Origin: a virus
Reading direction: 5' to 3' (one strand)
IMG/VR virus record: IMGVR_UViG_3300045988_179268
Location: 96,001 to 160,000 of that record
DNA: 64,000 bases
The position numbers and the translations under genes were made by a program. The notes under the pieces are model-generated. The model was not told the origin of the DNA and did no database searches. It was given only the letters and a program-made list of their open reading frames with translations. The first letter of the stretch is position 1; each line of letters opens with the position of its first letter. Of this stretch, positions 1 through 64,000 are shown piece by piece.

Positions 1-1
1 C

Positions 2-1015
2 CTCCCCACACGACTGTACGGAGGAATTACTGAGACAGAAGGCTTTCAGCTTGCACCCCTTCGCCCAGTAGCAAACCTCACACTCAAAGACGCAAACAAC
101 CTCTACAAACCAATTCAAGAAGCACTAGCAGGTATTGGTATCGTCACCACCGGACGCGACGGAAGAATTGTAGTACGCGCCGCAACTCCTGAGCCTGCAT
201 ACAGCATCATGAAGGAAATTGCCGAAAACAATAACGCACCCGAACCAGTTAGGGTTGCATACCCCGTTTTTCGACGCGAAAGCACCGATGTACCCCAAGA
301 CTTCTACAGTGGGCTCATCGAATTTTACGGAATGTTCGTACAAGGACTCATTTCACCCAGCCACCGCGAAACAGTAAACGTCCTGCTCGGCAAAAGCCCC
401 GAAGAGCAAGCCGCATACTATGTTGGAATTGCCGCCGAAGGATACTCCAAATACAGCGAATCAGGCGGCGTGCCCTACGCGGCATACCTAGCGTCATCAG
501 CGCCTAACTGGGTAAATGACCTTCCTACACACATCCTCGGTGCGCCCCTGGCAAACTTTCAACGTAACCGTAAACGCGCAATCAAGGAACTCAACCAAAA
601 ATACGGCAACCCCCAAGGACACAGGTACACGGATGAAGAGCTTGCTCAGCAGATGAACATGCCGCTGGCTGAATATCTCAGCCATAAAGAATCCAATGAA
701 AATTGGGTTAAAATGCGTACCGTGGAAGAACTAACGTGGAAAGATAATGGGCAGGAACGTATTACCCACCACCTTGACCCGTCCAAAAACCATGTGCGTG
801 ACATGGACGCGGCAACCGACATGCTTCTAGCCATCCTAGATACTGGTATCGACCTAAATGATGTAGCCACCACCGAAGAATGCCTCCTCGCACTAACAAG
901 GAACGGCGGAGCCACAGCCGACCTTATTGAGCTACGAGACATTCCAAACTCATACAAGGGTAAGCTGGTGGAAAACTACAAGGAACGCCGCAAACAGACC
1001 CTAGAAGAAGAGTGA
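2..1015 (+). CDS. hypothetical protein, probably 5'-truncated by the window edge
   Basis: The frame of tracked ORF 209-1015 stays stop-free upstream to nt 2 (..GFQLAPLRPVANLTLKDANNLYKPIQEALAGIGIVTTGRDGRIVV..). The gene therefore likely starts outside the window. No nameable motif. Confidence 0.5.
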   Translation, partial: LPTRLYGGITETEGFQLAPLRPVANLTLKDANNLYKPIQEALAGIGIVTTGRDGRIVVRAATPEPAYSIMKEIAENNNAPEPVRVAYPVFRRESTDVPQDFYSGLIEFYGMFVQGLISPSHRETVNVLLGKSPEEQAAYYVGIAAEGYSKYSESGGVPYAAYLASSAPNWVNDLPTHILGAPLANFQRNRKRAIKELNQKYGNPQGHRYTDEELAQQMNMPLAEYLSHKESNENWVKMRTVEELTWKDNGQERITHHLDPSKNHVRDMDAATDMLLAILDTGIDLNDVATTEECLLALTRNGGATADLIELRDIPNSYKGKLVENYKERRKQTLEEE

Positions 1016-1018
1016 CCC

Positions 1019-1345
1019 ATGCAAGCCCAAAAAGATGAGTATCCTCAAATCACATACCGAAGAATGGGGAAAATAGCTTTAACAGCCGTCACAATACTAG
1101 CCGTCACGCCTTTCGTCGTTACAGCTATCGTCTTAACAATTGCACAGCGTTACGAATCACTGCGCGACAGCGGACTCCTAGCCATGTCAGCATCATACGA
1201 TGCCGACCCGACACGTTTGCCCCTGCAAGAGGTATATGACGCAAGGTATGGCATAATAGGTATAGTATTCCTGTTATGCTGGATACTGATACCTGTTATC
1301 ACCACCTTGTCCACCAACCCTACACCTAAAAAGGAAATAAAATAA
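1019..1345 (+). CDS. small membrane protein (2 predicted TM helices)
   Basis: 108-aa ORF packed 3 nt after the previous stop. Hydrophobic helices IALTAVTILAVTPFVVTAIVLTIA and IIGIVFLLCWILIPVITTL. Confidence 0.5.
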   Translation: MQAQKDEYPQITYRRMGKIALTAVTILAVTPFVVTAIVLTIAQRYESLRDSGLLAMSASYDADPTRLPLQEVYDARYGIIGIVFLLCWILIPVITTLSTNPTPKKEIK

Positions 1346-2043
1346 TGGCTAAGACTAATGAACCTGACACACACGTTACACCCGTGGAAGTAGTGAAGCC
1401 ACCACTTATTCGAACAATCGGATTCCTCCTACTTGCCTTCATCCTTGGAGCAACAACCCTGGCTGGTCTTGCATATGGTGGTGTATTGCCAGCCCCACAG
1501 CAGAGCAACAACAACAGCCAAGTAACGACGCAGACCATCGTCCGAACACTAACTGGCAATGACGCAAACACCGACAAGATTGAAGCAACAAACCAGCTGA
1601 CTGAAATCCTTAAGGCTATTGCGGCATCCCCTGACCCCAACGCCATTGGTGCAGAGGTTGCAGAAGGGAACTACGAGCATGTGCCAGAAATTCTTAAAAA
1701 CTCTGTCGTCTACGGCAATGAGGAAAGCCGCCGGGCAACAATGGTTGCAGTTATTTACCTTGCCGCCGGGCTAGGTAACACCCTTGGTGGGGCTGACAAT
1801 ATTAAGCCTATCAGTGAGCAGGCAGTTATCAACTCGGTTGAGGCAATCACCAGCACTGGAACTGTACACATCCCGCAGGCAATCTACACAAAGACCAATG
1901 TCCCTGTCACTGTAACCATGCAATATGACGGTGAAACGAAGAAATGGATGATTGACGGAAATGGTCTTGTGAACATGACGCTCACTGTGGCTCTGTACCA
2001 GACCGCCGCGTCCGCAACTGCATCCGCTACACCAACCCCCTAA
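1345..2043 (+). CDS. membrane-anchored protein with extracytoplasmic domain
   Basis: The ATG overlaps the previous stop (TAATG 1343-1347). N-terminal anchor IRTIGFLLLAFILGATTLAGLAY, then a soluble domain. Confidence 0.55.
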   Translation: MAKTNEPDTHVTPVEVVKPPLIRTIGFLLLAFILGATTLAGLAYGGVLPAPQQSNNNSQVTTQTIVRTLTGNDANTDKIEATNQLTEILKAIAASPDPNAIGAEVAEGNYEHVPEILKNSVVYGNEESRRATMVAVIYLAAGLGNTLGGADNIKPISEQAVINSVEAITSTGTVHIPQAIYTKTNVPVTVTMQYDGETKKWMIDGNGLVNMTLTVALYQTAASATASATPTP

Positions 2044-2059
2044 ATAAAGTATTTAAATA

Positions 2060-2100
2060 TACCCCTTGTGCGGTACAATAAACAGTACCGGCAAGGGGTA
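2060..2100 (+). terminator. hairpin after 1345..2043, with an embedded TACAAT -10-like hexamer (2074-2079)
   Basis: taccccttg (2060-2068) pairs with caaggggta (2092-2100). Inner pair cggtac/gtaccg. Weak U-tract. Confidence 0.4.
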
Positions 2101-2138
2101 TATCTACGCCCACAACACGACCTGAGGAGTCTGAAAGA

Positions 2139-4409
2139 ATGAGCGCACTGACCATCAAAACCGTGGAAATCCACAATTTCCGCACCCACAAGAAACTTAC
2201 AGAGTCATTCCCCGAAAGCGCCATCACTCACATCACCGGAGGAAACGGCGCAGGCAAATCAAGTATCGTGAACGCAATCCCCTGGGCACTCTTCGGCACC
2301 CGACCAGCAGGAGTCACAAAAAACCTAGACCTGCGCCGCGAAGGAACCCCGAAAACAACCTCAACCACAGTCAAAGTAACGTACAGTGTAGACAATGAAA
2401 CCTACCTAGCAACACGAACTATGAACCACAGGGGTACAACTCAGGTAACATTAGAGAAAATCGCCCCTGATGGTAATGCTCACCACCTAGCAGGTCCAGC
2501 AGTAGGTGACGGAACAAAAGCTATCATCCGAACTCTCGGAATGGGTGAAGACATCTTCATGAACACCGTCTTCTTCCGCCAAAAAGAAACTGATAGGTTC
2601 ATCAACTCCAAGCCCGAAGTGCGCCGCGACATCATCGAACAGCTGACCGGCATCACCGCCAACTCTCAGGCACTAGAAGAATGTGGCATCCACCGCCGCA
2701 TCAACAAGCGAGAGCTGGATAACAAAACGGTGGATAGGGCAGGAATTGAATCCCACCGTAAGACAGTTGCCACACTATCCGAGCAAGAACGCAAACTCGC
2801 AGAAACACTCGAAGCACAGCGCGACACCTACAGGAAACTTACAGCCGAAAAGAAAATCCTCACAGCACAAGCAAAAGAGACTCGCCAGAATTATCTCACT
2901 CTAACCACTGCAAAAAGCAACCTTGAGAACTGCGAACAGCGCCTCAAGGATGCTAAAGCACGCCTCAAAGAGGCTCAGGAAGCCGCTGAGAGGATTGAAA
3001 CTCGAATCACTAACGGGGAAGGCGTAGCCCTAGATTTTACCCTTGTAGAAGCCGCCTACCAGCAGAAGCTTGAATCACTGCAAGAAGCACGTGTTACGCA
3101 GACAACACTAGAGAACAGCATCTCCCAGCTGACTGAAACCATTAAACAGGGTGAATCGAAGCTTGCCTCAAAAGAAAACCCGTACTCTACATTGGAGGAA
3201 GCGGAATCATCTTATAAAGGAAGTGAAGCGCAAGAGCTAGAACTACATGAAGCCTTGCGTTCACTTAACGAACGTATAAGTATCATTACCCAGGTTAAGC
3301 TTCCCGAAGCTGAGCACAGCTACAACGAAATTGCTAATCTGAGCGGCACATGCCCTACATGCCAGCAAATCATCGCGAACAAAGAGTCCGTGTTAAAGCC
3401 TCTCGGTGAGACTATCTCAGCGCTAAAAGAGGAGCTAACGAAGAAAACGGAGATGCACTCCTCTGCCACAGAAAAGCTGGCAGAGGCGAGGAATGTTTCG
3501 ACAGTAGCTTCTAGCATTATCGAAGCCTACCAATCGGTAGATGAAGCAACCGCGAGCCTTAAGGACGTTAAGAGAAAACTCACAACAGCGAAAAGGAAGT
3601 ACAAAAAAGCGGAGGAAGAGTATAATTCAGCACTCAACGTCTATAACGACGTGAAAGAAATTGAAAACCTCACCCGCGAACTTGAAACTCAGAACCAGGT
3701 AAAGCAAACCGCATTATCAACCATCGCGTCCCTTAACGACGAAATTACCAGAGTGAAAGAGGTTATCAAATCCACCCCAAACGTCACTGAACACGCTGTC
3801 AAAACAGTAGAAGGTAAGCTTGCAACACTGGATGAAAAAATTGCGCAGAACACCACTAGCGGGCATAGCACTAGCGCTGAACATTCGAAAGTGGCGACCG
3901 AACATGCGGCACTCGCAACACGTCTCAAGCAAGAGGAAGCAGACGCAGAAGCATACGCATCTCTTCTCCAGGAAAAAGAAAGCATCCACTATGCCGAAGC
4001 CACGCTAAAAGAGTTCCGCAAAGCTGTCGCGGCGACAACAATCCCACGCCTAACACAGTTTGCGTCCGAACTTATTGCTGGATTCACTAATGGCGCAATT
4101 ATCGGAATCACCATCACTGAGGACTTCAACATTCTCGCACACTTTGCAACAGGCGAAACCCGCGAAGTTCAGCTACTCTCAGGTGGAGAACTTTCTGCCG
4201 TATCATTAGCTATCGGACTTGGCATCGCTAAAGTATTTGGTGGAACTACCAGCGCCCTAATCCTTGATGAGGCATTCACCGCCTACGACCCAAGGAACAT
4301 GGATTCTACCATCAAAACTATCCGTAGTATCATGAACGCCCAGCAGATTATCATCATTGCTCACAATGACACGGTGGAAGCAGTTGCGGATTACCGAGTG
4401 GAACTCTGA
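2139..4409 (+). CDS. SbcC/Rad50-family SMC-like ATPase with coiled coil and CxxC hook
   Basis: Walker A GGNGAGKSS near the N-terminus. Long heptad-like coiled coil with central CPTC (3351-3362). C-terminal signature LSGGELSAVSLA and Walker B LILDEAF. Confidence 0.85.
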   Translation: MSALTIKTVEIHNFRTHKKLTESFPESAITHITGGNGAGKSSIVNAIPWALFGTRPAGVTKNLDLRREGTPKTTSTTVKVTYSVDNETYLATRTMNHRGTTQVTLEKIAPDGNAHHLAGPAVGDGTKAIIRTLGMGEDIFMNTVFFRQKETDRFINSKPEVRRDIIEQLTGITANSQALEECGIHRRINKRELDNKTVDRAGIESHRKTVATLSEQERKLAETLEAQRDTYRKLTAEKKILTAQAKETRQNYLTLTTAKSNLENCEQRLKDAKARLKEAQEAAERIETRITNGEGVALDFTLVEAAYQQKLESLQEARVTQTTLENSISQLTETIKQGESKLASKENPYSTLEEAESSYKGSEAQELELHEALRSLNERISIITQVKLPEAEHSYNEIANLSGTCPTCQQIIANKESVLKPLGETISALKEELTKKTEMHSSATEKLAEARNVSTVASSIIEAYQSVDEATASLKDVKRKLTTAKRKYKKAEEEYNSALNVYNDVKEIENLTRELETQNQVKQTALSTIASLNDEITRVKEVIKSTPNVTEHAVKTVEGKLATLDEKIAQNTTSGHSTSAEHSKVATEHAALATRLKQEEADAEAYASLLQEKESIHYAEATLKEFRKAVAATTIPRLTQFASELIAGFTNGAIIGITITEDFNILAHFATGETREVQLLSGGELSAVSLAIGLGIAKVFGGTTSALILDEAFTAYDPRNMDSTIKTIRSIMNAQQIIIIAHNDTVEAVADYRVEL

Positions 4410-4597
4410 TATAATAAAAGCATAAAGGAATGAACCCAAGAACGGCTCATCAGATACAAGCAGGGAAGTTGCCAACCAAGCCCCGAAGGGACACCTGAAT
4501 GGTACACTGGGGAATAGAAGCAATAACAACAGCAACAACCTGCTAAGCACTAAGAGCACTCGGCAAAGCTGAATATGGGTCATAACCGAAACACCCG

Positions 4598-4630
4598 AGG
4601 GGCGTACAAGTTACTATCTTGTACGCCCCT
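4598..4630. terminator. 13-bp perfect hairpin in the 328-bp gap after the SbcC-like gene
   Basis: aggggcgtacaag / cttgtacgcccct with a 7-nt loop. No U-tract on the plus strand. Confidence 0.4.
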
Positions 4631-4737
4631 TAAAACATGCCTCAGCCAAAAAGACACACAAAACCACCTTGAACATATAACATGCACCACACTAAAATAT
4701 AACCTGTCACAACCACCAAACATTAAATGAGGCACAA

Positions 4738-5328
4738 ATGGCAACAACGCTAACCCTCCCAATCACACCAATCAAACAAACCATTGACGAAATCTTCGAT
4801 GAAAAGTTTTCCCGCCACAAAGAAAACATCTACCACCTAATCCCGCCACCCCACAAAAGCGATGACCCGCGCCACGACCAAATCTTACGCACAAAAGCAA
4901 TCAAGAAAAACGCGCTAACGCAAGCAGTAGAAGCCCTACGAATCTACAGCAACGACCCAGACCTCACTGCTACCAGCAAAAAGGTTTACATCTCAATCGA
5001 AACCGAGAAACCAGTCGGTACGCAAGATGCTAGTGGGCAACCAGCACCACTCGCATTACCTGGGCTAGAAGAACCAACCTACGAGAATGACAGCCCTCAC
5101 TACATTGTGCATAACCGCACGGAGTGGAAGAAGCTAACGAGGGGGCAGTGGCTCCACTGGAACCATAACACTCTTAACCTCACGGAGAAGAAGCCTGAAC
5201 GCGGCAAAAAATTCATCACACCAGCTGAAAACATTGAACAATTCATAGCCAGTAGAGTCGATGATGCCATTGACTGCGCCATCAAGTACGGGATAACCTC
5301 GTACAAGATTCTCGACCAGAACAACTAG
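4738..5328 (+). CDS. hypothetical protein
   Basis: 196-aa ORF co-oriented with its neighbours. Only nested antisense ORFs compete. No recognisable motif. Confidence 0.5.
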   Translation: MATTLTLPITPIKQTIDEIFDEKFSRHKENIYHLIPPPHKSDDPRHDQILRTKAIKKNALTQAVEALRIYSNDPDLTATSKKVYISIETEKPVGTQDASGQPAPLALPGLEEPTYENDSPHYIVHNRTEWKKLTRGQWLHWNHNTLNLTEKKPERGKKFITPAENIEQFIASRVDDAIDCAIKYGITSYKILDQNN

Positions 5329-5349
5329 GGAAGGAAGGTCTAATCTTCT

Positions 5350-5991
5350 ATGCCACGCAAACGAAACCCCTACGGGTACACTGTTGTCGAGAACGCCATC
5401 CTCAATAACCGTCATAGATGGGAGCCGGAAGCGCCACAGATGGAAGTCCCGCTAGGTGTTCAAAAGATGAACAGTACACAACGCGGAGAATACTACCGTA
5501 TCAAGCATGACGACCTCATGAAAGCCGCCGCAAAGGAAGCCAGCCGCGTAGCCGGAGTGAGTACGGAAGACGCAATCAACGCGATTAGCGCATACAGGAA
5601 CGTGGCTACGGCGCTACTTGCAAACGGCATCAGCGTAGACATGCTAGGAATGGTGGATATACACCGAAGCGAAAGCAAGCATAAACGCCTGACCACAAAA
5701 ATTAAACCCTGGCTATCTGGATTAATTAAACTGGCAGATGAACGACCAGACCTCACATTTACCGCGAACAACTGGTACACTCAGCTTTTTGAATATGGGT
5801 CACATATTCGAAAGACTCCAGGTTGGGACTATAAACGTTATGATGAAGAGCGTGAAGCAGGTAAGAAGCACCGCCGAAATGCACGCACCTACGCAGATGC
5901 GCTACGCGACCTAAAAACAGGCGCGCCTGTGCCAGACACGGCAATGATTCGCCGCCAATCTGAGGCGCAGAGGAAACGTTCTGCTATATAA
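5350..5991 (+). CDS. hypothetical basic protein
   Basis: 213-aa ORF with K/R-rich termini. No recognisable motif. Confidence 0.5.
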   Translation: MPRKRNPYGYTVVENAILNNRHRWEPEAPQMEVPLGVQKMNSTQRGEYYRIKHDDLMKAAAKEASRVAGVSTEDAINAISAYRNVATALLANGISVDMLGMVDIHRSESKHKRLTTKIKPWLSGLIKLADERPDLTFTANNWYTQLFEYGSHIRKTPGWDYKRYDEEREAGKKHRRNARTYADALRDLKTGAPVPDTAMIRRQSEAQRKRSAI

Positions 5992-6052
5992 GACATGGTT
6001 AGTTCCCTTTGGTGGGTAGGGCGGGCTTTAATAGTCTGGTTCTCCTAAATGG

Positions 6053-6090
6053 AAGGCGGCGCGCAGTATAGATGCGCGCCGCCTTTTCTG
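6053..6090 (+). terminator. rho-independent terminator
   Basis: GC-rich stem aaggcggcgcgc / gcgcgccgcctt followed by ttctgc. Confidence 0.7.
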
Positions 6091-6139
6091 CTATATACAA
6101 ACACAGCTGAAAATTTATAACTCACGGACAGATACGCGA

Positions 6140-9100
6140 ATGGCACGTACATATACAACATGGGGTAAAAGCCCTAACCTAACTCGACCAGCAAGCAACG
6201 GAAACCTCTTCATGAGACTCGTTGCTTCCATCATGCTTGCCCTCCTTATCGCCACCAGCTTCATGCCTGCAAGCGTGAACGTAGCCTTCGCGGACGACGG
6301 CGACAAGAAAACCGTAGAAAAACTTCAAGAAGCACAGAAACAACTAGGGGTAACCGAAAGTGGCGACAAGGGCTTCACTCAAGCTTTAGATAAAGCAAAA
6401 AAGGACGGGTCAAAAACGTCCTTCGCTAAAGTGCTAAACCGCGTACTTACCCCCTCGTATATTTATCAGCACCCAAAGTCAAGCACTGATGGCTATTATA
6501 AAGACAATAAGAAATGGTCATGCGACGCTAACGACCCCAATAAAGGTCTTCTCACATATCATAACTGCGACGTTCCTAACTATATTGCCGATTTGGGTCA
6601 AAATCTGTACAGCGCTGTAGCCCCCGGCGGTATCCAGCGTGGCGGCGCGGAATCTAACAAACTTGATATGCCCTGGCTAGGTCTGCCTACCGGGGTTAAA
6701 AGCGTGCCCGCAACTGCAAGTGCCCGCGTGGAAAAATACACCGCAATGGAGCTTTACGGATACAACCTTAGGGTAACCTACTACAACGGCGAGTTTGACC
6801 ATATTCAGGTGCAAACTGAGGCGCGCCTCATGGGTAATTTCGGTGCATCTCAAACCCTCGCGCTTGGTGTAAGCGCAATCTTTAACGGAGCAACCGAAGG
6901 CGCAAGCGGCGCTGTCCAGGCGTTCAAAGACGAATGGGCGAAAGGTAACCCATTCGGGTCTGTTGCCGCCGCGTTTACTGCTGGTGCCCAGACCTCTGCC
7001 GCCGCCGCAATCGACACTATCCTAGACACCTCAGACGCTAACGTCATGGCGACCCGTGGATACACGCGCGTAGGCATCAACAACACCCTTTACAATGCAC
7101 GCGCCGCAACTAACGCGGAGATGGAACAAGAAATTATCAACACCATCGCCGCCGCAATTGCAGGTAAAACACCCGAAGAAGTTCGCCTACCCGACGACCT
7201 GAAACAGCTTCAAACCCCACCAGCGCAACCCAGCGCAGGTGGCACAACCTGTATCGTCACTAACCCAGACGGAACCAAGAGCACCATCTCTAAACTGGCG
7301 GATGAAAATGCTTGTTCCGAAGCGGCAAAGACTGCCAACATGGAGAATCCTCAATACCAGTGGGACGCATCCGACAAGCAAGCTGAAAGCATTAAAGACT
7401 GGAAGGAGCACAACAAAGGCTGGTTTGAAGCGGCTCAAAAATACAACCTTACCTGTAATGTAGATGAGGACGAAGCGAAACGCGACGAAACCCTGTCCTC
7501 GTTCTACTCCTGCGTGCCCACAGCATACACTGCCGCCGTCCAAAAATACACGAAAGAAAAAGAAGGTGAAGCAGGCAAGAAGCTTGCCGAAACCCTCAAC
7601 CAGCCTGGTTTCTTCCAAGACTTCCTTAAGAAGAACCTAGCCGCAAACTTCAATAACCCTGCAAACCAGTACTATTGTTTAAATATTGACGGCACTGACA
7701 AGCTGGATGCAAACGGTAAGCCCATGAAGCTCTTCACGGCGAACGGTGCTTACAACCCAGACTGTACACCTACCCGCGCACCAATTAAAGGAGGTATCTA
7801 CGGTACGGGGGACGGGGCTATCACTGATACCCGCCGCGAACTTTATGATTCCAACTTAGCGTCCATGCTGTTCAGCTCTGATGGAGTTTTCACCGACTTC
7901 ACTAACGCAGGCATCATGTCTGCCGCCGCTGTAACCCGCTTCGCAAATGCCGCCCTTAACATCGGTATGTCACCACTTTTGCAGACCTTCGGAGTGGACA
8001 ACCTCATTGCTGAACTTATCACCCTGTTCACTAAGAGTGCCTTCTACCCCTTCGGCATCATCGCCGCGCTTATCGGTCTGCTACTTATCGTGCGTGAATC
8101 AATCACGAAGGGTAACCGTGGCATCAAGACATTAGCAATGTTTATCCTTGGACTGCTCGTCATCTCGACCACCGCAACCCTAACCCTCAACAAGCCCCAC
8201 GAAACCATTAAGTTTGTAGACAAGAGCGTAAATGTCCTCGACAGCTTCATCGCTGACGCACTTGTATCCAAGAGTATCGGTGATGAGATTTGTAGCGCCA
8301 CCGGAAATAGTGGCGTTATCAAATACGCTACAAAACGTACAGACTCAGACCCCGCAACTCGTACACTCATGTGTGAGGTCTGGCGAATGAACGTGCTCAC
8401 CCCTTGGAGCTACGCGCAATGGGGTACTGGGTATAATAACTTATACGCAGTGGATGCTAAACGCCCAACAACAGCGCACACCCTGACCAACACCAACAGT
8501 GCGCAGGTCAGCCGCGCGCCTGTCCAGATGGGTGCAGGCATCACTGTTAATAACTGGGCGTTGTATCAGCTGGACTTGATGAGTACGGGCACTACCACAG
8601 AGGATAACCCAAACCGCCCCGCCGGTATCACTAGCCGTGACATGTACCGTATCGTAGATGTCCAAGCTGGTCTTGATAACGGCGCAGGTACGGACTCACG
8701 CTATCTGCAACATTGGGCTGGGCGTGAAGCGATGAGCCGCGCGTCCGTAGGTGCCCTCGCGCCCGTTGCCGCCATTGTTACAGGGTTTGCTGTAGGGTAC
8801 TTTGCAGTCTACAAGGCAATCATCAAAGCCATGCTCCTGCTGATGCTTGTCTTCCTGCCGTTCATCCTCCTTATGGCGCTACTGGGCAAACGCACTAAGC
8901 AAGGTACCATGCGTTACGTAACGACCATCCTTGGATTGTATGCACAGTCGGCAATCTTGACGTTCCTTCTTTGCCTCATGTCAGTGCTACTCATCAATCT
9001 GACTAGCTCCGTCACGGCGTACATCTTCGTATTCATTGCTCAAACCTTGCTGTCGCTACTGCTACTGCTAGGCGCACGCAAGATTATGAAGAAGATTATG

Positions 9101-10162
9101 GGCGGTCACGGAATTGCCGGTACCATCAACATGACCGACAGCAAGCACATCCTGTCGAAGACGAAAGTCGGTAAGCAGGTTGTCAGGTTCTTTGAAACCG
9201 CTCCGGGTAAGGCTAAGCATAACTTCGCTAAGGGCTACGCTGAGAATGGTCTACGTGGTGGCATCACCGAAGCGGCAAAAACTGTCACTCAGCTACCCAC
9301 CATGAACCCCTACAACCGTAAGGGTGCAGTGCGAACTGTCCTTACTGCCCGCTCAACTGGTCTGGAAACTGCCCGCAAGAGCGTTCAAAACATGGACGGA
9401 TTCGATGAAGCAAAGAAAATTGCCCGCGACCTCAACGAAATTAACGCCGCTGAACACGGTGTTAAAGCCTCCGATACCAGCATTGACCGCCTCCGAAGCG
9501 CAAAGGACATCCGCGACGCAAAGAACATGGTCACTGCATTGCAGGAAGCTAAAGCTGAGGAGAAAGCCGCCGCTGAAAAAACCGTCCAGGAACGCTACGA
9601 AGCACAGAAGAACTATGTCGAACGGCTGGGCGGAACATGGCAGGCACCCGAAGGTAAGGAACATGAAGCTAACGTCCAATCCGCACTTGAAGAGCGTAAA
9701 CGTTCCAGTGAAGCCTCACACAGCATGGTTCAAGAAACCGTTGAGAAGCAGTCGGCACAATCCAGAACTCCGAAGGATGAGCGTTTTGACATTCAAAACG
9801 ACATCCGCGTCACCCCCGAAGAGAAAGCTATCCATAAGGTAGCTGGCAAGGAAAACACTCTAAGGTACGCCGCTAAATCTGTTGGGACTCGGGCGGCAAA
9901 CCGATTCCATGAGCGATTCCTCGACAATAGGAATACCGAACGGATAACCGAAGCTTTCCAGAGTGGCTACCTTAACGGGATGCCAGAAGAAGTCGAAAAC
10001 GCGCTAACTCTCACCGAGGAACAGCTGAATGACCGACCTCTGGAAGAGCTTGAGCGCATCCAAACCTGGCTCCGATACCATAAGACCAGCCAATCACCTG
10101 ATGAGCATAAGCGACTTCTTGAGGTACTGGAAAAGCTCATTAGCTATAAGAAGCGTAGGTAA
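6140..10162 (+). CDS. giant polytopic membrane protein; candidate mating-channel (VirB6/TrbL/PrgH-analogue) component
   Basis: 1340-aa ORF with a signal-like MRLVASIMLALLIATSFMPASVNVAFA. It has a large Cys-containing extracytoplasmic region, two clusters of TM helices (~aa 600-700 and 880-990) and a charged coiled-coil tail. The function is inferred only from architecture and from its position next to the M23 gene. Confidence 0.55.
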   Translation: MARTYTTWGKSPNLTRPASNGNLFMRLVASIMLALLIATSFMPASVNVAFADDGDKKTVEKLQEAQKQLGVTESGDKGFTQALDKAKKDGSKTSFAKVLNRVLTPSYIYQHPKSSTDGYYKDNKKWSCDANDPNKGLLTYHNCDVPNYIADLGQNLYSAVAPGGIQRGGAESNKLDMPWLGLPTGVKSVPATASARVEKYTAMELYGYNLRVTYYNGEFDHIQVQTEARLMGNFGASQTLALGVSAIFNGATEGASGAVQAFKDEWAKGNPFGSVAAAFTAGAQTSAAAAIDTILDTSDANVMATRGYTRVGINNTLYNARAATNAEMEQEIINTIAAAIAGKTPEEVRLPDDLKQLQTPPAQPSAGGTTCIVTNPDGTKSTISKLADENACSEAAKTANMENPQYQWDASDKQAESIKDWKEHNKGWFEAAQKYNLTCNVDEDEAKRDETLSSFYSCVPTAYTAAVQKYTKEKEGEAGKKLAETLNQPGFFQDFLKKNLAANFNNPANQYYCLNIDGTDKLDANGKPMKLFTANGAYNPDCTPTRAPIKGGIYGTGDGAITDTRRELYDSNLASMLFSSDGVFTDFTNAGIMSAAAVTRFANAALNIGMSPLLQTFGVDNLIAELITLFTKSAFYPFGIIAALIGLLLIVRESITKGNRGIKTLAMFILGLLVISTTATLTLNKPHETIKFVDKSVNVLDSFIADALVSKSIGDEICSATGNSGVIKYATKRTDSDPATRTLMCEVWRMNVLTPWSYAQWGTGYNNLYAVDAKRPTTAHTLTNTNSAQVSRAPVQMGAGITVNNWALYQLDLMSTGTTTEDNPNRPAGITSRDMYRIVDVQAGLDNGAGTDSRYLQHWAGREAMSRASVGALAPVAAIVTGFAVGYFAVYKAIIKAMLLLMLVFLPFILLMALLGKRTKQGTMRYVTTILGLYAQSAILTFLLCLMSVLLINLTSSVTAYIFVFIAQTLLSLLLLLGARKIMKKIMGGHGIAGTINMTDSKHILSKTKVGKQVVRFFETAPGKAKHNFAKGYAENGLRGGITEAAKTVTQLPTMNPYNRKGAVRTVLTARSTGLETARKSVQNMDGFDEAKKIARDLNEINAAEHGVKASDTSIDRLRSAKDIRDAKNMVTALQEAKAEEKAAAEKTVQERYEAQKNYVERLGGTWQAPEGKEHEANVQSALEERKRSSEASHSMVQETVEKQSAQSRTPKDERFDIQNDIRVTPEEKAIHKVAGKENTLRYAAKSVGTRAANRFHERFLDNRNTERITEAFQSGYLNGMPEEVENALTLTEEQLNDRPLEELERIQTWLRYHKTSQSPDEHKRLLEVLEKLISYKKRR

Positions 10163-10182
10163 AAAAGAAGGAAAATGACCTG

Positions 10183-13100
10183 ATGCGTGCGCACACCACA
10201 ATCACAGCTGAATCAGCAGTGACACCCCCTAACACCAATCCGAAAGGCGTTAGGGGGGTGTGGCGCACCCTGCTTGCCCTCCTAACCGCAACACTCCTAG
10301 CGTTTAGCCTCTACCCTGCGTTCAGTGTGAGTAGTGCGAATACTCAGCCTGCCCATGCGCTTGACGTGAATAAGTGGGTGATGTGCGATGCTTTCGGCAA
10401 AGACAGCTTGCCTGCCCGCCTGTACCAATATAGTCAAAGTAACGATTTGCAGTTCATGGCGTTCAGTAAGTCTGCCGCCGCCAGTGGACGCTCTAACCCT
10501 GATAGTGGCGCTAACATGCTACTCAAAGTTGTTGGTGTAGATATTGAGAAAAATAACCAACAACTTGTTATTGGTGGCACTGACGCGACTAACGGGGCTG
10601 GCTTCAACAAAGGTAACAAGCTGAATTTTTTTGATAGGTTCGGGCTGGGTGGCTACCAATTCACTGCCTATACAGGTGAGTGGAATTACTTGCGCATTGA
10701 CGCATGTGCGGCAAAGCCGGAAGCCAAAGACCCCAAAGCTAACCACTACTACGAAACCAGGCTCGACCCTACCGCAACTTGGGATAGGGCAAGTTCCAGC
10801 CTTGACCCGCGCACACAGATTTACGCCACTGGTCAGGGCGCACGCTACGCATCAGCCGCAGGAACCTACATCGGAAACATCCTTCTTGGCGCTACCACCT
10901 GGGTATTGGGGTTTTTCCTAGCACTCCTAGTCCTCAGCTTCAAAGATATTGCTAAGCTGATGGGCTTGACTGACATTCTCGTGGGCAACAACCCAGATGT
11001 ATTGGGCGGTATTTTGCGCCCGCTTCAAGAGAATTTCTTATTCCCATTCGCATCAATCATTGTACTAGGTGGACTACTTTTCCTAGTTAAGGGCATCATT
11101 CAGAATGATGGTGCCCGCGAAAAGTGGAAACGCTTCGGCATCGCCCTTTTCACAGGTATCTTCGCAGTATCATTCATCGCACTATCACCCAAACTACTAC
11201 CCCTCCCTAACCGTGCCGCCGCATGGGTTCAAAGCATCACCATTAAAGCGACCACACAGGAACTAACTAGCATGGGGGAATGGTGCTCCACTGAGGTAGG
11301 TAGTAAAAAGAGCACCTATAAAGCTGAGCAAGAAGGAAAGAGAGACGCATTTGAGACTGTCACAGATGAAGTGGCTCAGGTAGTCAGCGAGAACTATAGC
11401 GAAATTGTGGCTTCCCAGCTATCTTGCACATTCACGAAATTATTCGTCTTTGACCCCTGGGCACAGGGGCAGTTCGGAACTAACCCCAACCACCTGTGGG
11501 CTGAGGGTAAAGAGATTCCAGAATGGGCTAAAGACGGAAAGACCCTCGGCAATCACAACAGCAAGTGGGTTGGTGACGCAGGTGTACCTATGGGCGCTGA
11601 AACCTACCTCCACAACTGGGCAATCTACCAGTTATCAACCCAGACCACAAGCCATCTACAGACTGGCAATGAAACTGCCGGGAGGTCACGTGAAGCCCAA
11701 GGTGTATCTACCGACTGGTGGCGCGTTGTAGACGCACTCAGCAACTACGACGAAAAAGACGTTGAGCTGAAAGTTCCGCAAGCCCGCGACTTGCCAAGTA
11801 ATGTTTCTAATGGTGAGTGGGCGCGCCCTGCCGAAGCCGCAATGACCTCACCCTATGGAAACCGACCTGAACTTGGTGACGTGCATAAGGGTATTGACTT
11901 TGGCGCACAGTGTGGGGCACCCATCTATTCTGCTGGTAATGGCAAAGTGGTGTTCGCTCAGAAAGCGTCTGACGGCGCTAATGGTATCATTATTCAGCAT
12001 GACGGCGTTAGTACGATGTACTGGCACATGCAAGATGGCAGTTTGCAAGTCAAGGTTGGCGACGAAGTGAAAGCTGGACAGCAAATCGCTTCTAGTGGTG
12101 ACACTGGGCACGCATACGGTTGTCACCTTCACTTTGAAGTCCGTCCTGGCACCGACTGGGGTAACCAGGATAATGTTACTGACCCGCAAGCGTGGCTCAA
12201 AGAACGCAATATTGACGTAACCAAAGAGAAAGACGGACTGTCCCCTCATGCCGCCGCCGTCAGTACAGGTAACTCCAGCTCCGCTGTTGAAATTACCCGT
12301 GGCGCACAGGATATGGACTCCAAACCTCTTGCGGCGTGGAACACCTGGGTAGGCTCTTCCAGCGGTGCCCGCGTCGGCGTAGGGCTGTCTGCCCTCATCG
12401 TCGCTATTATCGCTCTTGCAGTACCGTCAATCCTTGCGCTAATGACTGCAATCTTAAGCGTACTGATTCAGCTATACATCCTTGTTGTGCCTTTTGCCGC
12501 ACTTGCCCTAATGACCTCCACTAAGCGAGGCATCGCATTTGCCAAGAAATACGGCAAGATGGCTCTCTACCTGTACTTCGCTAGGATAGGTTTGGGTCTG
12601 CTTCTCACCCTATCGGTGGTATTCGTATTATGGGGCTACAGCATCATGGCGACAGTCGGATTCTGGCAAGGCGTAGTTGTCATAGCCCTACTCTCACTGG
12701 CTCTATGGCTGATGAAAAACCGCATCCTCGCGTTTGCAGAAACTTACGCGGGTGGTCTAGTGCGAAAGCCTATGGAAGCGCTAGACAATATCGGTCTAGG
12801 TTTCAAGAGGCTAACGGGTATCGGTACTGCATCTGTAGTAAGTGGTGTTACAGCTAAGCGTGCAGGTGGTTCATTCCTGCAAGCCGCAAGTATTGCCGCC
12901 GCTGATAAGAAACGCGATATTGCCAATGAATCCAAATTTGGTCGCCTGACACTCCGTGCATCAAACAAAGCTAACGAGTTTGCACCGTCAAGGCTCCTCA
13001 AGCCTCAAGGTCATACCCCTACGGTGGATGACGCTGAGCTACTTGTCTGCTCGAACTGTAAGCGAACCTATAAGCATGGGGAAATGAACATGTTTATGGA

Positions 13101-13662
13101 TAAGCTTACAAAGCGCATGTACTGTCAGAGGTGTAAGTCCGAAGGTCTTATCCCAAATAGTGAGCTACTTGTTCCTATTAAGAATAAGGCTGACGAGGAG
13201 AAAGCTAAGAAACGCATGAAGCCAACTAACGATACGTACCTCACAATGGCACTGGCACAGCCAGAACTGCAACGTGAAAACGTGAAGAGTGACGCTGACG
13301 CTTTCAAAGCTTACAAGACTTTGACTACAGCGGCGGCGGACAGTATGGCAAGGCATCACCGAAGCGCCCTCGATGAACGTCAAAAGAGCGTTATTGTGTA
13401 CGAGTTGCCCGAAGCATTAAAGCCATACTTCAACGTAGACGCATACAACATCGCCCGCGATAACGACGACTTCGAAAAGATGCGCCGCCATTGGGGACTA
13501 GCAATCCACAAATACATCCAGGAAGAACTCGGATACAAAATTAACCGAACCCCGGAAGAAACACTAAACGACATTGTTCGCACAAGTGACGGCTATAGTC
13601 CGTGGTGGATGCTAGACCCAAACGCTAAACGAAATGACGAAGGCAACCAGACGGATGAGTAA
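10183..13662 (+). CDS. giant membrane protein with M23 (LytM-type) peptidoglycan endopeptidase domain and C-terminal CxxC..CxxC zinc-ribbon-like motif
   Basis: M23 signatures HKGIDF (from 11884) and GHAYGCHLHFEV (~12124). Signal/TM segments flank the domain. CSNC...CQRC lies at 13048-13134. Confidence 0.85.
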   Translation: MRAHTTITAESAVTPPNTNPKGVRGVWRTLLALLTATLLAFSLYPAFSVSSANTQPAHALDVNKWVMCDAFGKDSLPARLYQYSQSNDLQFMAFSKSAAASGRSNPDSGANMLLKVVGVDIEKNNQQLVIGGTDATNGAGFNKGNKLNFFDRFGLGGYQFTAYTGEWNYLRIDACAAKPEAKDPKANHYYETRLDPTATWDRASSSLDPRTQIYATGQGARYASAAGTYIGNILLGATTWVLGFFLALLVLSFKDIAKLMGLTDILVGNNPDVLGGILRPLQENFLFPFASIIVLGGLLFLVKGIIQNDGAREKWKRFGIALFTGIFAVSFIALSPKLLPLPNRAAAWVQSITIKATTQELTSMGEWCSTEVGSKKSTYKAEQEGKRDAFETVTDEVAQVVSENYSEIVASQLSCTFTKLFVFDPWAQGQFGTNPNHLWAEGKEIPEWAKDGKTLGNHNSKWVGDAGVPMGAETYLHNWAIYQLSTQTTSHLQTGNETAGRSREAQGVSTDWWRVVDALSNYDEKDVELKVPQARDLPSNVSNGEWARPAEAAMTSPYGNRPELGDVHKGIDFGAQCGAPIYSAGNGKVVFAQKASDGANGIIIQHDGVSTMYWHMQDGSLQVKVGDEVKAGQQIASSGDTGHAYGCHLHFEVRPGTDWGNQDNVTDPQAWLKERNIDVTKEKDGLSPHAAAVSTGNSSSAVEITRGAQDMDSKPLAAWNTWVGSSSGARVGVGLSALIVAIIALAVPSILALMTAILSVLIQLYILVVPFAALALMTSTKRGIAFAKKYGKMALYLYFARIGLGLLLTLSVVFVLWGYSIMATVGFWQGVVVIALLSLALWLMKNRILAFAETYAGGLVRKPMEALDNIGLGFKRLTGIGTASVVSGVTAKRAGGSFLQAASIAAADKKRDIANESKFGRLTLRASNKANEFAPSRLLKPQGHTPTVDDAELLVCSNCKRTYKHGEMNMFMDKLTKRMYCQRCKSEGLIPNSELLVPIKNKADEEKAKKRMKPTNDTYLTMALAQPELQRENVKSDADAFKAYKTLTTAAADSMARHHRSALDERQKSVIVYELPEALKPYFNVDAYNIARDNDDFEKMRRHWGLAIHKYIQEELGYKINRTPEETLNDIVRTSDGYSPWWMLDPNAKRNDEGNQTDE

Positions 13663-13747
13663 AAACATCCCCAAATCGGTTCGACCATAAAGTAACCAAC
13701 CGGCTAAACTAAATAAGTAACATAAATTTCTACAGGAAGAGGCACCC

Positions 13748-14314
13748 TTGAGGTCATTTGCCGCACCGCTAACCGTCGTTACTGGCAACACTACCGCACC
13801 AGCAACGTTGAGGACTACCCCTAACGGGCAAAAAGTCCTTAACGTGACGGTTGCAACAACTCCACAGCGCCGCGACCAGCAGACTGGAACCTGGCACGAC
13901 AGGGGTACGTCCCAGTTCTACACTGCTACCTTCTGGAATGATGATGCAGAGGCAGTAGCGCAGACTCTAACCCATAAGGGCATCTCCGTTGTGCTTATGG
14001 GCGACTTGGTGGAAACCGAAGTTGAATCCAAGAAGAACCCTGGCACTATGGTGCGTACCAAGAACATCGAGAACCCGCTTATTGCGCCATTGTCTAATAA
14101 GCGTCAAGCAGTAGTTGTAACCCCTCTCGAATATCAAGGCGGCGGCGCACCGGGACAGTACAGCCAGCAGGCACAGCCTGCGTACCAGAACCAGGGCGCA
14201 CCCGCTCAGGGGCAGAATTACAATAACGGCTGGAACGCTAATCAGCAGGCACAGCCTAGCTACGGTGAGCAGTGGAGCAACACGCCCGCTGGCGAAGATG
14301 CACCTCCCTTCTAA
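13748..14314 (+). CDS. ssb: single-stranded DNA-binding protein
   Basis: OB-fold-like N-terminus (LTVVTGNTTAPATLRTTPNGQKVLNVTVA..W..F), a G/Q/N/P-rich linker and an acidic tip EDAPPF. TTG start follows GGAAGAGG. Confidence 0.9.
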   Translation: MRSFAAPLTVVTGNTTAPATLRTTPNGQKVLNVTVATTPQRRDQQTGTWHDRGTSQFYTATFWNDDAEAVAQTLTHKGISVVLMGDLVETEVESKKNPGTMVRTKNIENPLIAPLSNKRQAVVVTPLEYQGGGAPGQYSQQAQPAYQNQGAPAQGQNYNNGWNANQQAQPSYGEQWSNTPAGEDAPPF

Positions 14315-14346
14315 AACAAGGCGGAGAAGCATAACTTAATATAGGT

Positions 14347-14386
14347 AAGGCACCTGGCATCTGTTTTATTAGATGCCAGGTGCCTT
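14347..14386 (+). terminator. rho-independent terminator
   Basis: 16-bp stem aaggcacctggcatct / agatgccaggtgcctt with loop gttttatt. Confidence 0.75.
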
Positions 14387-14401
14387 CGCTATGTTTCCTC
14401 T

Positions 14402-15571
14402 ATGGGAAATTATACGATACCGACAATTCTGCTTGTCCTCTACCTCATGCTCCTACCCGCCGTATCTTTTGCTTTGAAACGGTGGGATAAAAGTCGTGAG
14501 ATGAAGCTTATGGTGGACAATAAGGCGAAGAAAAAATCAGACCAGAGCGTATATAACCCAATTCACCCGACCTGGAAAGAGCGTCTAAAATACGCGAATA
14601 GCGACAAGCGCCATGTCGCCTTCAAGTTACATCCCCTTGTTATTAAAATGATGCCTAAGCCAGAGGTTGAAGAGGGTAAAGAGCCTGAGAAGCCGAAAGA
14701 AACTTTTGAGCTACCTCAGGTTCAGCGGCGCATGGTTACCCTTGGGGCACTGCTTTTAGGTGCGGTGTGCGCTTTTGTAGCGGCGCTTACGCCAATTCCG
14801 CATGTCTTGCTTATCTTGTCGCTGGTTCTTTGGGGTGCATACGTCGTAATTTCCCTTATATCCCCACGATGGTTCCTCAGTGAGAAAGCGAAAGTTACAC
14901 GAAAGCTCACTGACGCGGCAGAGAAGAAACTCAAAATCCCCAAGGAACTTGCCCCCGGCTGTTGGACTGTTGAATCATGGGATGACGAGACAAACCTAGA
15001 ACCAACAAAGCTAACCTTCGACATCAGCTCTGGCTTCACGGAAGGCACTGACCAGGCACTACTAAAAAACCTGAACGCAGTGCTCACCAACACCCGAACC
15101 TATGTCCTAGATGATGAAGACGGCAAGAACCCCATCGACCAAAAAGATGGCATCCTTCGCGTCCGCGCGAAACCGCCCATGCCTGTCATGGCAACGTTCG
15201 ACCCATACTATATTTTTGCCCCTGGTATTGAAGCGGGCGCTTTCGCTATCGGATTAGGTGACTCCGGTGGCGCTCAGTTACCCATTAAAGAGGGTAGCGA
15301 CACTATGGTTCAGGTTATCTATGTGAACATGTCTGGTGAAGCCGAAAAATATGCAAGCAAGCACGGCTTAAATATGGTCGCGCCACCAACCCCAATGGTT
15401 CTTATCATGGGTCCTACCGGCTCAGGTAAAGCACAGGCAATCACTGACCTTATCGAACGTACCCAGTTCTACGTATTCATTGACGGCGTTAAGACCATCG
15501 TTGAGGACATTCCTTATGACCCAGACAACCCGACACAACCCAAACCCCAATGGTCACAGGGGCAAGCCTAA
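14402..15571 (+). CDS. FtsK/SpoIIIE/TcpA-like DNA-translocase (coupling-protein candidate), N-terminal part with TM helices and Walker A
   Basis: N-terminal and central TM helices. Walker A MGPTGSGKA at 15410-15430. The ORF stops at 15571, before any Walker B. Confidence 0.6.
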   Translation: MGNYTIPTILLVLYLMLLPAVSFALKRWDKSREMKLMVDNKAKKKSDQSVYNPIHPTWKERLKYANSDKRHVAFKLHPLVIKMMPKPEVEEGKEPEKPKETFELPQVQRRMVTLGALLLGAVCAFVAALTPIPHVLLILSLVLWGAYVVISLISPRWFLSEKAKVTRKLTDAAEKKLKIPKELAPGCWTVESWDDETNLEPTKLTFDISSGFTEGTDQALLKNLNAVLTNTRTYVLDDEDGKNPIDQKDGILRVRAKPPMPVMATFDPYYIFAPGIEAGAFAIGLGDSGGAQLPIKEGSDTMVQVIYVNMSGEAEKYASKHGLNMVAPPTPMVLIMGPTGSGKAQAITDLIERTQFYVFIDGVKTIVEDIPYDPDNPTQPKPQWSQGQA

Positions 15572-16562
15572 GAAGCGTGTTCGACCGGGCGAAACAATCA
15601 CTATCGGTGGACGAACGCTAACTGTTGCACAGCGCAAGAAACCTAAACCGCCTAAAAAGTTTACCCATATTCCAGGTAGCGCACTTGACCTTGATTTGCG
15701 CATTAACACCGGCAAATTTGCGCCTGCCGGATTCAGCATTGATGTCGTTAGCTCATCATGGGGAGGCGCTAGTGTATTCACGCCAAGCGTAGACCCGCAC
15801 TACGGCATCTTTATTGATGACGAGGAGGAAGTACTTTGCGAAATCATGGAGAACCTTGCTGTTAGCAGAAAAGCGAGGCGGGGCGCTACCACTTGGCAAG
15901 CCCCTGTACGGGTTATCGACTGCACACCTACAGGTGAGTTTAAGAAGCGCAAGTTCCCCACGTCAATTGTCAGTAACACCTACTATGCAGAAGCGGCAAA
16001 TCAAGAGCTGAGAGTTTTAAAGCATCTAGCTACAGCGATACATGCTATCACTGAGAAAAGCATTGCGGCGGGCGCTACAGCACCTCCCAATAGGCATTAT
16101 GACCTCATGCTCTTATGGCTGACACCTGAACAAGCTGAAAACCTTGCGACCCATCACTCAGACCTGCTGGCATATGTAGCTGATACTGGCGGCACCATGC
16201 ACATTCCAGTTATCTTCATGGTGATAGGCGAAGCCCGCAAAGCAGATACATTCACAAAAATGCTTTCGCGAGCAATATTCATTGGCGAAAACAATAAGTC
16301 ATACATCCATGAAACCATCAATCAGCTAGTCGAAAGTGAAACAGGTAAACCTGTCCGCATTATCGACACAACTGCCAACAGATACCCGTTGGGATACGAA
16401 CCTGTATGGAACCCTAAGAGAAATATATTTCAATTAGCCTCGCTTTACACATTCAAGAGTCATGGCGTGTCTCTCAAAGGAACCTACCAGCAAGAAGCTA
16501 AAAACCACAACAAAGACATTTGGGACAGCTTCTTATCCAGTATCAATACCAGTGAACAATAG
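15480..16562 (+). CDS. continuation of the FtsK/TcpA-like ATPase in the +1 frame (Walker B part); split gene, frameshift or pseudogene
   Basis: Walker-B-like GIFIDDEEE at 15807-15830, ~129 codons after the Walker A lysine. This frame is open from 15372. Overlaps the previous ORF by 92 nt. Confidence 0.5.
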   Translation: MTALRPSLRTFLMTQTTRHNPNPNGHRGKPKKRVRPGETITIGGRTLTVAQRKKPKPPKKFTHIPGSALDLDLRINTGKFAPAGFSIDVVSSSWGGASVFTPSVDPHYGIFIDDEEEVLCEIMENLAVSRKARRGATTWQAPVRVIDCTPTGEFKKRKFPTSIVSNTYYAEAANQELRVLKHLATAIHAITEKSIAAGATAPPNRHYDLMLLWLTPEQAENLATHHSDLLAYVADTGGTMHIPVIFMVIGEARKADTFTKMLSRAIFIGENNKSYIHETINQLVESETGKPVRIIDTTANRYPLGYEPVWNPKRNIFQLASLYTFKSHGVSLKGTYQQEAKNHNKDIWDSFLSSINTSEQ

Positions 16563-16575
16563 CTACGGAGAACCA

Positions 16576-17484
16576 ATGCCCACTCAAACAACCGACACTA
16601 AAGAGACTACCCCTGAGCCACCCCGCATCACCTGGGAAGACCTCAATAAGCTACCTCAAAAATACCAGATTCACACTTCAACCGAAGTGGTGACAGTTGG
16701 CGACCTGCGCAAAGGCGACTGGGTACGTGACGATGAGAATAACATCCAGCCAATCCTCCACCTATTCCCAATACACGTACCTGCCCGCCAATTCGAAATT
16801 CAGCTAATCACAGGAGCCAAAGGAAAATACGGCGACACACACCTCATCAAATACACTATGGAAACAGACCGCCACCTATTCCATGAACGCCTCAAACACT
16901 CCCGCCGCGCCCTAAAACAGCTCAGCAAGAAGTCAATTAGCGTCTTAGAATATATGGCTGACCTGCCAAGTGACAAGAACCCACCTTGTACGGCACACAA
17001 CCTATTTATGGCGCTTTCACCGCACACATGGGGAAGTGCCCTATCCTGGAACGGCGCTAACGACACCGCCGATATTGCCAATCTGCGCGTAACCATCAAT
17101 AGGGTACTTGAAGCAATCGGTCCCATCGCGGAAGACACCATCAACTACAGGGATTTTGCGGCTATGTTTTTCCCCGAGACACTGGAAGCCGAAGAAAACC
17201 CCCTTGAGACATCCACCACAGAGGTAGTACGGAGATACGACACACAAAAAGCGGCACAGCAACTACTGCTACTCCTAAATACTCGAAAGTATGCCAAGAA
17301 GTACGCCAAGAAGCTCCCGTGGTACTGGTATATGAACCCCGGAAGGTACAACTATGGCGGCATTGAAATCGGTCACATCGTCACAGCAGAAGAACTCTAT
17401 GAGCTGTCCAAACAACTAAAAGAAGCCGAAACTAATGACAAAGAAGCCGATAATAGCCTAGTGGATATTGAGCTTCCAAATTAA
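16576..17484 (+). CDS. hypothetical protein
   Basis: The tracked ORF starts at 16462, but ATG 16576 follows GGAG (16567-16570) and avoids the overlap. The segment VVTVGDLRKGDWVRDDENNIQPI is only weakly Hint-like. Confidence 0.5.
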   Translation: MPTQTTDTKETTPEPPRITWEDLNKLPQKYQIHTSTEVVTVGDLRKGDWVRDDENNIQPILHLFPIHVPARQFEIQLITGAKGKYGDTHLIKYTMETDRHLFHERLKHSRRALKQLSKKSISVLEYMADLPSDKNPPCTAHNLFMALSPHTWGSALSWNGANDTADIANLRVTINRVLEAIGPIAEDTINYRDFAAMFFPETLEAEENPLETSTTEVVRRYDTQKAAQQLLLLLNTRKYAKKYAKKLPWYWYMNPGRYNYGGIEIGHIVTAEELYELSKQLKEAETNDKEADNSLVDIELPN

Positions 17485-17573
17485 CCCCCAAATCTAGCAT
17501 GTGGCACTAGCAAGCCGCGTGCTAGACTTGTCTCTGCTAAGTAATTTAAGAGGCACCAGACCATGAGGACGAC

Positions 17574-19010
17574 ATGCGTAACCAAGGAAACGAACTGCAC
17601 AAAAAGTACGTTGAACTACAGCACTGGGTTATTGGGGTAACCCTAGCTGACCCAGAAAACCACGCCCACGCACTCATCAACAAGGTTCACCCTAACGCCA
17701 TTCAAGAACCATCGCTAACACCCATCAGGAACGCGATTAAGCAAATTGTTGAAGATGGAGGAGCACCACCAACAGGTAGCGACGTTGCCCTCTGGTTGCA
17801 AAGATATGACCAGGCGGGCTACAATGCCGCCGGTCAAGAAGCAGGTATTGCAAACCTTGTAGACATGGGCGAGGAAGCCATTGTTGAGCACAATAATATC
17901 TCCATCATCCATGAGACGCTAAACGCCGCCGCATTTCATTCAGAGGTGCAAGACCTCACCAGCCGCTTCTACAACAACATTGAATCGGTTCCATACAGTG
18001 AGCTTTCAAGCTTTGCAGAGCAAGCTATCCAGAAACTTCAAGACCTCCGCGTGTCCTACTCGTCAAACGTTGATGAGTACACACATACGGCGGCTGAAAT
18101 TATGGAAGACCTTGACAAAGAGCTTAAAGAGATTAAAGCTGGTGGAAAGCAACTAGGTATCCCTCTGCGCAACTTTCCGCGTCTCAGCCAATACATTGGT
18201 GGTCTACAGCCAGGCAACCTTACTGTCGTTGCCGCGCGCCCTGCAATCGGCAAGACAACTTTCTGCTGTAACATTATCGCCCCGTTGTGCGAGGCGGGTC
18301 TTAGCGTGCAATTTTTCTCTATCGAAATGGGTTCGAAAGAGATTATGAAAAACATTCTGTCCTGCCGTTATGGAATCCCCCGCCCAGACTTCCATAAAGA
18401 AGAAGGGCTGACCCCTCAGATGGAAGAAGTCTTTGATGCGGCAAAGCCAAAAATCTCGCACTGGAAGTTCAGGACTGTCGAAAAAAGCGGCATCAACGTC
18501 ATGGAAATTCGACAGAAAGCAAAAGAGCTTGCAGAATCCGAAGATGGGCTGGATGTCGTAGTCGTAGACTACATCCAAATCGTTAAGCCTGACCAAGACA
18601 AAGGAACGACGCAGGACAACCTAGCTTACGTAACATACCAACTGAAATTCCTTGCAATGGAACTAGGTGTGCCAGTAGTAGCCACATGTCAGCTTGCTCG
18701 ACCGGCAACGAACGAGAAAGAGCAACCGCCCACAGCGTCCAGTATTCGAGGCTCTGACGCAATCTTCCAAGCGGCGAACCACCTTATTGGTCTGCATCGT
18801 GACCGTGAAGAGATGCCTGACACTACAGACATGCTTATTCTTAAGAACCGCTCAGGTCCCGCCGACATCACTATCCCCGTCGATACAGCGCTAAATATCT
18901 GTTTCTTCGCGGAAGATATGAACGAAATCTTAGCGGCACAGCGACGCGAAGATATTGCCAGCCCAGCACCTATCGAACCATCAAGGGCGTACAGTATTGA
19001 CGACTACTAA
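17574..19010 (+). CDS. dnaB: replicative DNA helicase DnaB
   Basis: Walker A ARPAIGKTTF, Walker B VVVDYIQIV and CQLAR/arginine-finger-like motifs. N-terminal DnaB-type helical domain. ~478 aa. Confidence 0.9.
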   Translation: MRNQGNELHKKYVELQHWVIGVTLADPENHAHALINKVHPNAIQEPSLTPIRNAIKQIVEDGGAPPTGSDVALWLQRYDQAGYNAAGQEAGIANLVDMGEEAIVEHNNISIIHETLNAAAFHSEVQDLTSRFYNNIESVPYSELSSFAEQAIQKLQDLRVSYSSNVDEYTHTAAEIMEDLDKELKEIKAGGKQLGIPLRNFPRLSQYIGGLQPGNLTVVAARPAIGKTTFCCNIIAPLCEAGLSVQFFSIEMGSKEIMKNILSCRYGIPRPDFHKEEGLTPQMEEVFDAAKPKISHWKFRTVEKSGINVMEIRQKAKELAESEDGLDVVVVDYIQIVKPDQDKGTTQDNLAYVTYQLKFLAMELGVPVVATCQLARPATNEKEQPPTASSIRGSDAIFQAANHLIGLHRDREEMPDTTDMLILKNRSGPADITIPVDTALNICFFAEDMNEILAAQRREDIASPAPIEPSRAYSIDDY

Positions 19011-19026
19011 GAGAAAGAAAGAATAA

Positions 19027-19386
19027 ATGCTAGTGCCCGGTATTGACTACCAGCCACTTAAAGAACTTGACGACCCTAAACACCGCACGACGGAACAACG
19101 TCTAGCAATTTTTAAAACAGTCTATGCTGACAGAGTGCGCCCCCAAGCGACCTATGGAAATTATTTCAGGAGATGGGGTCACGGAAGAATCTTCGGCACG
19201 ATTTTCCGAATCTACGAAAAGAAAATTATGCCCCAAAACGAGGTGAAACCCGAAGACTTTTCCGCTATCCTTGAAAGCATGTATAAGAAAGGCGTGCTCA
19301 TTACAGAGCAGTCATACGAAACGTTCCAGCGGGACTACCTAAAGAAGCGTGAAAGTGAGGTTGAATATGGCGACTGGGAAACGTAG
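19027..19386 (+). CDS. hypothetical protein
   Basis: 119-aa ORF directly after dnaB. Confidence 0.5.
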   Translation: MLVPGIDYQPLKELDDPKHRTTEQRLAIFKTVYADRVRPQATYGNYFRRWGHGRIFGTIFRIYEKKIMPQNEVKPEDFSAILESMYKKGVLITEQSYETFQRDYLKKRESEVEYGDWET

Positions 19387-20233
19387 CAAAAAGGCTGTAC
19401 ACAGCCTACAGGCTCTAACAGACTCCCTCGCGGCAGAACGCAATAACGCGCCTCACAATGCGGACGGTTTCAATAAGCCCATTTATAGGCATAATGAAAT
19501 CAACTACGACGCGCTTAATAACGTGGTTAATGAGATGGGCGAACGTGGCGGCGAACGCATCAAAGTGAATAACCGTGAACTTATTGAAGCGACTCTTGAT
19601 AAATTCGAGACGACGCTCATGCCTAAGCTTTACCGAGGGAAAAGCAGTCTCGTAACACTTTCAAGAAGTGACCATAACGGCGTTTCGGGCTTGGCTAAGA
19701 AAATAATGAGCACTCTTGATAAAGCGCCTAACCAGCGTGTCCCCTTGTTCATTCACATGCCAGATGTGATGGTCGATGCAAATATGCACGCATGGGGTGC
19801 AATTATGCGGTACGTTGCGAGAGGGCTACTCATCTCTTCACGATTTGTGAAAGTAGATGAGAGTGAGCTTCTTACCAAGAACAGGTCAGGTTTTACCGGC
19901 ACTCAGAAAAACGCGAGCCTTACGGAACAGAAAGCTGACGTGGTACTTTTTTCTGCCGCTGACATTGATGCGTACAACCCAACAGAAGCGGCAACCCTGG
20001 CAATGCTTTTCCGCCACTGGGCTGAGAGTGAAACAGCGGTTATAGTTGTATCGCCTCGACCCTTTGAAACCTGGCTAAGTCGCTTACCTCGCGAGGTTCA
20101 ACCAATGGTTGCTACACTGTTTGCAGGGAACATTATAGAACCCCCACGGAAGGCAAATGGCAACCGTAGGGCAGGCGCTAAATCTCAGGCTTCCACGCAG
20201 GGACTTAACCACGCCGCCCTACAGGGTCTTTAA
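19367..20233 (+). CDS. hypothetical protein
   Basis: ATG 19367 after GTGAGG is preferred over the tracked start 19349. No P-loop seen. Confidence 0.5.
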   Translation: MATGKRSKKAVHSLQALTDSLAAERNNAPHNADGFNKPIYRHNEINYDALNNVVNEMGERGGERIKVNNRELIEATLDKFETTLMPKLYRGKSSLVTLSRSDHNGVSGLAKKIMSTLDKAPNQRVPLFIHMPDVMVDANMHAWGAIMRYVARGLLISSRFVKVDESELLTKNRSGFTGTQKNASLTEQKADVVLFSAADIDAYNPTEAATLAMLFRHWAESETAVIVVSPRPFETWLSRLPREVQPMVATLFAGNIIEPPRKANGNRRAGAKSQASTQGLNHAALQGL

Positions 20234-20265
20234 CCATATTTCACCCAACTAAGGAGAACTAACCC

Positions 20266-21492
20266 ATGTCCACGAAGATTACCCTCACCGCAACTATTCA
20301 GAACGTATCTACTGCCCTCAAATGGATTCTTGACATGAGGGCTACAAGTGTTACCCTCACCATCGACCCCGACAACAACAAAGCGGAGTTCCGCCACACC
20401 AGTAAAATGGGTGAGCTAATCCCCGGATACCGTGAGCACCCTATCACATGCGAAAAAATTACCGGCGACAGGAAAGTGTCTGTCTACCTCGACAGTCCCG
20501 ACCAGCTGAGCAAGGCATTGAAACTTGCAAACATCGAGAAGACCGATAATAAGCTGTGTACTATTATTGTGAAGCTTACGGACACTGGCTCTGTGGATTC
20601 AGTGAAGATGACCGCAGGCGCGAACAATGCAGTGTTGGACACGTCTAAGCTTTCTCGTTCAAAGAAGCCGCATATCTCTGTTATTGGGTCTGTGCCTAGT
20701 TCCAATATTAATAACAGCATCAGGATTGCGCGTTCTATTAACTATAGGGATGACCCGTCTGGTCGATACGTTATTTTTAAGCTCAATGAGGAAAACCAGC
20801 TTGAGGTGATGACTTCCGCTAGTGTGCCTATGAACTCGGTGGCGCTTATCTACACGGCTCCATTCATTGCGCCTCTAAGCAACACGGACGAAGGGTTGGC
20901 GGCAACAGAAAACCTCAAAGTTGGTATTTCCATCACGCCAGAGCTTCATAACTTCACCGCTGAGCACACTGAGCTTATTTGCGGCTCCAACGAGAACTTC
21001 CTCGCCTTTGGATTCCGAGACACGGAGACTGGCGCTATCGCCCTCTACACTGACCGTGACGTTAAGCCGGAAGCAATTCAGTCGTTCAGGTCATTCTTCA
21101 CGAAGCTGAGCTCCCTTGAGCTTTCCCGTCAGCTGGAGATTGACATGGGGCACCTCAAGGAAACCCTTCTCACTATGTCCTCTGTTAATAACGATGTAAC
21201 GGAAGCAGACATTGACATGTTGGAGGACGGAAAAGTCCTTGTCCGTCTGGGTGACTGGGTGACGGAACTTACTGCAACAAATAAGGATGAGTCTCCAAAG
21301 GCGATTACTGCCCGAGTAGACTACCGCGCCTTCACTCAGTTTGTGACTGCAAGGACTGGCAGGACAGCAACTATTGGATTCCAGCCTACACCGCCCAGCC
21401 CAAGTACAGCCGACCTTGCTATTCATACATCAGATGACGGTGGCGGACACCTCTTCGTTGTAAGCCAGTGCCACAAGGTACAGGATAAGTAG
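20266..21492 (+). CDS. hypothetical protein (size and position compatible with a sliding-clamp-like fold; unproven)
   Basis: 408 aa. Strong RBS AAGGAGAAC. Alternating beta-like pattern. No diagnostic motif. Confidence 0.5.
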   Translation: MSTKITLTATIQNVSTALKWILDMRATSVTLTIDPDNNKAEFRHTSKMGELIPGYREHPITCEKITGDRKVSVYLDSPDQLSKALKLANIEKTDNKLCTIIVKLTDTGSVDSVKMTAGANNAVLDTSKLSRSKKPHISVIGSVPSSNINNSIRIARSINYRDDPSGRYVIFKLNEENQLEVMTSASVPMNSVALIYTAPFIAPLSNTDEGLAATENLKVGISITPELHNFTAEHTELICGSNENFLAFGFRDTETGAIALYTDRDVKPEAIQSFRSFFTKLSSLELSRQLEIDMGHLKETLLTMSSVNNDVTEADIDMLEDGKVLVRLGDWVTELTATNKDESPKAITARVDYRAFTQFVTARTGRTATIGFQPTPPSPSTADLAIHTSDDGGGHLFVVSQCHKVQDK

Positions 21493-21526
21493 CTCATATA
21501 AGATGCTTTAGGCACCAAGGGATAAG

Positions 21527-22174
21527 ATGACAGCAAATTATAACTATCTGCCAATCATTATCCCTTGGTGCCTTTTCCTTATTAGTGCATTCACTCAGCC
21601 CCCAGAATGGCTGAAACCTCGAAATAAAGCACGTAAACTATGGGTGCAAGCCCACCTGCTTGCCGTTTTACCCGCCACTATAATTGCCGTAGCTTTACAA
21701 ACCCACCCCTGGTATGCCAATAATATTCCAGCTACAGCAGGTGCTTCAATTCTCACCTACATGTACATCCAATCATCTTGGACAGATATGCAGTACCGCA
21801 AAGCAAGCGAATCACACCTTATGCATGGGTGGGCGCTATTTGTTGTTACAGCCGCCCTATACCATGATGCTAACACAGTAGCGTCTTCATTAGCCGCCCT
21901 ATTCCTAACGGCTTTAATGCGCCGATGGTGGGCTGGAGATGCCACGGCACTATGTGTCGCCGTAACCTGCGTTTCCCCAATCCTCATGGCGAACCCTGAC
22001 TCAATGGTAGCGTTTGGGGCATCAATGCTTTTTGTGGTCATTACTGCGCTAATCACGGCGGTACTTTCTTCAAGCAAAAAGCCGATTAAAATACCTCTAA
22101 TACCCATTGCACTTGCGCCTTTCTTGCTCATGCCTGCGATATATATGCTCACCCCTGCTATGGTTCAAGCGTAA
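21527..22174 (+). CDS. polytopic membrane protein, A24 prepilin-peptidase-like (CpaA/TadV-type) candidate
   Basis: ~6 TM helices. Two candidate catalytic Asp contexts: SWTDMQYRK, and WWAGDATAL (compare GxGDxKL). C-terminal IPLIPIALAPF. Confidence 0.4.
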   Translation: MTANYNYLPIIIPWCLFLISAFTQPPEWLKPRNKARKLWVQAHLLAVLPATIIAVALQTHPWYANNIPATAGASILTYMYIQSSWTDMQYRKASESHLMHGWALFVVTAALYHDANTVASSLAALFLTALMRRWWAGDATALCVAVTCVSPILMANPDSMVAFGASMLFVVITALITAVLSSSKKPIKIPLIPIALAPFLLMPAIYMLTPAMVQA

Positions 22175-22207
22175 ATATGCTAACCCGCTAGTAAGGACGT
22201 GCAACGC

Positions 22208-23113
22208 ATGGTCGAAGTGCCCACCGAAGAAATTGAAGTTGTTAGCAATGGTGATACGGCAGATACCGTAGAGCTTTTTCATAAAGGGGAAGAGCTTACC
22301 GCTGACGACGGCGCAAAACTAACCAAAGCCATCTCTGCAACTTCCGAAGCGCTATGGAGGCTCCTATATCTCGCGCACAGTTCAGAAGTTTACAAGAAGC
22401 AGGGCTTTAAAACGTGGAAAGAATACATTGAAAAGAACTTTAGTGGTTCTTTATCCTCAGCCAATGCTTTAGTGACGCAGGGCGCTGTTATTGAAGGAAT
22501 CACGCAAGCCGCCCCCGAGGGTGTAGACATTCACATCACTCAGGCTCAAGCGCGGAACCTGAAAAAGGTTATTGAAGAAGTTGCCGCTGTAGTTGCTGAA
22601 CGCACAGCAGGTAAAACCGCCGAAGAAGCCGAAGAAATTATCCGCGAAACAGTGGATGAAAAGCTGGAAGAAATTAACGCCGCAAAGGAAGCTGAGAAGG
22701 CGAAAAAAGCCGAAGAGCAAAAGAAAATTGAGGCGGAACAGCAAATGTATGAAGCCGCCGCAACAGAAATTATCCGCCAAGCCGAAGCTGAACATGGCAT
22801 CTACACGGTAGACGGCATAGACGGTGACTCATCCGAAGAACCTGAATACGAATACACCCTGGACGAAGAAGACGACTACGCGCTAGAAGCTGAGACTGAA
22901 CATAAGGCGAAAGCCCTAAAGAACCTTTACACCACTATTGGTAAAGCAAGCTCATTGCCAGACGGTAAAGAAGCGCTAGAACTCATACCGCATGAAAGAG
23001 TCACCAAGACCCACACGGAATTGTCTGAGCTTGAACAGAAAATCCACGACATCATCGTAGCGATTGAAAGCCGCTATGGTAACAGTATCCTGCGCAACAC
23101 TATGAGCAACTAA
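22208..23113 (+). CDS. hypothetical protein with HTH-like N-terminal region and acidic coiled coil
   Basis: KQGFKTWKEYIEKNFSGSLSSANALVTQG resembles ParB/KorB-type HTH contexts only loosely. E/K-rich coiled coil. Confidence 0.45.
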   Translation: MVEVPTEEIEVVSNGDTADTVELFHKGEELTADDGAKLTKAISATSEALWRLLYLAHSSEVYKKQGFKTWKEYIEKNFSGSLSSANALVTQGAVIEGITQAAPEGVDIHITQAQARNLKKVIEEVAAVVAERTAGKTAEEAEEIIRETVDEKLEEINAAKEAEKAKKAEEQKKIEAEQQMYEAAATEIIRQAEAEHGIYTVDGIDGDSSEEPEYEYTLDEEDDYALEAETEHKAKALKNLYTTIGKASSLPDGKEALELIPHERVTKTHTELSELEQKIHDIIVAIESRYGNSILRNTMSN

Positions 23114-23130
23114 CTAGAGGAGAACCCAAT

Positions 23131-24120
23131 ATGCCACGCATGAACTTTGGTGGGGATAAGCCCGCTGGACGTTACGGTAACCTGTTCAGCAACATGGGGT
23201 CCTATGCGGAAAGTGAAACTCCAGTAGAAGAAGTAATTGAAACGGTTGCTGAGGAAACGGTTGAGCCAGCGGCACCACCTGCGCCTCAAGCAGTACCCAC
23301 AGTAGAAGTAGAGATGCAACAAACCGCTGAGGAGGTGGAAGCTACCGAGGAACAGGTTCTAGCGGCACTGCAAAGCAAGCTGAACGCCCCCACCTCGACT
23401 ACCCCGGAAGATGAAGCCCCCGAACCATTAGACACGGTGGACGAAGAAGAGGAAACCGAGTTTGAAGCTGAACCATCACCTGCTAACGAAGAAGATGCCA
23501 TTGAAACTACATATGGCTATGACCCAGGTGTAGCAGACGAAGATGAAGGCGGAGTTAGCTACACTGCACCCGAAGAGCCTATCTCATCTACCAGCTTTGA
23601 CGAAAGCGATGAAGAAGCTACCATTGCAGAGGTGCCAGGCGAACTTGTAGACGCAGACGAAGAAGCTTCTGAGTCACCCATGACGGAACCTTCGGAGGCA
23701 CCTATCACTCATGGCGTGGTTGCTCTTATTGTTAGCCTCTACGAAGCAATCAGCCCCCTAGAGTCAAACGAGCTAGAGGCTCTTAATATTCTTCTAGGCA
23801 ACCATACGGATACCAGGGTTGTTGAAATCATCGAGAGTATCATTAGTGATACTGACCAAACTAAGAGTCTACTTGATACTGTGGCTCAGCTTTCCGCTGT
23901 AGACACCAGTGACAGCACTAAAGCCGCCGTAAGGTACACCATGCTACTGTTCCGTTATGACGAAACAACTCTTAGGAACCTTGCAACAATACTTGGAGTA
24001 GACGGGCTAGGTGACGACGCAAGCACCGAGGATATTGTCGAAACCCTGGCAACAACTCTTGCAAGCACTCCCGCCGCCGTATTCAACGTCGCGAAAACTA
24101 TTAACAGCATCATTCCATAA
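23131..24120 (+). CDS. highly acidic, partly disordered protein
   Basis: 329 aa with a long E/D/T/P-rich N-terminal half and a structured C-terminal third. Confidence 0.55.
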   Translation: MPRMNFGGDKPAGRYGNLFSNMGSYAESETPVEEVIETVAEETVEPAAPPAPQAVPTVEVEMQQTAEEVEATEEQVLAALQSKLNAPTSTTPEDEAPEPLDTVDEEEETEFEAEPSPANEEDAIETTYGYDPGVADEDEGGVSYTAPEEPISSTSFDESDEEATIAEVPGELVDADEEASESPMTEPSEAPITHGVVALIVSLYEAISPLESNELEALNILLGNHTDTRVVEIIESIISDTDQTKSLLDTVAQLSAVDTSDSTKAAVRYTMLLFRYDETTLRNLATILGVDGLGDDASTEDIVETLATTLASTPAAVFNVAKTINSIIP

Positions 24121-24134
24121 AAACCCTTTTAAAA

Positions 24135-24179
24135 TATGGGGACAGTAACCAGTAGGAAACTTGGTTACTGTCCCCATAT
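24135..24179 (+). terminator. rho-independent terminator
   Basis: 17-bp stem atatggggacagtaacc / ggttactgtccccatat. Confidence 0.7.
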
Positions 24180-24180
24180 T

Positions 24181-24189
24181 TGGTACAAT
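24181..24189 (+). promoter_or_regulatory. extended -10 promoter (TGgTACAAT) for recG-like gene
   Basis: tggtacaat lies immediately after the terminator, 47 nt before ATG 24236. Confidence 0.5.
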
Positions 24190-24235
24190 AGAAGGAGTTT
24201 TTTATTACCATAAAGCAGAGCAAAACGGAGCGATT

Positions 24236-26962
24236 ATGACGTTAGAAATTCCCAAAAACTTACCCACCGTGAACCCTGCAACACTTATGCCATACGATGT
24301 CTATGTAGTCATAGACGGAACCGACATTCATCTCACCGCGTCTTCGAATCATAACTTCACAGGTGCGGAATTTCTGCGTTCACTCTACCGCCGTGCATAC
24401 ACTTCCGAAACTATGCGTGTCACCACTAGCGGAACCATCATCACACTCAGCACCACGGCTCTGCACGCCCCAACCATGCACGCACTGGCTGAGCTACTGA
24501 GCTACACGCTGTCAATCCCCGCTATTCGACTAACGGGCGACTCTAAAGCGTTATATAACGTGATGCCCTGGAAGGCGGCGGCTTTCTACGCACCCTCAAC
24601 TACAGAAAAGCATGGCGCAAGCTTCTTCAAAATTGCGCCTCTAAGCCCTCGGGGTGTCAATGATGAGACATTTAAGTATCTGCGTCACCTTGGAGGCTGG
24701 AAATCCGCTGACGATAATACGTGGCGCGTCCCCATGAATAAAATATTTAAGTTCATCCAGAGCAATACTCCCGGCGAACGCGGCATTGCAATTACCCGTT
24801 CCCTAGCAAGCCTGCTAGTGGAACCAATTGGTGCGCCATTTGACGGAAACGTACTCAGCCTCAAAGATACCCCCATTAGCGCACTGCATTTCGCTAAGTA
24901 TGACACACGCCCACAGAATAGTAAGCGCGAAAAAGGTAAAACCCTCGCGGAAAGCCTCACGTCCTTTGGGTATAAGACCATTTTTGATGTTCTATACAAT
25001 CTGCCTCGTAGGTACCTCGACCTCAGCAACCCTGTAACCTCACTGCGTGGACTCGACGCAGGGGAAAACGCATACATTGTTGGTCGAGTTAGCAACTGGC
25101 ACCCTATGAAAGAAAAGAAGGGTGCATGGTGTACCATTAAGACCTCTGAGAGGAACATTAAGGTAGCTTTTTGGGGTCCATACCAGTGGCGAGAAAAGAA
25201 ATTCCCCGTAAGCACGGAAGTTATCGTTGGGGGAAAGGTTACTTTCTACAATGGTCTAACTCTGACCGCTGACTTTATCGACACCCTAGATGTGTCATCG
25301 ACAGACAACCCGTATGTCCCTATCTATGCGCAGTCGCCCGCCCGAGGCATCATGACGAACCTCATCTCAAACCTTGTGCGTGAAGCCTTGACTCGCCTCA
25401 CCATCGACGGAAACCCTGGCATTGAGCAGAACGACTATTGGGCTACTGAAACGCTCCCTGATGGCATCCTGCCCATCAATGAAGCTTTGATGCGCCTACA
25501 CTTCCCTGAAAAAGAAGATGACGTTGTTGAAGCAATCGACTCTTTAGCTTGGTACGAACTTGTGCTTATGCAAGTTATTGTGAAAACCTCTGCCGCCGCT
25601 GGCAAAGATGCAAAAGGCATCAAAAACTCAGGGCGAAAAAGTAACTACGCTCAGCAAGTTATTCAAGGGCTACCATACACCCTGACGAATGACCAGCAGA
25701 CCGCCTACAAAACGCTAACGGAACGCATGGGGGAAAGCGCCCCTATGGATGCGCTACTATCTGCTGACGTGGGCGCAGGCAAGACTATCATCCAGATTTT
25801 AGCCGCACTCACCGCTGTAGATTCGGGGAGACAGGCTGTAATTGTTGCGCCTACAGAGATTCTGGCGCGCCAAATTTATGCCGCCGCGCAGACTGCAATA
25901 GGTGAAGTTGAGGGCTGTGAGCCACTGTACCTGTCTGGCTCAATGAAAGCGGCAGAACGTAAGCAAGCTATCCAAGACATTAAAGACGGAACCGCAAAGC
26001 TGATTATAGGTACCCACACCCTTCTAAACGCAACAGAGTTTCACGATTTAGGGTTTGTGTGCTTTGACGAACAGCAAAAATTTGGCGTAGAACAGCGTGA
26101 CCGACTGCTCAGCGTCCGCCCAGACGGAGCTATCCCCGATTTTCTCCTGGCAACTGCAACACCTATCCCGCGAACCATCGCGCAAATTGAATACGGCGAA
26201 GTGGACTTCATTCAGATGCAAGAAAAGCCTGCTGGTCGTAAGCCTGTCGAAACGGAATGGGTGGAATCTAAATATGACCACCTACTCCATCACCCTAAGC
26301 ACGCCGTATGGCACGACTTGAACAAGGAAATCAAAGCAGGGCACCAAGCATTCATTGTCGCCCCCCTGGTGGAAGAGAATAATGACTTGGAAGCACCCAG
26401 CGTTAAAGAACTTGCAAAAGACCTGCATGGAGTACTCCCCAAGGCTAAAATTGGTGTCCTACACGGCAAAATGAAACCTAAGGAACAAGAAGAAGCAATG
26501 AACTCTTTCCGCTCAGGCGAGACAGACGTTCTTGTCGCATCCACCATCGTAGAAGTCGGCGTAGACGTACCTAACGCTACACGCATCGTCATCATGGGTG
26601 CTGAACGGCTAGGTGCATCATCTCTACACCAGCTAAGAGGACGTGTCGGACGTAGCGACCTTCACGCGAAGTGCTGGCTTGTCAGCCCAGCAGAAACCAA
26701 AAGTGCCCAAGCGCGCATGGAAGCCCTAGTGAACTATGATGACGGATTCACCATCGCAGAAGCAGACACTGACACACGTGGTGAAGGTGACATTCTCACC
26801 AGCACACAGCACGGCATCACCCGCAACAGGTTCCTGCGTCTCAGCAAACACCGCCACATCATCCCTAGCGCCATTGAACACGCGGAAGCTATTGTATCTA
26901 ACCCAGAATACCGTGCCGAAGCACTGCATGACGCAAAAAAGTTCTTTAGCGATATGCACTAG
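24236..26962 (+). CDS. recG: RecG-like branched-DNA helicase
   Basis: Wedge/OB-like segment, then DVGAGKT, DEQQKFGV, TATPIPRT, VEVGVDVPNAT and QLRGRVGR. Start moved to ATG 24236 (after GGAG) because 24161-24235 covers the terminator and promoter. Confidence 0.9.
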   Translation: MTLEIPKNLPTVNPATLMPYDVYVVIDGTDIHLTASSNHNFTGAEFLRSLYRRAYTSETMRVTTSGTIITLSTTALHAPTMHALAELLSYTLSIPAIRLTGDSKALYNVMPWKAAAFYAPSTTEKHGASFFKIAPLSPRGVNDETFKYLRHLGGWKSADDNTWRVPMNKIFKFIQSNTPGERGIAITRSLASLLVEPIGAPFDGNVLSLKDTPISALHFAKYDTRPQNSKREKGKTLAESLTSFGYKTIFDVLYNLPRRYLDLSNPVTSLRGLDAGENAYIVGRVSNWHPMKEKKGAWCTIKTSERNIKVAFWGPYQWREKKFPVSTEVIVGGKVTFYNGLTLTADFIDTLDVSSTDNPYVPIYAQSPARGIMTNLISNLVREALTRLTIDGNPGIEQNDYWATETLPDGILPINEALMRLHFPEKEDDVVEAIDSLAWYELVLMQVIVKTSAAAGKDAKGIKNSGRKSNYAQQVIQGLPYTLTNDQQTAYKTLTERMGESAPMDALLSADVGAGKTIIQILAALTAVDSGRQAVIVAPTEILARQIYAAAQTAIGEVEGCEPLYLSGSMKAAERKQAIQDIKDGTAKLIIGTHTLLNATEFHDLGFVCFDEQQKFGVEQRDRLLSVRPDGAIPDFLLATATPIPRTIAQIEYGEVDFIQMQEKPAGRKPVETEWVESKYDHLLHHPKHAVWHDLNKEIKAGHQAFIVAPLVEENNDLEAPSVKELAKDLHGVLPKAKIGVLHGKMKPKEQEEAMNSFRSGETDVLVASTIVEVGVDVPNATRIVIMGAERLGASSLHQLRGRVGRSDLHAKCWLVSPAETKSAQARMEALVNYDDGFTIAEADTDTRGEGDILTSTQHGITRNRFLRLSKHRHIIPSAIEHAEAIVSNPEYRAEALHDAKKFFSDMH

Positions 26963-26989
26963 AAGTAACTACCTGCAAGGAGACAAACA

Positions 26990-27688
26990 ATGGGGAAACT
27001 AGCAGAACGCCTTCAAGATTTTGGAGACTACCTAGACCAGAACCTTGAAGACAGAGGGCGAACACACCTTAGCTTCATCAAAGCAACATGGAACACTAAG
27101 GACAAAAAACAAATCCTCACGTGGGTGACCATCCTCATAGTAGGGCTTATCGCCGGAGTAGCAGTTGATTTAACGTTACCCAACATCCTACTAGTCACTA
27201 TCCCTAAATGGGTGTTTATCGGCGCGCCTGTCATGTACACCGGCGGCACATTAACATACCTTGCCGCATATGCAACAGGTCAGTGGCTCACAGATAAAAC
27301 CGGCGGACAGTGGGTGCCCGTAAAGATGCAACCTTGGGCAAGTCCCAGGCTTAGATTATGGGCAGTAGTCATGTTTGCTGTACTAATGACCGTATGGGTG
27401 TTCTATGCGGCGGCGGCAGACAACCCCTTATGGACTTTCAACGGCTTCCTCCCCATCACATTCATGCTGACCTTCACCTCATTCCTACTAAGGACAGAGG
27501 ACGAAAAAGAAGCTGAATCGTTCGGGATTAGAGACGAGCGAACCCGCGAACATGACGAAGCCGCGAAAAAACGTGCAGAAAAAATAGCTGAACGAAAAGA
27601 AAAAGCGAAAGCTAAAGCCGCTAAACGAGGCTCCTTCACCGACAGGTTGTTAGGAAATCAACCTAACAAAAACACATCAGCAGAATAA
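26990..27688 (+). CDS. membrane protein with basic C-terminal tail
   Basis: 4-5 TM helices, then an EKEAESF..KKRAEKIAERKEKAKAKAAKR tail. Confidence 0.55.
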   Translation: MGKLAERLQDFGDYLDQNLEDRGRTHLSFIKATWNTKDKKQILTWVTILIVGLIAGVAVDLTLPNILLVTIPKWVFIGAPVMYTGGTLTYLAAYATGQWLTDKTGGQWVPVKMQPWASPRLRLWAVVMFAVLMTVWVFYAAAADNPLWTFNGFLPITFMLTFTSFLLRTEDEKEAESFGIRDERTREHDEAAKKRAEKIAERKEKAKAKAAKRGSFTDRLLGNQPNKNTSAE

Positions 27689-27698
27689 ATCTAAGCAA

Positions 27699-27747
27699 TA
27701 TAGCGAGGCACCCCACATGTTTTGAGTTGTGGGGTGCCTCGCTATAG
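27699..27747 (+). terminator. rho-independent terminator
   Basis: 19-bp stem tatagcgaggcaccccaca / tgtggggtgcctcgctata. Confidence 0.8.
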
Positions 27748-27796
27748 AAATACTATACACTCCCTAAACTAACCTAAACGCTAAAGGAGAACTAAG

Positions 27797-28711
27797 TTGT
27801 CCCCACCTGAACATGTTTGCTGGACGCACGGGATTACCCAAACCGTCGGTGAACAAGACGACGCGCTGATGGGTCAGGCACACGCCTCAACAGGATTAGC
27901 CGCTTTCCTAGCTTTCCTAGCTTTCGCAGGGAGTGGCGCTGTGAATCTAGTCCTTGGAAATGAGCCTAGCATGGGGCAATACGTGCTTTCAGCCGTAGCG
28001 TTTGTCGCCGGGGCGTTAATTCCAGACTTCGATAACACGTCATCGACAGCGAAGTCGTCTATGGGGATCTTTGGCGGGCCTATCACCTTCGCATTCCGTG
28101 AAAGTTCCAGACTTGTACAGACCATTCATACGAAGCAAGATGCCAAATCCCGCGCTAAGGCACACGATGTCGTACACCGTGGTTTCTGGCACTCGCTGGT
28201 GGGCGCTGTAGCCTTAGCACTTATTGTAAATTTCCTAACGAGTAACCCTCTAATGACGGCAATCACGCTTCCACTCGGGTTTCTAGGAATCGGAAATCTT
28301 GGTGCCCTCATTGCCGCCGTGATTTGCTTAGCGGCGTTACATATCGCAGTTTCAGGTCTTAACCTCGGTGCGTTAAAGGCGGCGAAAAGCACTAAAAATC
28401 TTGGCTCAACGCTCATGTTCTTAGTGTCCGTGGCAGTGACGCTGATGTTCTTTAACAGCATCCCCGCTGGGCAGTACGTGTGGCTAGGATATAGTCTTGG
28501 TATAGGCGCTGTCGTCCATATTATTGGTGACGCATTCACCAAGGCAGGAGTCCCGTTATTCTCCCCAATTATTCCACGCAAAGGTAAATTATGGTACACC
28601 TACAGGTTCGCAACCTTCGAAGCTAAAAGTGAAGCCCTTAATAGTGGCGTGCTGTGGGGGAGTGTCGCAGTCATAGTCATATCGACCCTCATACTACTAC
28701 AACGACTCTAG
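27797..28711 (+). CDS. YdjM/DUF457-like membrane-bound metal-dependent hydrolase
   Basis: Motifs LIPDFDN, HRGFWHSL and HIIGDAFTKAGVPLFSP within a polytopic membrane protein. TTG start follows AAGGAGAAC. Confidence 0.65.
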   Translation: MSPPEHVCWTHGITQTVGEQDDALMGQAHASTGLAAFLAFLAFAGSGAVNLVLGNEPSMGQYVLSAVAFVAGALIPDFDNTSSTAKSSMGIFGGPITFAFRESSRLVQTIHTKQDAKSRAKAHDVVHRGFWHSLVGAVALALIVNFLTSNPLMTAITLPLGFLGIGNLGALIAAVICLAALHIAVSGLNLGALKAAKSTKNLGSTLMFLVSVAVTLMFFNSIPAGQYVWLGYSLGIGAVVHIIGDAFTKAGVPLFSPIIPRKGKLWYTYRFATFEAKSEALNSGVLWGSVAVIVISTLILLQRL

Positions 28712-28721
28712 GAGTATAAAG

Positions 28722-29210
28722 ATGAACCTTTTCACCAGCGTTATTCTCATTGCTATTACCGTAGCGTCACTTGCATCAGCGTACATTGCCGCCAAGAAGC
28801 TAAACCGCCTCAACGAGGCGCTAGAACTTATCGCGGAGCTGGACGTTTCCATCAACCTATTCATGTGGAAAATTTCAGATAAGGCAGAGAAGAACCTCCC
28901 CTCTGACCCTGACGAGGATGGTAACTACCCAGCGTGGTACACCCTTGCAAACTACCCGTATAGCGCAGGTGGTTCTAGTACTTACGCCCTACACAAGAAC
29001 GCAGTACACACCGTACTGCTGTCCATTAACGATGAGCATCTAACGGGCGACGCTAAGCGTAAGTATGATGAAGAAATCGCACCAGTTATCTTGCAATTCA
29101 AAGAGCAAGTTGAACGTCGCGACCAGCTTGCGCTAGAACTATCGCAAGACCCAGTGATTAGCCGCTTTGTGAAGCATCTGCCTAAGCCCCTCATGCCTCA
29201 GGCGTACTAA
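28722..29210 (+). CDS. membrane-anchored hypothetical protein
   Basis: N-terminal TM LFTSVILIAITVASLASAYIAA, then a soluble domain. Confidence 0.5.
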   Translation: MNLFTSVILIAITVASLASAYIAAKKLNRLNEALELIAELDVSINLFMWKISDKAEKNLPSDPDEDGNYPAWYTLANYPYSAGGSSTYALHKNAVHTVLLSINDEHLTGDAKRKYDEEIAPVILQFKEQVERRDQLALELSQDPVISRFVKHLPKPLMPQAY

Positions 29211-29241
29211 GCGGTAAAGCTTTTACTTAAGGAACGGATAC

Positions 29242-29862
29242 ATGGCGCAAGCACCTAAAAACAGCGCGAAATCATCAGATAATAAGCCTCCTGCAAGAGC
29301 CTACTATACAGACTATATTGACCCGACAGACGTGGAAGCCGCCCTAGGCCGAAACCCTGACTTAGTGCTATTCTCGGAGATGTCCAAACTTGCACGAAGC
29401 AACGCCATCCGCAAGTTTAAACGCTCCCAAGCAATTAACAAGGAAGCGGTTCTTGACCTCGCTAGGTTGCTCAAATCTGGTGCGCCTGTCCTGTATAACA
29501 CTCGAAAGAAACGTATCGAGATTCCGATTTCAGCGTCCAAAGTTCGAAGCACAGGGCATAGCAACGTCACTATCAGTACAGACCTGACTAAAGCAGGTGG
29601 GTTAGAAGCCGCCGCATCTATCTACCTCTCACATTTGCAAGAGTCGTACACTCCGGCAGAACTTGCTGAGTTCAAAGCTCAGCAAAAAGCTGAGCAGGAA
29701 GCCGCCGCTAAACTTACACAGGCTGAGCTTGAAGCAATCGACAATGCGGAATACGAGCATTGGCTGGGTCTTGAACGTAGCGCAGACGGAGGCGCAGACC
29801 TCATCGCACTTGTTAAAGAAGCACGTCAAGAAGGAAAAGAATATCAGGAGGCAATTAAATAA
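29242..29862 (+). CDS. hypothetical protein
   Basis: 206-aa ORF with an E/A/K-rich C-terminal helix. Confidence 0.5.
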   Translation: MAQAPKNSAKSSDNKPPARAYYTDYIDPTDVEAALGRNPDLVLFSEMSKLARSNAIRKFKRSQAINKEAVLDLARLLKSGAPVLYNTRKKRIEIPISASKVRSTGHSNVTISTDLTKAGGLEAAASIYLSHLQESYTPAELAEFKAQQKAEQEAAAKLTQAELEAIDNAEYEHWLGLERSADGGADLIALVKEARQEGKEYQEAIK

Positions 29863-30002
29863 TGGATGGGTTTCAGAACATCATCATTTTCCTGTTTGCT
29901 CTCGTGGTTGTAGCCGCTGTAGGTATCTTGACCCCCTTTGGGCGTGAAATCCTGCACAATTTCCTCATGTTTCTACAAGGGGTTCAGGTCGGAAATTCTT
30001 AA
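29862..30002 (+). CDS. 46-aa small membrane protein (below the ORF-track cutoff)
   Basis: The ATG overlaps the previous stop (TAATG). MDGFQNIIIFLFALVVVAAVGILTPFGREILHNFLMFLQGVQVGNS. Followed by a terminator. Confidence 0.4.
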   Translation: MDGFQNIIIFLFALVVVAAVGILTPFGREILHNFLMFLQGVQVGNS

Positions 30003-30016
30003 AATTTAGTATTATT

Positions 30017-30057
30017 TAGCACGCCGGGCGGCACCAAAAAGACTGCCCGGCGTGCTA
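30017..30057 (+). terminator. rho-independent terminator
   Basis: 13-bp GC-rich stem tagcacgccgggc / gcccggcgtgcta. Confidence 0.75.
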
Positions 30058-30107
30058 TCATTATGGGGTACTAGTGACCTGAATCTATCAAGAAAGCGGA
30101 ATACCGA

Positions 30108-30734
30108 ATGCGCGTATCTATCCAGGGATATGAAGCCCCTGTCTACCAGCCATACAACGGCGACGGCTCCCATAACGCCGCCGCCGGACATGCATCAACA
30201 GCACTCTACACGGGCAATGATATTGAGCGTAAAGTGTTTGAAGTGTTGCCTGATGAGTTGAAAGAAGCAGACACATTCCCAGATGAAACCGTCTACTGCA
30301 TCACCAACGCTTTCATCCAGATTATCGCAGAACTGCAACTTGCCTACCAGTTCTACCTTAATGAAACTCACGCACTTCCCATCACTACAGAACAGCAACG
30401 CGGGTTTAAGACCTCAGTATCTAACATGCGAGTCCAAGCAGTTGTTCGTCAAACTCAGGAACTTTTCTACCCACTGACCTACGACATTATTGAGCCACAC
30501 ATTGTGGAGCATGATATGGAAGCTATCACTGATTGGGTGCAGAAAATTAAGTCACGCGCGAACGTTGCTCTCGGCAGGATAGCCCAGAATTTCAGCCACA
30601 CATTTGCTGGTGTCCCAAGCCCACCCGAAGGGTACTATGTAGGTGAGGATGCTGAACACTATGAAACATTCGTGCAGGGCGAAAATAGCCACGACTATGC
30701 TCCCGTAGAAATCATCTCCCTCAACGCCTTATAA
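30108..30734 (+). CDS. hypothetical protein
   Basis: 208-aa ORF. No motif recognised. Confidence 0.5.
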   Translation: MRVSIQGYEAPVYQPYNGDGSHNAAAGHASTALYTGNDIERKVFEVLPDELKEADTFPDETVYCITNAFIQIIAELQLAYQFYLNETHALPITTEQQRGFKTSVSNMRVQAVVRQTQELFYPLTYDIIEPHIVEHDMEAITDWVQKIKSRANVALGRIAQNFSHTFAGVPSPPEGYYVGEDAEHYETFVQGENSHDYAPVEIISLNAL

Positions 30735-30755
30735 TCAGATAGAAAGACAACACAT

Positions 30756-31475
30756 ATGCAAGATAACCCACGGACAATAGATGTAGTTTTGGACATCCCT
30801 ACGCATCTAGTCTTGACCGAGAACTTGCGACTCACCCCTTTTGTGCGTGCCGCAATCGTGAAGTCGCTACGCGGAATAGCGTCTAGTCACGCCTCAAAAT
30901 TTGTTGAAGACAACCCTGAGTTCACCCCATTCAGACATTACATCGTCAGATTCGAAGTCCTGGGAATGAATAAAGGGCTTAGACTCGACCCAACTAACTA
31001 TGCGCCAACGCTAAAGCCCATTATCGACGGCTTCACTGGGCGCTGGTGGGATGATGACGACGCAGGGCACCTACTGGAAACCACATTCGCGTATGGCGGG
31101 CTATGGAAAAGCCCCCCTGAGGAACTTATCAAATATCGAAGGTTCCGAATCCGCATTACCGAGGTAAACCCGGAGCATTACACCGCAGAACCAATAGAGC
31201 GACCGTATCTTGAAGAAATAGCTTCGCAATGGGAGCTAGACCCTGCATATAGCATCCCCAAAGTCCCCCAAGACGGGAAAACAGACCCCAACGACGGAGT
31301 GAAACAATACTTTAAACTTATCACCCGTGAGGAACGGAAAAAGGAAGCGAAGAAACTCAAAACAGCCGCTTCGAAGCTACTCAACGAACCCGAAGAAGAC
31401 TCAGAAATCAAAATTGAAGTAACCATACCGGCACCAGATGAAACACCGCCAGACCCAGTAGAACTTGACTGGTAG
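30756..31475 (+). CDS. RusA-like Holliday-junction resolvase domain protein (tentative) with acidic C-terminal extension
   Basis: LDPTNYAPTLKPIIDGFTGRWWDDDDAGHL resembles the RusA D.DN..K...Dal....DD core. Confidence 0.4.
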   Translation: MQDNPRTIDVVLDIPTHLVLTENLRLTPFVRAAIVKSLRGIASSHASKFVEDNPEFTPFRHYIVRFEVLGMNKGLRLDPTNYAPTLKPIIDGFTGRWWDDDDAGHLLETTFAYGGLWKSPPEELIKYRRFRIRITEVNPEHYTAEPIERPYLEEIASQWELDPAYSIPKVPQDGKTDPNDGVKQYFKLITREERKKEAKKLKTAASKLLNEPEEDSEIKIEVTIPAPDETPPDPVELDW

Positions 31476-31481
31476 CCAGGC

Positions 31482-31546
31482 AAATAGAACCTCTCAGATA
31501 TGTAGTATATAAAGCCTAAATACTACACGCTTGAGAGGTTCTATTT
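31482..31546 (+). terminator. long two-tier hairpin plus T5 tract
   Basis: Outer 15-bp stem aaatagaacctctca / tgagaggttctattt. Inner stem gtagtat / atactac. Followed by ttttt. Confidence 0.7.
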
Positions 31547-31548
31547 TT

Positions 31549-32052
31549 GTGCGCATTGAAATAACTAACGCGACCGACGTTTTTGCTCGCGACAACCAAT
31601 TCTGGGAATTTGGCGGCTTCACATTCAGCAAACCCATTACACAGACCCAGTTCATCTGGGTAGGAGGCATACTCGCCGCCGCATATTTCCTATTCACCAT
31701 TCTCGCAAGCGTATTGCTAGGAATGTCTTTCATCATTTCCCTGCTGTGGACATGGGCACCCGCACTCGTCTTAGCCTACCCGCTGGGCAAAAAATTAGGC
31801 GACACATCAGAAAAATTTGACGGCATGACTGCCGGTAAATACCTCCTCGCTAAGCGCCGCTGGAAGAACCAAGCACGCGGATACCTTGACTGCGTAGAAT
31901 ACGACCCTAACGCTAAGCGAATCTACCGAATCGCAAGCGCAATTCAGGTATCAAACCGTGCTGACGACGCATTAGCAGAACTGCGAAAAACCGAAGAAGC
32001 CTACACGAAGAAGCCATTCATCGGCAAAAAGAAAGGTGCGCCTAAGAAATGA
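31549..32052 (+). CDS. TcpE/PrgI-like small conjugation membrane protein (VirB3 analogue candidate)
   Basis: Start taken at GTG 31549 after GAGAGG, because the tracked TTG 31531 lies inside the terminator stem. FWEFGGFTFSKPITQTQFIWVGG, then 2 TM helices. Stop overlaps the next ATG (ATGA 32049-32052). Confidence 0.45.
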   Translation: MRIEITNATDVFARDNQFWEFGGFTFSKPITQTQFIWVGGILAAAYFLFTILASVLLGMSFIISLLWTWAPALVLAYPLGKKLGDTSEKFDGMTAGKYLLAKRRWKNQARGYLDCVEYDPNAKRIYRIASAIQVSNRADDALAELRKTEEAYTKKPFIGKKKGAPKK

Positions 32053-33284
32053 GTCCCGAAGTCTACCGCCACGGTCAGCCAATGACAATTGGCATTAATG
32101 AACGCGCCGCCATTCCCGTCTTTTTCGACCTTCACTCAGCAAATAGGAATGACGAACCGCCCGTCACGCTATTTACAGGGAAACCAGGTAGCGGTAAAAC
32201 TTTTAGTATTCTCTGGACGTTATCTCTCGCCGCCCTCCAAGGTGCCGCCGTGGTAGGTATCGACTGGAAAGGCGACCTCCTGAAAATCCTCAATATCGAG
32301 GAAGTCTTAGGTGTCCCCACTAACGTCAAAACTATTGACGCAACCAAGGAAGAGAACATTGGTATTCTCGACCCCTTCGTCATCTTCGATAACCATGACA
32401 ACGAAAAAGAAGCCGCCGCTGACATTCAAACAGCTGTAAACGCACTCATTCACGCACTTATGCCGGGCGCACTTGCGGATGGGGAAATTAAGCCTTGGGT
32501 TGCGGCAACAATCAGCGACGTTATCAAAGCATACCCCAAAGAAAAAAGCATGAACGTGTTCTTTAACATGCTTCTAGACGTAGCTAGTGCCAATGGCAAC
32601 CAGAAACTCAAAGGTTTTGCACTCAGCCTCCAAAACACCCTTAACGAAGGTGCCGGAGTTATCCTGTGCGCCGAACCTGACCGAAAACCAGCACGCTACT
32701 TTGACTTCACACCTGGCGCTACCGTCATCGACCTATCCCGCCTACACGAGCTACCGAAGACAGTAGAAGACCTCAACGACCCTAGCAAAGCAGTCGGACA
32801 AGCAATCCTAACAATGGTCACACTACTCGTCCGCCAAAGTATGCTAAGAATGCCTAAGAACATTAAAAAAGTTCTCGCAATTGACGAAGCATGGGCAATT
32901 CTCGGCAACGAATCCGGCATGTCCCTAGTTAAATCAACCTCAAAACTAGGACGCTCCATGAACCTAGCAGTCATACTAGGTAGCCAGAGCTACAAAGACG
33001 TTTTCAACAACACAACAGGTCTTGACACCTCCCTAGCAAGCACACATTTCGCCTTCGCCAACTCACGCCAAGACGCAGAAATAGGTGCCCTCGCAATGGG
33101 GCTACAAGGAGACGACGCAGAACAGGTCATTAGTGCTATAACTCAATTACAGCAGGGACACTGCATCATGCAGGACATCCGCAAACGTCGAGGACACGTA
33201 CACATGATTGTGTGGCTAGAAGAACTAGTCAAAGCGTTCAGCACTAACCCATTCGACGAAACCCACCAACAGCAAGAAATTTAG
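32049..33284 (+). CDS. VirB4/TraC-superfamily (AAA_10/DUF87-like) conjugation ATPase, short form
   Basis: Walker A GKPGSGKTF. Walker B with the characteristic AIDEAWAILG. Translationally coupled to the TcpE-like gene. Confidence 0.65.
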   Translation: MSPEVYRHGQPMTIGINERAAIPVFFDLHSANRNDEPPVTLFTGKPGSGKTFSILWTLSLAALQGAAVVGIDWKGDLLKILNIEEVLGVPTNVKTIDATKEENIGILDPFVIFDNHDNEKEAAADIQTAVNALIHALMPGALADGEIKPWVAATISDVIKAYPKEKSMNVFFNMLLDVASANGNQKLKGFALSLQNTLNEGAGVILCAEPDRKPARYFDFTPGATVIDLSRLHELPKTVEDLNDPSKAVGQAILTMVTLLVRQSMLRMPKNIKKVLAIDEAWAILGNESGMSLVKSTSKLGRSMNLAVILGSQSYKDVFNNTTGLDTSLASTHFAFANSRQDAEIGALAMGLQGDDAEQVISAITQLQQGHCIMQDIRKRRGHVHMIVWLEELVKAFSTNPFDETHQQQEI

Positions 33285-33306
33285 CAACTAACCAAGGAGA
33301 ACACCT

Positions 33307-35061
33307 ATGGCACAGGACTCAACGTTAAGCCGTAAAAAGCGCTACCTGCCGCCAAACATTGTCTATGTTTCAGGCACAGAACAGTTTAATAAGTTGCAGA
33401 ACCCTAATAAGCCCCTTAAATCCGAGGCTATAGAAGGTGTTTATGATGCGGCTTTCTACCGCGAGTTCCTGAAATACCTCATGCCGCCCATCACCCCCGG
33501 CGAGGGTCCACGCATCCCAACTAAAGACTCCACAAGCATCTACGGCGTAACCGAAGATGAAGTGAACGAACTGTTATTCCCTGAAATTATTGGCATCTGC
33601 CCAACCATCGAATACCTATGGAATGACATCACCTCAGACCTGCCGTCCATCCCTAACACAATGGACGCTATCGTAGTACACTCAGACTACTATGCGGAAC
33701 TGCGCCGCAATAGCTTGAGGAACCCTCAGCAGGTACCTAACGTACTGCGAATCATGACTACCATCATGGAGACTACGCCCATCTTCGTCCTTGAAGATGC
33801 AAAAGATGCGCTGGAACACAGCCAATATCAGGCTATCCAAGTGGAGATGCAGAACCTACTGTTCACTAAGCAACTGCCGTACACCACTTACAACATTGAA
33901 ATCACCCGCATGGTGCCCAATAACCCCGAAGCGCCTTGGGATACCCTGCCGGAAAACTTCATTGCCTTACAGTTTTACGAAAAAATTCAGCTATTTCTTG
34001 CAAACCCGCCTGAATTTGGCGACCCGGTATTATCGTTCAGAGGCACACTAGAGTCGCGTGTAGACCCTGAGCTTGCCGCAATTCAAGAGGACATCGACCC
34101 TGACGCTACGCATATCAACGGTTCACCGTACCTTGGGCGCGTCATCACAGTAACATCTAAAAAAGGTGGTACTGGTAAGACAACAACCTCGCTAGGTATC
34201 GCACACGCACTCACCACATGGGGTAAAGAAGCTGTGGCGTACAACTATGCAGAGCACGCACTGAAAGTTATTGTGGTAGACCTTGACCTGCAAGACGGTC
34301 AGGTTGGTCTTAACACTAGCGACCAAAGCAAAACTGTTATCGGTATTTTCAACGATTTTCGTGAGTCTACCATCACTAGTGGGCATCGTGTGCTAGGTGA
34401 AGATAAGAAAAAAGACTGGGGCATTATTGAAAAGTACATTATCCGTAACGACCGAGTAGGTTACGACACGCTTCTTGCACCAGAAGACCCGCGTGACTTG
34501 AACGACCTAGACCCTCACTTCTATCGAGCTATAATCAGCACCTTACGTGAGCACTACGACGTAATCATTATTGACACGTCTGTTCAATTAACAGACCCAT
34601 ACATGGTGTTCTGCGCATACCCACTTACCTACAAACTGTATTATGTTGCTGAGCCTTACCCCGGTCCTTTGGACACTATGAAACGACAGTTTAACTATGG
34701 GTTAGGGTCTACACGCAACGGCGGTGGCGGCATGAACCCTCAGCGTATCAGCATCTTTGTAAACAAGATGGAACCTGACCATATCGTTAAGAAAGGCTCC
34801 GCTTTTGCGTTCTGGGACGTTGCAGACTACTCCGTCGGCGGAATCCCAGTGCTTACGGGTGTACCTTATTTACATGAAGCCGCACTAGACGCGGTGAATG
34901 TCAGCTTACCAGGCGGATTCAACTACCTACTGAATAACAAAGGCTACTCCGAAGGCATGTCCCTGTTAGCATACGACATTGTACGCGGCACAGGATATAA
35001 CCTGTTCAGCCCTGAACAGACAAACGATTTGGAAGACTATTTCGCCATGTCAAACCTATAA
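33307..35061 (+). CDS. ParA/MinD-superfamily ATPase of the CpaE/TadZ type with long N-terminal domain
   Basis: Deviant Walker A SKKGGTGKTTTS. VIVVDLDLQDGQV and DVIIIDTS motifs. RBS AAGGAGAAC. Confidence 0.7.
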   Translation: MAQDSTLSRKKRYLPPNIVYVSGTEQFNKLQNPNKPLKSEAIEGVYDAAFYREFLKYLMPPITPGEGPRIPTKDSTSIYGVTEDEVNELLFPEIIGICPTIEYLWNDITSDLPSIPNTMDAIVVHSDYYAELRRNSLRNPQQVPNVLRIMTTIMETTPIFVLEDAKDALEHSQYQAIQVEMQNLLFTKQLPYTTYNIEITRMVPNNPEAPWDTLPENFIALQFYEKIQLFLANPPEFGDPVLSFRGTLESRVDPELAAIQEDIDPDATHINGSPYLGRVITVTSKKGGTGKTTTSLGIAHALTTWGKEAVAYNYAEHALKVIVVDLDLQDGQVGLNTSDQSKTVIGIFNDFRESTITSGHRVLGEDKKKDWGIIEKYIIRNDRVGYDTLLAPEDPRDLNDLDPHFYRAIISTLREHYDVIIIDTSVQLTDPYMVFCAYPLTYKLYYVAEPYPGPLDTMKRQFNYGLGSTRNGGGGMNPQRISIFVNKMEPDHIVKKGSAFAFWDVADYSVGGIPVLTGVPYLHEAALDAVNVSLPGGFNYLLNNKGYSEGMSLLAYDIVRGTGYNLFSPEQTNDLEDYFAMSNL

Positions 35062-35507
35062 TTTGCGGGCAAGGGAACAGTCTTCTCCAACCCGTCATAA
35101 AGAAGTGGGACGGTAGGTTCAGTATCTACAGTATCAACTTTATCTGACACGGGTTTAATAACGGATTTAGAAGGTTTAGATTTAACGCTCTTCACCTTAC
35201 CAGACGGTTTCTTAGCCCCGCCAGGAGGTACGTTCACTTCTTCGGCGGGGCTAAACCATAATCCAATCACAACCATCAAGAAAGAAACCGTAAAAATAGC
35301 TACACTAAGCCCACCAAAAGAATCCCATAAGCCAATCATCCCAGCAAAACCAGCTAAACGACCGACCACACCTATGATTAAAGCCGCACCAAAGCCTACA
35401 AAAAGACCCAACCTAGCAACATAACCAGCCCAACCCTCACCATTTTTACGCACAAAAAATAGGGCACCCGAACGCACCCACCATAGCCCTAAAAACTTCT
35501 TCAACAT
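35037..35507 (-). CDS. membrane protein with K/S/P-rich tail
   Basis: The only long ORF in 35.06-35.5 kb. 3 TM helices. Convergent with 33307..35061 and overlapping it by 25 nt. Confidence 0.45.
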   Translation of the reverse strand: MLKKFLGLWWVRSGALFFVRKNGEGWAGYVARLGLFVGFGAALIIGVVGRLAGFAGMIGLWDSFGGLSVAIFTVSFLMVVIGLWFSPAEEVNVPPGGAKKPSGKVKSVKSKPSKSVIKPVSDKVDTVDTEPTVPLLYDGLEKTVPLPANYRFDMAK

Positions 35508-35625
35508 AACCTCAAAACACCTGCAAAATCAAGGGAAAACATACATAAAAGGCATAGCGCAAAACGCGCACAGCTATACAGTACTTAGACCTAAAATAAC
35601 CGCCCCTATTCGAAGGAAATCTGAT

Positions 35626-37191
35626 ATGCCTGCCGGACTGTCACTATCAGCGCTCAAACAGAACAACCACAACCCTGCCAGCCGTGAAAAAGACGAAGAA
35701 AACCGACTAAAAAACCTCAGCGCAAGCATCACCCAATACGCAGAAGACCAGCTTCCACCACCGGCACCTGAGCCTGACGTAGCGGAAGCTGAGCCGCCCG
35801 TGCCTGCCATTGACCAAGAAGCGTTAATGGCAGAAATTCTGCGTCAAGTACGAGAAGAACACAATAAAGCATCTGTCCCGCAAACGGCAGTCGTCACCAG
35901 TGACGACCTTGCCGCCGCATCAAAAGAAAAATACGGCTCCGTGGAACCAGCAGGGGAGTACAGCGCCCTCCGTAAATCCACACCCACCAGCCTCATAGAA
36001 CCCGACAACTTCCCGCTCAGTAGCATCATCACAGACGCATACGACATGGGAGCAAGCGACGTTTACATCCAACCCGAAACACCTATTCGATTCAAGGTGG
36101 GTGGCGGCTTAGCGCCCTACTACCAGCAACCTACACCTACCCGCAACGATGTTTCACGTCTACTTGAAAAAGTTACTCAGACTACCTCTTCTACAACGTT
36201 CCGCGCTGAAAAAGAACTAGACATTTCCTACACCATCCCTAAAGGAAAATACGCTGGCAGAAGGTGCCGTCTTAACGTAACATACGTTTCACCGGGTCTG
36301 TCGAACATCAATATGGTGTTCCGACTACTCGCTACCGACATTCAAGACCCATCCTACTACAACGTACCCAAAGCTTTCATTGATGCACTTCATCAAAAAG
36401 CAGGGCTTATCGTAGTCGCAGGCGTTACAGGTAGCGGTAAAACAACCACCATCGCATCAGGTCTATACTACGCGCAATGCAACGTCACAACACCACACCC
36501 CGTCACCGGCGAACCAATGGGCGTAACTATCGTCACCATCGAACAGCCAATCGAGTACCTATTCGACAACAACAACCCCAACTCAAACGGTAGCCTATTC
36601 ATCCAGCGAGAAGTGAACACCGACACACGCTCATTCCTCAACGGCATCAAATCAGCGCTACGCCAAAACCCGAACATTATGCTTATCGGTGAGGTGCGTA
36701 ACGAGCTGGAAATCCAAGCCGCGTTACGCGCCGCTGAAACAGGTCACCTTACCCTAACCACCGTCCACGCACAGGACTGTGCAGGCATCATTGAACGCTT
36801 AGCGACCAATGATGACGGTACGCTACGCGCAAATTCATTAGCTTCCATCGCATCTAGCGGGCGCGTATTCATGACGCAGGCACTAGTCAAGCGCATGGAT
36901 GGCGGGCTAATTCCTGCACATGAAGTCTTAGAGATTAGGCAATCGGACAGAGTGCTTATTGAAGACATCAAAACAGGCAATATTTCCGACATTCGCCAAC
37001 GCCTACAAGATGAAGGCGAAGACATGTGCTCCACTCTTATGAATTTGTGCCGTGCTGAAACGGGTCCCTGTTACGTTAAGGATGCGCTAGAACACGCGCC
37101 TGACCCGCACAGGTTCCTCACCCTTATCCGCACAGCCGAGGCAAACGGCGAACAGTTCAACTACCACCCAGACGAACTAAAAAACATTTAG
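35626..37191 (+). CDS. PilT/PilB/GspE-family secretion ATPase (type II/IV secretion NTPase)
   Basis: ASDVYIQPETPIRFKVGG, Walker A AGVTGSGKTTT, LIGEVRNELE and AAETGHLTLTTVHA. Confidence 0.85.
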   Translation: MPAGLSLSALKQNNHNPASREKDEENRLKNLSASITQYAEDQLPPPAPEPDVAEAEPPVPAIDQEALMAEILRQVREEHNKASVPQTAVVTSDDLAAASKEKYGSVEPAGEYSALRKSTPTSLIEPDNFPLSSIITDAYDMGASDVYIQPETPIRFKVGGGLAPYYQQPTPTRNDVSRLLEKVTQTTSSTTFRAEKELDISYTIPKGKYAGRRCRLNVTYVSPGLSNINMVFRLLATDIQDPSYYNVPKAFIDALHQKAGLIVVAGVTGSGKTTTIASGLYYAQCNVTTPHPVTGEPMGVTIVTIEQPIEYLFDNNNPNSNGSLFIQREVNTDTRSFLNGIKSALRQNPNIMLIGEVRNELEIQAALRAAETGHLTLTTVHAQDCAGIIERLATNDDGTLRANSLASIASSGRVFMTQALVKRMDGGLIPAHEVLEIRQSDRVLIEDIKTGNISDIRQRLQDEGEDMCSTLMNLCRAETGPCYVKDALEHAPDPHRFLTLIRTAEANGEQFNYHPDELKNI

Positions 37192-37399
37192 TTAGCATTA
37201 AAAAGTGCTAAAATGTTCCGCAAAAAGTTTGGAAAATCAGACCTGGAAATACGTCCCACAAGCGGCGTAAACTCTAGGCGCTTGATATATAACTACACAG
37301 ATAAATAAAAACCTCTCCAGCACCCCATACGCGGGCACATAGGGCAAGGAAGTCGAGCGCCAAGCCCTATAAAATCAGAGAGACTAACGGAAACAAAAT

Positions 37400-37447
37400 G
37401 GTAAGCCCCTAACCTTTTATTATGAAGGTTAGGGGCTTACCATTTTT
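37400..37447. terminator. bidirectional rho-independent terminator; left edge of the skewed module
   Basis: 15-bp stem ggtaagcccctaacc / ggttaggggcttacc. Flanked by aaacaaaa (U-tract for the minus strand) and attttt. Confidence 0.8.
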
Positions 37448-37458
37448 AGTCCCAAAAA

Positions 37459-39102
37459 CTAAAACTCAAAAGCTGAAACGCCATCAAAAACAGACCCATC
37501 AGGGCGACACAAACGAATAGCGCGGATACGGTCATCACAACCATTCGCCAACGCCCACTCATTCACCTTACGCATCATACGGTCACCAGTACACAACCAC
37601 AATACCTGACCAAACACGCTCCTATCATCCTTATACTGCCCCAAAATAGTCTCCAAACGACCAGGCTTCTTACCGAAGCCACGCTCAATCTCAACAGCAA
37701 CACTGCGAGGCTCCCCATCCTCGCCACGCGGAACCATGCACACAATATCCGGCACATGGTACTTCGTCTCAGACGCACCACTCATTACCGCCCACATCCA
37801 CTCATTACCGCCGTAACACTCAGGAGAAACCCCAACACCACCAGCCGCACGCCAACTACGCAACACCTCACCACGGCGCGCAATCAAAACATCGCGCACG
37901 TCAAACCCAGCACGACCCCTAAACATTCCATGAATAGCGCCATTAATCACACGGTCAGGAATCACACTGAAACCACGAGCAACCTGCCCACCAACAACAC
38001 GACCACCAGATACTAAACCACCCAACCCCAAAACATCAACCGCACCATTCACCAACATCGCCCCCACATAATGAATAAGAGTACGATGCTGAAACTCGCT
38101 ATTACCCAGCGTCTTACGCGACACAGTAGCCCCACCAACACCAAACTCATCCAAACCCACACGTGTACCAACCCATACCGTATGACGCAAACCAGGAATG
38201 TCCACCGCCTCCAAACAGCCACGCCCCTGCAACCCCTTCAAATACTTCAACGCCGTAACCCTAGTAGAAACCCCCAACAACAACATCACAGCACGCACAT
38301 CAACCCAGCCAAACAGCCCAACAAACCCCATAATCTCAACCTCACGGCGCGAACCCATCAAACGCGGCGCAACACCACCATCCCCCTTGGAAGCCCTACG
38401 CACACGCTTCAAGCGCTCAGCCACAACATCCGGCGACTCACCAACCAACGGCGGAGACACAACATCAACCTCCCCAACACGAGACAGCCAATAAGAAGCC
38501 TGCTCCAACGCCAAACCATTAGAAACCTCAGTAGAACTCATACGCGAACCTCTCCCATCGTAATCAAAACGAAAACATGACAACTCACCAACACCAGCAC
38601 CTAGCCCCAAACCTCCCGGCGGCGCAACCAACCCACCTAACTCAACACCAACAGCATCACCTAAAGCCTCAACCCCCACACCAGACGCAGGAACAACAAA
38701 CCCATCCTGAATCGCCTCAAAATCAACACCATTCACGCCACCAAAAGACCACCTAGCGCGCGGAGTAACACCAAAAGAAAACCCGCCATGCACAAAAACA
38801 CCACCAACCGTAGAAACAACAGACCCATCCCAAACATACCCAGCACACTCCGCCGCAAAAGACCTAAACGCAACAGGAACCTGCGAAAAATCACGCACAC
38901 CCCGCGCACGCTCCAACACAGACCCATCCTCAACCGCAACACCAGACCCCAACACAAAACCATTCACCAAATGCCCAACACTGAACCCCGCATCACCCAA
39001 CTCACGAATAGACCCAGACCCAGAAAAAACATCCGGCGCTAAACCCTCAACAACCTTACGACCAACATTAACAACAGCCGAAGAAACAGACCCATCAACC
39101 AT
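37459..39102 (-). CDS. Replic_Relax (plasmid replication-relaxation)-like protein with G/V-rich N-terminal extension
   Basis: Start moved to ATG 39102 (GGAGG 7 nt upstream). wHTH-like VRAVMLLLGVSTRVTALKYLKGLQGRGCLEAV, HRTLIHYVGAML, and a PD-(D/E)xK-like VPDIVCMV...AVEIERGFGKK..LGQY. Confidence 0.55.
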   Translation of the reverse strand: MVDGSVSSAVVNVGRKVVEGLAPDVFSGSGSIRELGDAGFSVGHLVNGFVLGSGVAVEDGSVLERARGVRDFSQVPVAFRSFAAECAGYVWDGSVVSTVGGVFVHGGFSFGVTPRARWSFGGVNGVDFEAIQDGFVVPASGVGVEALGDAVGVELGGLVAPPGGLGLGAGVGELSCFRFDYDGRGSRMSSTEVSNGLALEQASYWLSRVGEVDVVSPPLVGESPDVVAERLKRVRRASKGDGGVAPRLMGSRREVEIMGFVGLFGWVDVRAVMLLLGVSTRVTALKYLKGLQGRGCLEAVDIPGLRHTVWVGTRVGLDEFGVGGATVSRKTLGNSEFQHRTLIHYVGAMLVNGAVDVLGLGGLVSGGRVVGGQVARGFSVIPDRVINGAIHGMFRGRAGFDVRDVLIARRGEVLRSWRAAGGVGVSPECYGGNEWMWAVMSGASETKYHVPDIVCMVPRGEDGEPRSVAVEIERGFGKKPGRLETILGQYKDDRSVFGQVLWLCTGDRMMRKVNEWALANGCDDRIRAIRLCRPDGSVFDGVSAFEF

Positions 39103-39165
39103 CAGGAAACCTCCAAAACTTATAAAGAAACTCGCAATCCACATAGCCGAAAACCCACGGCAATG

Positions 39166-39176
39166 TGTGATACAAT
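39166..39176 (+). promoter_or_regulatory. extended -10 promoter (tgTGaTACAAT) for the lipoprotein cassette
   Basis: tgtgatacaat matches the element-wide consensus. It interlocks back-to-back with the minus-strand -10. Confidence 0.45.
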
Positions 39177-39183
39177 CATACCA
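39175..39183 (-). promoter_or_regulatory. extended -10 promoter (TGgTATGAT) for 37459..39102
   Basis: The minus strand reads ttggTATGAT. ~70-nt leader to ATG 39102. Confidence 0.45.
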
Positions 39184-39216
39184 ACCAAACCCCCACCACA
39201 TCAAAGGAAAATCCCC

Positions 39217-39429
39217 ATGAAGAAGCTGTACAACATCGCAGGACTCACCTTAATCGCCACGCTTACCCTCACCGGATGCGGCAATAGTGAGAACACCCAA
39301 AAACCAGATACCACCAAGACATCCCAATCCGAAACAGACAGCCCACGCCGCGTAGTGAAACCCTGCGGGGCAGACACCACCGGCGACATTGAAATGGGTC
39401 AGGGACTCTGCGACCACGAAGAAAGGTAA
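39217..39429 (+). CDS. small lipoprotein
   Basis: MKKLYNIAGLTLIATLTLTGCGNSEN has a signal peptide plus the lipobox LTGC. RBS AAGGAAA. The tracked start 39163 would overlap the promoters. Confidence 0.6.
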   Translation: MKKLYNIAGLTLIATLTLTGCGNSENTQKPDTTKTSQSETDSPRRVVKPCGADTTGDIEMGQGLCDHEER

Positions 39430-39441
39430 CGAACAAACACT

Positions 39442-39720
39442 ATGGAATCATTCATCTACGGAGTTGTTAAAGTAACTCTCGAATACCACACGTACCCCAA
39501 TAACCCGGAAAAGAACCATATTGAAACCCGTGCATGGTACCTAGACGATAATAACAACAAAATTAAAACTGTCAGCACTAGTGACAACCCCCAAATGGAA
39601 GTAGTTCACGCCCTCTCAGAACACAACAAGCCAGTATACCAGAACGGTTTAGTGGGTGAGATGCTAGTCATTAATACAAATGACTACTCAATCTTCGAAA
39701 CCAAATACATTACCCACTAA
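39442..39720 (+). CDS. hypothetical protein (ordinary, AT-leaning composition)
   Basis: 92-aa ORF followed directly by a strong terminator. Confidence 0.55.
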   Translation: MESFIYGVVKVTLEYHTYPNNPEKNHIETRAWYLDDNNNKIKTVSTSDNPQMEVVHALSEHNKPVYQNGLVGEMLVINTNDYSIFETKYITH

Positions 39721-39726
39721 CAAAAA

Positions 39727-39773
39727 AGTATCCCTTAAACTCTCTACAGAGAAGAGTTTAAGGGATACTTTTT
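39727..39773 (+). terminator. rho-independent terminator
   Basis: 17-bp stem agtatcccttaaactct / agagtttaagggatact, then ttttt. Confidence 0.8.
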
Positions 39774-39787
39774 GCCCTATATTTTAA

Positions 39788-40588
39788 CTAACGCCAAGAC
39801 TCCGCGTGGTTCAAATCGCCTTCACAATACGCATAAACAACATCAAACATCTCAGGATACTGCTTAATAAACTCCGCCGGACTCATGCCAGCATACGCCA
39901 AACTAGGACCACCAATCAAAAGCGCCGTCTGAGTCGAACTAAAAGCATCGGAAGACCCATACACCCCCAAAAGCTTCACAATATCCTCCCTCACAGAACC
40001 GCCCTCAAACTGGAAACCAGGGTACCCCATGACACCCACCCACGCCGGATGCTTCGAAAAATCGGACAAAGGGAACCTAAGCACACGATTACTCTTAACC
40101 ATCTCCTCCAACTCACCCGAAGTCACACCCAAATACTCACAGACAGCACGCTCCGTATAGACACCCTGCAAATCTTCACCAAACACCGACTCCACGGCAG
40201 TAAGACCCCTTGAACCCTTGGCGACGGCAGTGTCAATCCCCTCACAAATGTAAGAAGTAAGCTTCTCCCCGTCACCCTCAGCGACATCAAGATACCCCGC
40301 CTCGCACAAGTCATCAACAGCCTTGCAAAGCATCTCCTTAACCCCCTCAACAGTTAGCGGGAACTTGCCTCTACCACCATAAGCAGAATAATAAGGCTGA
40401 GAACCCTCACGTTCACGAAGCATAAACAGCCCAACAGCCGCACAACAATGAAACAGCAAAACACGTTGAAGAGACTCAGTAATCACAACATCACCAGAGC
40501 CAACCTTCACATCAACATACTCACAAACCTCCTGCTTCACACCAGCAAGAACCTCAGCCTGCGCACTAGAAATAACACGAGAAGACAT
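39788..40588 (-). CDS. hypothetical protein, HTH-like plus C-terminal 'FQF...SP' module (family 2)
   Basis: 266 aa. ERAVCEYLGVTSGELEEMVKSNRVL, GYPGFQFEGG and LIGGPSLAYAGMSPAEFI. Confidence 0.55.
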   Translation of the reverse strand: MSSRVISSAQAEVLAGVKQEVCEYVDVKVGSGDVVITESLQRVLLFHCCAAVGLFMLREREGSQPYYSAYGGRGKFPLTVEGVKEMLCKAVDDLCEAGYLDVAEGDGEKLTSYICEGIDTAVAKGSRGLTAVESVFGEDLQGVYTERAVCEYLGVTSGELEEMVKSNRVLRFPLSDFSKHPAWVGVMGYPGFQFEGGSVREDIVKLLGVYGSSDAFSSTQTALLIGGPSLAYAGMSPAEFIKQYPEMFDVVYAYCEGDLNHAESWR

Positions 40589-40629
40589 TAAGCAACCCCC
40601 ACAATAGAAAGAAAAATAAGTGCAAAACT

Positions 40630-40638
40630 ATGATACCA
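40630..40638 (-). promoter_or_regulatory. extended -10 promoter (TGgTATCAT) for 39788..40588
   Basis: The minus strand reads tttggtatcat ~40 nt upstream of ATG 40588. Confidence 0.45.
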
Positions 40639-40713
40639 AACAAGGCAACACAAACACTAAAAACTGGGAGGGGTGAAACAAAAAACTTCACCCCTCCCAG
40701 CACCTACAAACGG

Positions 40714-41910
40714 CTACCCGCAATACCGCACAACCGCAAGAACCGCATCCACATACTCATCACCAAGACGCGCATACTCAACAGGCGCAACCAACCCAAA
40801 CCACGGCGACGGACTCTCCAAAAACTCAACAATACGGTCATCACCCCAACCCCAATCACGCAACTCACCCACAAGACGCACAGACCCAGAGAAAAACACC
40901 CAATCAATCACTAACCCATCATCCCCATAAACAGGCATCAGATGCACACCCTCAACAATATAATCGCCATCCCCATACTTCCCCGCCAGCAACTCGCCAG
41001 ACTCACACATACCCGCCACTACATCCTCAGGAACCCCCAACCCCTTAGCTACCTTGTGGGGTGGCAAACCAGCCCAACGGACACCATTAGAACGCTCATC
41101 AATACTAGCGAAACGGTGAACCAAAACACCCCACGGGACACGCAAAACCTCAGCCAAAGCCCCCAAATCAGCCAAAGAACCGCCACCCACAGACGGAACA
41201 ACACCTGCCACCGTCAAAGCAACAACATTCCCCGGCACTGGAACATTACCCACACCAGCACGCCCCCACGCACGCCCAACAACCTCAGCGCGCCGCCCCA
41301 ACGCACATTCACGCGCATCATCCAACACAAGAGCAACCAGAGCCTCATCACCCGACATCAACAACTCAGCCGCCGACAAAAACCCATACTCAAACGACGG
41401 CGTGAACAAAAAATCATCAGTAATATGAGGCTTCACACCAACAGCCCTGAACATCTTCACACACTCAAAAAACTCAGGGTTAAACCTCAAAGCGCCCTCA
41501 CCAGACACACTCCAAACTCCCTTACCGGCACCACCCCAAAACTGGGCACGAGTAAACAGCAAAGCACCCTCCCAGATGCCACCATTAAGGTAACCCTCCT
41601 CATACAGGCGCATCACCTCAGTGCCCGGCAACCCCTTATCCTCCAGCTCAGCCAAAGACAACCCGTCACCCCACTCACAATAAATACCCCACCCGGCAGA
41701 ACCGCCTCCAAACGCTTCCTCCAAACGCTCATACATGAACTCAGTAGAGACACCAAGAACACTAGAAACTAGCTCAAAATGCTCATTCTCCCAATCATAA
41801 GTAGACTTGGGAAGCCCTAAAGAACGAACCCTCAACACATCCTCAGCAGAGAAAAACTTGAAGCCAGGGTACTCATCAAAAACATTGTGCAACATGGAAG
41901 TAGCCTCCAA
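40714..41910 (-). CDS. hypothetical protein (family 2, duplicated module)
   Basis: 398 aa. GGAGG RBS before ATG 41910. G/V/W-rich. C-terminus FLESPSPWFGLVAPVEYARLG. Confidence 0.55.
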   Translation of the reverse strand: MEATSMLHNVFDEYPGFKFFSAEDVLRVRSLGLPKSTYDWENEHFELVSSVLGVSTEFMYERLEEAFGGGSAGWGIYCEWGDGLSLAELEDKGLPGTEVMRLYEEGYLNGGIWEGALLFTRAQFWGGAGKGVWSVSGEGALRFNPEFFECVKMFRAVGVKPHITDDFLFTPSFEYGFLSAAELLMSGDEALVALVLDDARECALGRRAEVVGRAWGRAGVGNVPVPGNVVALTVAGVVPSVGGGSLADLGALAEVLRVPWGVLVHRFASIDERSNGVRWAGLPPHKVAKGLGVPEDVVAGMCESGELLAGKYGDGDYIVEGVHLMPVYGDDGLVIDWVFFSGSVRLVGELRDWGWGDDRIVEFLESPSPWFGLVAPVEYARLGDEYVDAVLAVVRYCG

Positions 41911-42054
41911 AAGAAAAACAAAAATACTTGCACTCCCTATAATACCCCCCCCCTCAAAAAATCAAGAAAACACGCCGGTAAACATCTCTAGATACAATAC
42001 ATCCCACGCATAGAAGAGAATTAGAACACCCCTAAAGAGCATCCATCGCAAATA

Positions 42055-42065
42055 TGTGGTACAAT
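42055..42065 (+). promoter_or_regulatory. extended -10 promoter (tgTGgTACAAT) for 42179..43000
   Basis: Exact match to the island consensus. The ~110-nt leader contains the perfect hairpin ggttgagg-tgag-cctcaacc (42077-42096). Confidence 0.5.
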
Positions 42066-42178
42066 CTAAACATGAAAGGTTGAGGTGAGCCTCAACCCAC
42101 CACCCCACCCTAACCATACAGGGAACCCAAAAAAGGGGCGAACACCCAATCATTAAACACAGAAAGAGAGCATCAACA

Positions 42179-43000
42179 ATGCGAAACATCACCCCCTTCC
42201 TCTACTGGGAAACCCTCAACACCAACGACGGTATCCTCCTCATCCCCACCGACAACACCACCAACGACCGCATGGCAATCTACACCATCGACCAGGTAAC
42301 CAACACCGACCACGCCACCGCACGCCTGCGCCACGCAAGCTTCAACGCACCCAAGACCATCACCCTCACCCGCACCAACGGACAGCTCACCACCAACGAC
42401 CTACCAGACCTCAAAGCCGTAAACATCGGCACCCGAGGCGACGCTATCGAACCCACCTACTACGCCGTCGAAAACGACGACAACATCACCATCTGGTACA
42501 GCACCGAACACTACAACGACATCGCCATCGCACACACCCTCAAAGCCAACGGAGAAACCCGCGTAATCTTCCACGAACCCGACGAATACGATACCCCCGA
42601 AGGCGGGTACAACATCTGGACAGTCCTCCAAGCAACCGAAAACTACGAAGACACCGACACCCTCCCCGAAACCTTCAACATCCCAGAAGCCAACACCGCA
42701 CCTCTCACCCCCGAAACCGCACTAGCACTCCACGACACCCTCAACCACCCCGAATACCACACCCTCAACGACAAAGAAACCCTCGAAGAAGAACTAATCT
42801 CCCTCTGGCAAAACATCTCAGACTACTACGCAATCCCTGGCGAAATGCACTGGGTATCCGACACTGAAATCCTCTGGCGCGCCAAAGACTACCTCACCAC
42901 CGTACACGACATCGCAATCAAAGAAGGACGCGCCAACCTAGCCAACCAAACCCTCCACCACATCAACACCATCACCACCCACACCAACTACGAAGAATAA
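42179..43000 (+). CDS. hypothetical T/N/D/H/E-rich protein (A+C-rich coding strand)
   Basis: 273-aa ORF with diverse, protein-like sequence (..ILWRAKDYLTTVHDIAIKEGRANL..). It has its own promoter. Only one short mirror ORF lies antisense. Confidence 0.55.
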   Translation: MRNITPFLYWETLNTNDGILLIPTDNTTNDRMAIYTIDQVTNTDHATARLRHASFNAPKTITLTRTNGQLTTNDLPDLKAVNIGTRGDAIEPTYYAVENDDNITIWYSTEHYNDIAIAHTLKANGETRVIFHEPDEYDTPEGGYNIWTVLQATENYEDTDTLPETFNIPEANTAPLTPETALALHDTLNHPEYHTLNDKETLEEELISLWQNISDYYAIPGEMHWVSDTEILWRAKDYLTTVHDIAIKEGRANLANQTLHHINTITTHTNYEE

Positions 43001-43021
43001 CCCCCAAAACACCAAAAGATA

Positions 43022-43057
43022 CCCCTGGCAACCCGCACAAACACGGGAAACCAGGGG
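43022..43057 (-). terminator. hairpin terminator, U-tract only on the minus strand
   Basis: cccctgg / ccagggg with inner cccg / cggg. The minus strand continues tatcttttggtgtttt. Lies 27 nt after the stop of minus ORF 43084..45360. Confidence 0.55.
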
Positions 43058-43083
43058 CATCTTCCTATACCACCAACAACACA

Positions 43084-45360
43084 CTAACCACCCAAAACCG
43101 ACACAACCTCACCCACCGAAACACCCAACCCCAACACCGGCGAACCAACCGGCACATCAACCCAACCACCAGAAACACCCCAACCAGAACGACCAAACAA
43201 CCCAGCAGACCCACCACCACCAGAAACAACCCCCACCGGCGAACCAAACCCCTCACTACCAGCCACAAACCCCAAACCCAACCCACCATCCAAACCACCA
43301 CGCCCAGAAACAACCGAACCAACAACACCAGACAAAACACGCCCACCAACAGACCCCAAAACACCATCCAAACCACCACGCAACAACCCCCACAAAACAC
43401 CAGAACCCAAACCCGCAACCCTACCAAACACCGGACAAACCCCCGACAACCCCAAACCACCACCAACACCAGACACCACATCAACCAACCCCACCACAGA
43501 CGAAACACCCCTCAAACCACCAACCAAAGAACCCACCGGCGACCCACCAGGCAAAACACCACCACCAAACACACCCGACAAACCCCCAACACCCCACAAA
43601 CCAGACACACCATCAACCACACCACCACAAGAACCAGCAACCCCCACCGACAAAACACCACCACCAAACACCGACCCAAACCCCACAGGAACAAGCCCCG
43701 CCCCAAACACAAGAGAACGCCACAACCACCCATCAACATCAACCACAGCCCCAACACCCCCATCAACAAAACCACCATCAACATCAAAACCCTCAACAGC
43801 ACCAACAACACCAGACACACCCGGCACAAAACCACCAGCCCCAACACCCCAAACACCAACCCTACGCCCAAAACCAGCCCCAACACCACCACCACCCAAA
43901 ACACCCAAACCAGCAGACGACAAACCCCAAGAACAAGACAACCCGCCAACACCAGAAACACCCCCACCAACCGGCAACCCAAAAACCCCAACAACACCCG
44001 ACAAATCAACACCAAACCCCGAAACAGAACCCAAACCAGCCAACGCATCCAACCCAGACACCCCCGACACCAACCACGGCACAGCAACCCCAACACCACC
44101 AGAAACCCCACCAACATCCGCCGCACCAGCACCCACACCACCAAACCCAGCAGAGCCAACCCCACCAAAATCAACCCCACCGACAAAATCACCAACGGGC
44201 AAACCAATCGGCAAACCGCACACCCCAGACCCCATAAACAACCCCACTGGCGAACAACCCAACATGCCCAATAACCCATCAACCCCACCAGCCACAGAAC
44301 CACCAAACCCAGACGAAGAACCAAACCTCACGCCAGAACCACCCACAACACCAAACAAACCCGAACCTCTAGAAGCCCCCACAGACCTATTAAAACTAGT
44401 AGAAGGTAAAACAGTACCGCCAATAGACAAAACACCCTCAGAAGCCCCCTCAAGCCCCGTAGAAACCCCCTCTATAGTAACCCCATCAGTAGCAGGCTCA
44501 GAAAACTCCTCGCCACCACCCCAAAAACCCTCAACAAAACCGCCACCAACACCAACCCCCACAAAACCCCCAACACCATCCACAACACCAGACGAGCCCC
44601 ACCCCACCGACACACCAACCCCCACAGGCTCAACAAAACCGGCACCACGAAGCGAACCACCCCAAACACCAACCCGCCCATCAACCCCCAACAACCCAAC
44701 AACACCAGAATCAACGCCCCACAACTCAACACCAACCCCACCCGGAACAAACACCCCACACACACCACCAGACAACCCATCCCCCAACAACCCAGAACCC
44801 AAACCACCAACACCAACACCAGACTCCAAAACACCACGCCCAACAACCACAACAACCACACTCCAAAAAAGAAAAAACAAAAAAATAGTACACCACAAAC
44901 ATAGCCACAAAAACACCCCCACCCAGACAACCCCCAAAAAACAAAACCCCCAACACCCACCCAACAAACAAAAACCCCACAAAAACACCCCCACAACAAA
45001 AAAAACCAAACCAACCACCCCAAGCAAACCCCAAAAAACAACGCACCACAAACCCAAAACCACACAAAGAACTTGGGCAACACTAAAAATAAACACCAAA
45101 AACACGAATAACCAAGACACAAGACACAAGAGAAAAGGAAAAAGCAACAAGACATAACAGACACAGACACGCAAAGAGGAAAGCAATAACACTACAAAGA
45201 AAGAAGTACCCAGGATAAACAGATACACAAAATAAACACCAATACACGACAGACATAGAGGATAAGCGCAGACACATACACCATAAACAGAAAGAAGCAC
45301 AGGCACACAATACGCAAGCACAGAAAAACACGAAGGCAACAACAGATACAAGAGACACAC
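43084..45360 (-). CDS. candidate G/V/S-rich low-complexity protein (start uncertain; coding strand unresolved)
   Basis: 758-codon stop-free frame, with a minus-strand terminator just downstream. Composition resembles the G/V-rich N-terminus of 37459..39102. The N-terminal C/W/F-rich 170 aa look unnatural. Confidence 0.3.
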   Translation of the reverse strand: MCLLYLLLPSCFSVLAYCVPVLLSVYGVCVCAYPLCLSCIGVYFVYLFILGTSFFVVLLLSSLRVCVCYVLLLFPFLLCLVSWLFVFLVFIFSVAQVLCVVLGLWCVVFWGLLGVVGLVFFVVGVFLWGFCLLGGCWGFCFLGVVWVGVFLWLCLWCTIFLFFLFWSVVVVVVGRGVLESGVGVGGLGSGLLGDGLSGGVCGVFVPGGVGVELWGVDSGVVGLLGVDGRVGVWGGSLRGAGFVEPVGVGVSVGWGSSGVVDGVGGFVGVGVGGGFVEGFWGGGEEFSEPATDGVTIEGVSTGLEGASEGVLSIGGTVLPSTSFNRSVGASRGSGLFGVVGGSGVRFGSSSGFGGSVAGGVDGLLGMLGCSPVGLFMGSGVCGLPIGLPVGDFVGGVDFGGVGSAGFGGVGAGAADVGGVSGGVGVAVPWLVSGVSGLDALAGLGSVSGFGVDLSGVVGVFGLPVGGGVSGVGGLSCSWGLSSAGLGVLGGGGVGAGFGRRVGVWGVGAGGFVPGVSGVVGAVEGFDVDGGFVDGGVGAVVDVDGWLWRSLVFGAGLVPVGFGSVFGGGVLSVGVAGSCGGVVDGVSGLWGVGGLSGVFGGGVLPGGSPVGSLVGGLRGVSSVVGLVDVVSGVGGGLGLSGVCPVFGRVAGLGSGVLWGLLRGGLDGVLGSVGGRVLSGVVGSVVSGRGGLDGGLGLGFVAGSEGFGSPVGVVSGGGGSAGLFGRSGWGVSGGWVDVPVGSPVLGLGVSVGEVVSVLGG
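44264..45157 (+). CDS. alternative reading: P/T/K/N-rich disordered protein (frame open from 43088)
   Basis: By hand translation the plus frame is stop-free over 43088-45157, but there is no ATG/GTG/TTG before 44264 and no RBS. Shares wobble positions with the minus ORF. Confidence 0.2.
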   Translation: MPNNPSTPPATEPPNPDEEPNLTPEPPTTPNKPEPLEAPTDLLKLVEGKTVPPIDKTPSEAPSSPVETPSIVTPSVAGSENSSPPPQKPSTKPPPTPTPTKPPTPSTTPDEPHPTDTPTPTGSTKPAPRSEPPQTPTRPSTPNNPTTPESTPHNSTPTPPGTNTPHTPPDNPSPNNPEPKPPTPTPDSKTPRPTTTTTTLQKRKNKKIVHHKHSHKNTPTQTTPKKQNPQHPPNKQKPHKNTPTTKKTKPTTPSKPQKTTHHKPKTTQRTWATLKINTKNTNNQDTRHKRKGKSNKT

Positions 45361-45709
45361 AAAAGAAGATAAGAGGCAACACAGTACGTATACACAAGAA
45401 AGGCAAAAGAAGCATAAAGAGAGGACATAAGAGCGGAAGGCACATATATGCTAGAAACACATAGGGATACACGCAGACTAAGTAATACACGACAGGTATA
45501 GAGAGGGTAGGTAGATAGGGTAAGCACGCATAGGATGGCACACGGTATATACGGAGGGGCTAGAAACGGTTAGTGGGTGTGAGTGGTGGTAGGTTGGGCA
45601 GGGTGGAAGGTGGTGTGGTGGTTGGGTGTGGTGTGGGTCATATTGCTCACGCGGTTGGTTGCTCTTTCCCTTTTTTCTTTCTCCTTTTCTTGTGTTTTTG
45701 GTAGCGTGC

Positions 45710-45772
45710 TGTGGCGCGGGGTATTTTTGGGTGTTTCGGTATGTGGGGGAATGTATCATTTGCCCTAGTCAG
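45710..45772 (+). repeat. 63-bp direct repeat, copy 1
   Basis: tgtggcgcggggtatttttgggtgtttcggtatgtgggggaatgtatcatttgccctagtcag is identical to 45955-46017. Confidence 0.9.
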
Positions 45773-45811
45773 GACGTTTTTGCGTTTTGGGTGACAGGGC
45801 TGTAGTAGTGG

Positions 45812-45843
45812 CTTAAAATCAACCTGTAGAAGTTGATTTTAAG
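45812..45843 (+). terminator. hairpin 40 nt after repeat copy 1
   Basis: cttaaaatcaac / gttgattttaag, then gtgtttt. Confidence 0.4.
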
Positions 45844-45954
45844 GTGTTTTATATAGATTTTTGAGGTGAATTGGGTTGTCTGCGTCTTTGGCGCAGGGGT
45901 TTTGGTGGTAATTATGACGTTTTTTAGGTTTTTTGGGTGGGTTTTTGTGTGCAT

Positions 45955-46017
45955 TGTGGCGCGGGGTATTTTTGGGTGTTTCGGTATGTGGGGGAATGTA
46001 TCATTTGCCCTAGTCAG
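45955..46017 (+). repeat. 63-bp direct repeat, copy 2
   Basis: Identical to 45710-45772. The two tracked ORFs read the repeat in different frames, so it is probably non-coding. Confidence 0.9.
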
Positions 46018-46058
46018 CGCGTTATGCACTTTGGTACAGATTCTCATTTTCAGGGGTT

Positions 46059-46086
46059 AAAAATCAACCTCCAGGGGTTGATTTTT
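46059..46086 (+). terminator. hairpin 42 nt after repeat copy 2 (same stem core as 45812-45843)
   Basis: aaaaatcaacc / ggttgattttt. Confidence 0.4.
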
Positions 46087-46220
46087 GGTAAGCGCATGGT
46101 GCGAGCGCGATTTTAAGCCTTGGTGCCGGGGTGTCGAAGGATGGTTTTTATTGCTTTGCGGGTGCCAGGTGTGGTAGGTTGCGCCATTGTGTATCACAAG
46201 CTTGCGTGTCGTCTATTTTC

Positions 46221-46231
46221 TGTGGTATAGT
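46221..46231 (+). promoter_or_regulatory. extended -10 promoter (tgTGgTATAGT)
   Basis: tgtggtatagt lies 77 nt before ATG 46308. The leader has hairpin ggcgggtaa-tcg-ttacctgcc. Confidence 0.5.
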
Positions 46232-46307
46232 TATAGGGTAATCATATGGCGGGTAATCGTTACCTGCCGTTATTCTTCATCTTGTTCCTATGGAGGGATT
46301 GTTAGTT

Positions 46308-46661
46308 ATGGCTTTTAGTGTTGAGATTCAGGTTAGGGCTAAGAACACTTATGCCCGGTTGGTGTGTTCTTTGTCTGAGATTGGTGCGCTGTTCTCTACG
46401 GGCAGTTTTGTGAAGGCGGCGGTTTTGAATTTGGCGATGTTTGATGCGAGCGCTTCGTCTGCTAATCCTAGTGTGTGGGATGGGGTGGATGAGAAAGAGC
46501 GTCGCTTGCAGTGGTCGTACAATGAGTTGCGTAACCTTGCGTCTTCTTTTGCCCCCGATTGGGCTGAGGCTGTTGCTAAGGATGATGAGGCGCTGGCTTT
46601 GGAGATTTTGAACGCTGTGGATGATGTGGTTTCTTATGCGCGTGAGCGTGTATTTGGTTAG
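46308..46661 (+). CDS. hypothetical protein
   Basis: ATG 46308 after GGAGGG is preferred over the tracked start 46290. 117 aa. Confidence 0.55.
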   Translation: MAFSVEIQVRAKNTYARLVCSLSEIGALFSTGSFVKAAVLNLAMFDASASSANPSVWDGVDEKERRLQWSYNELRNLASSFAPDWAEAVAKDDEALALEILNAVDDVVSYARERVFG

Positions 46662-46675
46662 CACTGTCTTGTGTT

Positions 46676-46732
46676 AGCGAAGGGGCGGGTTCCTGTTTGG
46701 GTTCCCGCCTCGCTTCTCTACTTTTGGTTTTC
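46676..46732 (+). terminator. hairpin plus T-rich tail
   Basis: agcga..ggcggg / cccgcc..tcgct, then tctctacttttggtttt. Confidence 0.6.
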
Positions 46733-46830
46733 TGCTTGGGTGAGTGTGTGCTTGCTTGGGTGGCATGTTTTGTTTTTGTGGGTGGGTGTTCTGCCTGCTT
46801 CATTGAGTTTATTGAAAGGGAGTTTTGTTG

Positions 46831-47916
46831 ATGTCTGTTTTTCCTGGTGATGTTGTGTCTACTGTTGTGGGTGTTCTGCATGTGCAGACTATTGTTATGG
46901 AGCGTTCGCGTGAGGATGTGTCTTTCGCGGTGTCTGGTGTTGATGGTGGGGGTGTGGTTCACTCGAACATTCCTATTGGTGAGGGTGTGGTTCCGTTGGC
47001 TGTTGATGTGCCTGAGTCTGAGGCGTTGGTGTGGTTTGACCGTGAGCGTCGCTTGAAGCGTTTGGGGGATGCTGTGTTTAGTCCTGGTGATGGTGTTAGG
47101 GCTTTGGGTAAGCTGATGGAGGGGCAGGGTGTTGAATTGTCGTTGTCTGACTGTGAACCTGCTGAGGCTGTTGTTAGGTGGCTGGGTGAGGTTGAGGCTT
47201 CTCTGGTTGGGGCGAGGGCGTGGGTTACAGGGAAGCGTATGGAGTGCCTGCGTGCGTTTGAGGATTTTCATGCGGGCTGGTTGAAGTATCATAGTCGCCC
47301 TTGGGGTGAGCCGTCTTTGGGTGAGCGTTGTGATGTGCGACCTGGTATTGGGTTTAGGTCTGGTGGTGTGTATCGGTTCCGACGTGAGGGTGCGCCTATT
47401 GAGGATGGGTATGAGTATTTCAAGGTTGTTCGTACTGTCGGTCAGCCTGAGATTGTTATTTATGGTGCGTCTACTGAGGTAAGTGAGTGTCTGGGTTTTA
47501 TTCATGGTGTTAAGTATGGTCCTAACTATGATTATCTTCTCCTGCTGGCTGAGGTTGGCGGTAAGAAGATTTCGATGCTGGCGGATACTGTGAAGCTTCT
47601 GCCTATTGGTTCTTTTGAGGATATTGAGTCTTACCTTGAGTTGAGTGAGTATGAGGACGTTTCTCTTCCTGGCGCATTGCGCAACATTTTCCTTGACCTG
47701 TTTGCCGCTGGTGACGGTAAGCCTAAGTGCCTGCCCTCCCGTGAAGAGCTTAACGGTGGCTACTACGGTTGGGGTGATGACTACGGTAAGCGTTGTGGTG
47801 AGTTGATGGAGGCAAGTGCTGACATTCTGTTCGATATTGAGAAGAGTATCGGGTATGTCCGGTGGTTGCGTGAACAGCTGGTAGGCTTCTATCGTGAGCT
47901 AGGGTTCACTATCTAG
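46831..47916 (+). CDS. family-1 paralog (V/G-rich, G+T-recoded copy)
   Basis: Aligns with 52996..54063 and 60347..61120 (VSGV, WFD, ARAWV..KR.ECL, VYRF, GKPKCLPS, FDIEKSIGYVRW). RBS GAAAGGG. Confidence 0.65.
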   Translation: MSVFPGDVVSTVVGVLHVQTIVMERSREDVSFAVSGVDGGGVVHSNIPIGEGVVPLAVDVPESEALVWFDRERRLKRLGDAVFSPGDGVRALGKLMEGQGVELSLSDCEPAEAVVRWLGEVEASLVGARAWVTGKRMECLRAFEDFHAGWLKYHSRPWGEPSLGERCDVRPGIGFRSGGVYRFRREGAPIEDGYEYFKVVRTVGQPEIVIYGASTEVSECLGFIHGVKYGPNYDYLLLLAEVGGKKISMLADTVKLLPIGSFEDIESYLELSEYEDVSLPGALRNIFLDLFAAGDGKPKCLPSREELNGGYYGWGDDYGKRCGELMEASADILFDIEKSIGYVRWLREQLVGFYRELGFTI

Positions 47917-48161
47917 GGGGGTCGCCGCCTAGGGAGGGGTGGCGTATGGGAGCCGCTGAATCCTCCGGCTACTAGGTTTGGGTGACCGCTCTTGTAGTTG
48001 ATGGCGAGCGCTCTCTTGGGCGGCTATGTCTTAGTGGTGGTTGTTTGCTGGTTGCTTCGCTAAGTGTGGTGATGGGTGTGAGTGCTTGAAGGGTGCTCAT
48101 GCCCATCATTTGTTTCTGCTGGGGTGAGCCACACACTATAGCTTGCGCCCCCGTCTGAATC

Positions 48162-48172
48162 TGTGGTATAAT
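48162..48172 (+). promoter_or_regulatory. extended -10 promoter (tgTGgTATAAT)
   Basis: tgtggtataat lies 70 nt before ATG 48242 (RBS GAGGAG). Confidence 0.55.
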
Positions 48173-48241
48173 TAAATTGTTCAATCGGGGGTGTTTCCCG
48201 TAAAGCCAATGACCAATACGCATGTTTGAGGAGTCACACAA

Positions 48242-48640
48242 ATGTCCTGCGCTGTTAAGATGATGAAGCCCTACACTTACACCACCCTTCCCTTTACCGC
48301 TACCAGCACTGCCCACATGGGCGATGTTGAGTCATGGGTTTCTTCTAAGATGACTCTTGAGTTCGTATCCTGGGATTCAGGTGAGGAGGCTCACGTTACT
48401 TATGGGGTGCAGGCGACTAACCCGGCTAAAGAGCCTGGCGATGACGGCTGGTTGATTGGTCGTGTGACTATGAGTGTTGATGTTGAGGGTGAGGTTGCTC
48501 TGAGTGATGCTCTTATGCGTCGTATGGTGGAAGACTTTAAGGTTGTGATGCGTAATCGTGTAGCGCAGGGTCAGGCTCTTGTGGACTTTGAGGGTGGGGT
48601 TCCGGTCTTTAAGCAGACTGTGACGTTCGCTACCGTGTAG
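48242..48640 (+). CDS. small acidic hypothetical protein
   Basis: 132-aa ORF with promoter, RBS and a downstream hairpin (aaagccg..cggcttt). Confidence 0.6.
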   Translation: MSCAVKMMKPYTYTTLPFTATSTAHMGDVESWVSSKMTLEFVSWDSGEEAHVTYGVQATNPAKEPGDDGWLIGRVTMSVDVEGEVALSDALMRRMVEDFKVVMRNRVAQGQALVDFEGGVPVFKQTVTFATV

Positions 48641-48775
48641 TAGGTGGCATGTGTTAGCTTTAAGCCGTGGGGTGGCTTCCTGTACAGGGGTTGCTTTGCG
48701 GCTTTATTTATGTTTCCTGTGACTTATATGTGGTTGTGGTGTTTCCACCTCGTAGGTTGCCTCAATGTTTCACTG

Positions 48776-48786
48776 TGTGAGATAAT
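48776..48786 (+). promoter_or_regulatory. extended -10 promoter (tgTGaGATAAT)
   Basis: tgtgagataat. The transcript would begin at the RBS-loop hairpin 48793-48812. Confidence 0.45.
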
Positions 48787-48855
48787 GGGTATGAGTACTT
48801 AGGAGGGTGCTCATGTTAATTATTTATTTTCTTGTGAAAGGAAGGTGTGCCTGTT

Positions 48856-49032
48856 ATGGGTGTTGTGAAGGGTGGTCGCTCTTTGGTTCGTGAGTCTGGT
48901 GTGGTTCGTTGGGATGATGGTTCGCGCCTGTTTGGTGAACGGTTTGCGAGCGCCAACTATAAGGTCACTATCGGGCGCGTTAATGTTGGTACTGCTGAGG
49001 TTGGCATTGGGTCGTCTGAGGGGCGGAGGTAA
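48856..49032 (+). CDS. small hypothetical protein (58 aa)
   Basis: ATG after GAAAGGAAGG. Its stop lies next to the GGAGG of the following small gene. A micro-ORF (48813-48893) overlaps it in another frame. Confidence 0.4.
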   Translation: MGVVKGGRSLVRESGVVRWDDGSRLFGERFASANYKVTIGRVNVGTAEVGIGSSEGRR

Positions 49033-49035
49033 GGC

Positions 49036-49209
49036 GTGCCTATTTGGGTTATTGCTTTAGAATCCTATGTCCTAATTATGGTTCTAGTTTTCAGTCTTGG
49101 CATTGCTCTTGATGTGAACATGAGGAGTCTTGTTGAGATGCTTGCAGTGATTCATATACCTGTTCTTATTGCCGCCGGTGTAGCTCACTTTGGGCTACAC
49201 ATAATCTAG
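49036..49209 (+). CDS. 57-aa small membrane protein (below track cutoff)
   Basis: GTG 6 nt after GGAGG (49025-49029). VPIWVIALESYVLIMVLVFSLGIAL...IPVLIAAGVAHFGLHII. Confidence 0.45.
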   Translation: MPIWVIALESYVLIMVLVFSLGIALDVNMRSLVEMLAVIHIPVLIAAGVAHFGLHII

Positions 49210-49247
49210 GTGACTTTCGATTGCCACTTATAACAGGAAGGTGAAGT

Positions 49248-49409
49248 ATGGGTCTGCTGATTATTGTCTTGGTTTTTGTTTTGATTGAGGCTTTACTTTC
49301 TCTTGTTGGGGTGTGTCTTGGTTGGGGTGCCTATGAGTACTTAATGATACATGTTGTACTGTATGGCGTTACGTTTGTTGTGGCAGGTTCCAGTATGACC
49401 TCTGTGTAG
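49248..49409 (+). CDS. 53-aa small membrane protein (below track cutoff)
   Basis: ATG after AGGAAGG. MGLLIIVLVFVLIEALLSLVGVCLGWG...VVLYGVTFVVAG. Confidence 0.45.
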   Translation: MGLLIIVLVFVLIEALLSLVGVCLGWGAYEYLMIHVVLYGVTFVVAGSSMTSV

Positions 49410-49503
49410 ATGACGGCTAGGTGTTGTACGTGGTGTGCGGCTAACTAATATAGTTCTTTGTGTCCCACTTCACACATATTTGGCTTGCATACAGTTTTAA
49501 ATC

Positions 49504-49514
49504 TGTGATAGACT
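49504..49514 (+). promoter_or_regulatory. extended -10 promoter (tgTGaTAGACT), with TTGCAT -35 at 18-nt spacing
   Basis: aatctgtgatagactata is nearly identical to the boxes at 55920 and 57231. Confidence 0.55.
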
Positions 49515-49586
49515 ATAAATATAAGGCAAGCGGGAAAGAAACCCGAAAGCCACGAAGCATCAACCAACTACCGAAGGGTGGCAACC

Positions 49587-49901
49587 ATGTCCGTCGCAAC
49601 TTTCAACTTTGAGCTTTCCGCTGAGGAACTTGCAGAGCTTGCACCCCACGCAAACTACGAGTACTCCAACTGCTGTGAAGTCAAGGTAGACCACATCGAC
49701 ATTAACGACTACGATAACACCATCACCCTTACTCTAGGAAATGACCACGGTGCGCATGAGGTGGATGCTACCCCTGAGTCTGCTGAGGACTTCGAGGCAC
49801 TTACCTCTCGTTACGAGGGAGACGAGATTGCCGGGTACCGTCTCGACAAGGCTATCTACAGCCTCGACCCCGAAGATGGAGAGGTTGAAATCAACATCTA
49901 A
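49587..49901 (+). CDS. small highly acidic protein
   Basis: ATG 49587 follows GAAGGG + 8 nt. By my count 26 D/E versus 4 K/R in 104 aa. Confidence 0.65.
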   Translation: MSVATFNFELSAEELAELAPHANYEYSNCCEVKVDHIDINDYDNTITLTLGNDHGAHEVDATPESAEDFEALTSRYEGDEIAGYRLDKAIYSLDPEDGEVEINI

Positions 49902-49908
49902 ACATTGA

Positions 49909-49945
49909 CAAACCCCCTATGGAGTTAGTACCCATAGGGGGTTTG
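49909..49945 (+). terminator. rho-independent terminator
   Basis: caaaccccctatgg / ccatagggggtttg. Confidence 0.8.
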
Positions 49946-50024
49946 TGTTATATGCTTGTCTTAGCGGTGGAACGGCATTCTCTGTGGCATAGTTAGATAA
50001 TCTTCATAGTGAACCTTTGGCGCG

Positions 50025-50033
50025 TGTTACAAT
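50025..50033 (+). promoter_or_regulatory. extended -10 promoter (TGtTACAAT)
   Basis: gtgttacaat lies 68 nt before ATG 50101. Confidence 0.45.
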
Positions 50034-50100
50034 TGTTGTGTATGGGTTGGGTAGTCCGCCTAGCCGCATAATCCACATTTATTAGCTGGAGAGGGATACT

Positions 50101-50853
50101 ATGACTGAGAATAGCCACAAGGAAGCGCCCGCATGGGTGGAGGTCACTCCTGATACTGTTACTGCGCCCGCTGACTTGTTGCGTGTGGCTAACGTTGTGT
50201 TCGACCTGTTGAGGGCGTTTCGTGTTGATGAAGACCCGGACTTGAAGGAAGCTATTGAGAGGGCTTTAGATTGGGATACGAACGCGGCTAAGGGTAAGGT
50301 GCCCTATCATATTCTGGAGCCTCTAAAGGCTTTGCCTAGCCGTGAGGTCATTGATGCCCGCATTGACTATTATAGGCATGAGATGCAGGCGGGGCGTGTA
50401 GATAACATGTGCGGTATTCCTGCGTTCCTTAGTGGTTCTATGCTTACGGCTGATGAGGTGTCCCGCAATACTGGAATCCCGGAAGATGAGCTTCTACGTG
50501 AAGCGGATTCGTTTGCTTCACGGTTTGTTACAGACCTTGAGTATGAGGATGCTGATGGTAATGAGTCGCCGCGTTTCTACTCAGAACAATTTAAGCCGGA
50601 TGGGACGCTTGATGACCGTAAAGCTGACTATATTTCTGCGGCTGGGAATTACTTTAACGATGCGCCGGGGTTCTTCCATGACGTGTTTTCACCTCAGCTG
50701 ATTTTGGGTTATGTTAGCCCGGTGGCTTATGCCGCTTTGAGCGATGAGCATCTGGAGGCGTGCAAAGAGACGAACCGCCTGTACATGGAGTGCTGGGACA
50801 TCACCGCTGACGACGACATCGAAGACCTAATGTTCCCCTACGAAGAAGAGTAG
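50101..50853 (+). CDS. hypothetical acidic protein, family 2 (HTH-like plus FQF/SP module)
   Basis: LTADEVSRNTGIPEDELLREA, PRFYSEQFKPDG and ILGYVSPVAYAAL parallel 39788..40588. Confidence 0.6.
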   Translation: MTENSHKEAPAWVEVTPDTVTAPADLLRVANVVFDLLRAFRVDEDPDLKEAIERALDWDTNAAKGKVPYHILEPLKALPSREVIDARIDYYRHEMQAGRVDNMCGIPAFLSGSMLTADEVSRNTGIPEDELLREADSFASRFVTDLEYEDADGNESPRFYSEQFKPDGTLDDRKADYISAAGNYFNDAPGFFHDVFSPQLILGYVSPVAYAALSDEHLEACKETNRLYMECWDITADDDIEDLMFPYEEE

Positions 50854-50899
50854 CTGTTTGCACCCTGCATCAACATTCCAATATAGAGTGACTTTAAGG

Positions 50900-50908
50900 T
50901 GTTATACT
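50900..50908 (+). promoter_or_regulatory. extended -10 promoter (TGtTATACT)
   Basis: ggtgttatact lies 40 nt before ATG 50948. Confidence 0.4.
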
Positions 50909-50947
50909 GGTTAGCACGTTTCTCGATATTGCTAGGAGTGGCACGTA

Positions 50948-51142
50948 ATGACTTTCCATATTGATAGTTCGGTACTGTCCGTGCTTTGTGCATGTTCCCT
51001 TGTGCTTTGCCTTTTTGGATTTTTTCGCGCAATGTCTAAGTTTATAGGCGCTACGGATGCGCGTGAAGCTCCCGTTTGGGTTCTTTGGATGGGTGTTTGC
51101 GCGGTTGGTGTTATCCTATCTGTGATGTCCATGATTCTCTAG
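50948..51142 (+). CDS. small membrane protein (64 aa)
   Basis: GGAG RBS. Two hydrophobic helices. Confidence 0.45.
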   Translation: MTFHIDSSVLSVLCACSLVLCLFGFFRAMSKFIGATDAREAPVWVLWMGVCAVGVILSVMSMIL

Positions 51143-51338
51143 CGCATGGGGTTATATCCGCCATCTTTGGGGGCTAATGTTGCCGTGTCTACTTTCACCA
51201 CTGTGGCGGCTATCTATGTGGTGATGTGGTAAAGAAAAGAGTAGAACGGCGTTAAGTTCACACGTTACACCACAGCTACATTCACCTCTTCAAGCCATTG
51301 CCGCCGTTTATCCGCTAATTTCTTTTTAGGAGTAATCT

Positions 51339-51629
51339 ATGTACATAAATATGGATGCCGTGGTTCATTCAGCAATTTTCTTAGCGTTTGCAGGAGTTGG
51401 TGCAATGATGGTGTACCAGGGGTTTGTGACTATCGGGCAAGCTAAGAATAAATTCCAAGCCTTTATAGGGTTCCTTACTGGTATTGTCGGTATCTTCACG
51501 GTGTGTTGGGGTTTGGCGAACGCATTTCCGCATAACCCGAACGCGGGTACACTTCCAGCTAGTACAGGTGACACTAGTTCAGTGAATACTAATAACAGCG
51601 GTGGCGGCGACATCATTAATGGGTTGTAG
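51339..51629 (+). CDS. small membrane protein (96 aa)
   Basis: AGGAG RBS. 3 hydrophobic segments and a G/N/S-rich tail. Confidence 0.5.
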   Translation: MYINMDAVVHSAIFLAFAGVGAMMVYQGFVTIGQAKNKFQAFIGFLTGIVGIFTVCWGLANAFPHNPNAGTLPASTGDTSSVNTNNSGGGDIINGL

Positions 51630-51635
51630 TGCGCC

Positions 51636-51857
51636 ATGTTGGAGGTAGCTGTTACGGGGGCTAATATTGCTTCCGTGTTCCATGTGGTATTTTTCTTGCT
51701 AATTGCGGGCATTGGTCTGTTGTTGGTGATGTTGGCTGTCGGGGTTACTTCATCTCCTCTTGATACTGCAATGGACGCTATTCTAGGTGTAGCTATTGGC
51801 GTTATTGGGATAAGCATGTTCTGCTTTGGGGTGCAGATGGTGTTTCCGCTTAATTAG
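51636..51857 (+). CDS. small membrane protein (73 aa)
   Basis: Starts 7 nt after the previous stop. 2-3 TM helices. Confidence 0.5.
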   Translation: MLEVAVTGANIASVFHVVFFLLIAGIGLLLVMLAVGVTSSPLDTAMDAILGVAIGVIGISMFCFGVQMVFPLN

Positions 51858-52022
51858 AGTTTGGGCACGATTCCCGCTAGTGGGGGGGGTGGTAGTTCGG
51901 TGAGTGTTGAGTTGATGGTGGTTGCTTCGCAATGGTTTGCAACTTATTTGTTGCTTGACAGCGCCACGGCATCCTGTATATTCTAGATACTAATCATTGT
52001 TTTCTATAGGAGTGTGCTTATC

Positions 52023-52445
52023 ATGTTTTTTAGTTCTGTCGCCACTGACTCTTTGTTGCTTTTTGCGATGTTTGGTAGCTTTTTCACGGTATTACCTGGA
52101 ATTGTTCTACAGCTGTTCGCGCTAATGGATGAAGATGAGGAGCCATTCGGTAAGCGACAGTATTTCAACTTGGCAAAAATGACGTTTATGACCGGGGTGC
52201 TGTTTGCTGGCATTGCGGTCTGTATTCATATCTTTGCCCCGGATAATGTGGTTCCTAATAGAAGCTCTGTGCCTGAGTTGTGGGCGATGTTGTGGGTCGC
52301 GCCGGTCATGTCCCTTGTATTATGCTTTGTCACTACTGGGCTAACTGCTTTGGTCGCGGTTCTGTGGCGTGTTCTTGATGCGCTGTTGAAGTACCCTGTC
52401 GGTTGGTGGTGCGCACTAATGGGGCGTACTGGCGACAGTGAATAG
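52023..52445 (+). CDS. membrane protein (140 aa)
   Basis: ATG 52023 is 10 nt after TAGGAG. 4 TM helices. Confidence 0.55.
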   Translation: MFFSSVATDSLLLFAMFGSFFTVLPGIVLQLFALMDEDEEPFGKRQYFNLAKMTFMTGVLFAGIAVCIHIFAPDNVVPNRSSVPELWAMLWVAPVMSLVLCFVTTGLTALVAVLWRVLDALLKYPVGWWCALMGRTGDSE

Positions 52446-52478
52446 TTGCATAACTCGCGATTGATGTCGCGGTAAATT

Positions 52479-52489
52479 TGTGGTACACT
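52479..52489 (+). promoter_or_regulatory. extended -10 promoter (tgTGgTACACT), with TTGATG -35 at 17-nt spacing
   Basis: tttgtggtacact lies 62 nt before ATG 52551. Confidence 0.55.
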
Positions 52490-52550
52490 ATTTTTAAATA
52501 CGAGGCGTTAAGTATCACGCCCAACACATCAACCCCTAAGGGAGTCCCCC

Positions 52551-52946
52551 ATGCGTTTCACGTCTAACTTCAAGTTCAAGGCTGTCACTCCTAGTCCCGA
52601 TAAGCTTGCCGACTTTTGGTGGCATGACGAGTTCGCCGTCGAGAATGTCGAGATTAAGCAGGCGAACGACCCGCAGGAACAAGGCAACTATGTCGTAAAG
52701 TTCACTATTGAAGAGCCTTTCTATCTCCCCTCTAATGATGAGGATGATGACTATGTGCCGGATAACTGGGAACCTTCCAAGATGACTTTTATGCAGTGCG
52801 AACCCGTTCCCTACGGTTTGGCTGTACGCATTAAGGATGAAATTATCCGAATGACGGCAAACGGATATATTGACGCGCCTGACGTTATTAATGGCATGGA
52901 TATGTACGACTTGGAGATTGCCTACGGCGGCATCTCTGGCATGTAG
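52551..52946 (+). CDS. small acidic protein
   Basis: 131 aa. D/E-rich (..PSNDEDDDYVPDNWEP..). Confidence 0.6.
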   Translation: MRFTSNFKFKAVTPSPDKLADFWWHDEFAVENVEIKQANDPQEQGNYVVKFTIEEPFYLPSNDEDDDYVPDNWEPSKMTFMQCEPVPYGLAVRIKDEIIRMTANGYIDAPDVINGMDMYDLEIAYGGISGM

Positions 52947-52995
52947 CATCCCGTGGGCACCCAATACCCAACCAACACCCCTAGAAGGAGGAATC

Positions 52996-54063
52996 ATGGA
53001 TATTTCTGCTGTAAATCGAGGCGACATCCTCATTGATGAACCATACGTCTACCGCGTCCTGACTGTAACGACTGATGGTAAGGCGCGACTACTGCGACCT
53101 AATGGCGACATTGGAACCGCAACCATTACCCCTGATGAGCCTTGGGAGCATGTGCCTAATGCCACGGCTGAGGATTGGCTGTTGTACTGCGCTAAGAGTC
53201 GCGCCGCCCAGCAAATCATCACGAACCTTAGCGGTACTGACCTTAAAGACCCTATTAGCGCATACAACGCCGAACATGGGGCGCTAGGCGTGGAAGTAGG
53301 TCTACAGCTGACCCAACAGCAGAAGCAGGCTATCTGCAAGCGCCTAGACGAATACGCTGAGGCGGTAAGTGAGGCGCGCGCCTGGGTTGCAAAGCAACGC
53401 ATCCGATACAGTGAAGCGACCGCAACGCTGTTTGAGAAGATGCCCGAAGATACCTACAGTATCGCGGAGCCTCGTTACTTCGAGTCACTAACCCACCCTC
53501 AGGTGGAATTGAGGGGTGCAACTCTCGCTGTCGGGCGCGTCTACCGATTCAACTGCAAGAAGAGCAGTAACTCTGCTGGGCGTTCGCGAGGCTATTTCCG
53601 TGTAGACAGCATCAAGGGGAAGAAGGCACATGTAACCCTAGATGACGGTACTACCGGCTACATGTGCATTTCAGACTGGAACGCATGGGAATACCCCCTA
53701 CAGCTAGTAACCAGCACCGAAACCTACGACTGCTCAAACAGGTTCTCGCCTGTAAATGTAGATGACCCCACGGAGGGTTTCGCATACGCCAAATATCTGG
53801 GAACGATGCGTCACCTCGGCGTGGAAGCCGCTAAAGCATACCAGAACCTATTTGAGAAGCCGGAACGTCCCGCAATGCTAACCGGACTGTTCCGTAAAGA
53901 TTTCTACTCGCCTCTCTACACGGGTTCACGCCGCAACCCCAACAACATTCAGGAAGCATACAAGGCGGCTAACCAGGAAATTGAGCAGGTCTATGACCGC
54001 CTCGCAGATACTGAACACGAACTGCGTGACACGCGGGAACTTGTGAGCTTCCTAACAGTGTGA
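52996..54063 (+). CDS. family-1 paralog
   Basis: ATG 52996 follows GGAGG; the tracked start 52870 overlaps the previous gene. EARAWVAKQR and GRVYRFN..GYFRV motifs are shared with 46831..47916. Confidence 0.65.
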   Translation: MDISAVNRGDILIDEPYVYRVLTVTTDGKARLLRPNGDIGTATITPDEPWEHVPNATAEDWLLYCAKSRAAQQIITNLSGTDLKDPISAYNAEHGALGVEVGLQLTQQQKQAICKRLDEYAEAVSEARAWVAKQRIRYSEATATLFEKMPEDTYSIAEPRYFESLTHPQVELRGATLAVGRVYRFNCKKSSNSAGRSRGYFRVDSIKGKKAHVTLDDGTTGYMCISDWNAWEYPLQLVTSTETYDCSNRFSPVNVDDPTEGFAYAKYLGTMRHLGVEAAKAYQNLFEKPERPAMLTGLFRKDFYSPLYTGSRRNPNNIQEAYKAANQEIEQVYDRLADTEHELRDTRELVSFLTV

Positions 54064-54135
54064 ACCGAAGCGAAAAAGTTGCTTTTAGTATCAACGCCTG
54101 ATATACTGTAAGCATCAGACGCACCATAGTGTGAA

Positions 54136-54178
54136 ATACCCCCAAGCCTATAGGGACAGGTTTGGGGGTATTTTTTTT
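54136..54178 (+). terminator. strong rho-independent terminator
   Basis: atacccccaa / ttgggggtat followed by T8. Confidence 0.85.
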
Positions 54179-54652
54179 GTTTGCTTGCAGGTTTCCCAGA
54201 GGTTTGCGACAGTAAGCAACGATGCAACGTGTCGCATTTATCCTCATCTTATTTTCTTAGTTTGCCAATTGTCGCCGTCTCGCAACACTATTATTGCAGT
54301 CGGTTACTCTATAACTCCCTTATGTTGCTTGTAGGTACTGGCTTCTACGCGGTTTTCATGCCAGGTGTTTGCCCCAGGCATTGTTCAGGTGAATACCCCA
54401 GGCATCACGCCCTAGAATTGTGCAGGCGTAGTTCGCGGTTAGTTCATAGTTTATGTCAAGCAATATTCATCTCACCCCGCAAAGGCGACCTTTTGAGCTG
54501 TTCTAGATTGCGATATACGGGTTACATGCATTGCTGAAATGGTGCATGTGAAATATACTCCCGCTATCCCCATGCTGGTTGCCTAGCACTCATAATGGCA
54601 TGGCGTTACCAATTGCTGATAGTGGGAACAATAGAATAGGAGGAACCTACAT

Positions 54653-55831
54653 ATGGTTTCTATTAAATCGTTTGTTGCGCGTGCAAGCGCAGGTGTTCGC
54701 TCTGACATTCTTTCCCTGAGTAACGAGTGTAAGATGCTACTCCCGGATGGGGCTACTTTACGTAGTGCTAAGTACGAGATTTTGACTACCGATAAGCATA
54801 GTGTCGCTATTGGCGACACAAGGTATTATCGTATTCGTGCTTTGCGTAGGATTGAGCGTCCGTTTGGGTTGCCGCCGGTTGAGCCGGGTGACCTTGGCGG
54901 GTATGTTACTTTTGATACTGGAAACTCGCTTTCTAACGAAGGTGATTGCTGGGTCGCTGATGAAGCGTTTGTGTCAGGTTATGTTTCGGGTGATTCTCAG
55001 GTGACTGGTCACGCCCATGTTGGTTACCCATCTACAGTTAGCGGTAAGTCGCTCATTTCTGATTTTGCGCAGGTGATTGACGGTGCCCATGTGGATGAAT
55101 CGTTAGTTACTGGTTTTGCACAGGTGGTTGGTCGTAATTTTGAGGGGCTATACCTTGAAGAGCCTTCGCTTGAACTTCTTGGTGAACAGACGCAGGTGGT
55201 CAATCACTCGTGGGTTTCGGGTCGTGCCCGTGTTTCTGATGGTGCGTATGTGCATAGGTTTAGTTCTATTAAGGGTTCATCTGTTGTGTCTGGTCCCATC
55301 TTTTTGACGAATGGCTCAAGTGTTGCGGGTGTTGTGCTTACAAGCGAGTGTGACATGGTGCTTATTCGTGGTGAGTTTATTGATGAGCCTATGAACATGT
55401 GGGGTTGCCCGAAGGGTATTGTTGTCCACGAGGGTGATGGTAAGATTGAGACTTTGCAGGCGCTTGGTGACATTGACCGTGGAGCTGTCTTACCTTACTT
55501 TGGCGGGGACTATTTACGTTGTGCTAGGACTCCTAAAGAGATAGGTAAGATTTACGGCATTGAGGAACTTGAGTTTCACGATACTGGCAATGGGACATGG
55601 GCAAGCTCTTTTGACAAGAGTATCGAAGCGCCACGCAAGATACTCGTTTCTTCTGCGACTGGCATCGAGTATTTCGAGCCTGCATCCAAAGAGGAAAAGG
55701 CAGAGTATCGCGATAAGATGGTCGAGAAAGCTGAAAGTATGCGTGAGGTTCTTAAAGGGCAACGAGACATAAGGGATACTATTCAGTCTGATGAACGAGC
55801 GGCTTGGCACGCCGAACACCCGGAAGAGTAA
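54653..55831 (+). CDS. beta-helix-like repeat protein with acidic C-terminal coiled coil
   Basis: AGGAGG RBS. Degenerate repeats of the type VSG.S.V.G.A.V (GYVSGDSQVTGHAHVGYPSTVSGKSLISDFAQVIDGAHV..). Confidence 0.6.
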   Translation: MVSIKSFVARASAGVRSDILSLSNECKMLLPDGATLRSAKYEILTTDKHSVAIGDTRYYRIRALRRIERPFGLPPVEPGDLGGYVTFDTGNSLSNEGDCWVADEAFVSGYVSGDSQVTGHAHVGYPSTVSGKSLISDFAQVIDGAHVDESLVTGFAQVVGRNFEGLYLEEPSLELLGEQTQVVNHSWVSGRARVSDGAYVHRFSSIKGSSVVSGPIFLTNGSSVAGVVLTSECDMVLIRGEFIDEPMNMWGCPKGIVVHEGDGKIETLQALGDIDRGAVLPYFGGDYLRCARTPKEIGKIYGIEELEFHDTGNGTWASSFDKSIEAPRKILVSSATGIEYFEPASKEEKAEYRDKMVEKAESMREVLKGQRDIRDTIQSDERAAWHAEHPEE

Positions 55832-55919
55832 GGAATACTAGCATATAAGAGAAGAATGCATCTATGGTAGTATGGATGTTCCACCTCGCCTATATTTGCT
55901 TTGCGCATGGTTTAGAATC

Positions 55920-55930
55920 TGTGATAGACT
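55920..55930 (+). promoter_or_regulatory. extended -10 promoter (tgTGaTAGACT), with TTGCGC -35 at 18-nt spacing
   Basis: aatctgtgatagactata is the same 18-mer as at 49501-49518. Confidence 0.55.
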
Positions 55931-56001
55931 ATAGGTGTAGCAAGGAAGATGATTTCCAATGAAAAGCTACAGCCACTTTCCTAGACTGAGAGGTTGTCGT
56001 T

Positions 56002-56325
56002 ATGCAGACCATTTACAACACTGACCGCCACTTCATTTCCTCTGTGGACATTGCACTTACTGAGGGTGCCATTACTAACGTGGATGAACTGATTGCCGGT
56101 ATTAAGGGCTTCAAGCGTGCCGCCGATGGCTCTGTTGTCTACGGTCCGTATATTGTTCAGAGTGACACGGTGCGCGTTGAGCTTGATGCAGGTATCGAGG
56201 CAACCCTTATTCTTAGCGAGAATGCTGTAGAGATTTCTGCTATTGACCTCGAAGATGGATTTGCTGTTGATATGGTAACGACTCCTGAGGCGAAGGAGTT
56301 GATGGAGTACTTCGAAACTATCTAG
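56002..56325 (+). CDS. small acidic protein
   Basis: 107 aa. ~20 D/E versus 6 K/R by my count. RBS GAGAGG. Confidence 0.6.
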   Translation: MQTIYNTDRHFISSVDIALTEGAITNVDELIAGIKGFKRAADGSVVYGPYIVQSDTVRVELDAGIEATLILSENAVEISAIDLEDGFAVDMVTTPEAKELMEYFETI

Positions 56326-56337
56326 TGCTTAAATACA

Positions 56338-56378
56338 TAAACCCCCTTATTGCAGAGGGCTTGCAACGAGGGGGTTTA
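56338..56378 (+). terminator. rho-independent terminator
   Basis: taaaccccct / agggggttta with an inner ttgca / tgcaa pair. Confidence 0.75.
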
Positions 56379-56659
56379 TGTGCGCCTACTACGGCGTATG
56401 CTCAGTGAATTACTATAAATGGACGTGTTACCCACTATGGATTTTCGCACTACACATGCGGCGTATCATTGGCAAAGCTTCATCGCCTGTAACCTATTGA
56501 AAAAAGGGGGTGTACAAGAAGCTGACATTATGCTATGATTGTAACAACGTTGAATCCTGGGGAGGATGGGACGTTGAAGAGCCTTAGGGTGGGTACCCTA
56601 AGGCTCTTCTTTTTGCCCACTCAGGCATAGTAAGTCAATGTTCGCTACATGTTTATTTC

Positions 56660-56670
56660 TGTGGTACACT
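56660..56670 (+). promoter_or_regulatory. extended -10 promoter (tgTGgTACACT)
   Basis: ttctgtggtacact. TTCGCT -35 at 18-nt spacing. Confidence 0.5.
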
Positions 56671-56707
56671 TGGTTTAATAAGTTTTCTACCGAAAGGGGT
56701 TCACATC

Positions 56708-57136
56708 ATGGCACAGGTTATCAACATCATCAACTTCATGGGCCGCCAGCTTCTTGAAGAGGTCGAGGAAGGTCGCTTCAAGCTTGGTGAAATGACTGAG
56801 CTTAACCGTCAGGCAACCCTCAATGCACTTACTGAGAACGAAATTGCTAAGGTTGAGGCGATTGAGGAAAATGAAGATGGCACCTTCCTGCTGGCTCTGG
56901 AAGGGCGAGAGATTAGCGCGTTGATGGGCAACTACTTTGCAGACTATGGACCCCTAGTTGCAACCATCAGGGAGCCTAGTAACTTCCTCTTTAAGGCTAA
57001 TGACTATCTTCTCTTCGCTACCGTAAAGGCTGACGGTGAGCTTGCCGATAAGTTCCGGGAGATGGTAGAAAGCGATTGGTCTTACTCAACCTACGTGGAT
57101 GAGTTCGACGACCGGGAGGGCACCCTTACCATCTAA
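56708..57136 (+). CDS. small acidic protein
   Basis: 142 aa. RBS GAAAGG. E/D-rich. Confidence 0.6.
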   Translation: MAQVINIINFMGRQLLEEVEEGRFKLGEMTELNRQATLNALTENEIAKVEAIEENEDGTFLLALEGREISALMGNYFADYGPLVATIREPSNFLFKANDYLLFATVKADGELADKFREMVESDWSYSTYVDEFDDREGTLTI

Positions 57137-57145
57137 CGACATGCT

Positions 57146-57178
57146 GAAAGCCCCTCAGTAATAAGCTGAGGGGCTTTC
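57146..57178 (+). terminator. rho-independent terminator
   Basis: gaaagcccctcag / ctgaggggctttc. Confidence 0.8.
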
Positions 57179-57230
57179 TCTATTCCTTAAAGGTGTGACA
57201 GATTCCGTTTCGGGTGTATGACGCTAAATC

Positions 57231-57241
57231 TGTGATAGAAT
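57231..57241 (+). promoter_or_regulatory. extended -10 promoter (tgTGaTAGAAT)
   Basis: aatctgtgatagaatata. Confidence 0.5.
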
Positions 57242-57307
57242 ATATGTGTAGGGCAAGCAGATTGGAAACCTGATGTCCATTTAAACCCACTGAAAGGATT
57301 GTTAATC

Positions 57308-57700
57308 ATGGCAACCCCGTTCCTAACCTTTGCAAACGAACAGAATTTGACTATCGAGTTCATGTTCGACTCTTGGGAGAAACTTCGTTACGTTGCGGAA
57401 AATAAGCCGCCGGTCTTACTCAAAGGTTATATGCACACTGAATCGGAAGACCACGGCGGCGGATTCGTAAGCCATATCGCCACAATCGACCCCGACGTTG
57501 CATTTATTACCGGCGACAACAAAGTTAGCTACGGCACTGCCGTAAAGAAGAAGACTAATCATTTCATGATGCACCTTTTAGCCGGTGGCTCAGCCGCAAA
57601 GCTCTACATTAAGGATTACACCATTGAAGTGGACGAAGAAGAGGGCGGTATTACACTAAGGTTCACTGAGCTTTTCCAGGAAAACCCTTACGAGTGCTAG
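57308..57700 (+). CDS. small hypothetical protein
   Basis: ATG 57308 follows GAAAGG + 10 nt. 130 aa. Confidence 0.6.
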   Translation: MATPFLTFANEQNLTIEFMFDSWEKLRYVAENKPPVLLKGYMHTESEDHGGGFVSHIATIDPDVAFITGDNKVSYGTAVKKKTNHFMMHLLAGGSAAKLYIKDYTIEVDEEEGGITLRFTELFQENPYEC

Positions 57701-57759
57701 ATTGATAGTAATATAGGTTCAGCTTGTGGGTTTTATGGCAATTAGCGGGATGTGTAGCA

Positions 57760-57939
57760 ATGCGGAAGAAGTACGTTATAGCTTCCCTGTCGGTATTCTT
57801 ACTCGCTGGCGCTTATTCTGGGCTATGGGTTGCAAGCGTTTCTGACGGATATGTTCGCCTGTGGTGGTTCGCTCTTTCGGTAGTAATGGGGAGTATTGGC
57901 GGTATATTTTCCGTGTGGTCAGATTCTCTACGCAGGTAG
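57760..57939 (+). CDS. small membrane protein (59 aa)
   Basis: MRKKYVIASLSVFLLAGAYSGLWV...WWFALSVVMGSIGGIF. The tracked start 57724 is less likely. Confidence 0.45.
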   Translation: MRKKYVIASLSVFLLAGAYSGLWVASVSDGYVRLWWFALSVVMGSIGGIFSVWSDSLRR

Positions 57940-58022
57940 TTGGCTTACTTGCGCAACGGTCACCATAAAAGGCATCTACTTTCGATGTAGTAGATGCCCT
58001 TGCCTGCATTTTGGAGTTAATT

Positions 58023-58223
58023 ATGATGTTCTTAAAAGCTGTCGTAGCTGTCATTCCATTCATCATTTCGGTGTTTATGGGGATAGGCGGTGCCCTCATC
58101 ATTGAGGAATGCCAGGACAAGGGCAAACCTGGTTCACCTTTGGGGCATATGCTTATAGCGGTGGGCATGATTGGCGTTGTAGTAACACCCGCGTTAGCTA
58201 TCCTATGGTTGCGACATTACTGA
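58023..58223 (+). CDS. small membrane protein (66 aa)
   Basis: ATG after GGAG. Two TM helices flank EECQDKGKPGSP. Confidence 0.45.
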   Translation: MMFLKAVVAVIPFIISVFMGIGGALIIEECQDKGKPGSPLGHMLIAVGMIGVVVTPALAILWLRHY

Positions 58224-58323
58224 GTGTGCGACTACGCAGGCGGCGCATCTGGCTACACACCCTGACCTAACTACCTTACAGTGATGCGGCACATACCGCT
58301 TTAATAATTCCCCCGTTATCGCT

Positions 58324-58334
58324 AGTGGTAGAAT
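58324..58334 (+). promoter_or_regulatory. extended -10 promoter (TGgTAGAAT)
   Basis: agtggtagaat lies 67 nt before ATG 58401. Confidence 0.45.
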
Positions 58335-58400
58335 GGTAGAGATACTATCTGTTCTTGTGGCGCGCAACGTCACACGCAAACTCTCTACAGGAAGGTTCTC

Positions 58401-59264
58401 ATGATTGCCCCATACACGTTCTTAATTCCGCTAGTTGTCGGCGGTATTGGTATCCTCGCCTCAGTCTGGCTATTTAAGACGTTTGTCAGTAATGATGCTG
58501 ACGGCGGCGATTCTCGCCACTGGTGGATGAATTGCACCCATGTAGGTGTCTGGGTCGTACTGCTACTGTCCCTGCTGATTGTTGGTGTGGTAACCAAGCC
58601 TGGAGAGGCGGCATTCGGGAACCTGCTGACTGGTTGGGGTGTTGGAGGGTTTATCGCCCTTGTCGTTAGCGTGCTTCTCCTGATGCTATTTGATGCTTTC
58701 GATGAGGATGACGGGTTGTGGGCTGGTCGTGTGCTTCGCACCTGGTCTACCGTAGGTCTGCTTCTCCTGACGCAAGGCTTGTGGAGTGCTAGTGCTTCAC
58801 CGTCCAGGTTTGGTTCAAACCCGGTGTCGCTAGAGTATGCGGTTGCCGCCGATGGCTCCAAAACATCTGTGGTGTCTGAAAAATATCAGCTAGTGAAAGG
58901 TGAATCTGAGACGTGGGTTTCTGTAGGTAAAGAAGACCGTGGTAGTAAAGAACCTGTTCAGGTATATTCATGGGTTGAGGCTCGTGAACTATCCTCCTCA
59001 GGCGAGGTGCTGGTTGCCTCTAAGGTAATCTATAAGTCGGATGAGGATGAGGTTGCCGTGATTGATGATGTCCCAGCAAACGGCAAAGCCTGGGTTGAGT
59101 ACAGAGACATGTTCTACCTCGCCCCCGCCGGTCTCCTAGATTCTTCCCGCCCAGACCCCCTACAGGGTAAGCTGTGCGTACAGGGTCGAGATAGCGGATG
59201 CGCGGTGAACGCGAAGCCCGCATACAAGAAGATTATGATTCACGTACCAATGGGCGGAAAGTAG
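58401..59264 (+). CDS. membrane protein with C-terminal extracytoplasmic domain
   Basis: 287 aa. 4 N-terminal TM helices, then a soluble beta-rich domain. RBS AGGAAGG. Confidence 0.6.
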   Translation: MIAPYTFLIPLVVGGIGILASVWLFKTFVSNDADGGDSRHWWMNCTHVGVWVVLLLSLLIVGVVTKPGEAAFGNLLTGWGVGGFIALVVSVLLLMLFDAFDEDDGLWAGRVLRTWSTVGLLLLTQGLWSASASPSRFGSNPVSLEYAVAADGSKTSVVSEKYQLVKGESETWVSVGKEDRGSKEPVQVYSWVEARELSSSGEVLVASKVIYKSDEDEVAVIDDVPANGKAWVEYRDMFYLAPAGLLDSSRPDPLQGKLCVQGRDSGCAVNAKPAYKKIMIHVPMGGK

Positions 59265-59363
59265 GGCACTATGGCTAACTTCTTTGTAGGTCTGTTTCTA
59301 CTATTGGTTTTATTGTTCTTCTGATCGCGGACTTTTTGGCTCATTGTTGCCTGGTTCGCAGGA

Positions 59364-59561
59364 ATGTTCTTATGGGTAAGCGCCTTTGGTTATGCCCTAT
59401 CCTTAATGTTTAGTGATTCATCGGCAACCCCGTATGTGTGGGGCGCTATCCTGGGCATACCCCTGTGGTGTATCGGCAGTCTCTTCTACTCGACATTTGA
59501 GTTTTGCGGGGAAAGCCGTGATTCGCAGTGGGAACCACATTACCCACGTTATAGGCGTTGA
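59364..59561 (+). CDS. small membrane protein (65 aa)
   Basis: Two hydrophobic helices. Weak RBS. Confidence 0.4.
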   Translation: MFLWVSAFGYALSLMFSDSSATPYVWGAILGIPLWCIGSLFYSTFEFCGESRDSQWEPHYPRYRR

Positions 59562-59598
59562 GCTGTCGTATGGCTATTCGTTGCTTGGAAAGGTGTAA

Positions 59599-59913
59599 GT
59601 GTTGCCTGATTCACATTTTATACTTAGTGTATTGGCGTTCATCGTGATTGCTTGGGTCTGGAGCACGCTCTGGTTCTCACCCTTTAAAAAAGGTTGGCGC
59701 GGCTTCGTTGAGTGCGCTGGTTGGTCCGGGTTTGCGGCAATGTTCCTGAGCCTCTTTATGCTTTTTGCGGCGCAGATGATAAATCGCCCCATCCGTGATG
59801 GCGAGTTTCTGACTGTAGCTCTGATTGAACTAGTGGTGTTCGTCATATCCACCGTGTGCATATGTATCCCCGATTGGTTGCCTGCCGGTAATGATGTGAA
59901 CGATGCAGAATAG
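59599..59913 (+). CDS. small membrane protein (104 aa)
   Basis: GTG start after GGAAAGG. 3 TM helices. Confidence 0.5.
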   Translation: MLPDSHFILSVLAFIVIAWVWSTLWFSPFKKGWRGFVECAGWSGFAAMFLSLFMLFAAQMINRPIRDGEFLTVALIELVVFVISTVCICIPDWLPAGNDVNDAE

Positions 59914-59975
59914 CGGTATGATAGAAAGCGTAGGGTAACTCTACCTCACTATCTCATTCCATTTAGGAGGCACAT

Positions 59976-60095
59976 ATGGCTTACAATGCTTCACGCGGTT
60001 TCTTGCGTTCTTTCGGAATTTCCACGGCAGGTTATTTTATGGGGTTCGCTTTGGCTGACCTAATTTTCACCTTTATCTCTAGAGGTGGCTTCTAG
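59976..60095 (+). CDS. 39-aa small membrane protein (below track cutoff)
   Basis: ATG 6 nt after AGGAGG. MAYNASRGFLRSFGISTAGYFMGFALADLIFTFISRGGF. Confidence 0.4.
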   Translation: MAYNASRGFLRSFGISTAGYFMGFALADLIFTFISRGGF

Positions 60096-60148
60096 AGGTA
60101 CGAAATAGCCCTGCTGACCAGTGAGTAATTACTGCTCGATACAAGCAC

Positions 60149-60192
60149 GTATTGAATGAAGAGCCTTCTAAGTGTAGAAATGCAGTTAGAAG
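60149..60192 (+). terminator. rho-independent terminator
   Basis: aagagccttctaa / ttagaaggctctt, then tgtgt. Confidence 0.8.
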
Positions 60193-60279
60193 GCTCTTTG
60201 TGTACCTGCCGCTACAGCTGTCCGCGCTTCAACACTGCGTTTCAGTAAGAGCATTAATCCCATAAGCAACCCTGAAATA

Positions 60280-60290
60280 TGTGGTAAACT
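60280..60290 (+). promoter_or_regulatory. extended -10 promoter (tgTGgTAAACT)
   Basis: atatgtggtaaact. Confidence 0.5.
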
Positions 60291-60346
60291 ATGAATAGTC
60301 AATAAGTCCTGTGTTCACAATGACCACCTATAGAAAGGTTGCAAAT

Positions 60347-61120
60347 ATGCCTGTTTCTCCCCGCGATATTATTTATATTCACTCTCCCTTTTACGTTCAC
60401 GCCGTAAAGTCGGAAAAGAATCTTGACGGTGAATTTCTCACCGTGTCCGGTGTAGAATATGATGGCGAATATTGGAGGGACTTTCCGGTTCAGGAAGGCA
60501 ATTATGTCACCCTGGCAGAAAATGCCTCTGAGTGTGATGTTTGCAAGTGGTTTGACTATGCGCACCGCCTCCACAGCATCACCCGCGCTATCTTCGTTCC
60601 CCGCGAAGATGAGGGGGCGGCTTACCGTAACTACTGCCAGAACAGCGATATACCTCGATACCATCTGTGTTTGTCGCTGACTGACCGTAACCCCGCCAAT
60701 ACCGTCTCTAAACTCTTGCTTGATGCTAAGGATGCTCTTGCTGAGGCGCGCGATTGGGTACTGAAAAAGCGCCGCGAGTGTCTAGATGTTTTTGCTGAGC
60801 GCTACGCTGATTATCAGAAAGAACCCTCTGATGAGCCTCTTAATGAGGTGTTAGGTAGTGTCTATGCTGAAATGTTCAGCTTCGGGGGAGGTAAGCCTCT
60901 ATGCCTCCCCTCCCCGGCTGAGGGATACGTTATCTATGGCAAGACCTATGACGAATGCGCCGCCCGGTTGATGGAGGTCACCTTCGAAATGATGTTCGAT
61001 ATTAGTAAGAGCATTAGCTATATCGAGTGGGTGCATAGTGAGCTTGATTCCCTCTATAATGAACTGGCGCGTAAGTTCGACCCTGCCTGCTGGGAAGTAG
61101 TAGAGAAGCTTTCCATCTAA
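60347..61120 (+). CDS. family-1 paralog (short form)
   Basis: ATG 60347 follows GAAAGG + 8 nt. Aligns end to end with 46831..47916, apart from a ~130-aa insert present in the latter. Confidence 0.65.
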   Translation: MPVSPRDIIYIHSPFYVHAVKSEKNLDGEFLTVSGVEYDGEYWRDFPVQEGNYVTLAENASECDVCKWFDYAHRLHSITRAIFVPREDEGAAYRNYCQNSDIPRYHLCLSLTDRNPANTVSKLLLDAKDALAEARDWVLKKRRECLDVFAERYADYQKEPSDEPLNEVLGSVYAEMFSFGGGKPLCLPSPAEGYVIYGKTYDECAARLMEVTFEMMFDISKSISYIEWVHSELDSLYNELARKFDPACWEVVEKLSI

Positions 61121-61125
61121 TAATC

Positions 61126-61166
61126 GCGTTGCCTCTTAGCCATATGCTTTAGCTGAGGGGCAACGC
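61126..61166 (+). terminator. hairpin terminator
   Basis: gcgttgcctcttagc / gctgaggggcaacgc (one mismatch, one G-U). Confidence 0.65.
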
Positions 61167-61189
61167 AATGTTTAGATGACGGTGTTGAT

Positions 61190-61438
61190 ATGGATTTTTA
61201 TTTTGCTGAGTTAGGGAACGTACTCCTTGCTGTGCTGGTTGTGGTTGCACTCGCGATACACAGCATCCTCTTTCTGGTAGGATTTGCTACTATTATCGCT
61301 CTGTCTTGCCGTGTGGCAAATTTTATCCTTGTAGACCTTTCACCTGGTAAGCGTAAGCTGGCTTTGACGGCGCTTATTACCGTCGATATTGTTTTAGTTA
61401 TTGCCGCGATAGCGGCGACAGTATCCCTAATGCGTTGA
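61190..61438 (+). CDS. small membrane protein (82 aa)
   Basis: 3 hydrophobic helices. Confidence 0.5.
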   Translation: MDFYFAELGNVLLAVLVVVALAIHSILFLVGFATIIALSCRVANFILVDLSPGKRKLALTALITVDIVLVIAAIAATVSLMR

Positions 61439-61485
61439 GGCGTATCCCTGCTGTACGTCAAGCTTAATTTGTTAGGTAGTGTTTT

Positions 61486-61731
61486 ATGACTCCTTATGCT
61501 TCCTATGTCGCAATGGCTATTATGAACTCTTTGTCACTTGCGATTAATGGCTTTCTCATTGGTTTTGCAGGGTATATTTTAGTTGTGCGTTTTTCAAGTA
61601 GTGTGACTAAGGTGCTTGGATGCTTGCTTATGGTTGGCGGGTTCATTGTGACTCTTCTGGGTATCTTTTTGACGCTTTCGCCGCATGTACCGGAAAGTTC
61701 AACGTTTACAATTTCTGGTTATAGCAAGTAG
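61486..61731 (+). CDS. small membrane protein (81 aa)
   Basis: 3 hydrophobic helices. Confidence 0.5.
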   Translation: MTPYASYVAMAIMNSLSLAINGFLIGFAGYILVVRFSSSVTKVLGCLLMVGGFIVTLLGIFLTLSPHVPESSTFTISGYSK

Positions 61732-61757
61732 TTACAATTTGCGTACTGTCTAAAATA

Positions 61758-61768
61758 TGTGCTACACT
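61758..61768 (+). promoter_or_regulatory. extended -10 promoter (tgTGcTACACT)
   Basis: atgtgctacact lies 75 nt before ATG 61843. Confidence 0.5.
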
Positions 61769-61842
61769 GTAAATGTAGCGAGGAAGAAGGCTTCTAGAAA
61801 AGCTACAGACCATCCACTGCTTACCGAAAGGCTATCTCCATC

Positions 61843-62232
61843 ATGTGTGAATCCATTCTCAACTTCCAGGGCGAAACCCAGACCTTCAAGGCATACATCG
61901 ACCCCATCGACAGCTTCACCGCCGACAGCCTTGCAGGAACCCTTAACGAGAAGGCACGCACCATCTCCATTGCTTGCGGTGAAGGTGACACGGAGGCAAC
62001 CCTCTACTTCTTTGATGAAGACCAGCGCGCAATCGAAGTTGAGGACGAAGACGGCAACATTTCGACCGTAACCGCAACCGTAGACTTGAGCCGCCTCGAA
62101 TACGACGACAAGCTCATCCTACAGCTCATGGGCGCGCGTGACTTGCTGGGCGAACAGGTGTCCATCTTCCAGGGCATTAACTTTATTGATGTGTCCATTG
62201 AGGAGGCTGTGTCTAACCAGCTTGGAATCTAG
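61843..62232 (+). CDS. small acidic protein
   Basis: 129 aa. RBS GAAAGG. D/E-rich (..YFFDEDQRAIEVEDEDGN..). Confidence 0.6.
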   Translation: MCESILNFQGETQTFKAYIDPIDSFTADSLAGTLNEKARTISIACGEGDTEATLYFFDEDQRAIEVEDEDGNISTVTATVDLSRLEYDDKLILQLMGARDLLGEQVSIFQGINFIDVSIEEAVSNQLGI

Positions 62233-62252
62233 CTAACACCCGGAGAGGTGGT

Positions 62253-62282
62253 CGCCCGCGTATCGCCAAGGACACGCGGGCG
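62253..62282 (+). terminator. GC-rich hairpin after 61843..62232
   Basis: cgcccgcgt / acgcgggcg. No U-tract. Confidence 0.5.
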
Positions 62283-62706
62283 GTTCCATACCCAATACAT
62301 CCCAGCAATATGCGGGGCAACTATCTGGTGCCACCATCATTAATTAGGACAAGTTGCTTTTCTATCGGCGTGAAGACATGATGCTCCCTATATTCTTCTT
62401 CCAGATGATAACCCCTTAGTGGATGAGGTCTATACCCCATCTCAGTAAGGGGTTATCTCTATACCGATGTCCCCCGCTAGTCGTTGGCGCGGCTATTGCC
62501 AGGCTGGGTCTGTCTCTAAGGGCGTCCTCACTGAATGATGCGCGCCCTTAAGATTCTCCCCTGAGAGATTGAAGATACTCTCAACAATGAAGCACTGATT
62601 GTCGAGAGTATCGGTGTCACCAAGAAACTTTCCCAGTCCCTTAAGCTGGTTGCCGAATAAGGCTTTCATTGCATCAAGAAGAGCCGCCCATCAGTAAGAG
62701 ATATTG

Positions 62707-62712
62707 TACAAT
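62707..62712 (+). promoter_or_regulatory. -10 hexamer TACAAT upstream of structured-RNA copy 1
   Basis: ttgTACAAT ends 10 nt before the conserved acctcgcc, the same spacing as in copy 2. Confidence 0.4.
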
Positions 62713-62721
62713 ATAAATAAC

Positions 62722-62911
62722 ACCTCGCCTGTGAGAGATGGGAGAGGTGTTGAATCTAAACGGATAGGTGACTCTGGTTGCCTGTCAAGACCAGGATAGC
62801 TGGCTCAGGTCGGCTTGAGGGTCACCGTTAGGGAGAATCCCTGACCCACCCAGACATGGAAGAGTAGATATATTATCATGTCTTCTCTTGCGTGTTTTGA
62901 GGTGGCTCTAC
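62722..62911 (+). ncRNA. putative structured RNA, copy 1 (~190 nt; family not recognised)
   Basis: No ORF. Conserved blocks shared with 63545-63752. Hairpins supported by compensatory changes between the copies. Confidence 0.5.
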
Positions 62912-63061
62912 GAAAAAATTGTGTTGCACGTACCTGCTGGAACCACAAAGTAAAAGGTGCCCTGCTGATATTTATCCTCTAACCGTGGGCGCGTATCGTA
63001 GATAGTGTGGCTAAAGCCGCTCAGGTTTGCGAGGGCTGGCAGTTGTGCCACCTATTAAAGT

Positions 63062-63072
63062 TGTGATAGAAT
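63062..63072 (+). promoter_or_regulatory. extended -10 promoter (tgTGaTAGAAT)
   Basis: gttgtgatagaat matches the consensus. Confidence 0.45.
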
Positions 63073-63078
63073 GGATTT

Positions 63079-63184
63079 GTCCTCCTTAAGGGGTGGATGT
63101 CATTGTGGATGGGGCTCCCCGGCAATTCACTATGTGACCTGCGGATGTTTGGTCATATGGCGGCTTGCCGGGGTGTTTCTTTAT
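63079..63184 (+). ncRNA. candidate ~105-nt sRNA with 5' CCUCC motif
   Basis: Promoter at 63062. Terminator ccccggcaa / ttgccgggg (63117-63173) plus tgtttcttt. The 5' region reads tgtcctccttaagggg. Confidence 0.3.
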
Positions 63185-63526
63185 GCTCGGCAATATCTTT
63201 ATTACATAACGGTTGCCTGCATTATAATTGCTATGGGTGACGGAATGGTTTCCTTGGTTGATGTGGGCGTGTCGCTTGCAAAATTACACGTTGCTGTGTT
63301 ATATTTAGAAATGACTGCCTCCTGTTGGCAATTCTTTCTTTCTGGGTGACCCCAAGTTTCATTATGCGGATTCTGCTTACTCGCGTAATGGGGCTTGGGG
63401 TTTCTTCTTTGTAGGCATCTCCCTTATAGACAATATGGCATTAGGTTCGAAACCCCTGCCTGGGCAAGCGGGCGACCCCCTTATTTGCGCCGCCTGCATC
63501 CCTAACTCGCAGATAGTTAAAAGATA

Positions 63527-63535
63527 TGGTATAAT
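63527..63535 (+). promoter_or_regulatory. extended -10 promoter (TGgTATAAT) upstream of structured-RNA copy 2
   Basis: tatggtataat ends 10 nt before acctcgcc. Confidence 0.55.
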
Positions 63536-63544
63536 CCAAGTATT

Positions 63545-63752
63545 ACCTCGCCTGTGAGAGACGGGAGAGGTCGTTAAAATAAACGGACACTACTAAGCTC
63601 AGATGGGTTACGGTGGTGTCAAGACCAGGAGGGCTGACCCTTTGTTGGGTTGGCTTGAGGGTTACCGTCAGGGAGAATCCCTGACCCACCCAGCCGTTGG
63701 GAGAGTAGGCATACCATCATGCCTTTTCTCGCGTGTTTTGAGGTGGCTCTAC
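63545..63752 (+). ncRNA. putative structured RNA, copy 2 (~208 nt)
   Basis: Same conserved 5' end (acctcgcctgtgagaga), core (gtcaagaccagga; ggcttgagggt.accgt.agggagaatccctgacccacccag) and 3' end (gcgtgttttgaggtggctctac) as copy 1. Confidence 0.5.
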
Positions 63753-63780
63753 TTTGAGAGCATCTAGCCCCTAGTTACGT

Positions 63781-63811
63781 AAACCCCCTACAGGAAGCCC
63801 ATAGGGGGTTT
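63781..63811 (+). terminator. rho-independent terminator
   Basis: aaacccccta / tagggggttt, a 10-bp perfect stem. Confidence 0.75.
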
Positions 63812-64000
63812 ATTGGTATTCACTATCACCTTATCGCGCTTCTTTTCAGCCTTGAAAGCCCCTCAGTCGCCACGTAAGCCAGGAAAACCAATGATTACTA
63901 AAATCCCCCATAGTACACAGTAAAAGGTGTTAGAATCGCTTTCAACGGCTTTCTAGGCGTGTCGCCACACCATTTGCGTAACCCGTAATCTTTATGCTAA

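What the first reader, a model, noticed from the sequence alone, without database searches (positions are those of the whole stretch)
62700..63815. Two diverged copies of a ~190-208 nt promoter-driven, ORF-free RNA with compensatory base changes
Seen in the sequence:
- Copies at 62722-62911 and 63545-63752 share conserved blocks. These are the 5' acctcgcctgtgagaga, aaacgga, gtcaagaccagga, ggcttgagggtYaccgtYagggagaatccctgacccacccag, and the 3' gcgtgttttgaggtggctctac. Variable stretches separate them.
- Each starts 10 nt after a -10 box (TACAAT; TGgTATAAT). Neither contains an ORF.
- Hairpin 1 is gggtc..aggga-gaa-tccct-gaccc. Copy 2 changes C to U, keeping a G-U pair.
- Hairpin 2 is agatat-attatc-atgtct in copy 1 (one U-G pair) versus aggcat-accatc-atgcct in copy 2. 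That is a full A-U to G-C compensatory swap plus a U-G to C-G change.
- The 5' (acct / cgc / gagaga) and 3' (tctctt or tttctc / gcg / aggt) ends can pair to close the molecule in both copies.

Inference: this is a structured RNA under selection, present in two paralogous copies. I could not match it to any RNA family I know. Resemblances to the GGGNGAAAUCCC-type elements of riboswitches are superficial.
Basis: partly seen in the sequence, partly recalled or inferred. Interest (0 to 1): 0.8.

Follow-up and report, generated by a model that had tools for sequence, protein, structure and literature searches.

The report
Orphan Cas12n guide RNAs in jumbo phage
The two "mystery" RNAs are real, strongly structured RNAs, but they belong to a known kind: they are self-contained guide RNAs for a miniature CRISPR nuclease (Cas12n) carried by a very large phage-like element, and they are laid out in an unusual dispersed form.

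Summary
Two copies about 85% identical (62721-62908 and 63544-63749, + strand) each sit just downstream of a -10 box and fold far better than shuffles (z about -5).

Rfam has no match. A covariance model built from metagenomic homologues finds more than 60 diverged copies. Across 50 of them, 39 of 51 base pairs show compensatory changes.

The family has a known identity. It is the guide-RNA scaffold of a Cas12n (type V-N, TnpB-derived) nuclease.
- Copies lie about 20 nt after the stop codon of a 521-523 aa gene that matches the solved Rothia dentocariosa Cas12n (E 3.5e-176).
- The model also hits the 3' end of the cas12n gene in a Rothia-type chromosomal contig, where the Cas12n tracrRNA is known to lie.
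- The last ~26 nt of the scaffold is the CRISPR repeat, with 58-61 nt repeat-spacer arrays downstream in both bacterium and phage.

So each window copy is a tracrRNA plus first repeat fused into one molecule, with its own promoter and one spacer. w2 also has a terminator.

A 358-kb contig of the same phage type carries an intact cas12n.

What looks new is the layout. There are dispersed orphan guide genes, and arrays where guide RNAs alternate with tRNAs. w1 has also replaced a gene, so its guide matches the intact allele in sister genomes.

Verdict: new variant of a known kind.

The parts
62233..62908 (+). 676-bp strain-specific cassette carrying w1. It replaces 955 bp (intergenic DNA plus most of a 290-aa membrane-protein gene) present in the 99%-identical relative L010.
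   Evidence: BLAST of the window end against L010, L009 and L002 and the L010 sequence. The 290-aa ORF is a paralogue of window 58401-59264. Segment 62233-62720 has no homologue in any fetched locus.
62707..62712 (+). -10 box (TACAAT) of w1, ending 8 nt before the scaffold start.
   Evidence: Sequence. The same position holds TGnTAnAnT before other copies that lack an upstream tRNA.
62721..62908 (+). w1: guide-RNA scaffold (tracrRNA-like body fused to the first CRISPR repeat), ending ...GAGGUGGCUC.
   Evidence: Covariance model R1: 177.4 bits, E 1e-56, full length. Fold z = -5.1.
62909..62953 (+). Guide position of w1. It is the retained last 14 codons plus stop (YEKIVLHVPAGTTK*) of the displaced 290-aa gene. 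It is identical over 36 nt to the intact gene in L010, and over 29 nt (from +4) in L002 and L009.
63527..63535 (+). Extended -10 box (TGgTATAAT) of w2.
   Evidence: Sequence. Conserved in L002, L009, L010 and L011.
63544..63749 (+). w2: guide-RNA scaffold (tracrRNA-like body plus repeat).
   Evidence: R1: 199.6 bits, E 6e-64. Fold z = -5.0.
63750..63781 (+). Guide (spacer) region of w2: UAC, shared with w1 and w3, then UUUGAGAGCAUCUAGCCCCU... Sister strains carry 9 or 16 extra nt exactly at the scaffold/guide junction.
63782..63814 (+). Terminator-like hairpin (ACCCCCUA...UAGGGGGU followed by UUAUU) that would end the w2 transcript.
   Evidence: Sequence. The scan lists the inner part, 63795-63811.

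Best explanation
w1 and w2 are orphan single-guide RNA genes of a phage-borne type V-N CRISPR-Cas12n (TnpB-derived) system.

Each gene encodes one molecule. A roughly 190-205 nt scaffold corresponds to the Cas12n tracrRNA covalently continuous with the first CRISPR repeat, and it is followed directly by one spacer. Transcription starts from an extended -10 promoter about 8-10 nt upstream. In w2 it ends at an intrinsic terminator about 30 nt after the scaffold.

The RNA would load in trans onto the 521-523 aa Cas12n nuclease, which is encoded elsewhere in the same ~290-360 kb genome next to a tRNA/guide-RNA array. It would then direct the nuclease to DNA complementary to the 3' guide.

w1 arose when such a unit was inserted in place of a membrane-protein gene. 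Its guide is therefore the remaining tail of that gene and matches the intact allele in sister phages. This is the same logic as a TnpB omega-RNA, whose guide is whatever flanks the element.

Shown here:
- the structure and its covariation;
- homology to the Cas12n scaffold and repeat;
- adjacency to cas12n in related genomes;
- presence of cas12n in a genome of the window's type;
- the gene replacement at w1.

Inferred:
- that the RNAs are transcribed and bound by the nuclease;
- that they guide cleavage or binding;
- that w1 promotes conversion or exclusion of the intact allele.
For: 1. A real RNA family. A metagenome scan gave homologues. Model R1 finds 34-50 full-length diverged copies, all on one strand. 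On 50 copies, 94.6% of cells are paired, 39 of 51 pairs show changes on both sides, and 265 such cells compare with 18-51 in slid controls and 69 in shuffles.

2. Adjacency to the nuclease gene. A copy starts 19-21 nt after the stop codon of a TnpB-like gene in L008, L005 and L014-L017, and 22-23 nt after it in L025 and L027. Another copy lies just upstream of the gene.

3. The gene is a Cas12n orthologue. P0030 against PDB 9J09/9UDI (RdCas12n) gives E 3.5e-176 over residues 19-520. RuvC D/E/D and the zinc finger are intact in P0220.

4. The bacterial system has the same RNA. R1 hits L018-L021 at 5554-5804 (E 3e-7), overlapping the 3' end of the cas12n ORF (4001-5680). These are Rothia-type chromosomal contigs; NCBI assigns the protein to Rothia mucilaginosa. 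The literature places the Cas12n tracrRNA at that position (PMC12216341).

5. The scaffold's 3' end is the repeat. L018 has 7 repeats with a 61-nt period, the first being the end of the R1 hit. Phage locus L005 has 5 and 4 repeats with 58-61 nt periods.

6. Architecture agrees with the cryo-EM description of five stems plus a pseudoknot between the 3' end and the stem-1 loop. The GAG/CUC pairing is 95.7% paired and becomes GGC/GCC in the L022 copies; the Rothia-type L018 sequence also reads GGC/GCC by eye, though it was not aligned in these columns (PMC12216341).

7. The window's phage type has the effector. Record ERZ27263257:k119_33714 (358,494 nt) carries an ATPase 97% identical to window 35626-37191. 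It also carries an intact 523-aa Cas12n followed by 24 tRNAs and 14 RNA copies.

8. A third copy with the same promoter lies about 1.1 kb beyond the window end (L010 3774-3961).

9. w1's guide equals the intact gene in relatives.
Against: - No cas12n gene lies in the 64-kb window (tblastn). Linkage to the effector rests on a sister genome, not on this contig.
- The nearest TnpB-like gene beyond the window end (L010 5222-6709, minus strand) belongs to a different, distant family.
- No convincing protospacer was found for w2 or w3.
- The sequences 5' of the w1 match (..GCATAC / ..GCCTAT) are not the AAN PAM of Rothia Cas12n.
- Homology downstream of w1 runs on for more than 1 kb. Its 'guide' is therefore an accidental flank, not an acquired spacer.
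- There are no expression data.
Confidence: 0.8

Rival explanations
1. The copies are inert relics. They would be solo right-end/omega-RNA fragments left by past insertion or recombination of a TnpB/Cas12n element, no longer expressed or used.
For: w1's flank is clearly an accident of insertion. No cas12n lies within 64 kb. Truncated copies of 89-140 nt exist elsewhere in the family. Some cas12n genes carry an in-frame stop or a frameshift.
Against: w1, w2 and w3 score among the best full-length matches (177-200 bits). They differ from one another largely by pair-preserving changes. They keep a promoter box at a fixed distance, and w2 keeps a terminator. w2 is conserved in four sister contigs.
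Confidence: 0.1
2. The RNAs are decoys, that is RNA anti-CRISPRs. They would be guide-RNA mimics made by the phage to soak up or misdirect a host Cas12n rather than to arm the phage's own nuclease.
For: The closest named cellular relatives are Rothia Cas12n proteins, and a Rothia-type locus carries a homologous scaffold and repeat. The phage RNAs are multicopy and embedded in highly expressed tRNA arrays. Phage-encoded repeat mimics that inhibit Cas proteins are known (my own knowledge of Racr RNAs, not checked here).
Against: The phages encode their own intact Cas12n immediately next to the arrays. The phage scaffolds are far from the Rothia-type one (25.7 bits against 100-240 bits), as expected if they co-evolve with the phage protein. 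The units carry diverse 3' spacers and true repeat-spacer arrays. The host is not established.
Confidence: 0.06
3. It is an unrelated structured non-coding RNA (riboswitch, ribozyme, Y-RNA-like or retron RNA) that merely neighbours the nuclease gene.
For: There is no Rfam hit. Junction nucleotides are highly conserved. A TROVE/Ro60-like gene and an RNA ligase lie near one array.
Against: The scaffold's 3' end is the CRISPR repeat of the adjacent arrays. The position relative to cas12n is conserved from the bacterium to the phages. The layout of stems and pseudoknot fits the solved Cas12n guide RNA (PMC12216341). No reverse transcriptase and no regulated downstream ORF were seen next to the window copies.
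Confidence: 0.03

Closest known systems
Type V-N CRISPR-Cas12n guide RNA (tracrRNA:crRNA; RdCas12n sgRNA, PDB 9J09/9UDI; PMC12216341)
   Same: The effector orthologue matches at E 3.5e-176. The scaffold is about 190 nt with five stems and a pseudoknot at the 3' end. In the Rothia-type chromosomal locus the scaffold overlaps the end of cas12n. The guide lies 3' of the scaffold. The repeat sequence is homologous (UUCCCCGUAUGCGCGGGGAUGAGCC in the Rothia-type locus against UUCCCCGUACACGCGGGGAUGGCUC in the phage).
   Different: In the window the unit is a stand-alone gene with its own promoter and one spacer (plus, for w2, a terminator), tens of kb from any cas12n. The tracr part and the repeat are one natural molecule, whereas the published sgRNA joins them with an artificial loop. 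The phage copies start after the stop codon rather than inside the ORF. The PAM is unknown, and the PAM-reading PAPEK motif is altered (PAPEA / YAPDT).
TnpB omega-RNA / reRNA, including stand-alone omega-RNAs and omega-RNA arrays (PMC8612924, PMC10691335)
   Same: It is a single long RNA with a 3' guide, and the guide is whatever DNA flanks the unit (the w1 case). Extra effector-less copies that can work in trans, and whole-scaffold arrays, have been described.
   Different: No transposase and no defined transposon ends were found. The effector is a CRISPR-associated derivative (Cas12n) with true short-repeat arrays. The copies are interleaved with tRNAs.
TranC transposon-CRISPR intermediates (LaTranC, PDB 9JFO; named from memory, cited in bioRxiv 10.64898/2026.03.27.714800)
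   Same: The same system uses both a single-molecule omega-like guide and repeat-spacer crRNAs.
   Different: The protein clade is different: LaTranC matches only at E 1e-13, over the RuvC half.
Engineered polycistronic tRNA-gRNA (PTG) arrays (my own knowledge, not checked here)
   Same: tRNAs alternate with guide RNAs on one strand. In three cases noted (two in L005, one in L008) the guide's 3' end abuts the next tRNA after 15-22 nt.
   Different: This one is natural, phage-encoded and for Cas12n. Processing by RNase P or RNase Z is inferred only.
Phage-encoded TnpB-derived type V systems, e.g. Cas12r of Thermus Lalka phages (bioRxiv 10.64898/2026.04.20.719267)
   Same: A phage carries a compact TnpB-like effector with a short degenerate array, proposed to act in conflicts between mobile elements.
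   Different: Cas12r needs no tracrRNA and has no long scaffold, no orphan guide genes and no tRNA interleaving.

Membership tests
Type V-N (Cas12n) guide RNA | A cognate effector homologous to Cas12n, with intact RuvC D-E-D and a zinc finger, encoded in the same genome. | tested here: inconclusive
   Not present in the 64-kb window. Present and intact (P0220: D302, E407, D504, CxxC x2) on a 358-kb contig that also carries an ATPase 97% identical to the window's. The effector family matches RdCas12n at E 3.5e-176.
Type V-N (Cas12n) guide RNA | The scaffold is homologous to the tracrRNA region at or after the 3' end of cas12n. | tested here: met
   R1 hits L018-L021 at 5554-5804 in the Rothia-type contigs (E 3e-7), overlapping ORF 4001-5680. 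In the phages, copies start 19-23 nt after the stop codon.
Type V-N (Cas12n) guide RNA | The 3' end of the scaffold is the CRISPR repeat, with repeat-spacer arrays downstream. | tested here: met
   Met for the family: L018 has 7 repeats with a 61-nt period, and L005 has arrays of 5 and 4 repeats. The window copies carry one repeat and one spacer each.
Type V-N (Cas12n) guide RNA | A five-stem scaffold with a pseudoknot between the 3' end and the stem-1 loop. | tested here: met
   Seven helices that I map onto five stems, with covariation. The pseudoknot GAG/CUC is 95.7% paired and becomes GGC/GCC in the L022 copies (4 cells changed on both sides, so limited depth). The comparison is with the text of PMC12216341, not with coordinates.
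Type V-N (Cas12n) guide RNA | An A-rich 5' PAM (AAN) next to protospacers. | tested here: inconclusive
   One spacer (L008 7014-7049) matches the cas12n gene itself, with flank CCCTAAG or CCCTAAA. The w1 match has flank GCATAC or GCCTAT. No other reliable protospacers were found.
Type V-N (Cas12n) guide RNA | RNA-guided DNA cleavage or binding. | not testable with these tools
   Needs biochemistry.
TnpB omega-RNA of an IS200/IS605 or IS607 transposon | Lies at the right end of a transposon that has a TnpA transposase and defined ends. | tested here: not met
   No transposase was found next to the window copies. A small serine resolvase follows the RNA in L001 and L006, but it is of the resolvase/invertase type with a C-terminal HTH. 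Transposon ends were not defined.
TnpB omega-RNA of an IS200/IS605 or IS607 transposon | The guide is the DNA flanking the insertion and matches the uninterrupted site elsewhere. | tested here: met
   Met for w1 only. 62909-62953 is the tail of the displaced gene and is identical to the intact allele in L010, L002 and L009.
Any Rfam family | A match at or above the gathering score. | tested here: not met
   0 matches for the whole window. Only chance-level hits (E 0.4-9) in 62300-64000.

The most novel reading that the evidence does not exclude
A lineage of ~290-360 kb phage-like elements has turned a Cas12n/TnpB guide RNA into a modular, mobile gene. Dozens of natural single-guide RNAs would be expressed either as tRNA-gRNA polycistrons, cut out by the cell's tRNA-processing enzymes, or as dispersed promoter-terminator units. 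New units would insert into genes so that their guide targets the uninterrupted allele in competing genomes. That would be an RNA-guided homing or exclusion system operating between co-infecting giant phages.
Probability: 0.35. Interest if true: 0.75.

Novelty: new variant of a known kind. Interest (0 to 1): 0.6.

Why it matters
Cas12n is regarded as an early intermediate between transposon TnpB and CRISPR Cas12. These genomes display, side by side, three forms of its guide:
- an omega-RNA-like single guide;
- short repeat-spacer arrays that share the same repeat;
- free-standing guide genes.

That makes the RNA-splitting step of type V evolution visible in nature.

The tight tRNA-then-scaffold spacing (35 of 56 copies start 19-32 nt after a tRNA) suggests a natural counterpart of the engineered tRNA-gRNA multiplexing trick. 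The compact natural single guides could also be useful for engineering Cas12n.

For annotation, the finding adds a covariation-supported RNA family that Rfam lacks.

Tried and rejected
**Searches that found nothing**
- Rfam at gathering and at E-value thresholds: nothing.
- BLAST of the region and of 24 kb of the window against cultured phages and plasmids: nothing.
- IMG/VR scans for three conserved RNA blocks: nothing.
- The first genome scan used a 21-mer one base too specific and found nothing.

**Chance matches**
- The second genome scan gave two Aeromicrobium hits, and the metagenome scan gave L004. All three are chance matches, with no covariance-model hit or flanking similarity.

**Failed look-ups**
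- Exact look-up of three window proteins failed.

**Identities considered and dropped**
- Retron RNA, bridge RNA, Y RNA, SRP/RNase P-like RNA and riboswitch were considered. There is no reverse transcriptase and no recombinase next to the window copies, no Rfam match, and the Cas12n link explains the anatomy.
- The 495-aa TnpB-like gene just beyond the window end looked like the partner. It is only distantly related to the array-linked nuclease (best local alignment E 0.02) and has no scaffold copy beside it.

**Protospacer hunting**
- 73 guides against cultured phages: nothing.
- A 20-nt exact match of the w2 guide to a terminase gene in two IMG/VR contigs. I do not rely on it: a control 18-mer from w1 also hit an unrelated contig by chance, and the target contig has 60% G+C and a Ralstonia-phage-like replication gene.

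**Host**
- The host is not settled. The nearest cellular Cas12n proteins are from Rothia, but that is not evidence of host.
Full report

Yes. The + strand holds two direct copies: w1 at 62721-62908 and w2 at 63544-63749. Both are followed by a shared UAC.

- A 24-nt core occurs exactly twice, against none in 100 shuffles.
- Each copy folds about five standard deviations better than its dinucleotide shuffles.
- TACAAT (62707-62712) and TGgTATAAT (63527-63535) each end 8 nt before the first conserved base.

Two details fail.
- Small ORFs do overlap the copies.
- The proposed helix between the 5' and 3' ends is not what the family shows.

**2. Is it a family under selection for structure?**

Rfam gave nothing at either threshold. 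Cultured phages, plasmids and IMG/VR also gave nothing.

One metagenome scan with a 21-mer returned ten true loci and one chance hit. I built a covariance model from eight distinct sequences.

- The model found 34 full-length copies in those loci, and 50 after more loci were fetched.
- All copies lie on one strand. Many are less than 70% identical to w1 or w2.
- On the 50-sequence alignment, 94.6% of cells are standard pairs.
- 39 of 51 pairs show changes on both sides.
- 265 cells carry such changes, against 18-51 when partners are slid by 1-3 columns and 69 in column shuffles.

The alignment was fitted to the model, which favours the structure. The margin over the slid controls is nevertheless large.

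**3. What does it sit next to?**

In the tRNA-rich loci the RNA alternates with tRNA genes.
- L005 has 19 tRNAs and 9 or more copies. L008 has 22 tRNAs and 13. L027 has 24 tRNAs and 13-14.
- 35 of 56 copies begin 19-32 nt after the 3' end of a tRNA.

In L005, L008 and L014-L017 a copy begins 19-21 nt after the stop codon of a 521-523 aa gene carrying HTH_OrfB_IS605, OrfB_IS605 and Cas12f1-like TNB domains; in L025 and L027 the gap is 22-23 nt. Another copy lies just upstream of the gene.

That protein matches the cryo-EM chain 9J09/9UDI at E 3.5e-176 over nearly its full length. The chain is Rothia dentocariosa Cas12n, the type V-N effector (PMC12216341). NCBIfam places the protein in the RNA-guided TnpB family. 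Its closest named cellular relatives, at 54-57% identity, are Rothia proteins.

**4. Identity of the RNA**

According to PMC12216341:
- the Cas12n tracrRNA overlaps the 3' end of the ORF;
- the scaffold is about 194 nt with five stems;
- a pseudoknot joins the 3' end to the loop of stem 1.

Three results tie the window RNA to this.

- *Position in the bacterium.* The model hits Rothia-type chromosomal contigs (NCBI assigns the protein to Rothia mucilaginosa) at 5554-5804, overlapping the cas12n ORF that ends at 5680 (E 3e-7).
- *The repeat.* The last ~26 nt of that hit is the first of seven repeats, GTTTTCCCCGTATGCGCGGGGATGAGCC, with a 61-nt period. The phage scaffolds end in the homologous UUCCCCGUACACGCGGGGAUGGCUC. 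In L005 they are followed by four and three further repeats at 58-61 nt.
- *The architecture.* I read the model's helices as five stems. The three-base pseudoknot (GAG in the first loop with the terminal CUC) is 95.7% paired and becomes GGC/GCC in the L022 copies; the Rothia-type L018 sequence also reads GGC/GCC, though it was not aligned in those columns.

An alternative partner for the 3' end, AGACCA, also shows compensatory changes. I cannot decide between the two partners.

The RNA is therefore the Cas12n tracrRNA continuous with the first repeat. It is a natural single guide, like a TnpB omega-RNA, with the spacer immediately 3' of it.

**5. Anatomy in the window**

*w2.* It consists of promoter, 206-nt scaffold, about 30 nt of guide and a terminator hairpin (63782-63814). 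Four sister contigs carry the same unit. They have 9 extra nt (GTCATTGAG), or those plus a duplicated GTGGCTC, exactly at the scaffold/guide junction.

*w3.* A third unit with the same promoter lies about 1.1 kb past the window end (L010 3774-3961).

*w1.* This copy sits in a 676-bp cassette (62233-62908). In the 99%-identical relative L010, the cassette's place is taken by 955 bp holding most of a 290-aa membrane-protein gene.
- The junction is exactly at the scaffold's 3' end.
- The last 14 codons and stop of the displaced gene remain (62909-62953) and occupy the guide position.
- They are identical to the intact gene in L010 over 36 nt, and from position +4 over 29 nt in L002 and L009.
- Homology then continues for more than 1 kb. 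The flank is therefore native context, not an acquired spacer.

**6. Does this phage type have the nuclease?**

The window itself has none. The TnpB-like gene 2.5 kb beyond its end is a different, distant family with no scaffold beside it.

However, the contig ERZ27263257:k119_33714 (358,494 nt) carries both:
- an ATPase 97% identical to window 35626-37191;
- an intact 523-aa Cas12n, followed by a 6.9-kb stretch with 23 of the locus's 24 tRNAs and most of its 14 scaffold copies.

L008 (nuclease and array) and L009 (window-like) also come from one assembly at similar coverage.

**7. Mechanism**

*Shown:* structure, homology, gene neighbourhood, and the replacement at w1.

*Inferred:* each unit is transcribed from its own promoter, or within tRNA arrays as part of a polycistron trimmed by tRNA-processing enzymes. 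It binds the phage Cas12n in trans and directs it to DNA matching the 3' guide.

In three array copies I noted (L005 4102-4337 and 5023-5220, L008 12004-12212) only 15-22 nt separate the scaffold from the next tRNA. That is about one guide length.

For w1, the guide would recognise sister genomes that still have the intact gene. This is the situation in which TnpB-type nucleases promote copying of their own locus. The left boundary is not a simple insertion, and the flanking bases are not the AAN PAM of Rothia Cas12n. I therefore hold this step at low confidence.

One spacer does fit that PAM. The first spacer after cas12n in L008 matches the cas12n gene itself (27 nt, 1-2 mismatches) next to CCCTAAG or CCCTAAA.

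**8. Rivals**

- *Inert relics.* Unlikely, given the top-tier model scores, the pair-preserving differences among w1-w3, and the fixed promoter boxes.
- *Decoys against a host Cas12n.* Possible but less economical, because the phages keep their own intact nuclease beside the arrays and their scaffolds have diverged far from the Rothia-type one.
- *An unrelated structured RNA.* Excluded, in my view, by the repeat identity and the conserved position relative to cas12n.

**9. Novelty**

Already described:
- the Cas12n guide RNA (PMC12216341);
- stand-alone omega-RNAs acting in trans, and omega-RNA arrays (PMC10691335);
- phage-borne TnpB-derived type V systems (bioRxiv 10.64898/2026.04.20.719267).

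Five literature searches found no description of:
- Cas12n in giant phages;
- promoter-driven orphan single guides;
- tRNA-interleaved guide arrays.

I therefore file this as a new variant of a known kind. The library lacks most subscription-journal papers, so prior description cannot be excluded.

**10. Limits**

- Host unknown.
- PAM unknown.
- No expression data.
- No reliable protospacers for w2 or w3.
- A 20-nt match of the w2 guide to a terminase gene in IMG/VR is probably chance. A control 18-mer behaved similarly, and the target contig has 60% G+C.

Noticed in passing
window 63749/63750, compared with L002 7563, L010 2433 and L009 11914: Near-identical sister strains differ exactly at the scaffold/guide junction of w2. 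The window reads GGCTC|TAC. L002, L010 and L011 read GGCTC|GTCATTGAG|TAC. L009 also duplicates GTGGCTC. GTCATTGAGTA also occurs in the 290-aa gene of L010 (about 1037-1047), preceded by AAG. This could mark a hot spot or a trace of how guides are exchanged.
   Followed up: partly
L010 5222-6709 (minus strand), about 2.5-4 kb beyond the window end: A second TnpB-like gene (495 aa, Cas12f1-like TNB domain, with RuvC-like and zinc-finger motifs visible by eye in the sequence). It is only distantly related to the Cas12n orthologue and has no scaffold copy next to it.
   Followed up: partly
L008 6293 (also L025 and L026): The cas12n gene has a single in-frame TAG where L005 and others have CAG (Gln). 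L005 instead has a frameshift. This could be pseudogenes, assembly errors or TAG recoding. ARAGORN listed no suppressor tRNA.
   Followed up: partly
L008 7014-7049 against L008 6694-6720 (and L005, L014-L017, L028): The first spacer after cas12n matches the cas12n coding sequence itself (zinc-finger region, 27 nt, 1-2 mismatches), preceded by CCCTAAG or CCCTAAA, an AAN-type PAM. This could be autoregulation or targeting of rival copies.
   Followed up: partly
L014 2147-2176 and L015 1864-1893: Some sequences in the guide position are diverged fragments of tRNA genes (tRNA-Val D-arm to variable loop; tRNA-Asp) present in the same arrays. The target flank is GGT, not AAN.
   Followed up: partly
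L005, L008, L025, L027, L014 (tRNA arrays): 35 of 56 scaffold copies start 19-32 nt after a tRNA 3' end. The short linker often forms a small hairpin (for example GCGCUUUCGGGCGUGCGC).
   Followed up: partly
L014 8323-9393 and 21316 onwards: An RNA ligase gene sits immediately upstream of cas12n. A TROVE (Ro60-like) plus VWA protein lies about 10 kb downstream. Together these look like an RNA repair or quality-control gene set beside the tRNA/guide arrays.
   Followed up: no
window 49461-49546, 55877-55933, 57225-57273: Three copies of a conserved promoter-like block (..TAAATCTGTGATAGACTATA..), 77-78% identical to the first copy, lie upstream of + strand genes.
   Followed up: no
window 45710-45778 and 45955-46023: A 69-nt direct repeat, 97% identical, 245 nt apart, in an intergenic stretch.
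   Followed up: no
window 37459-45360 (minus strand): Long ORFs (581 and 758 aa) on a strongly C/A-rich + strand, with pervasive short degenerate repeats and no Pfam or PHROG match for the 581-aa one. My guess is glycine-rich repetitive proteins, possibly fibres.
   Followed up: no
window 62493-62669 (minus strand) and hairpins at 62242-62290 and 62406-62460: The w1 cassette also carries a 58-codon ORF transcribed away from w1 and two strong hairpins. The whole 62233-62720 segment has no homologue in any fetched locus.
   Followed up: partly
L029 990-1009 and L030 (IMG/VR contigs): A 20-nt exact match of the w2 guide (63753-63772) lies inside a terminase large-subunit gene of an unrelated 60% G+C phage contig. 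A control 18-mer from w1 also hit an unrelated contig, so this is probably chance.
   Followed up: yes
L001 944-1657 and L006 12869-13582: A small serine resolvase/invertase (Resolvase plus HTH_7 domains) lies about 220 nt downstream of a scaffold copy in two related contigs.
   Followed up: no
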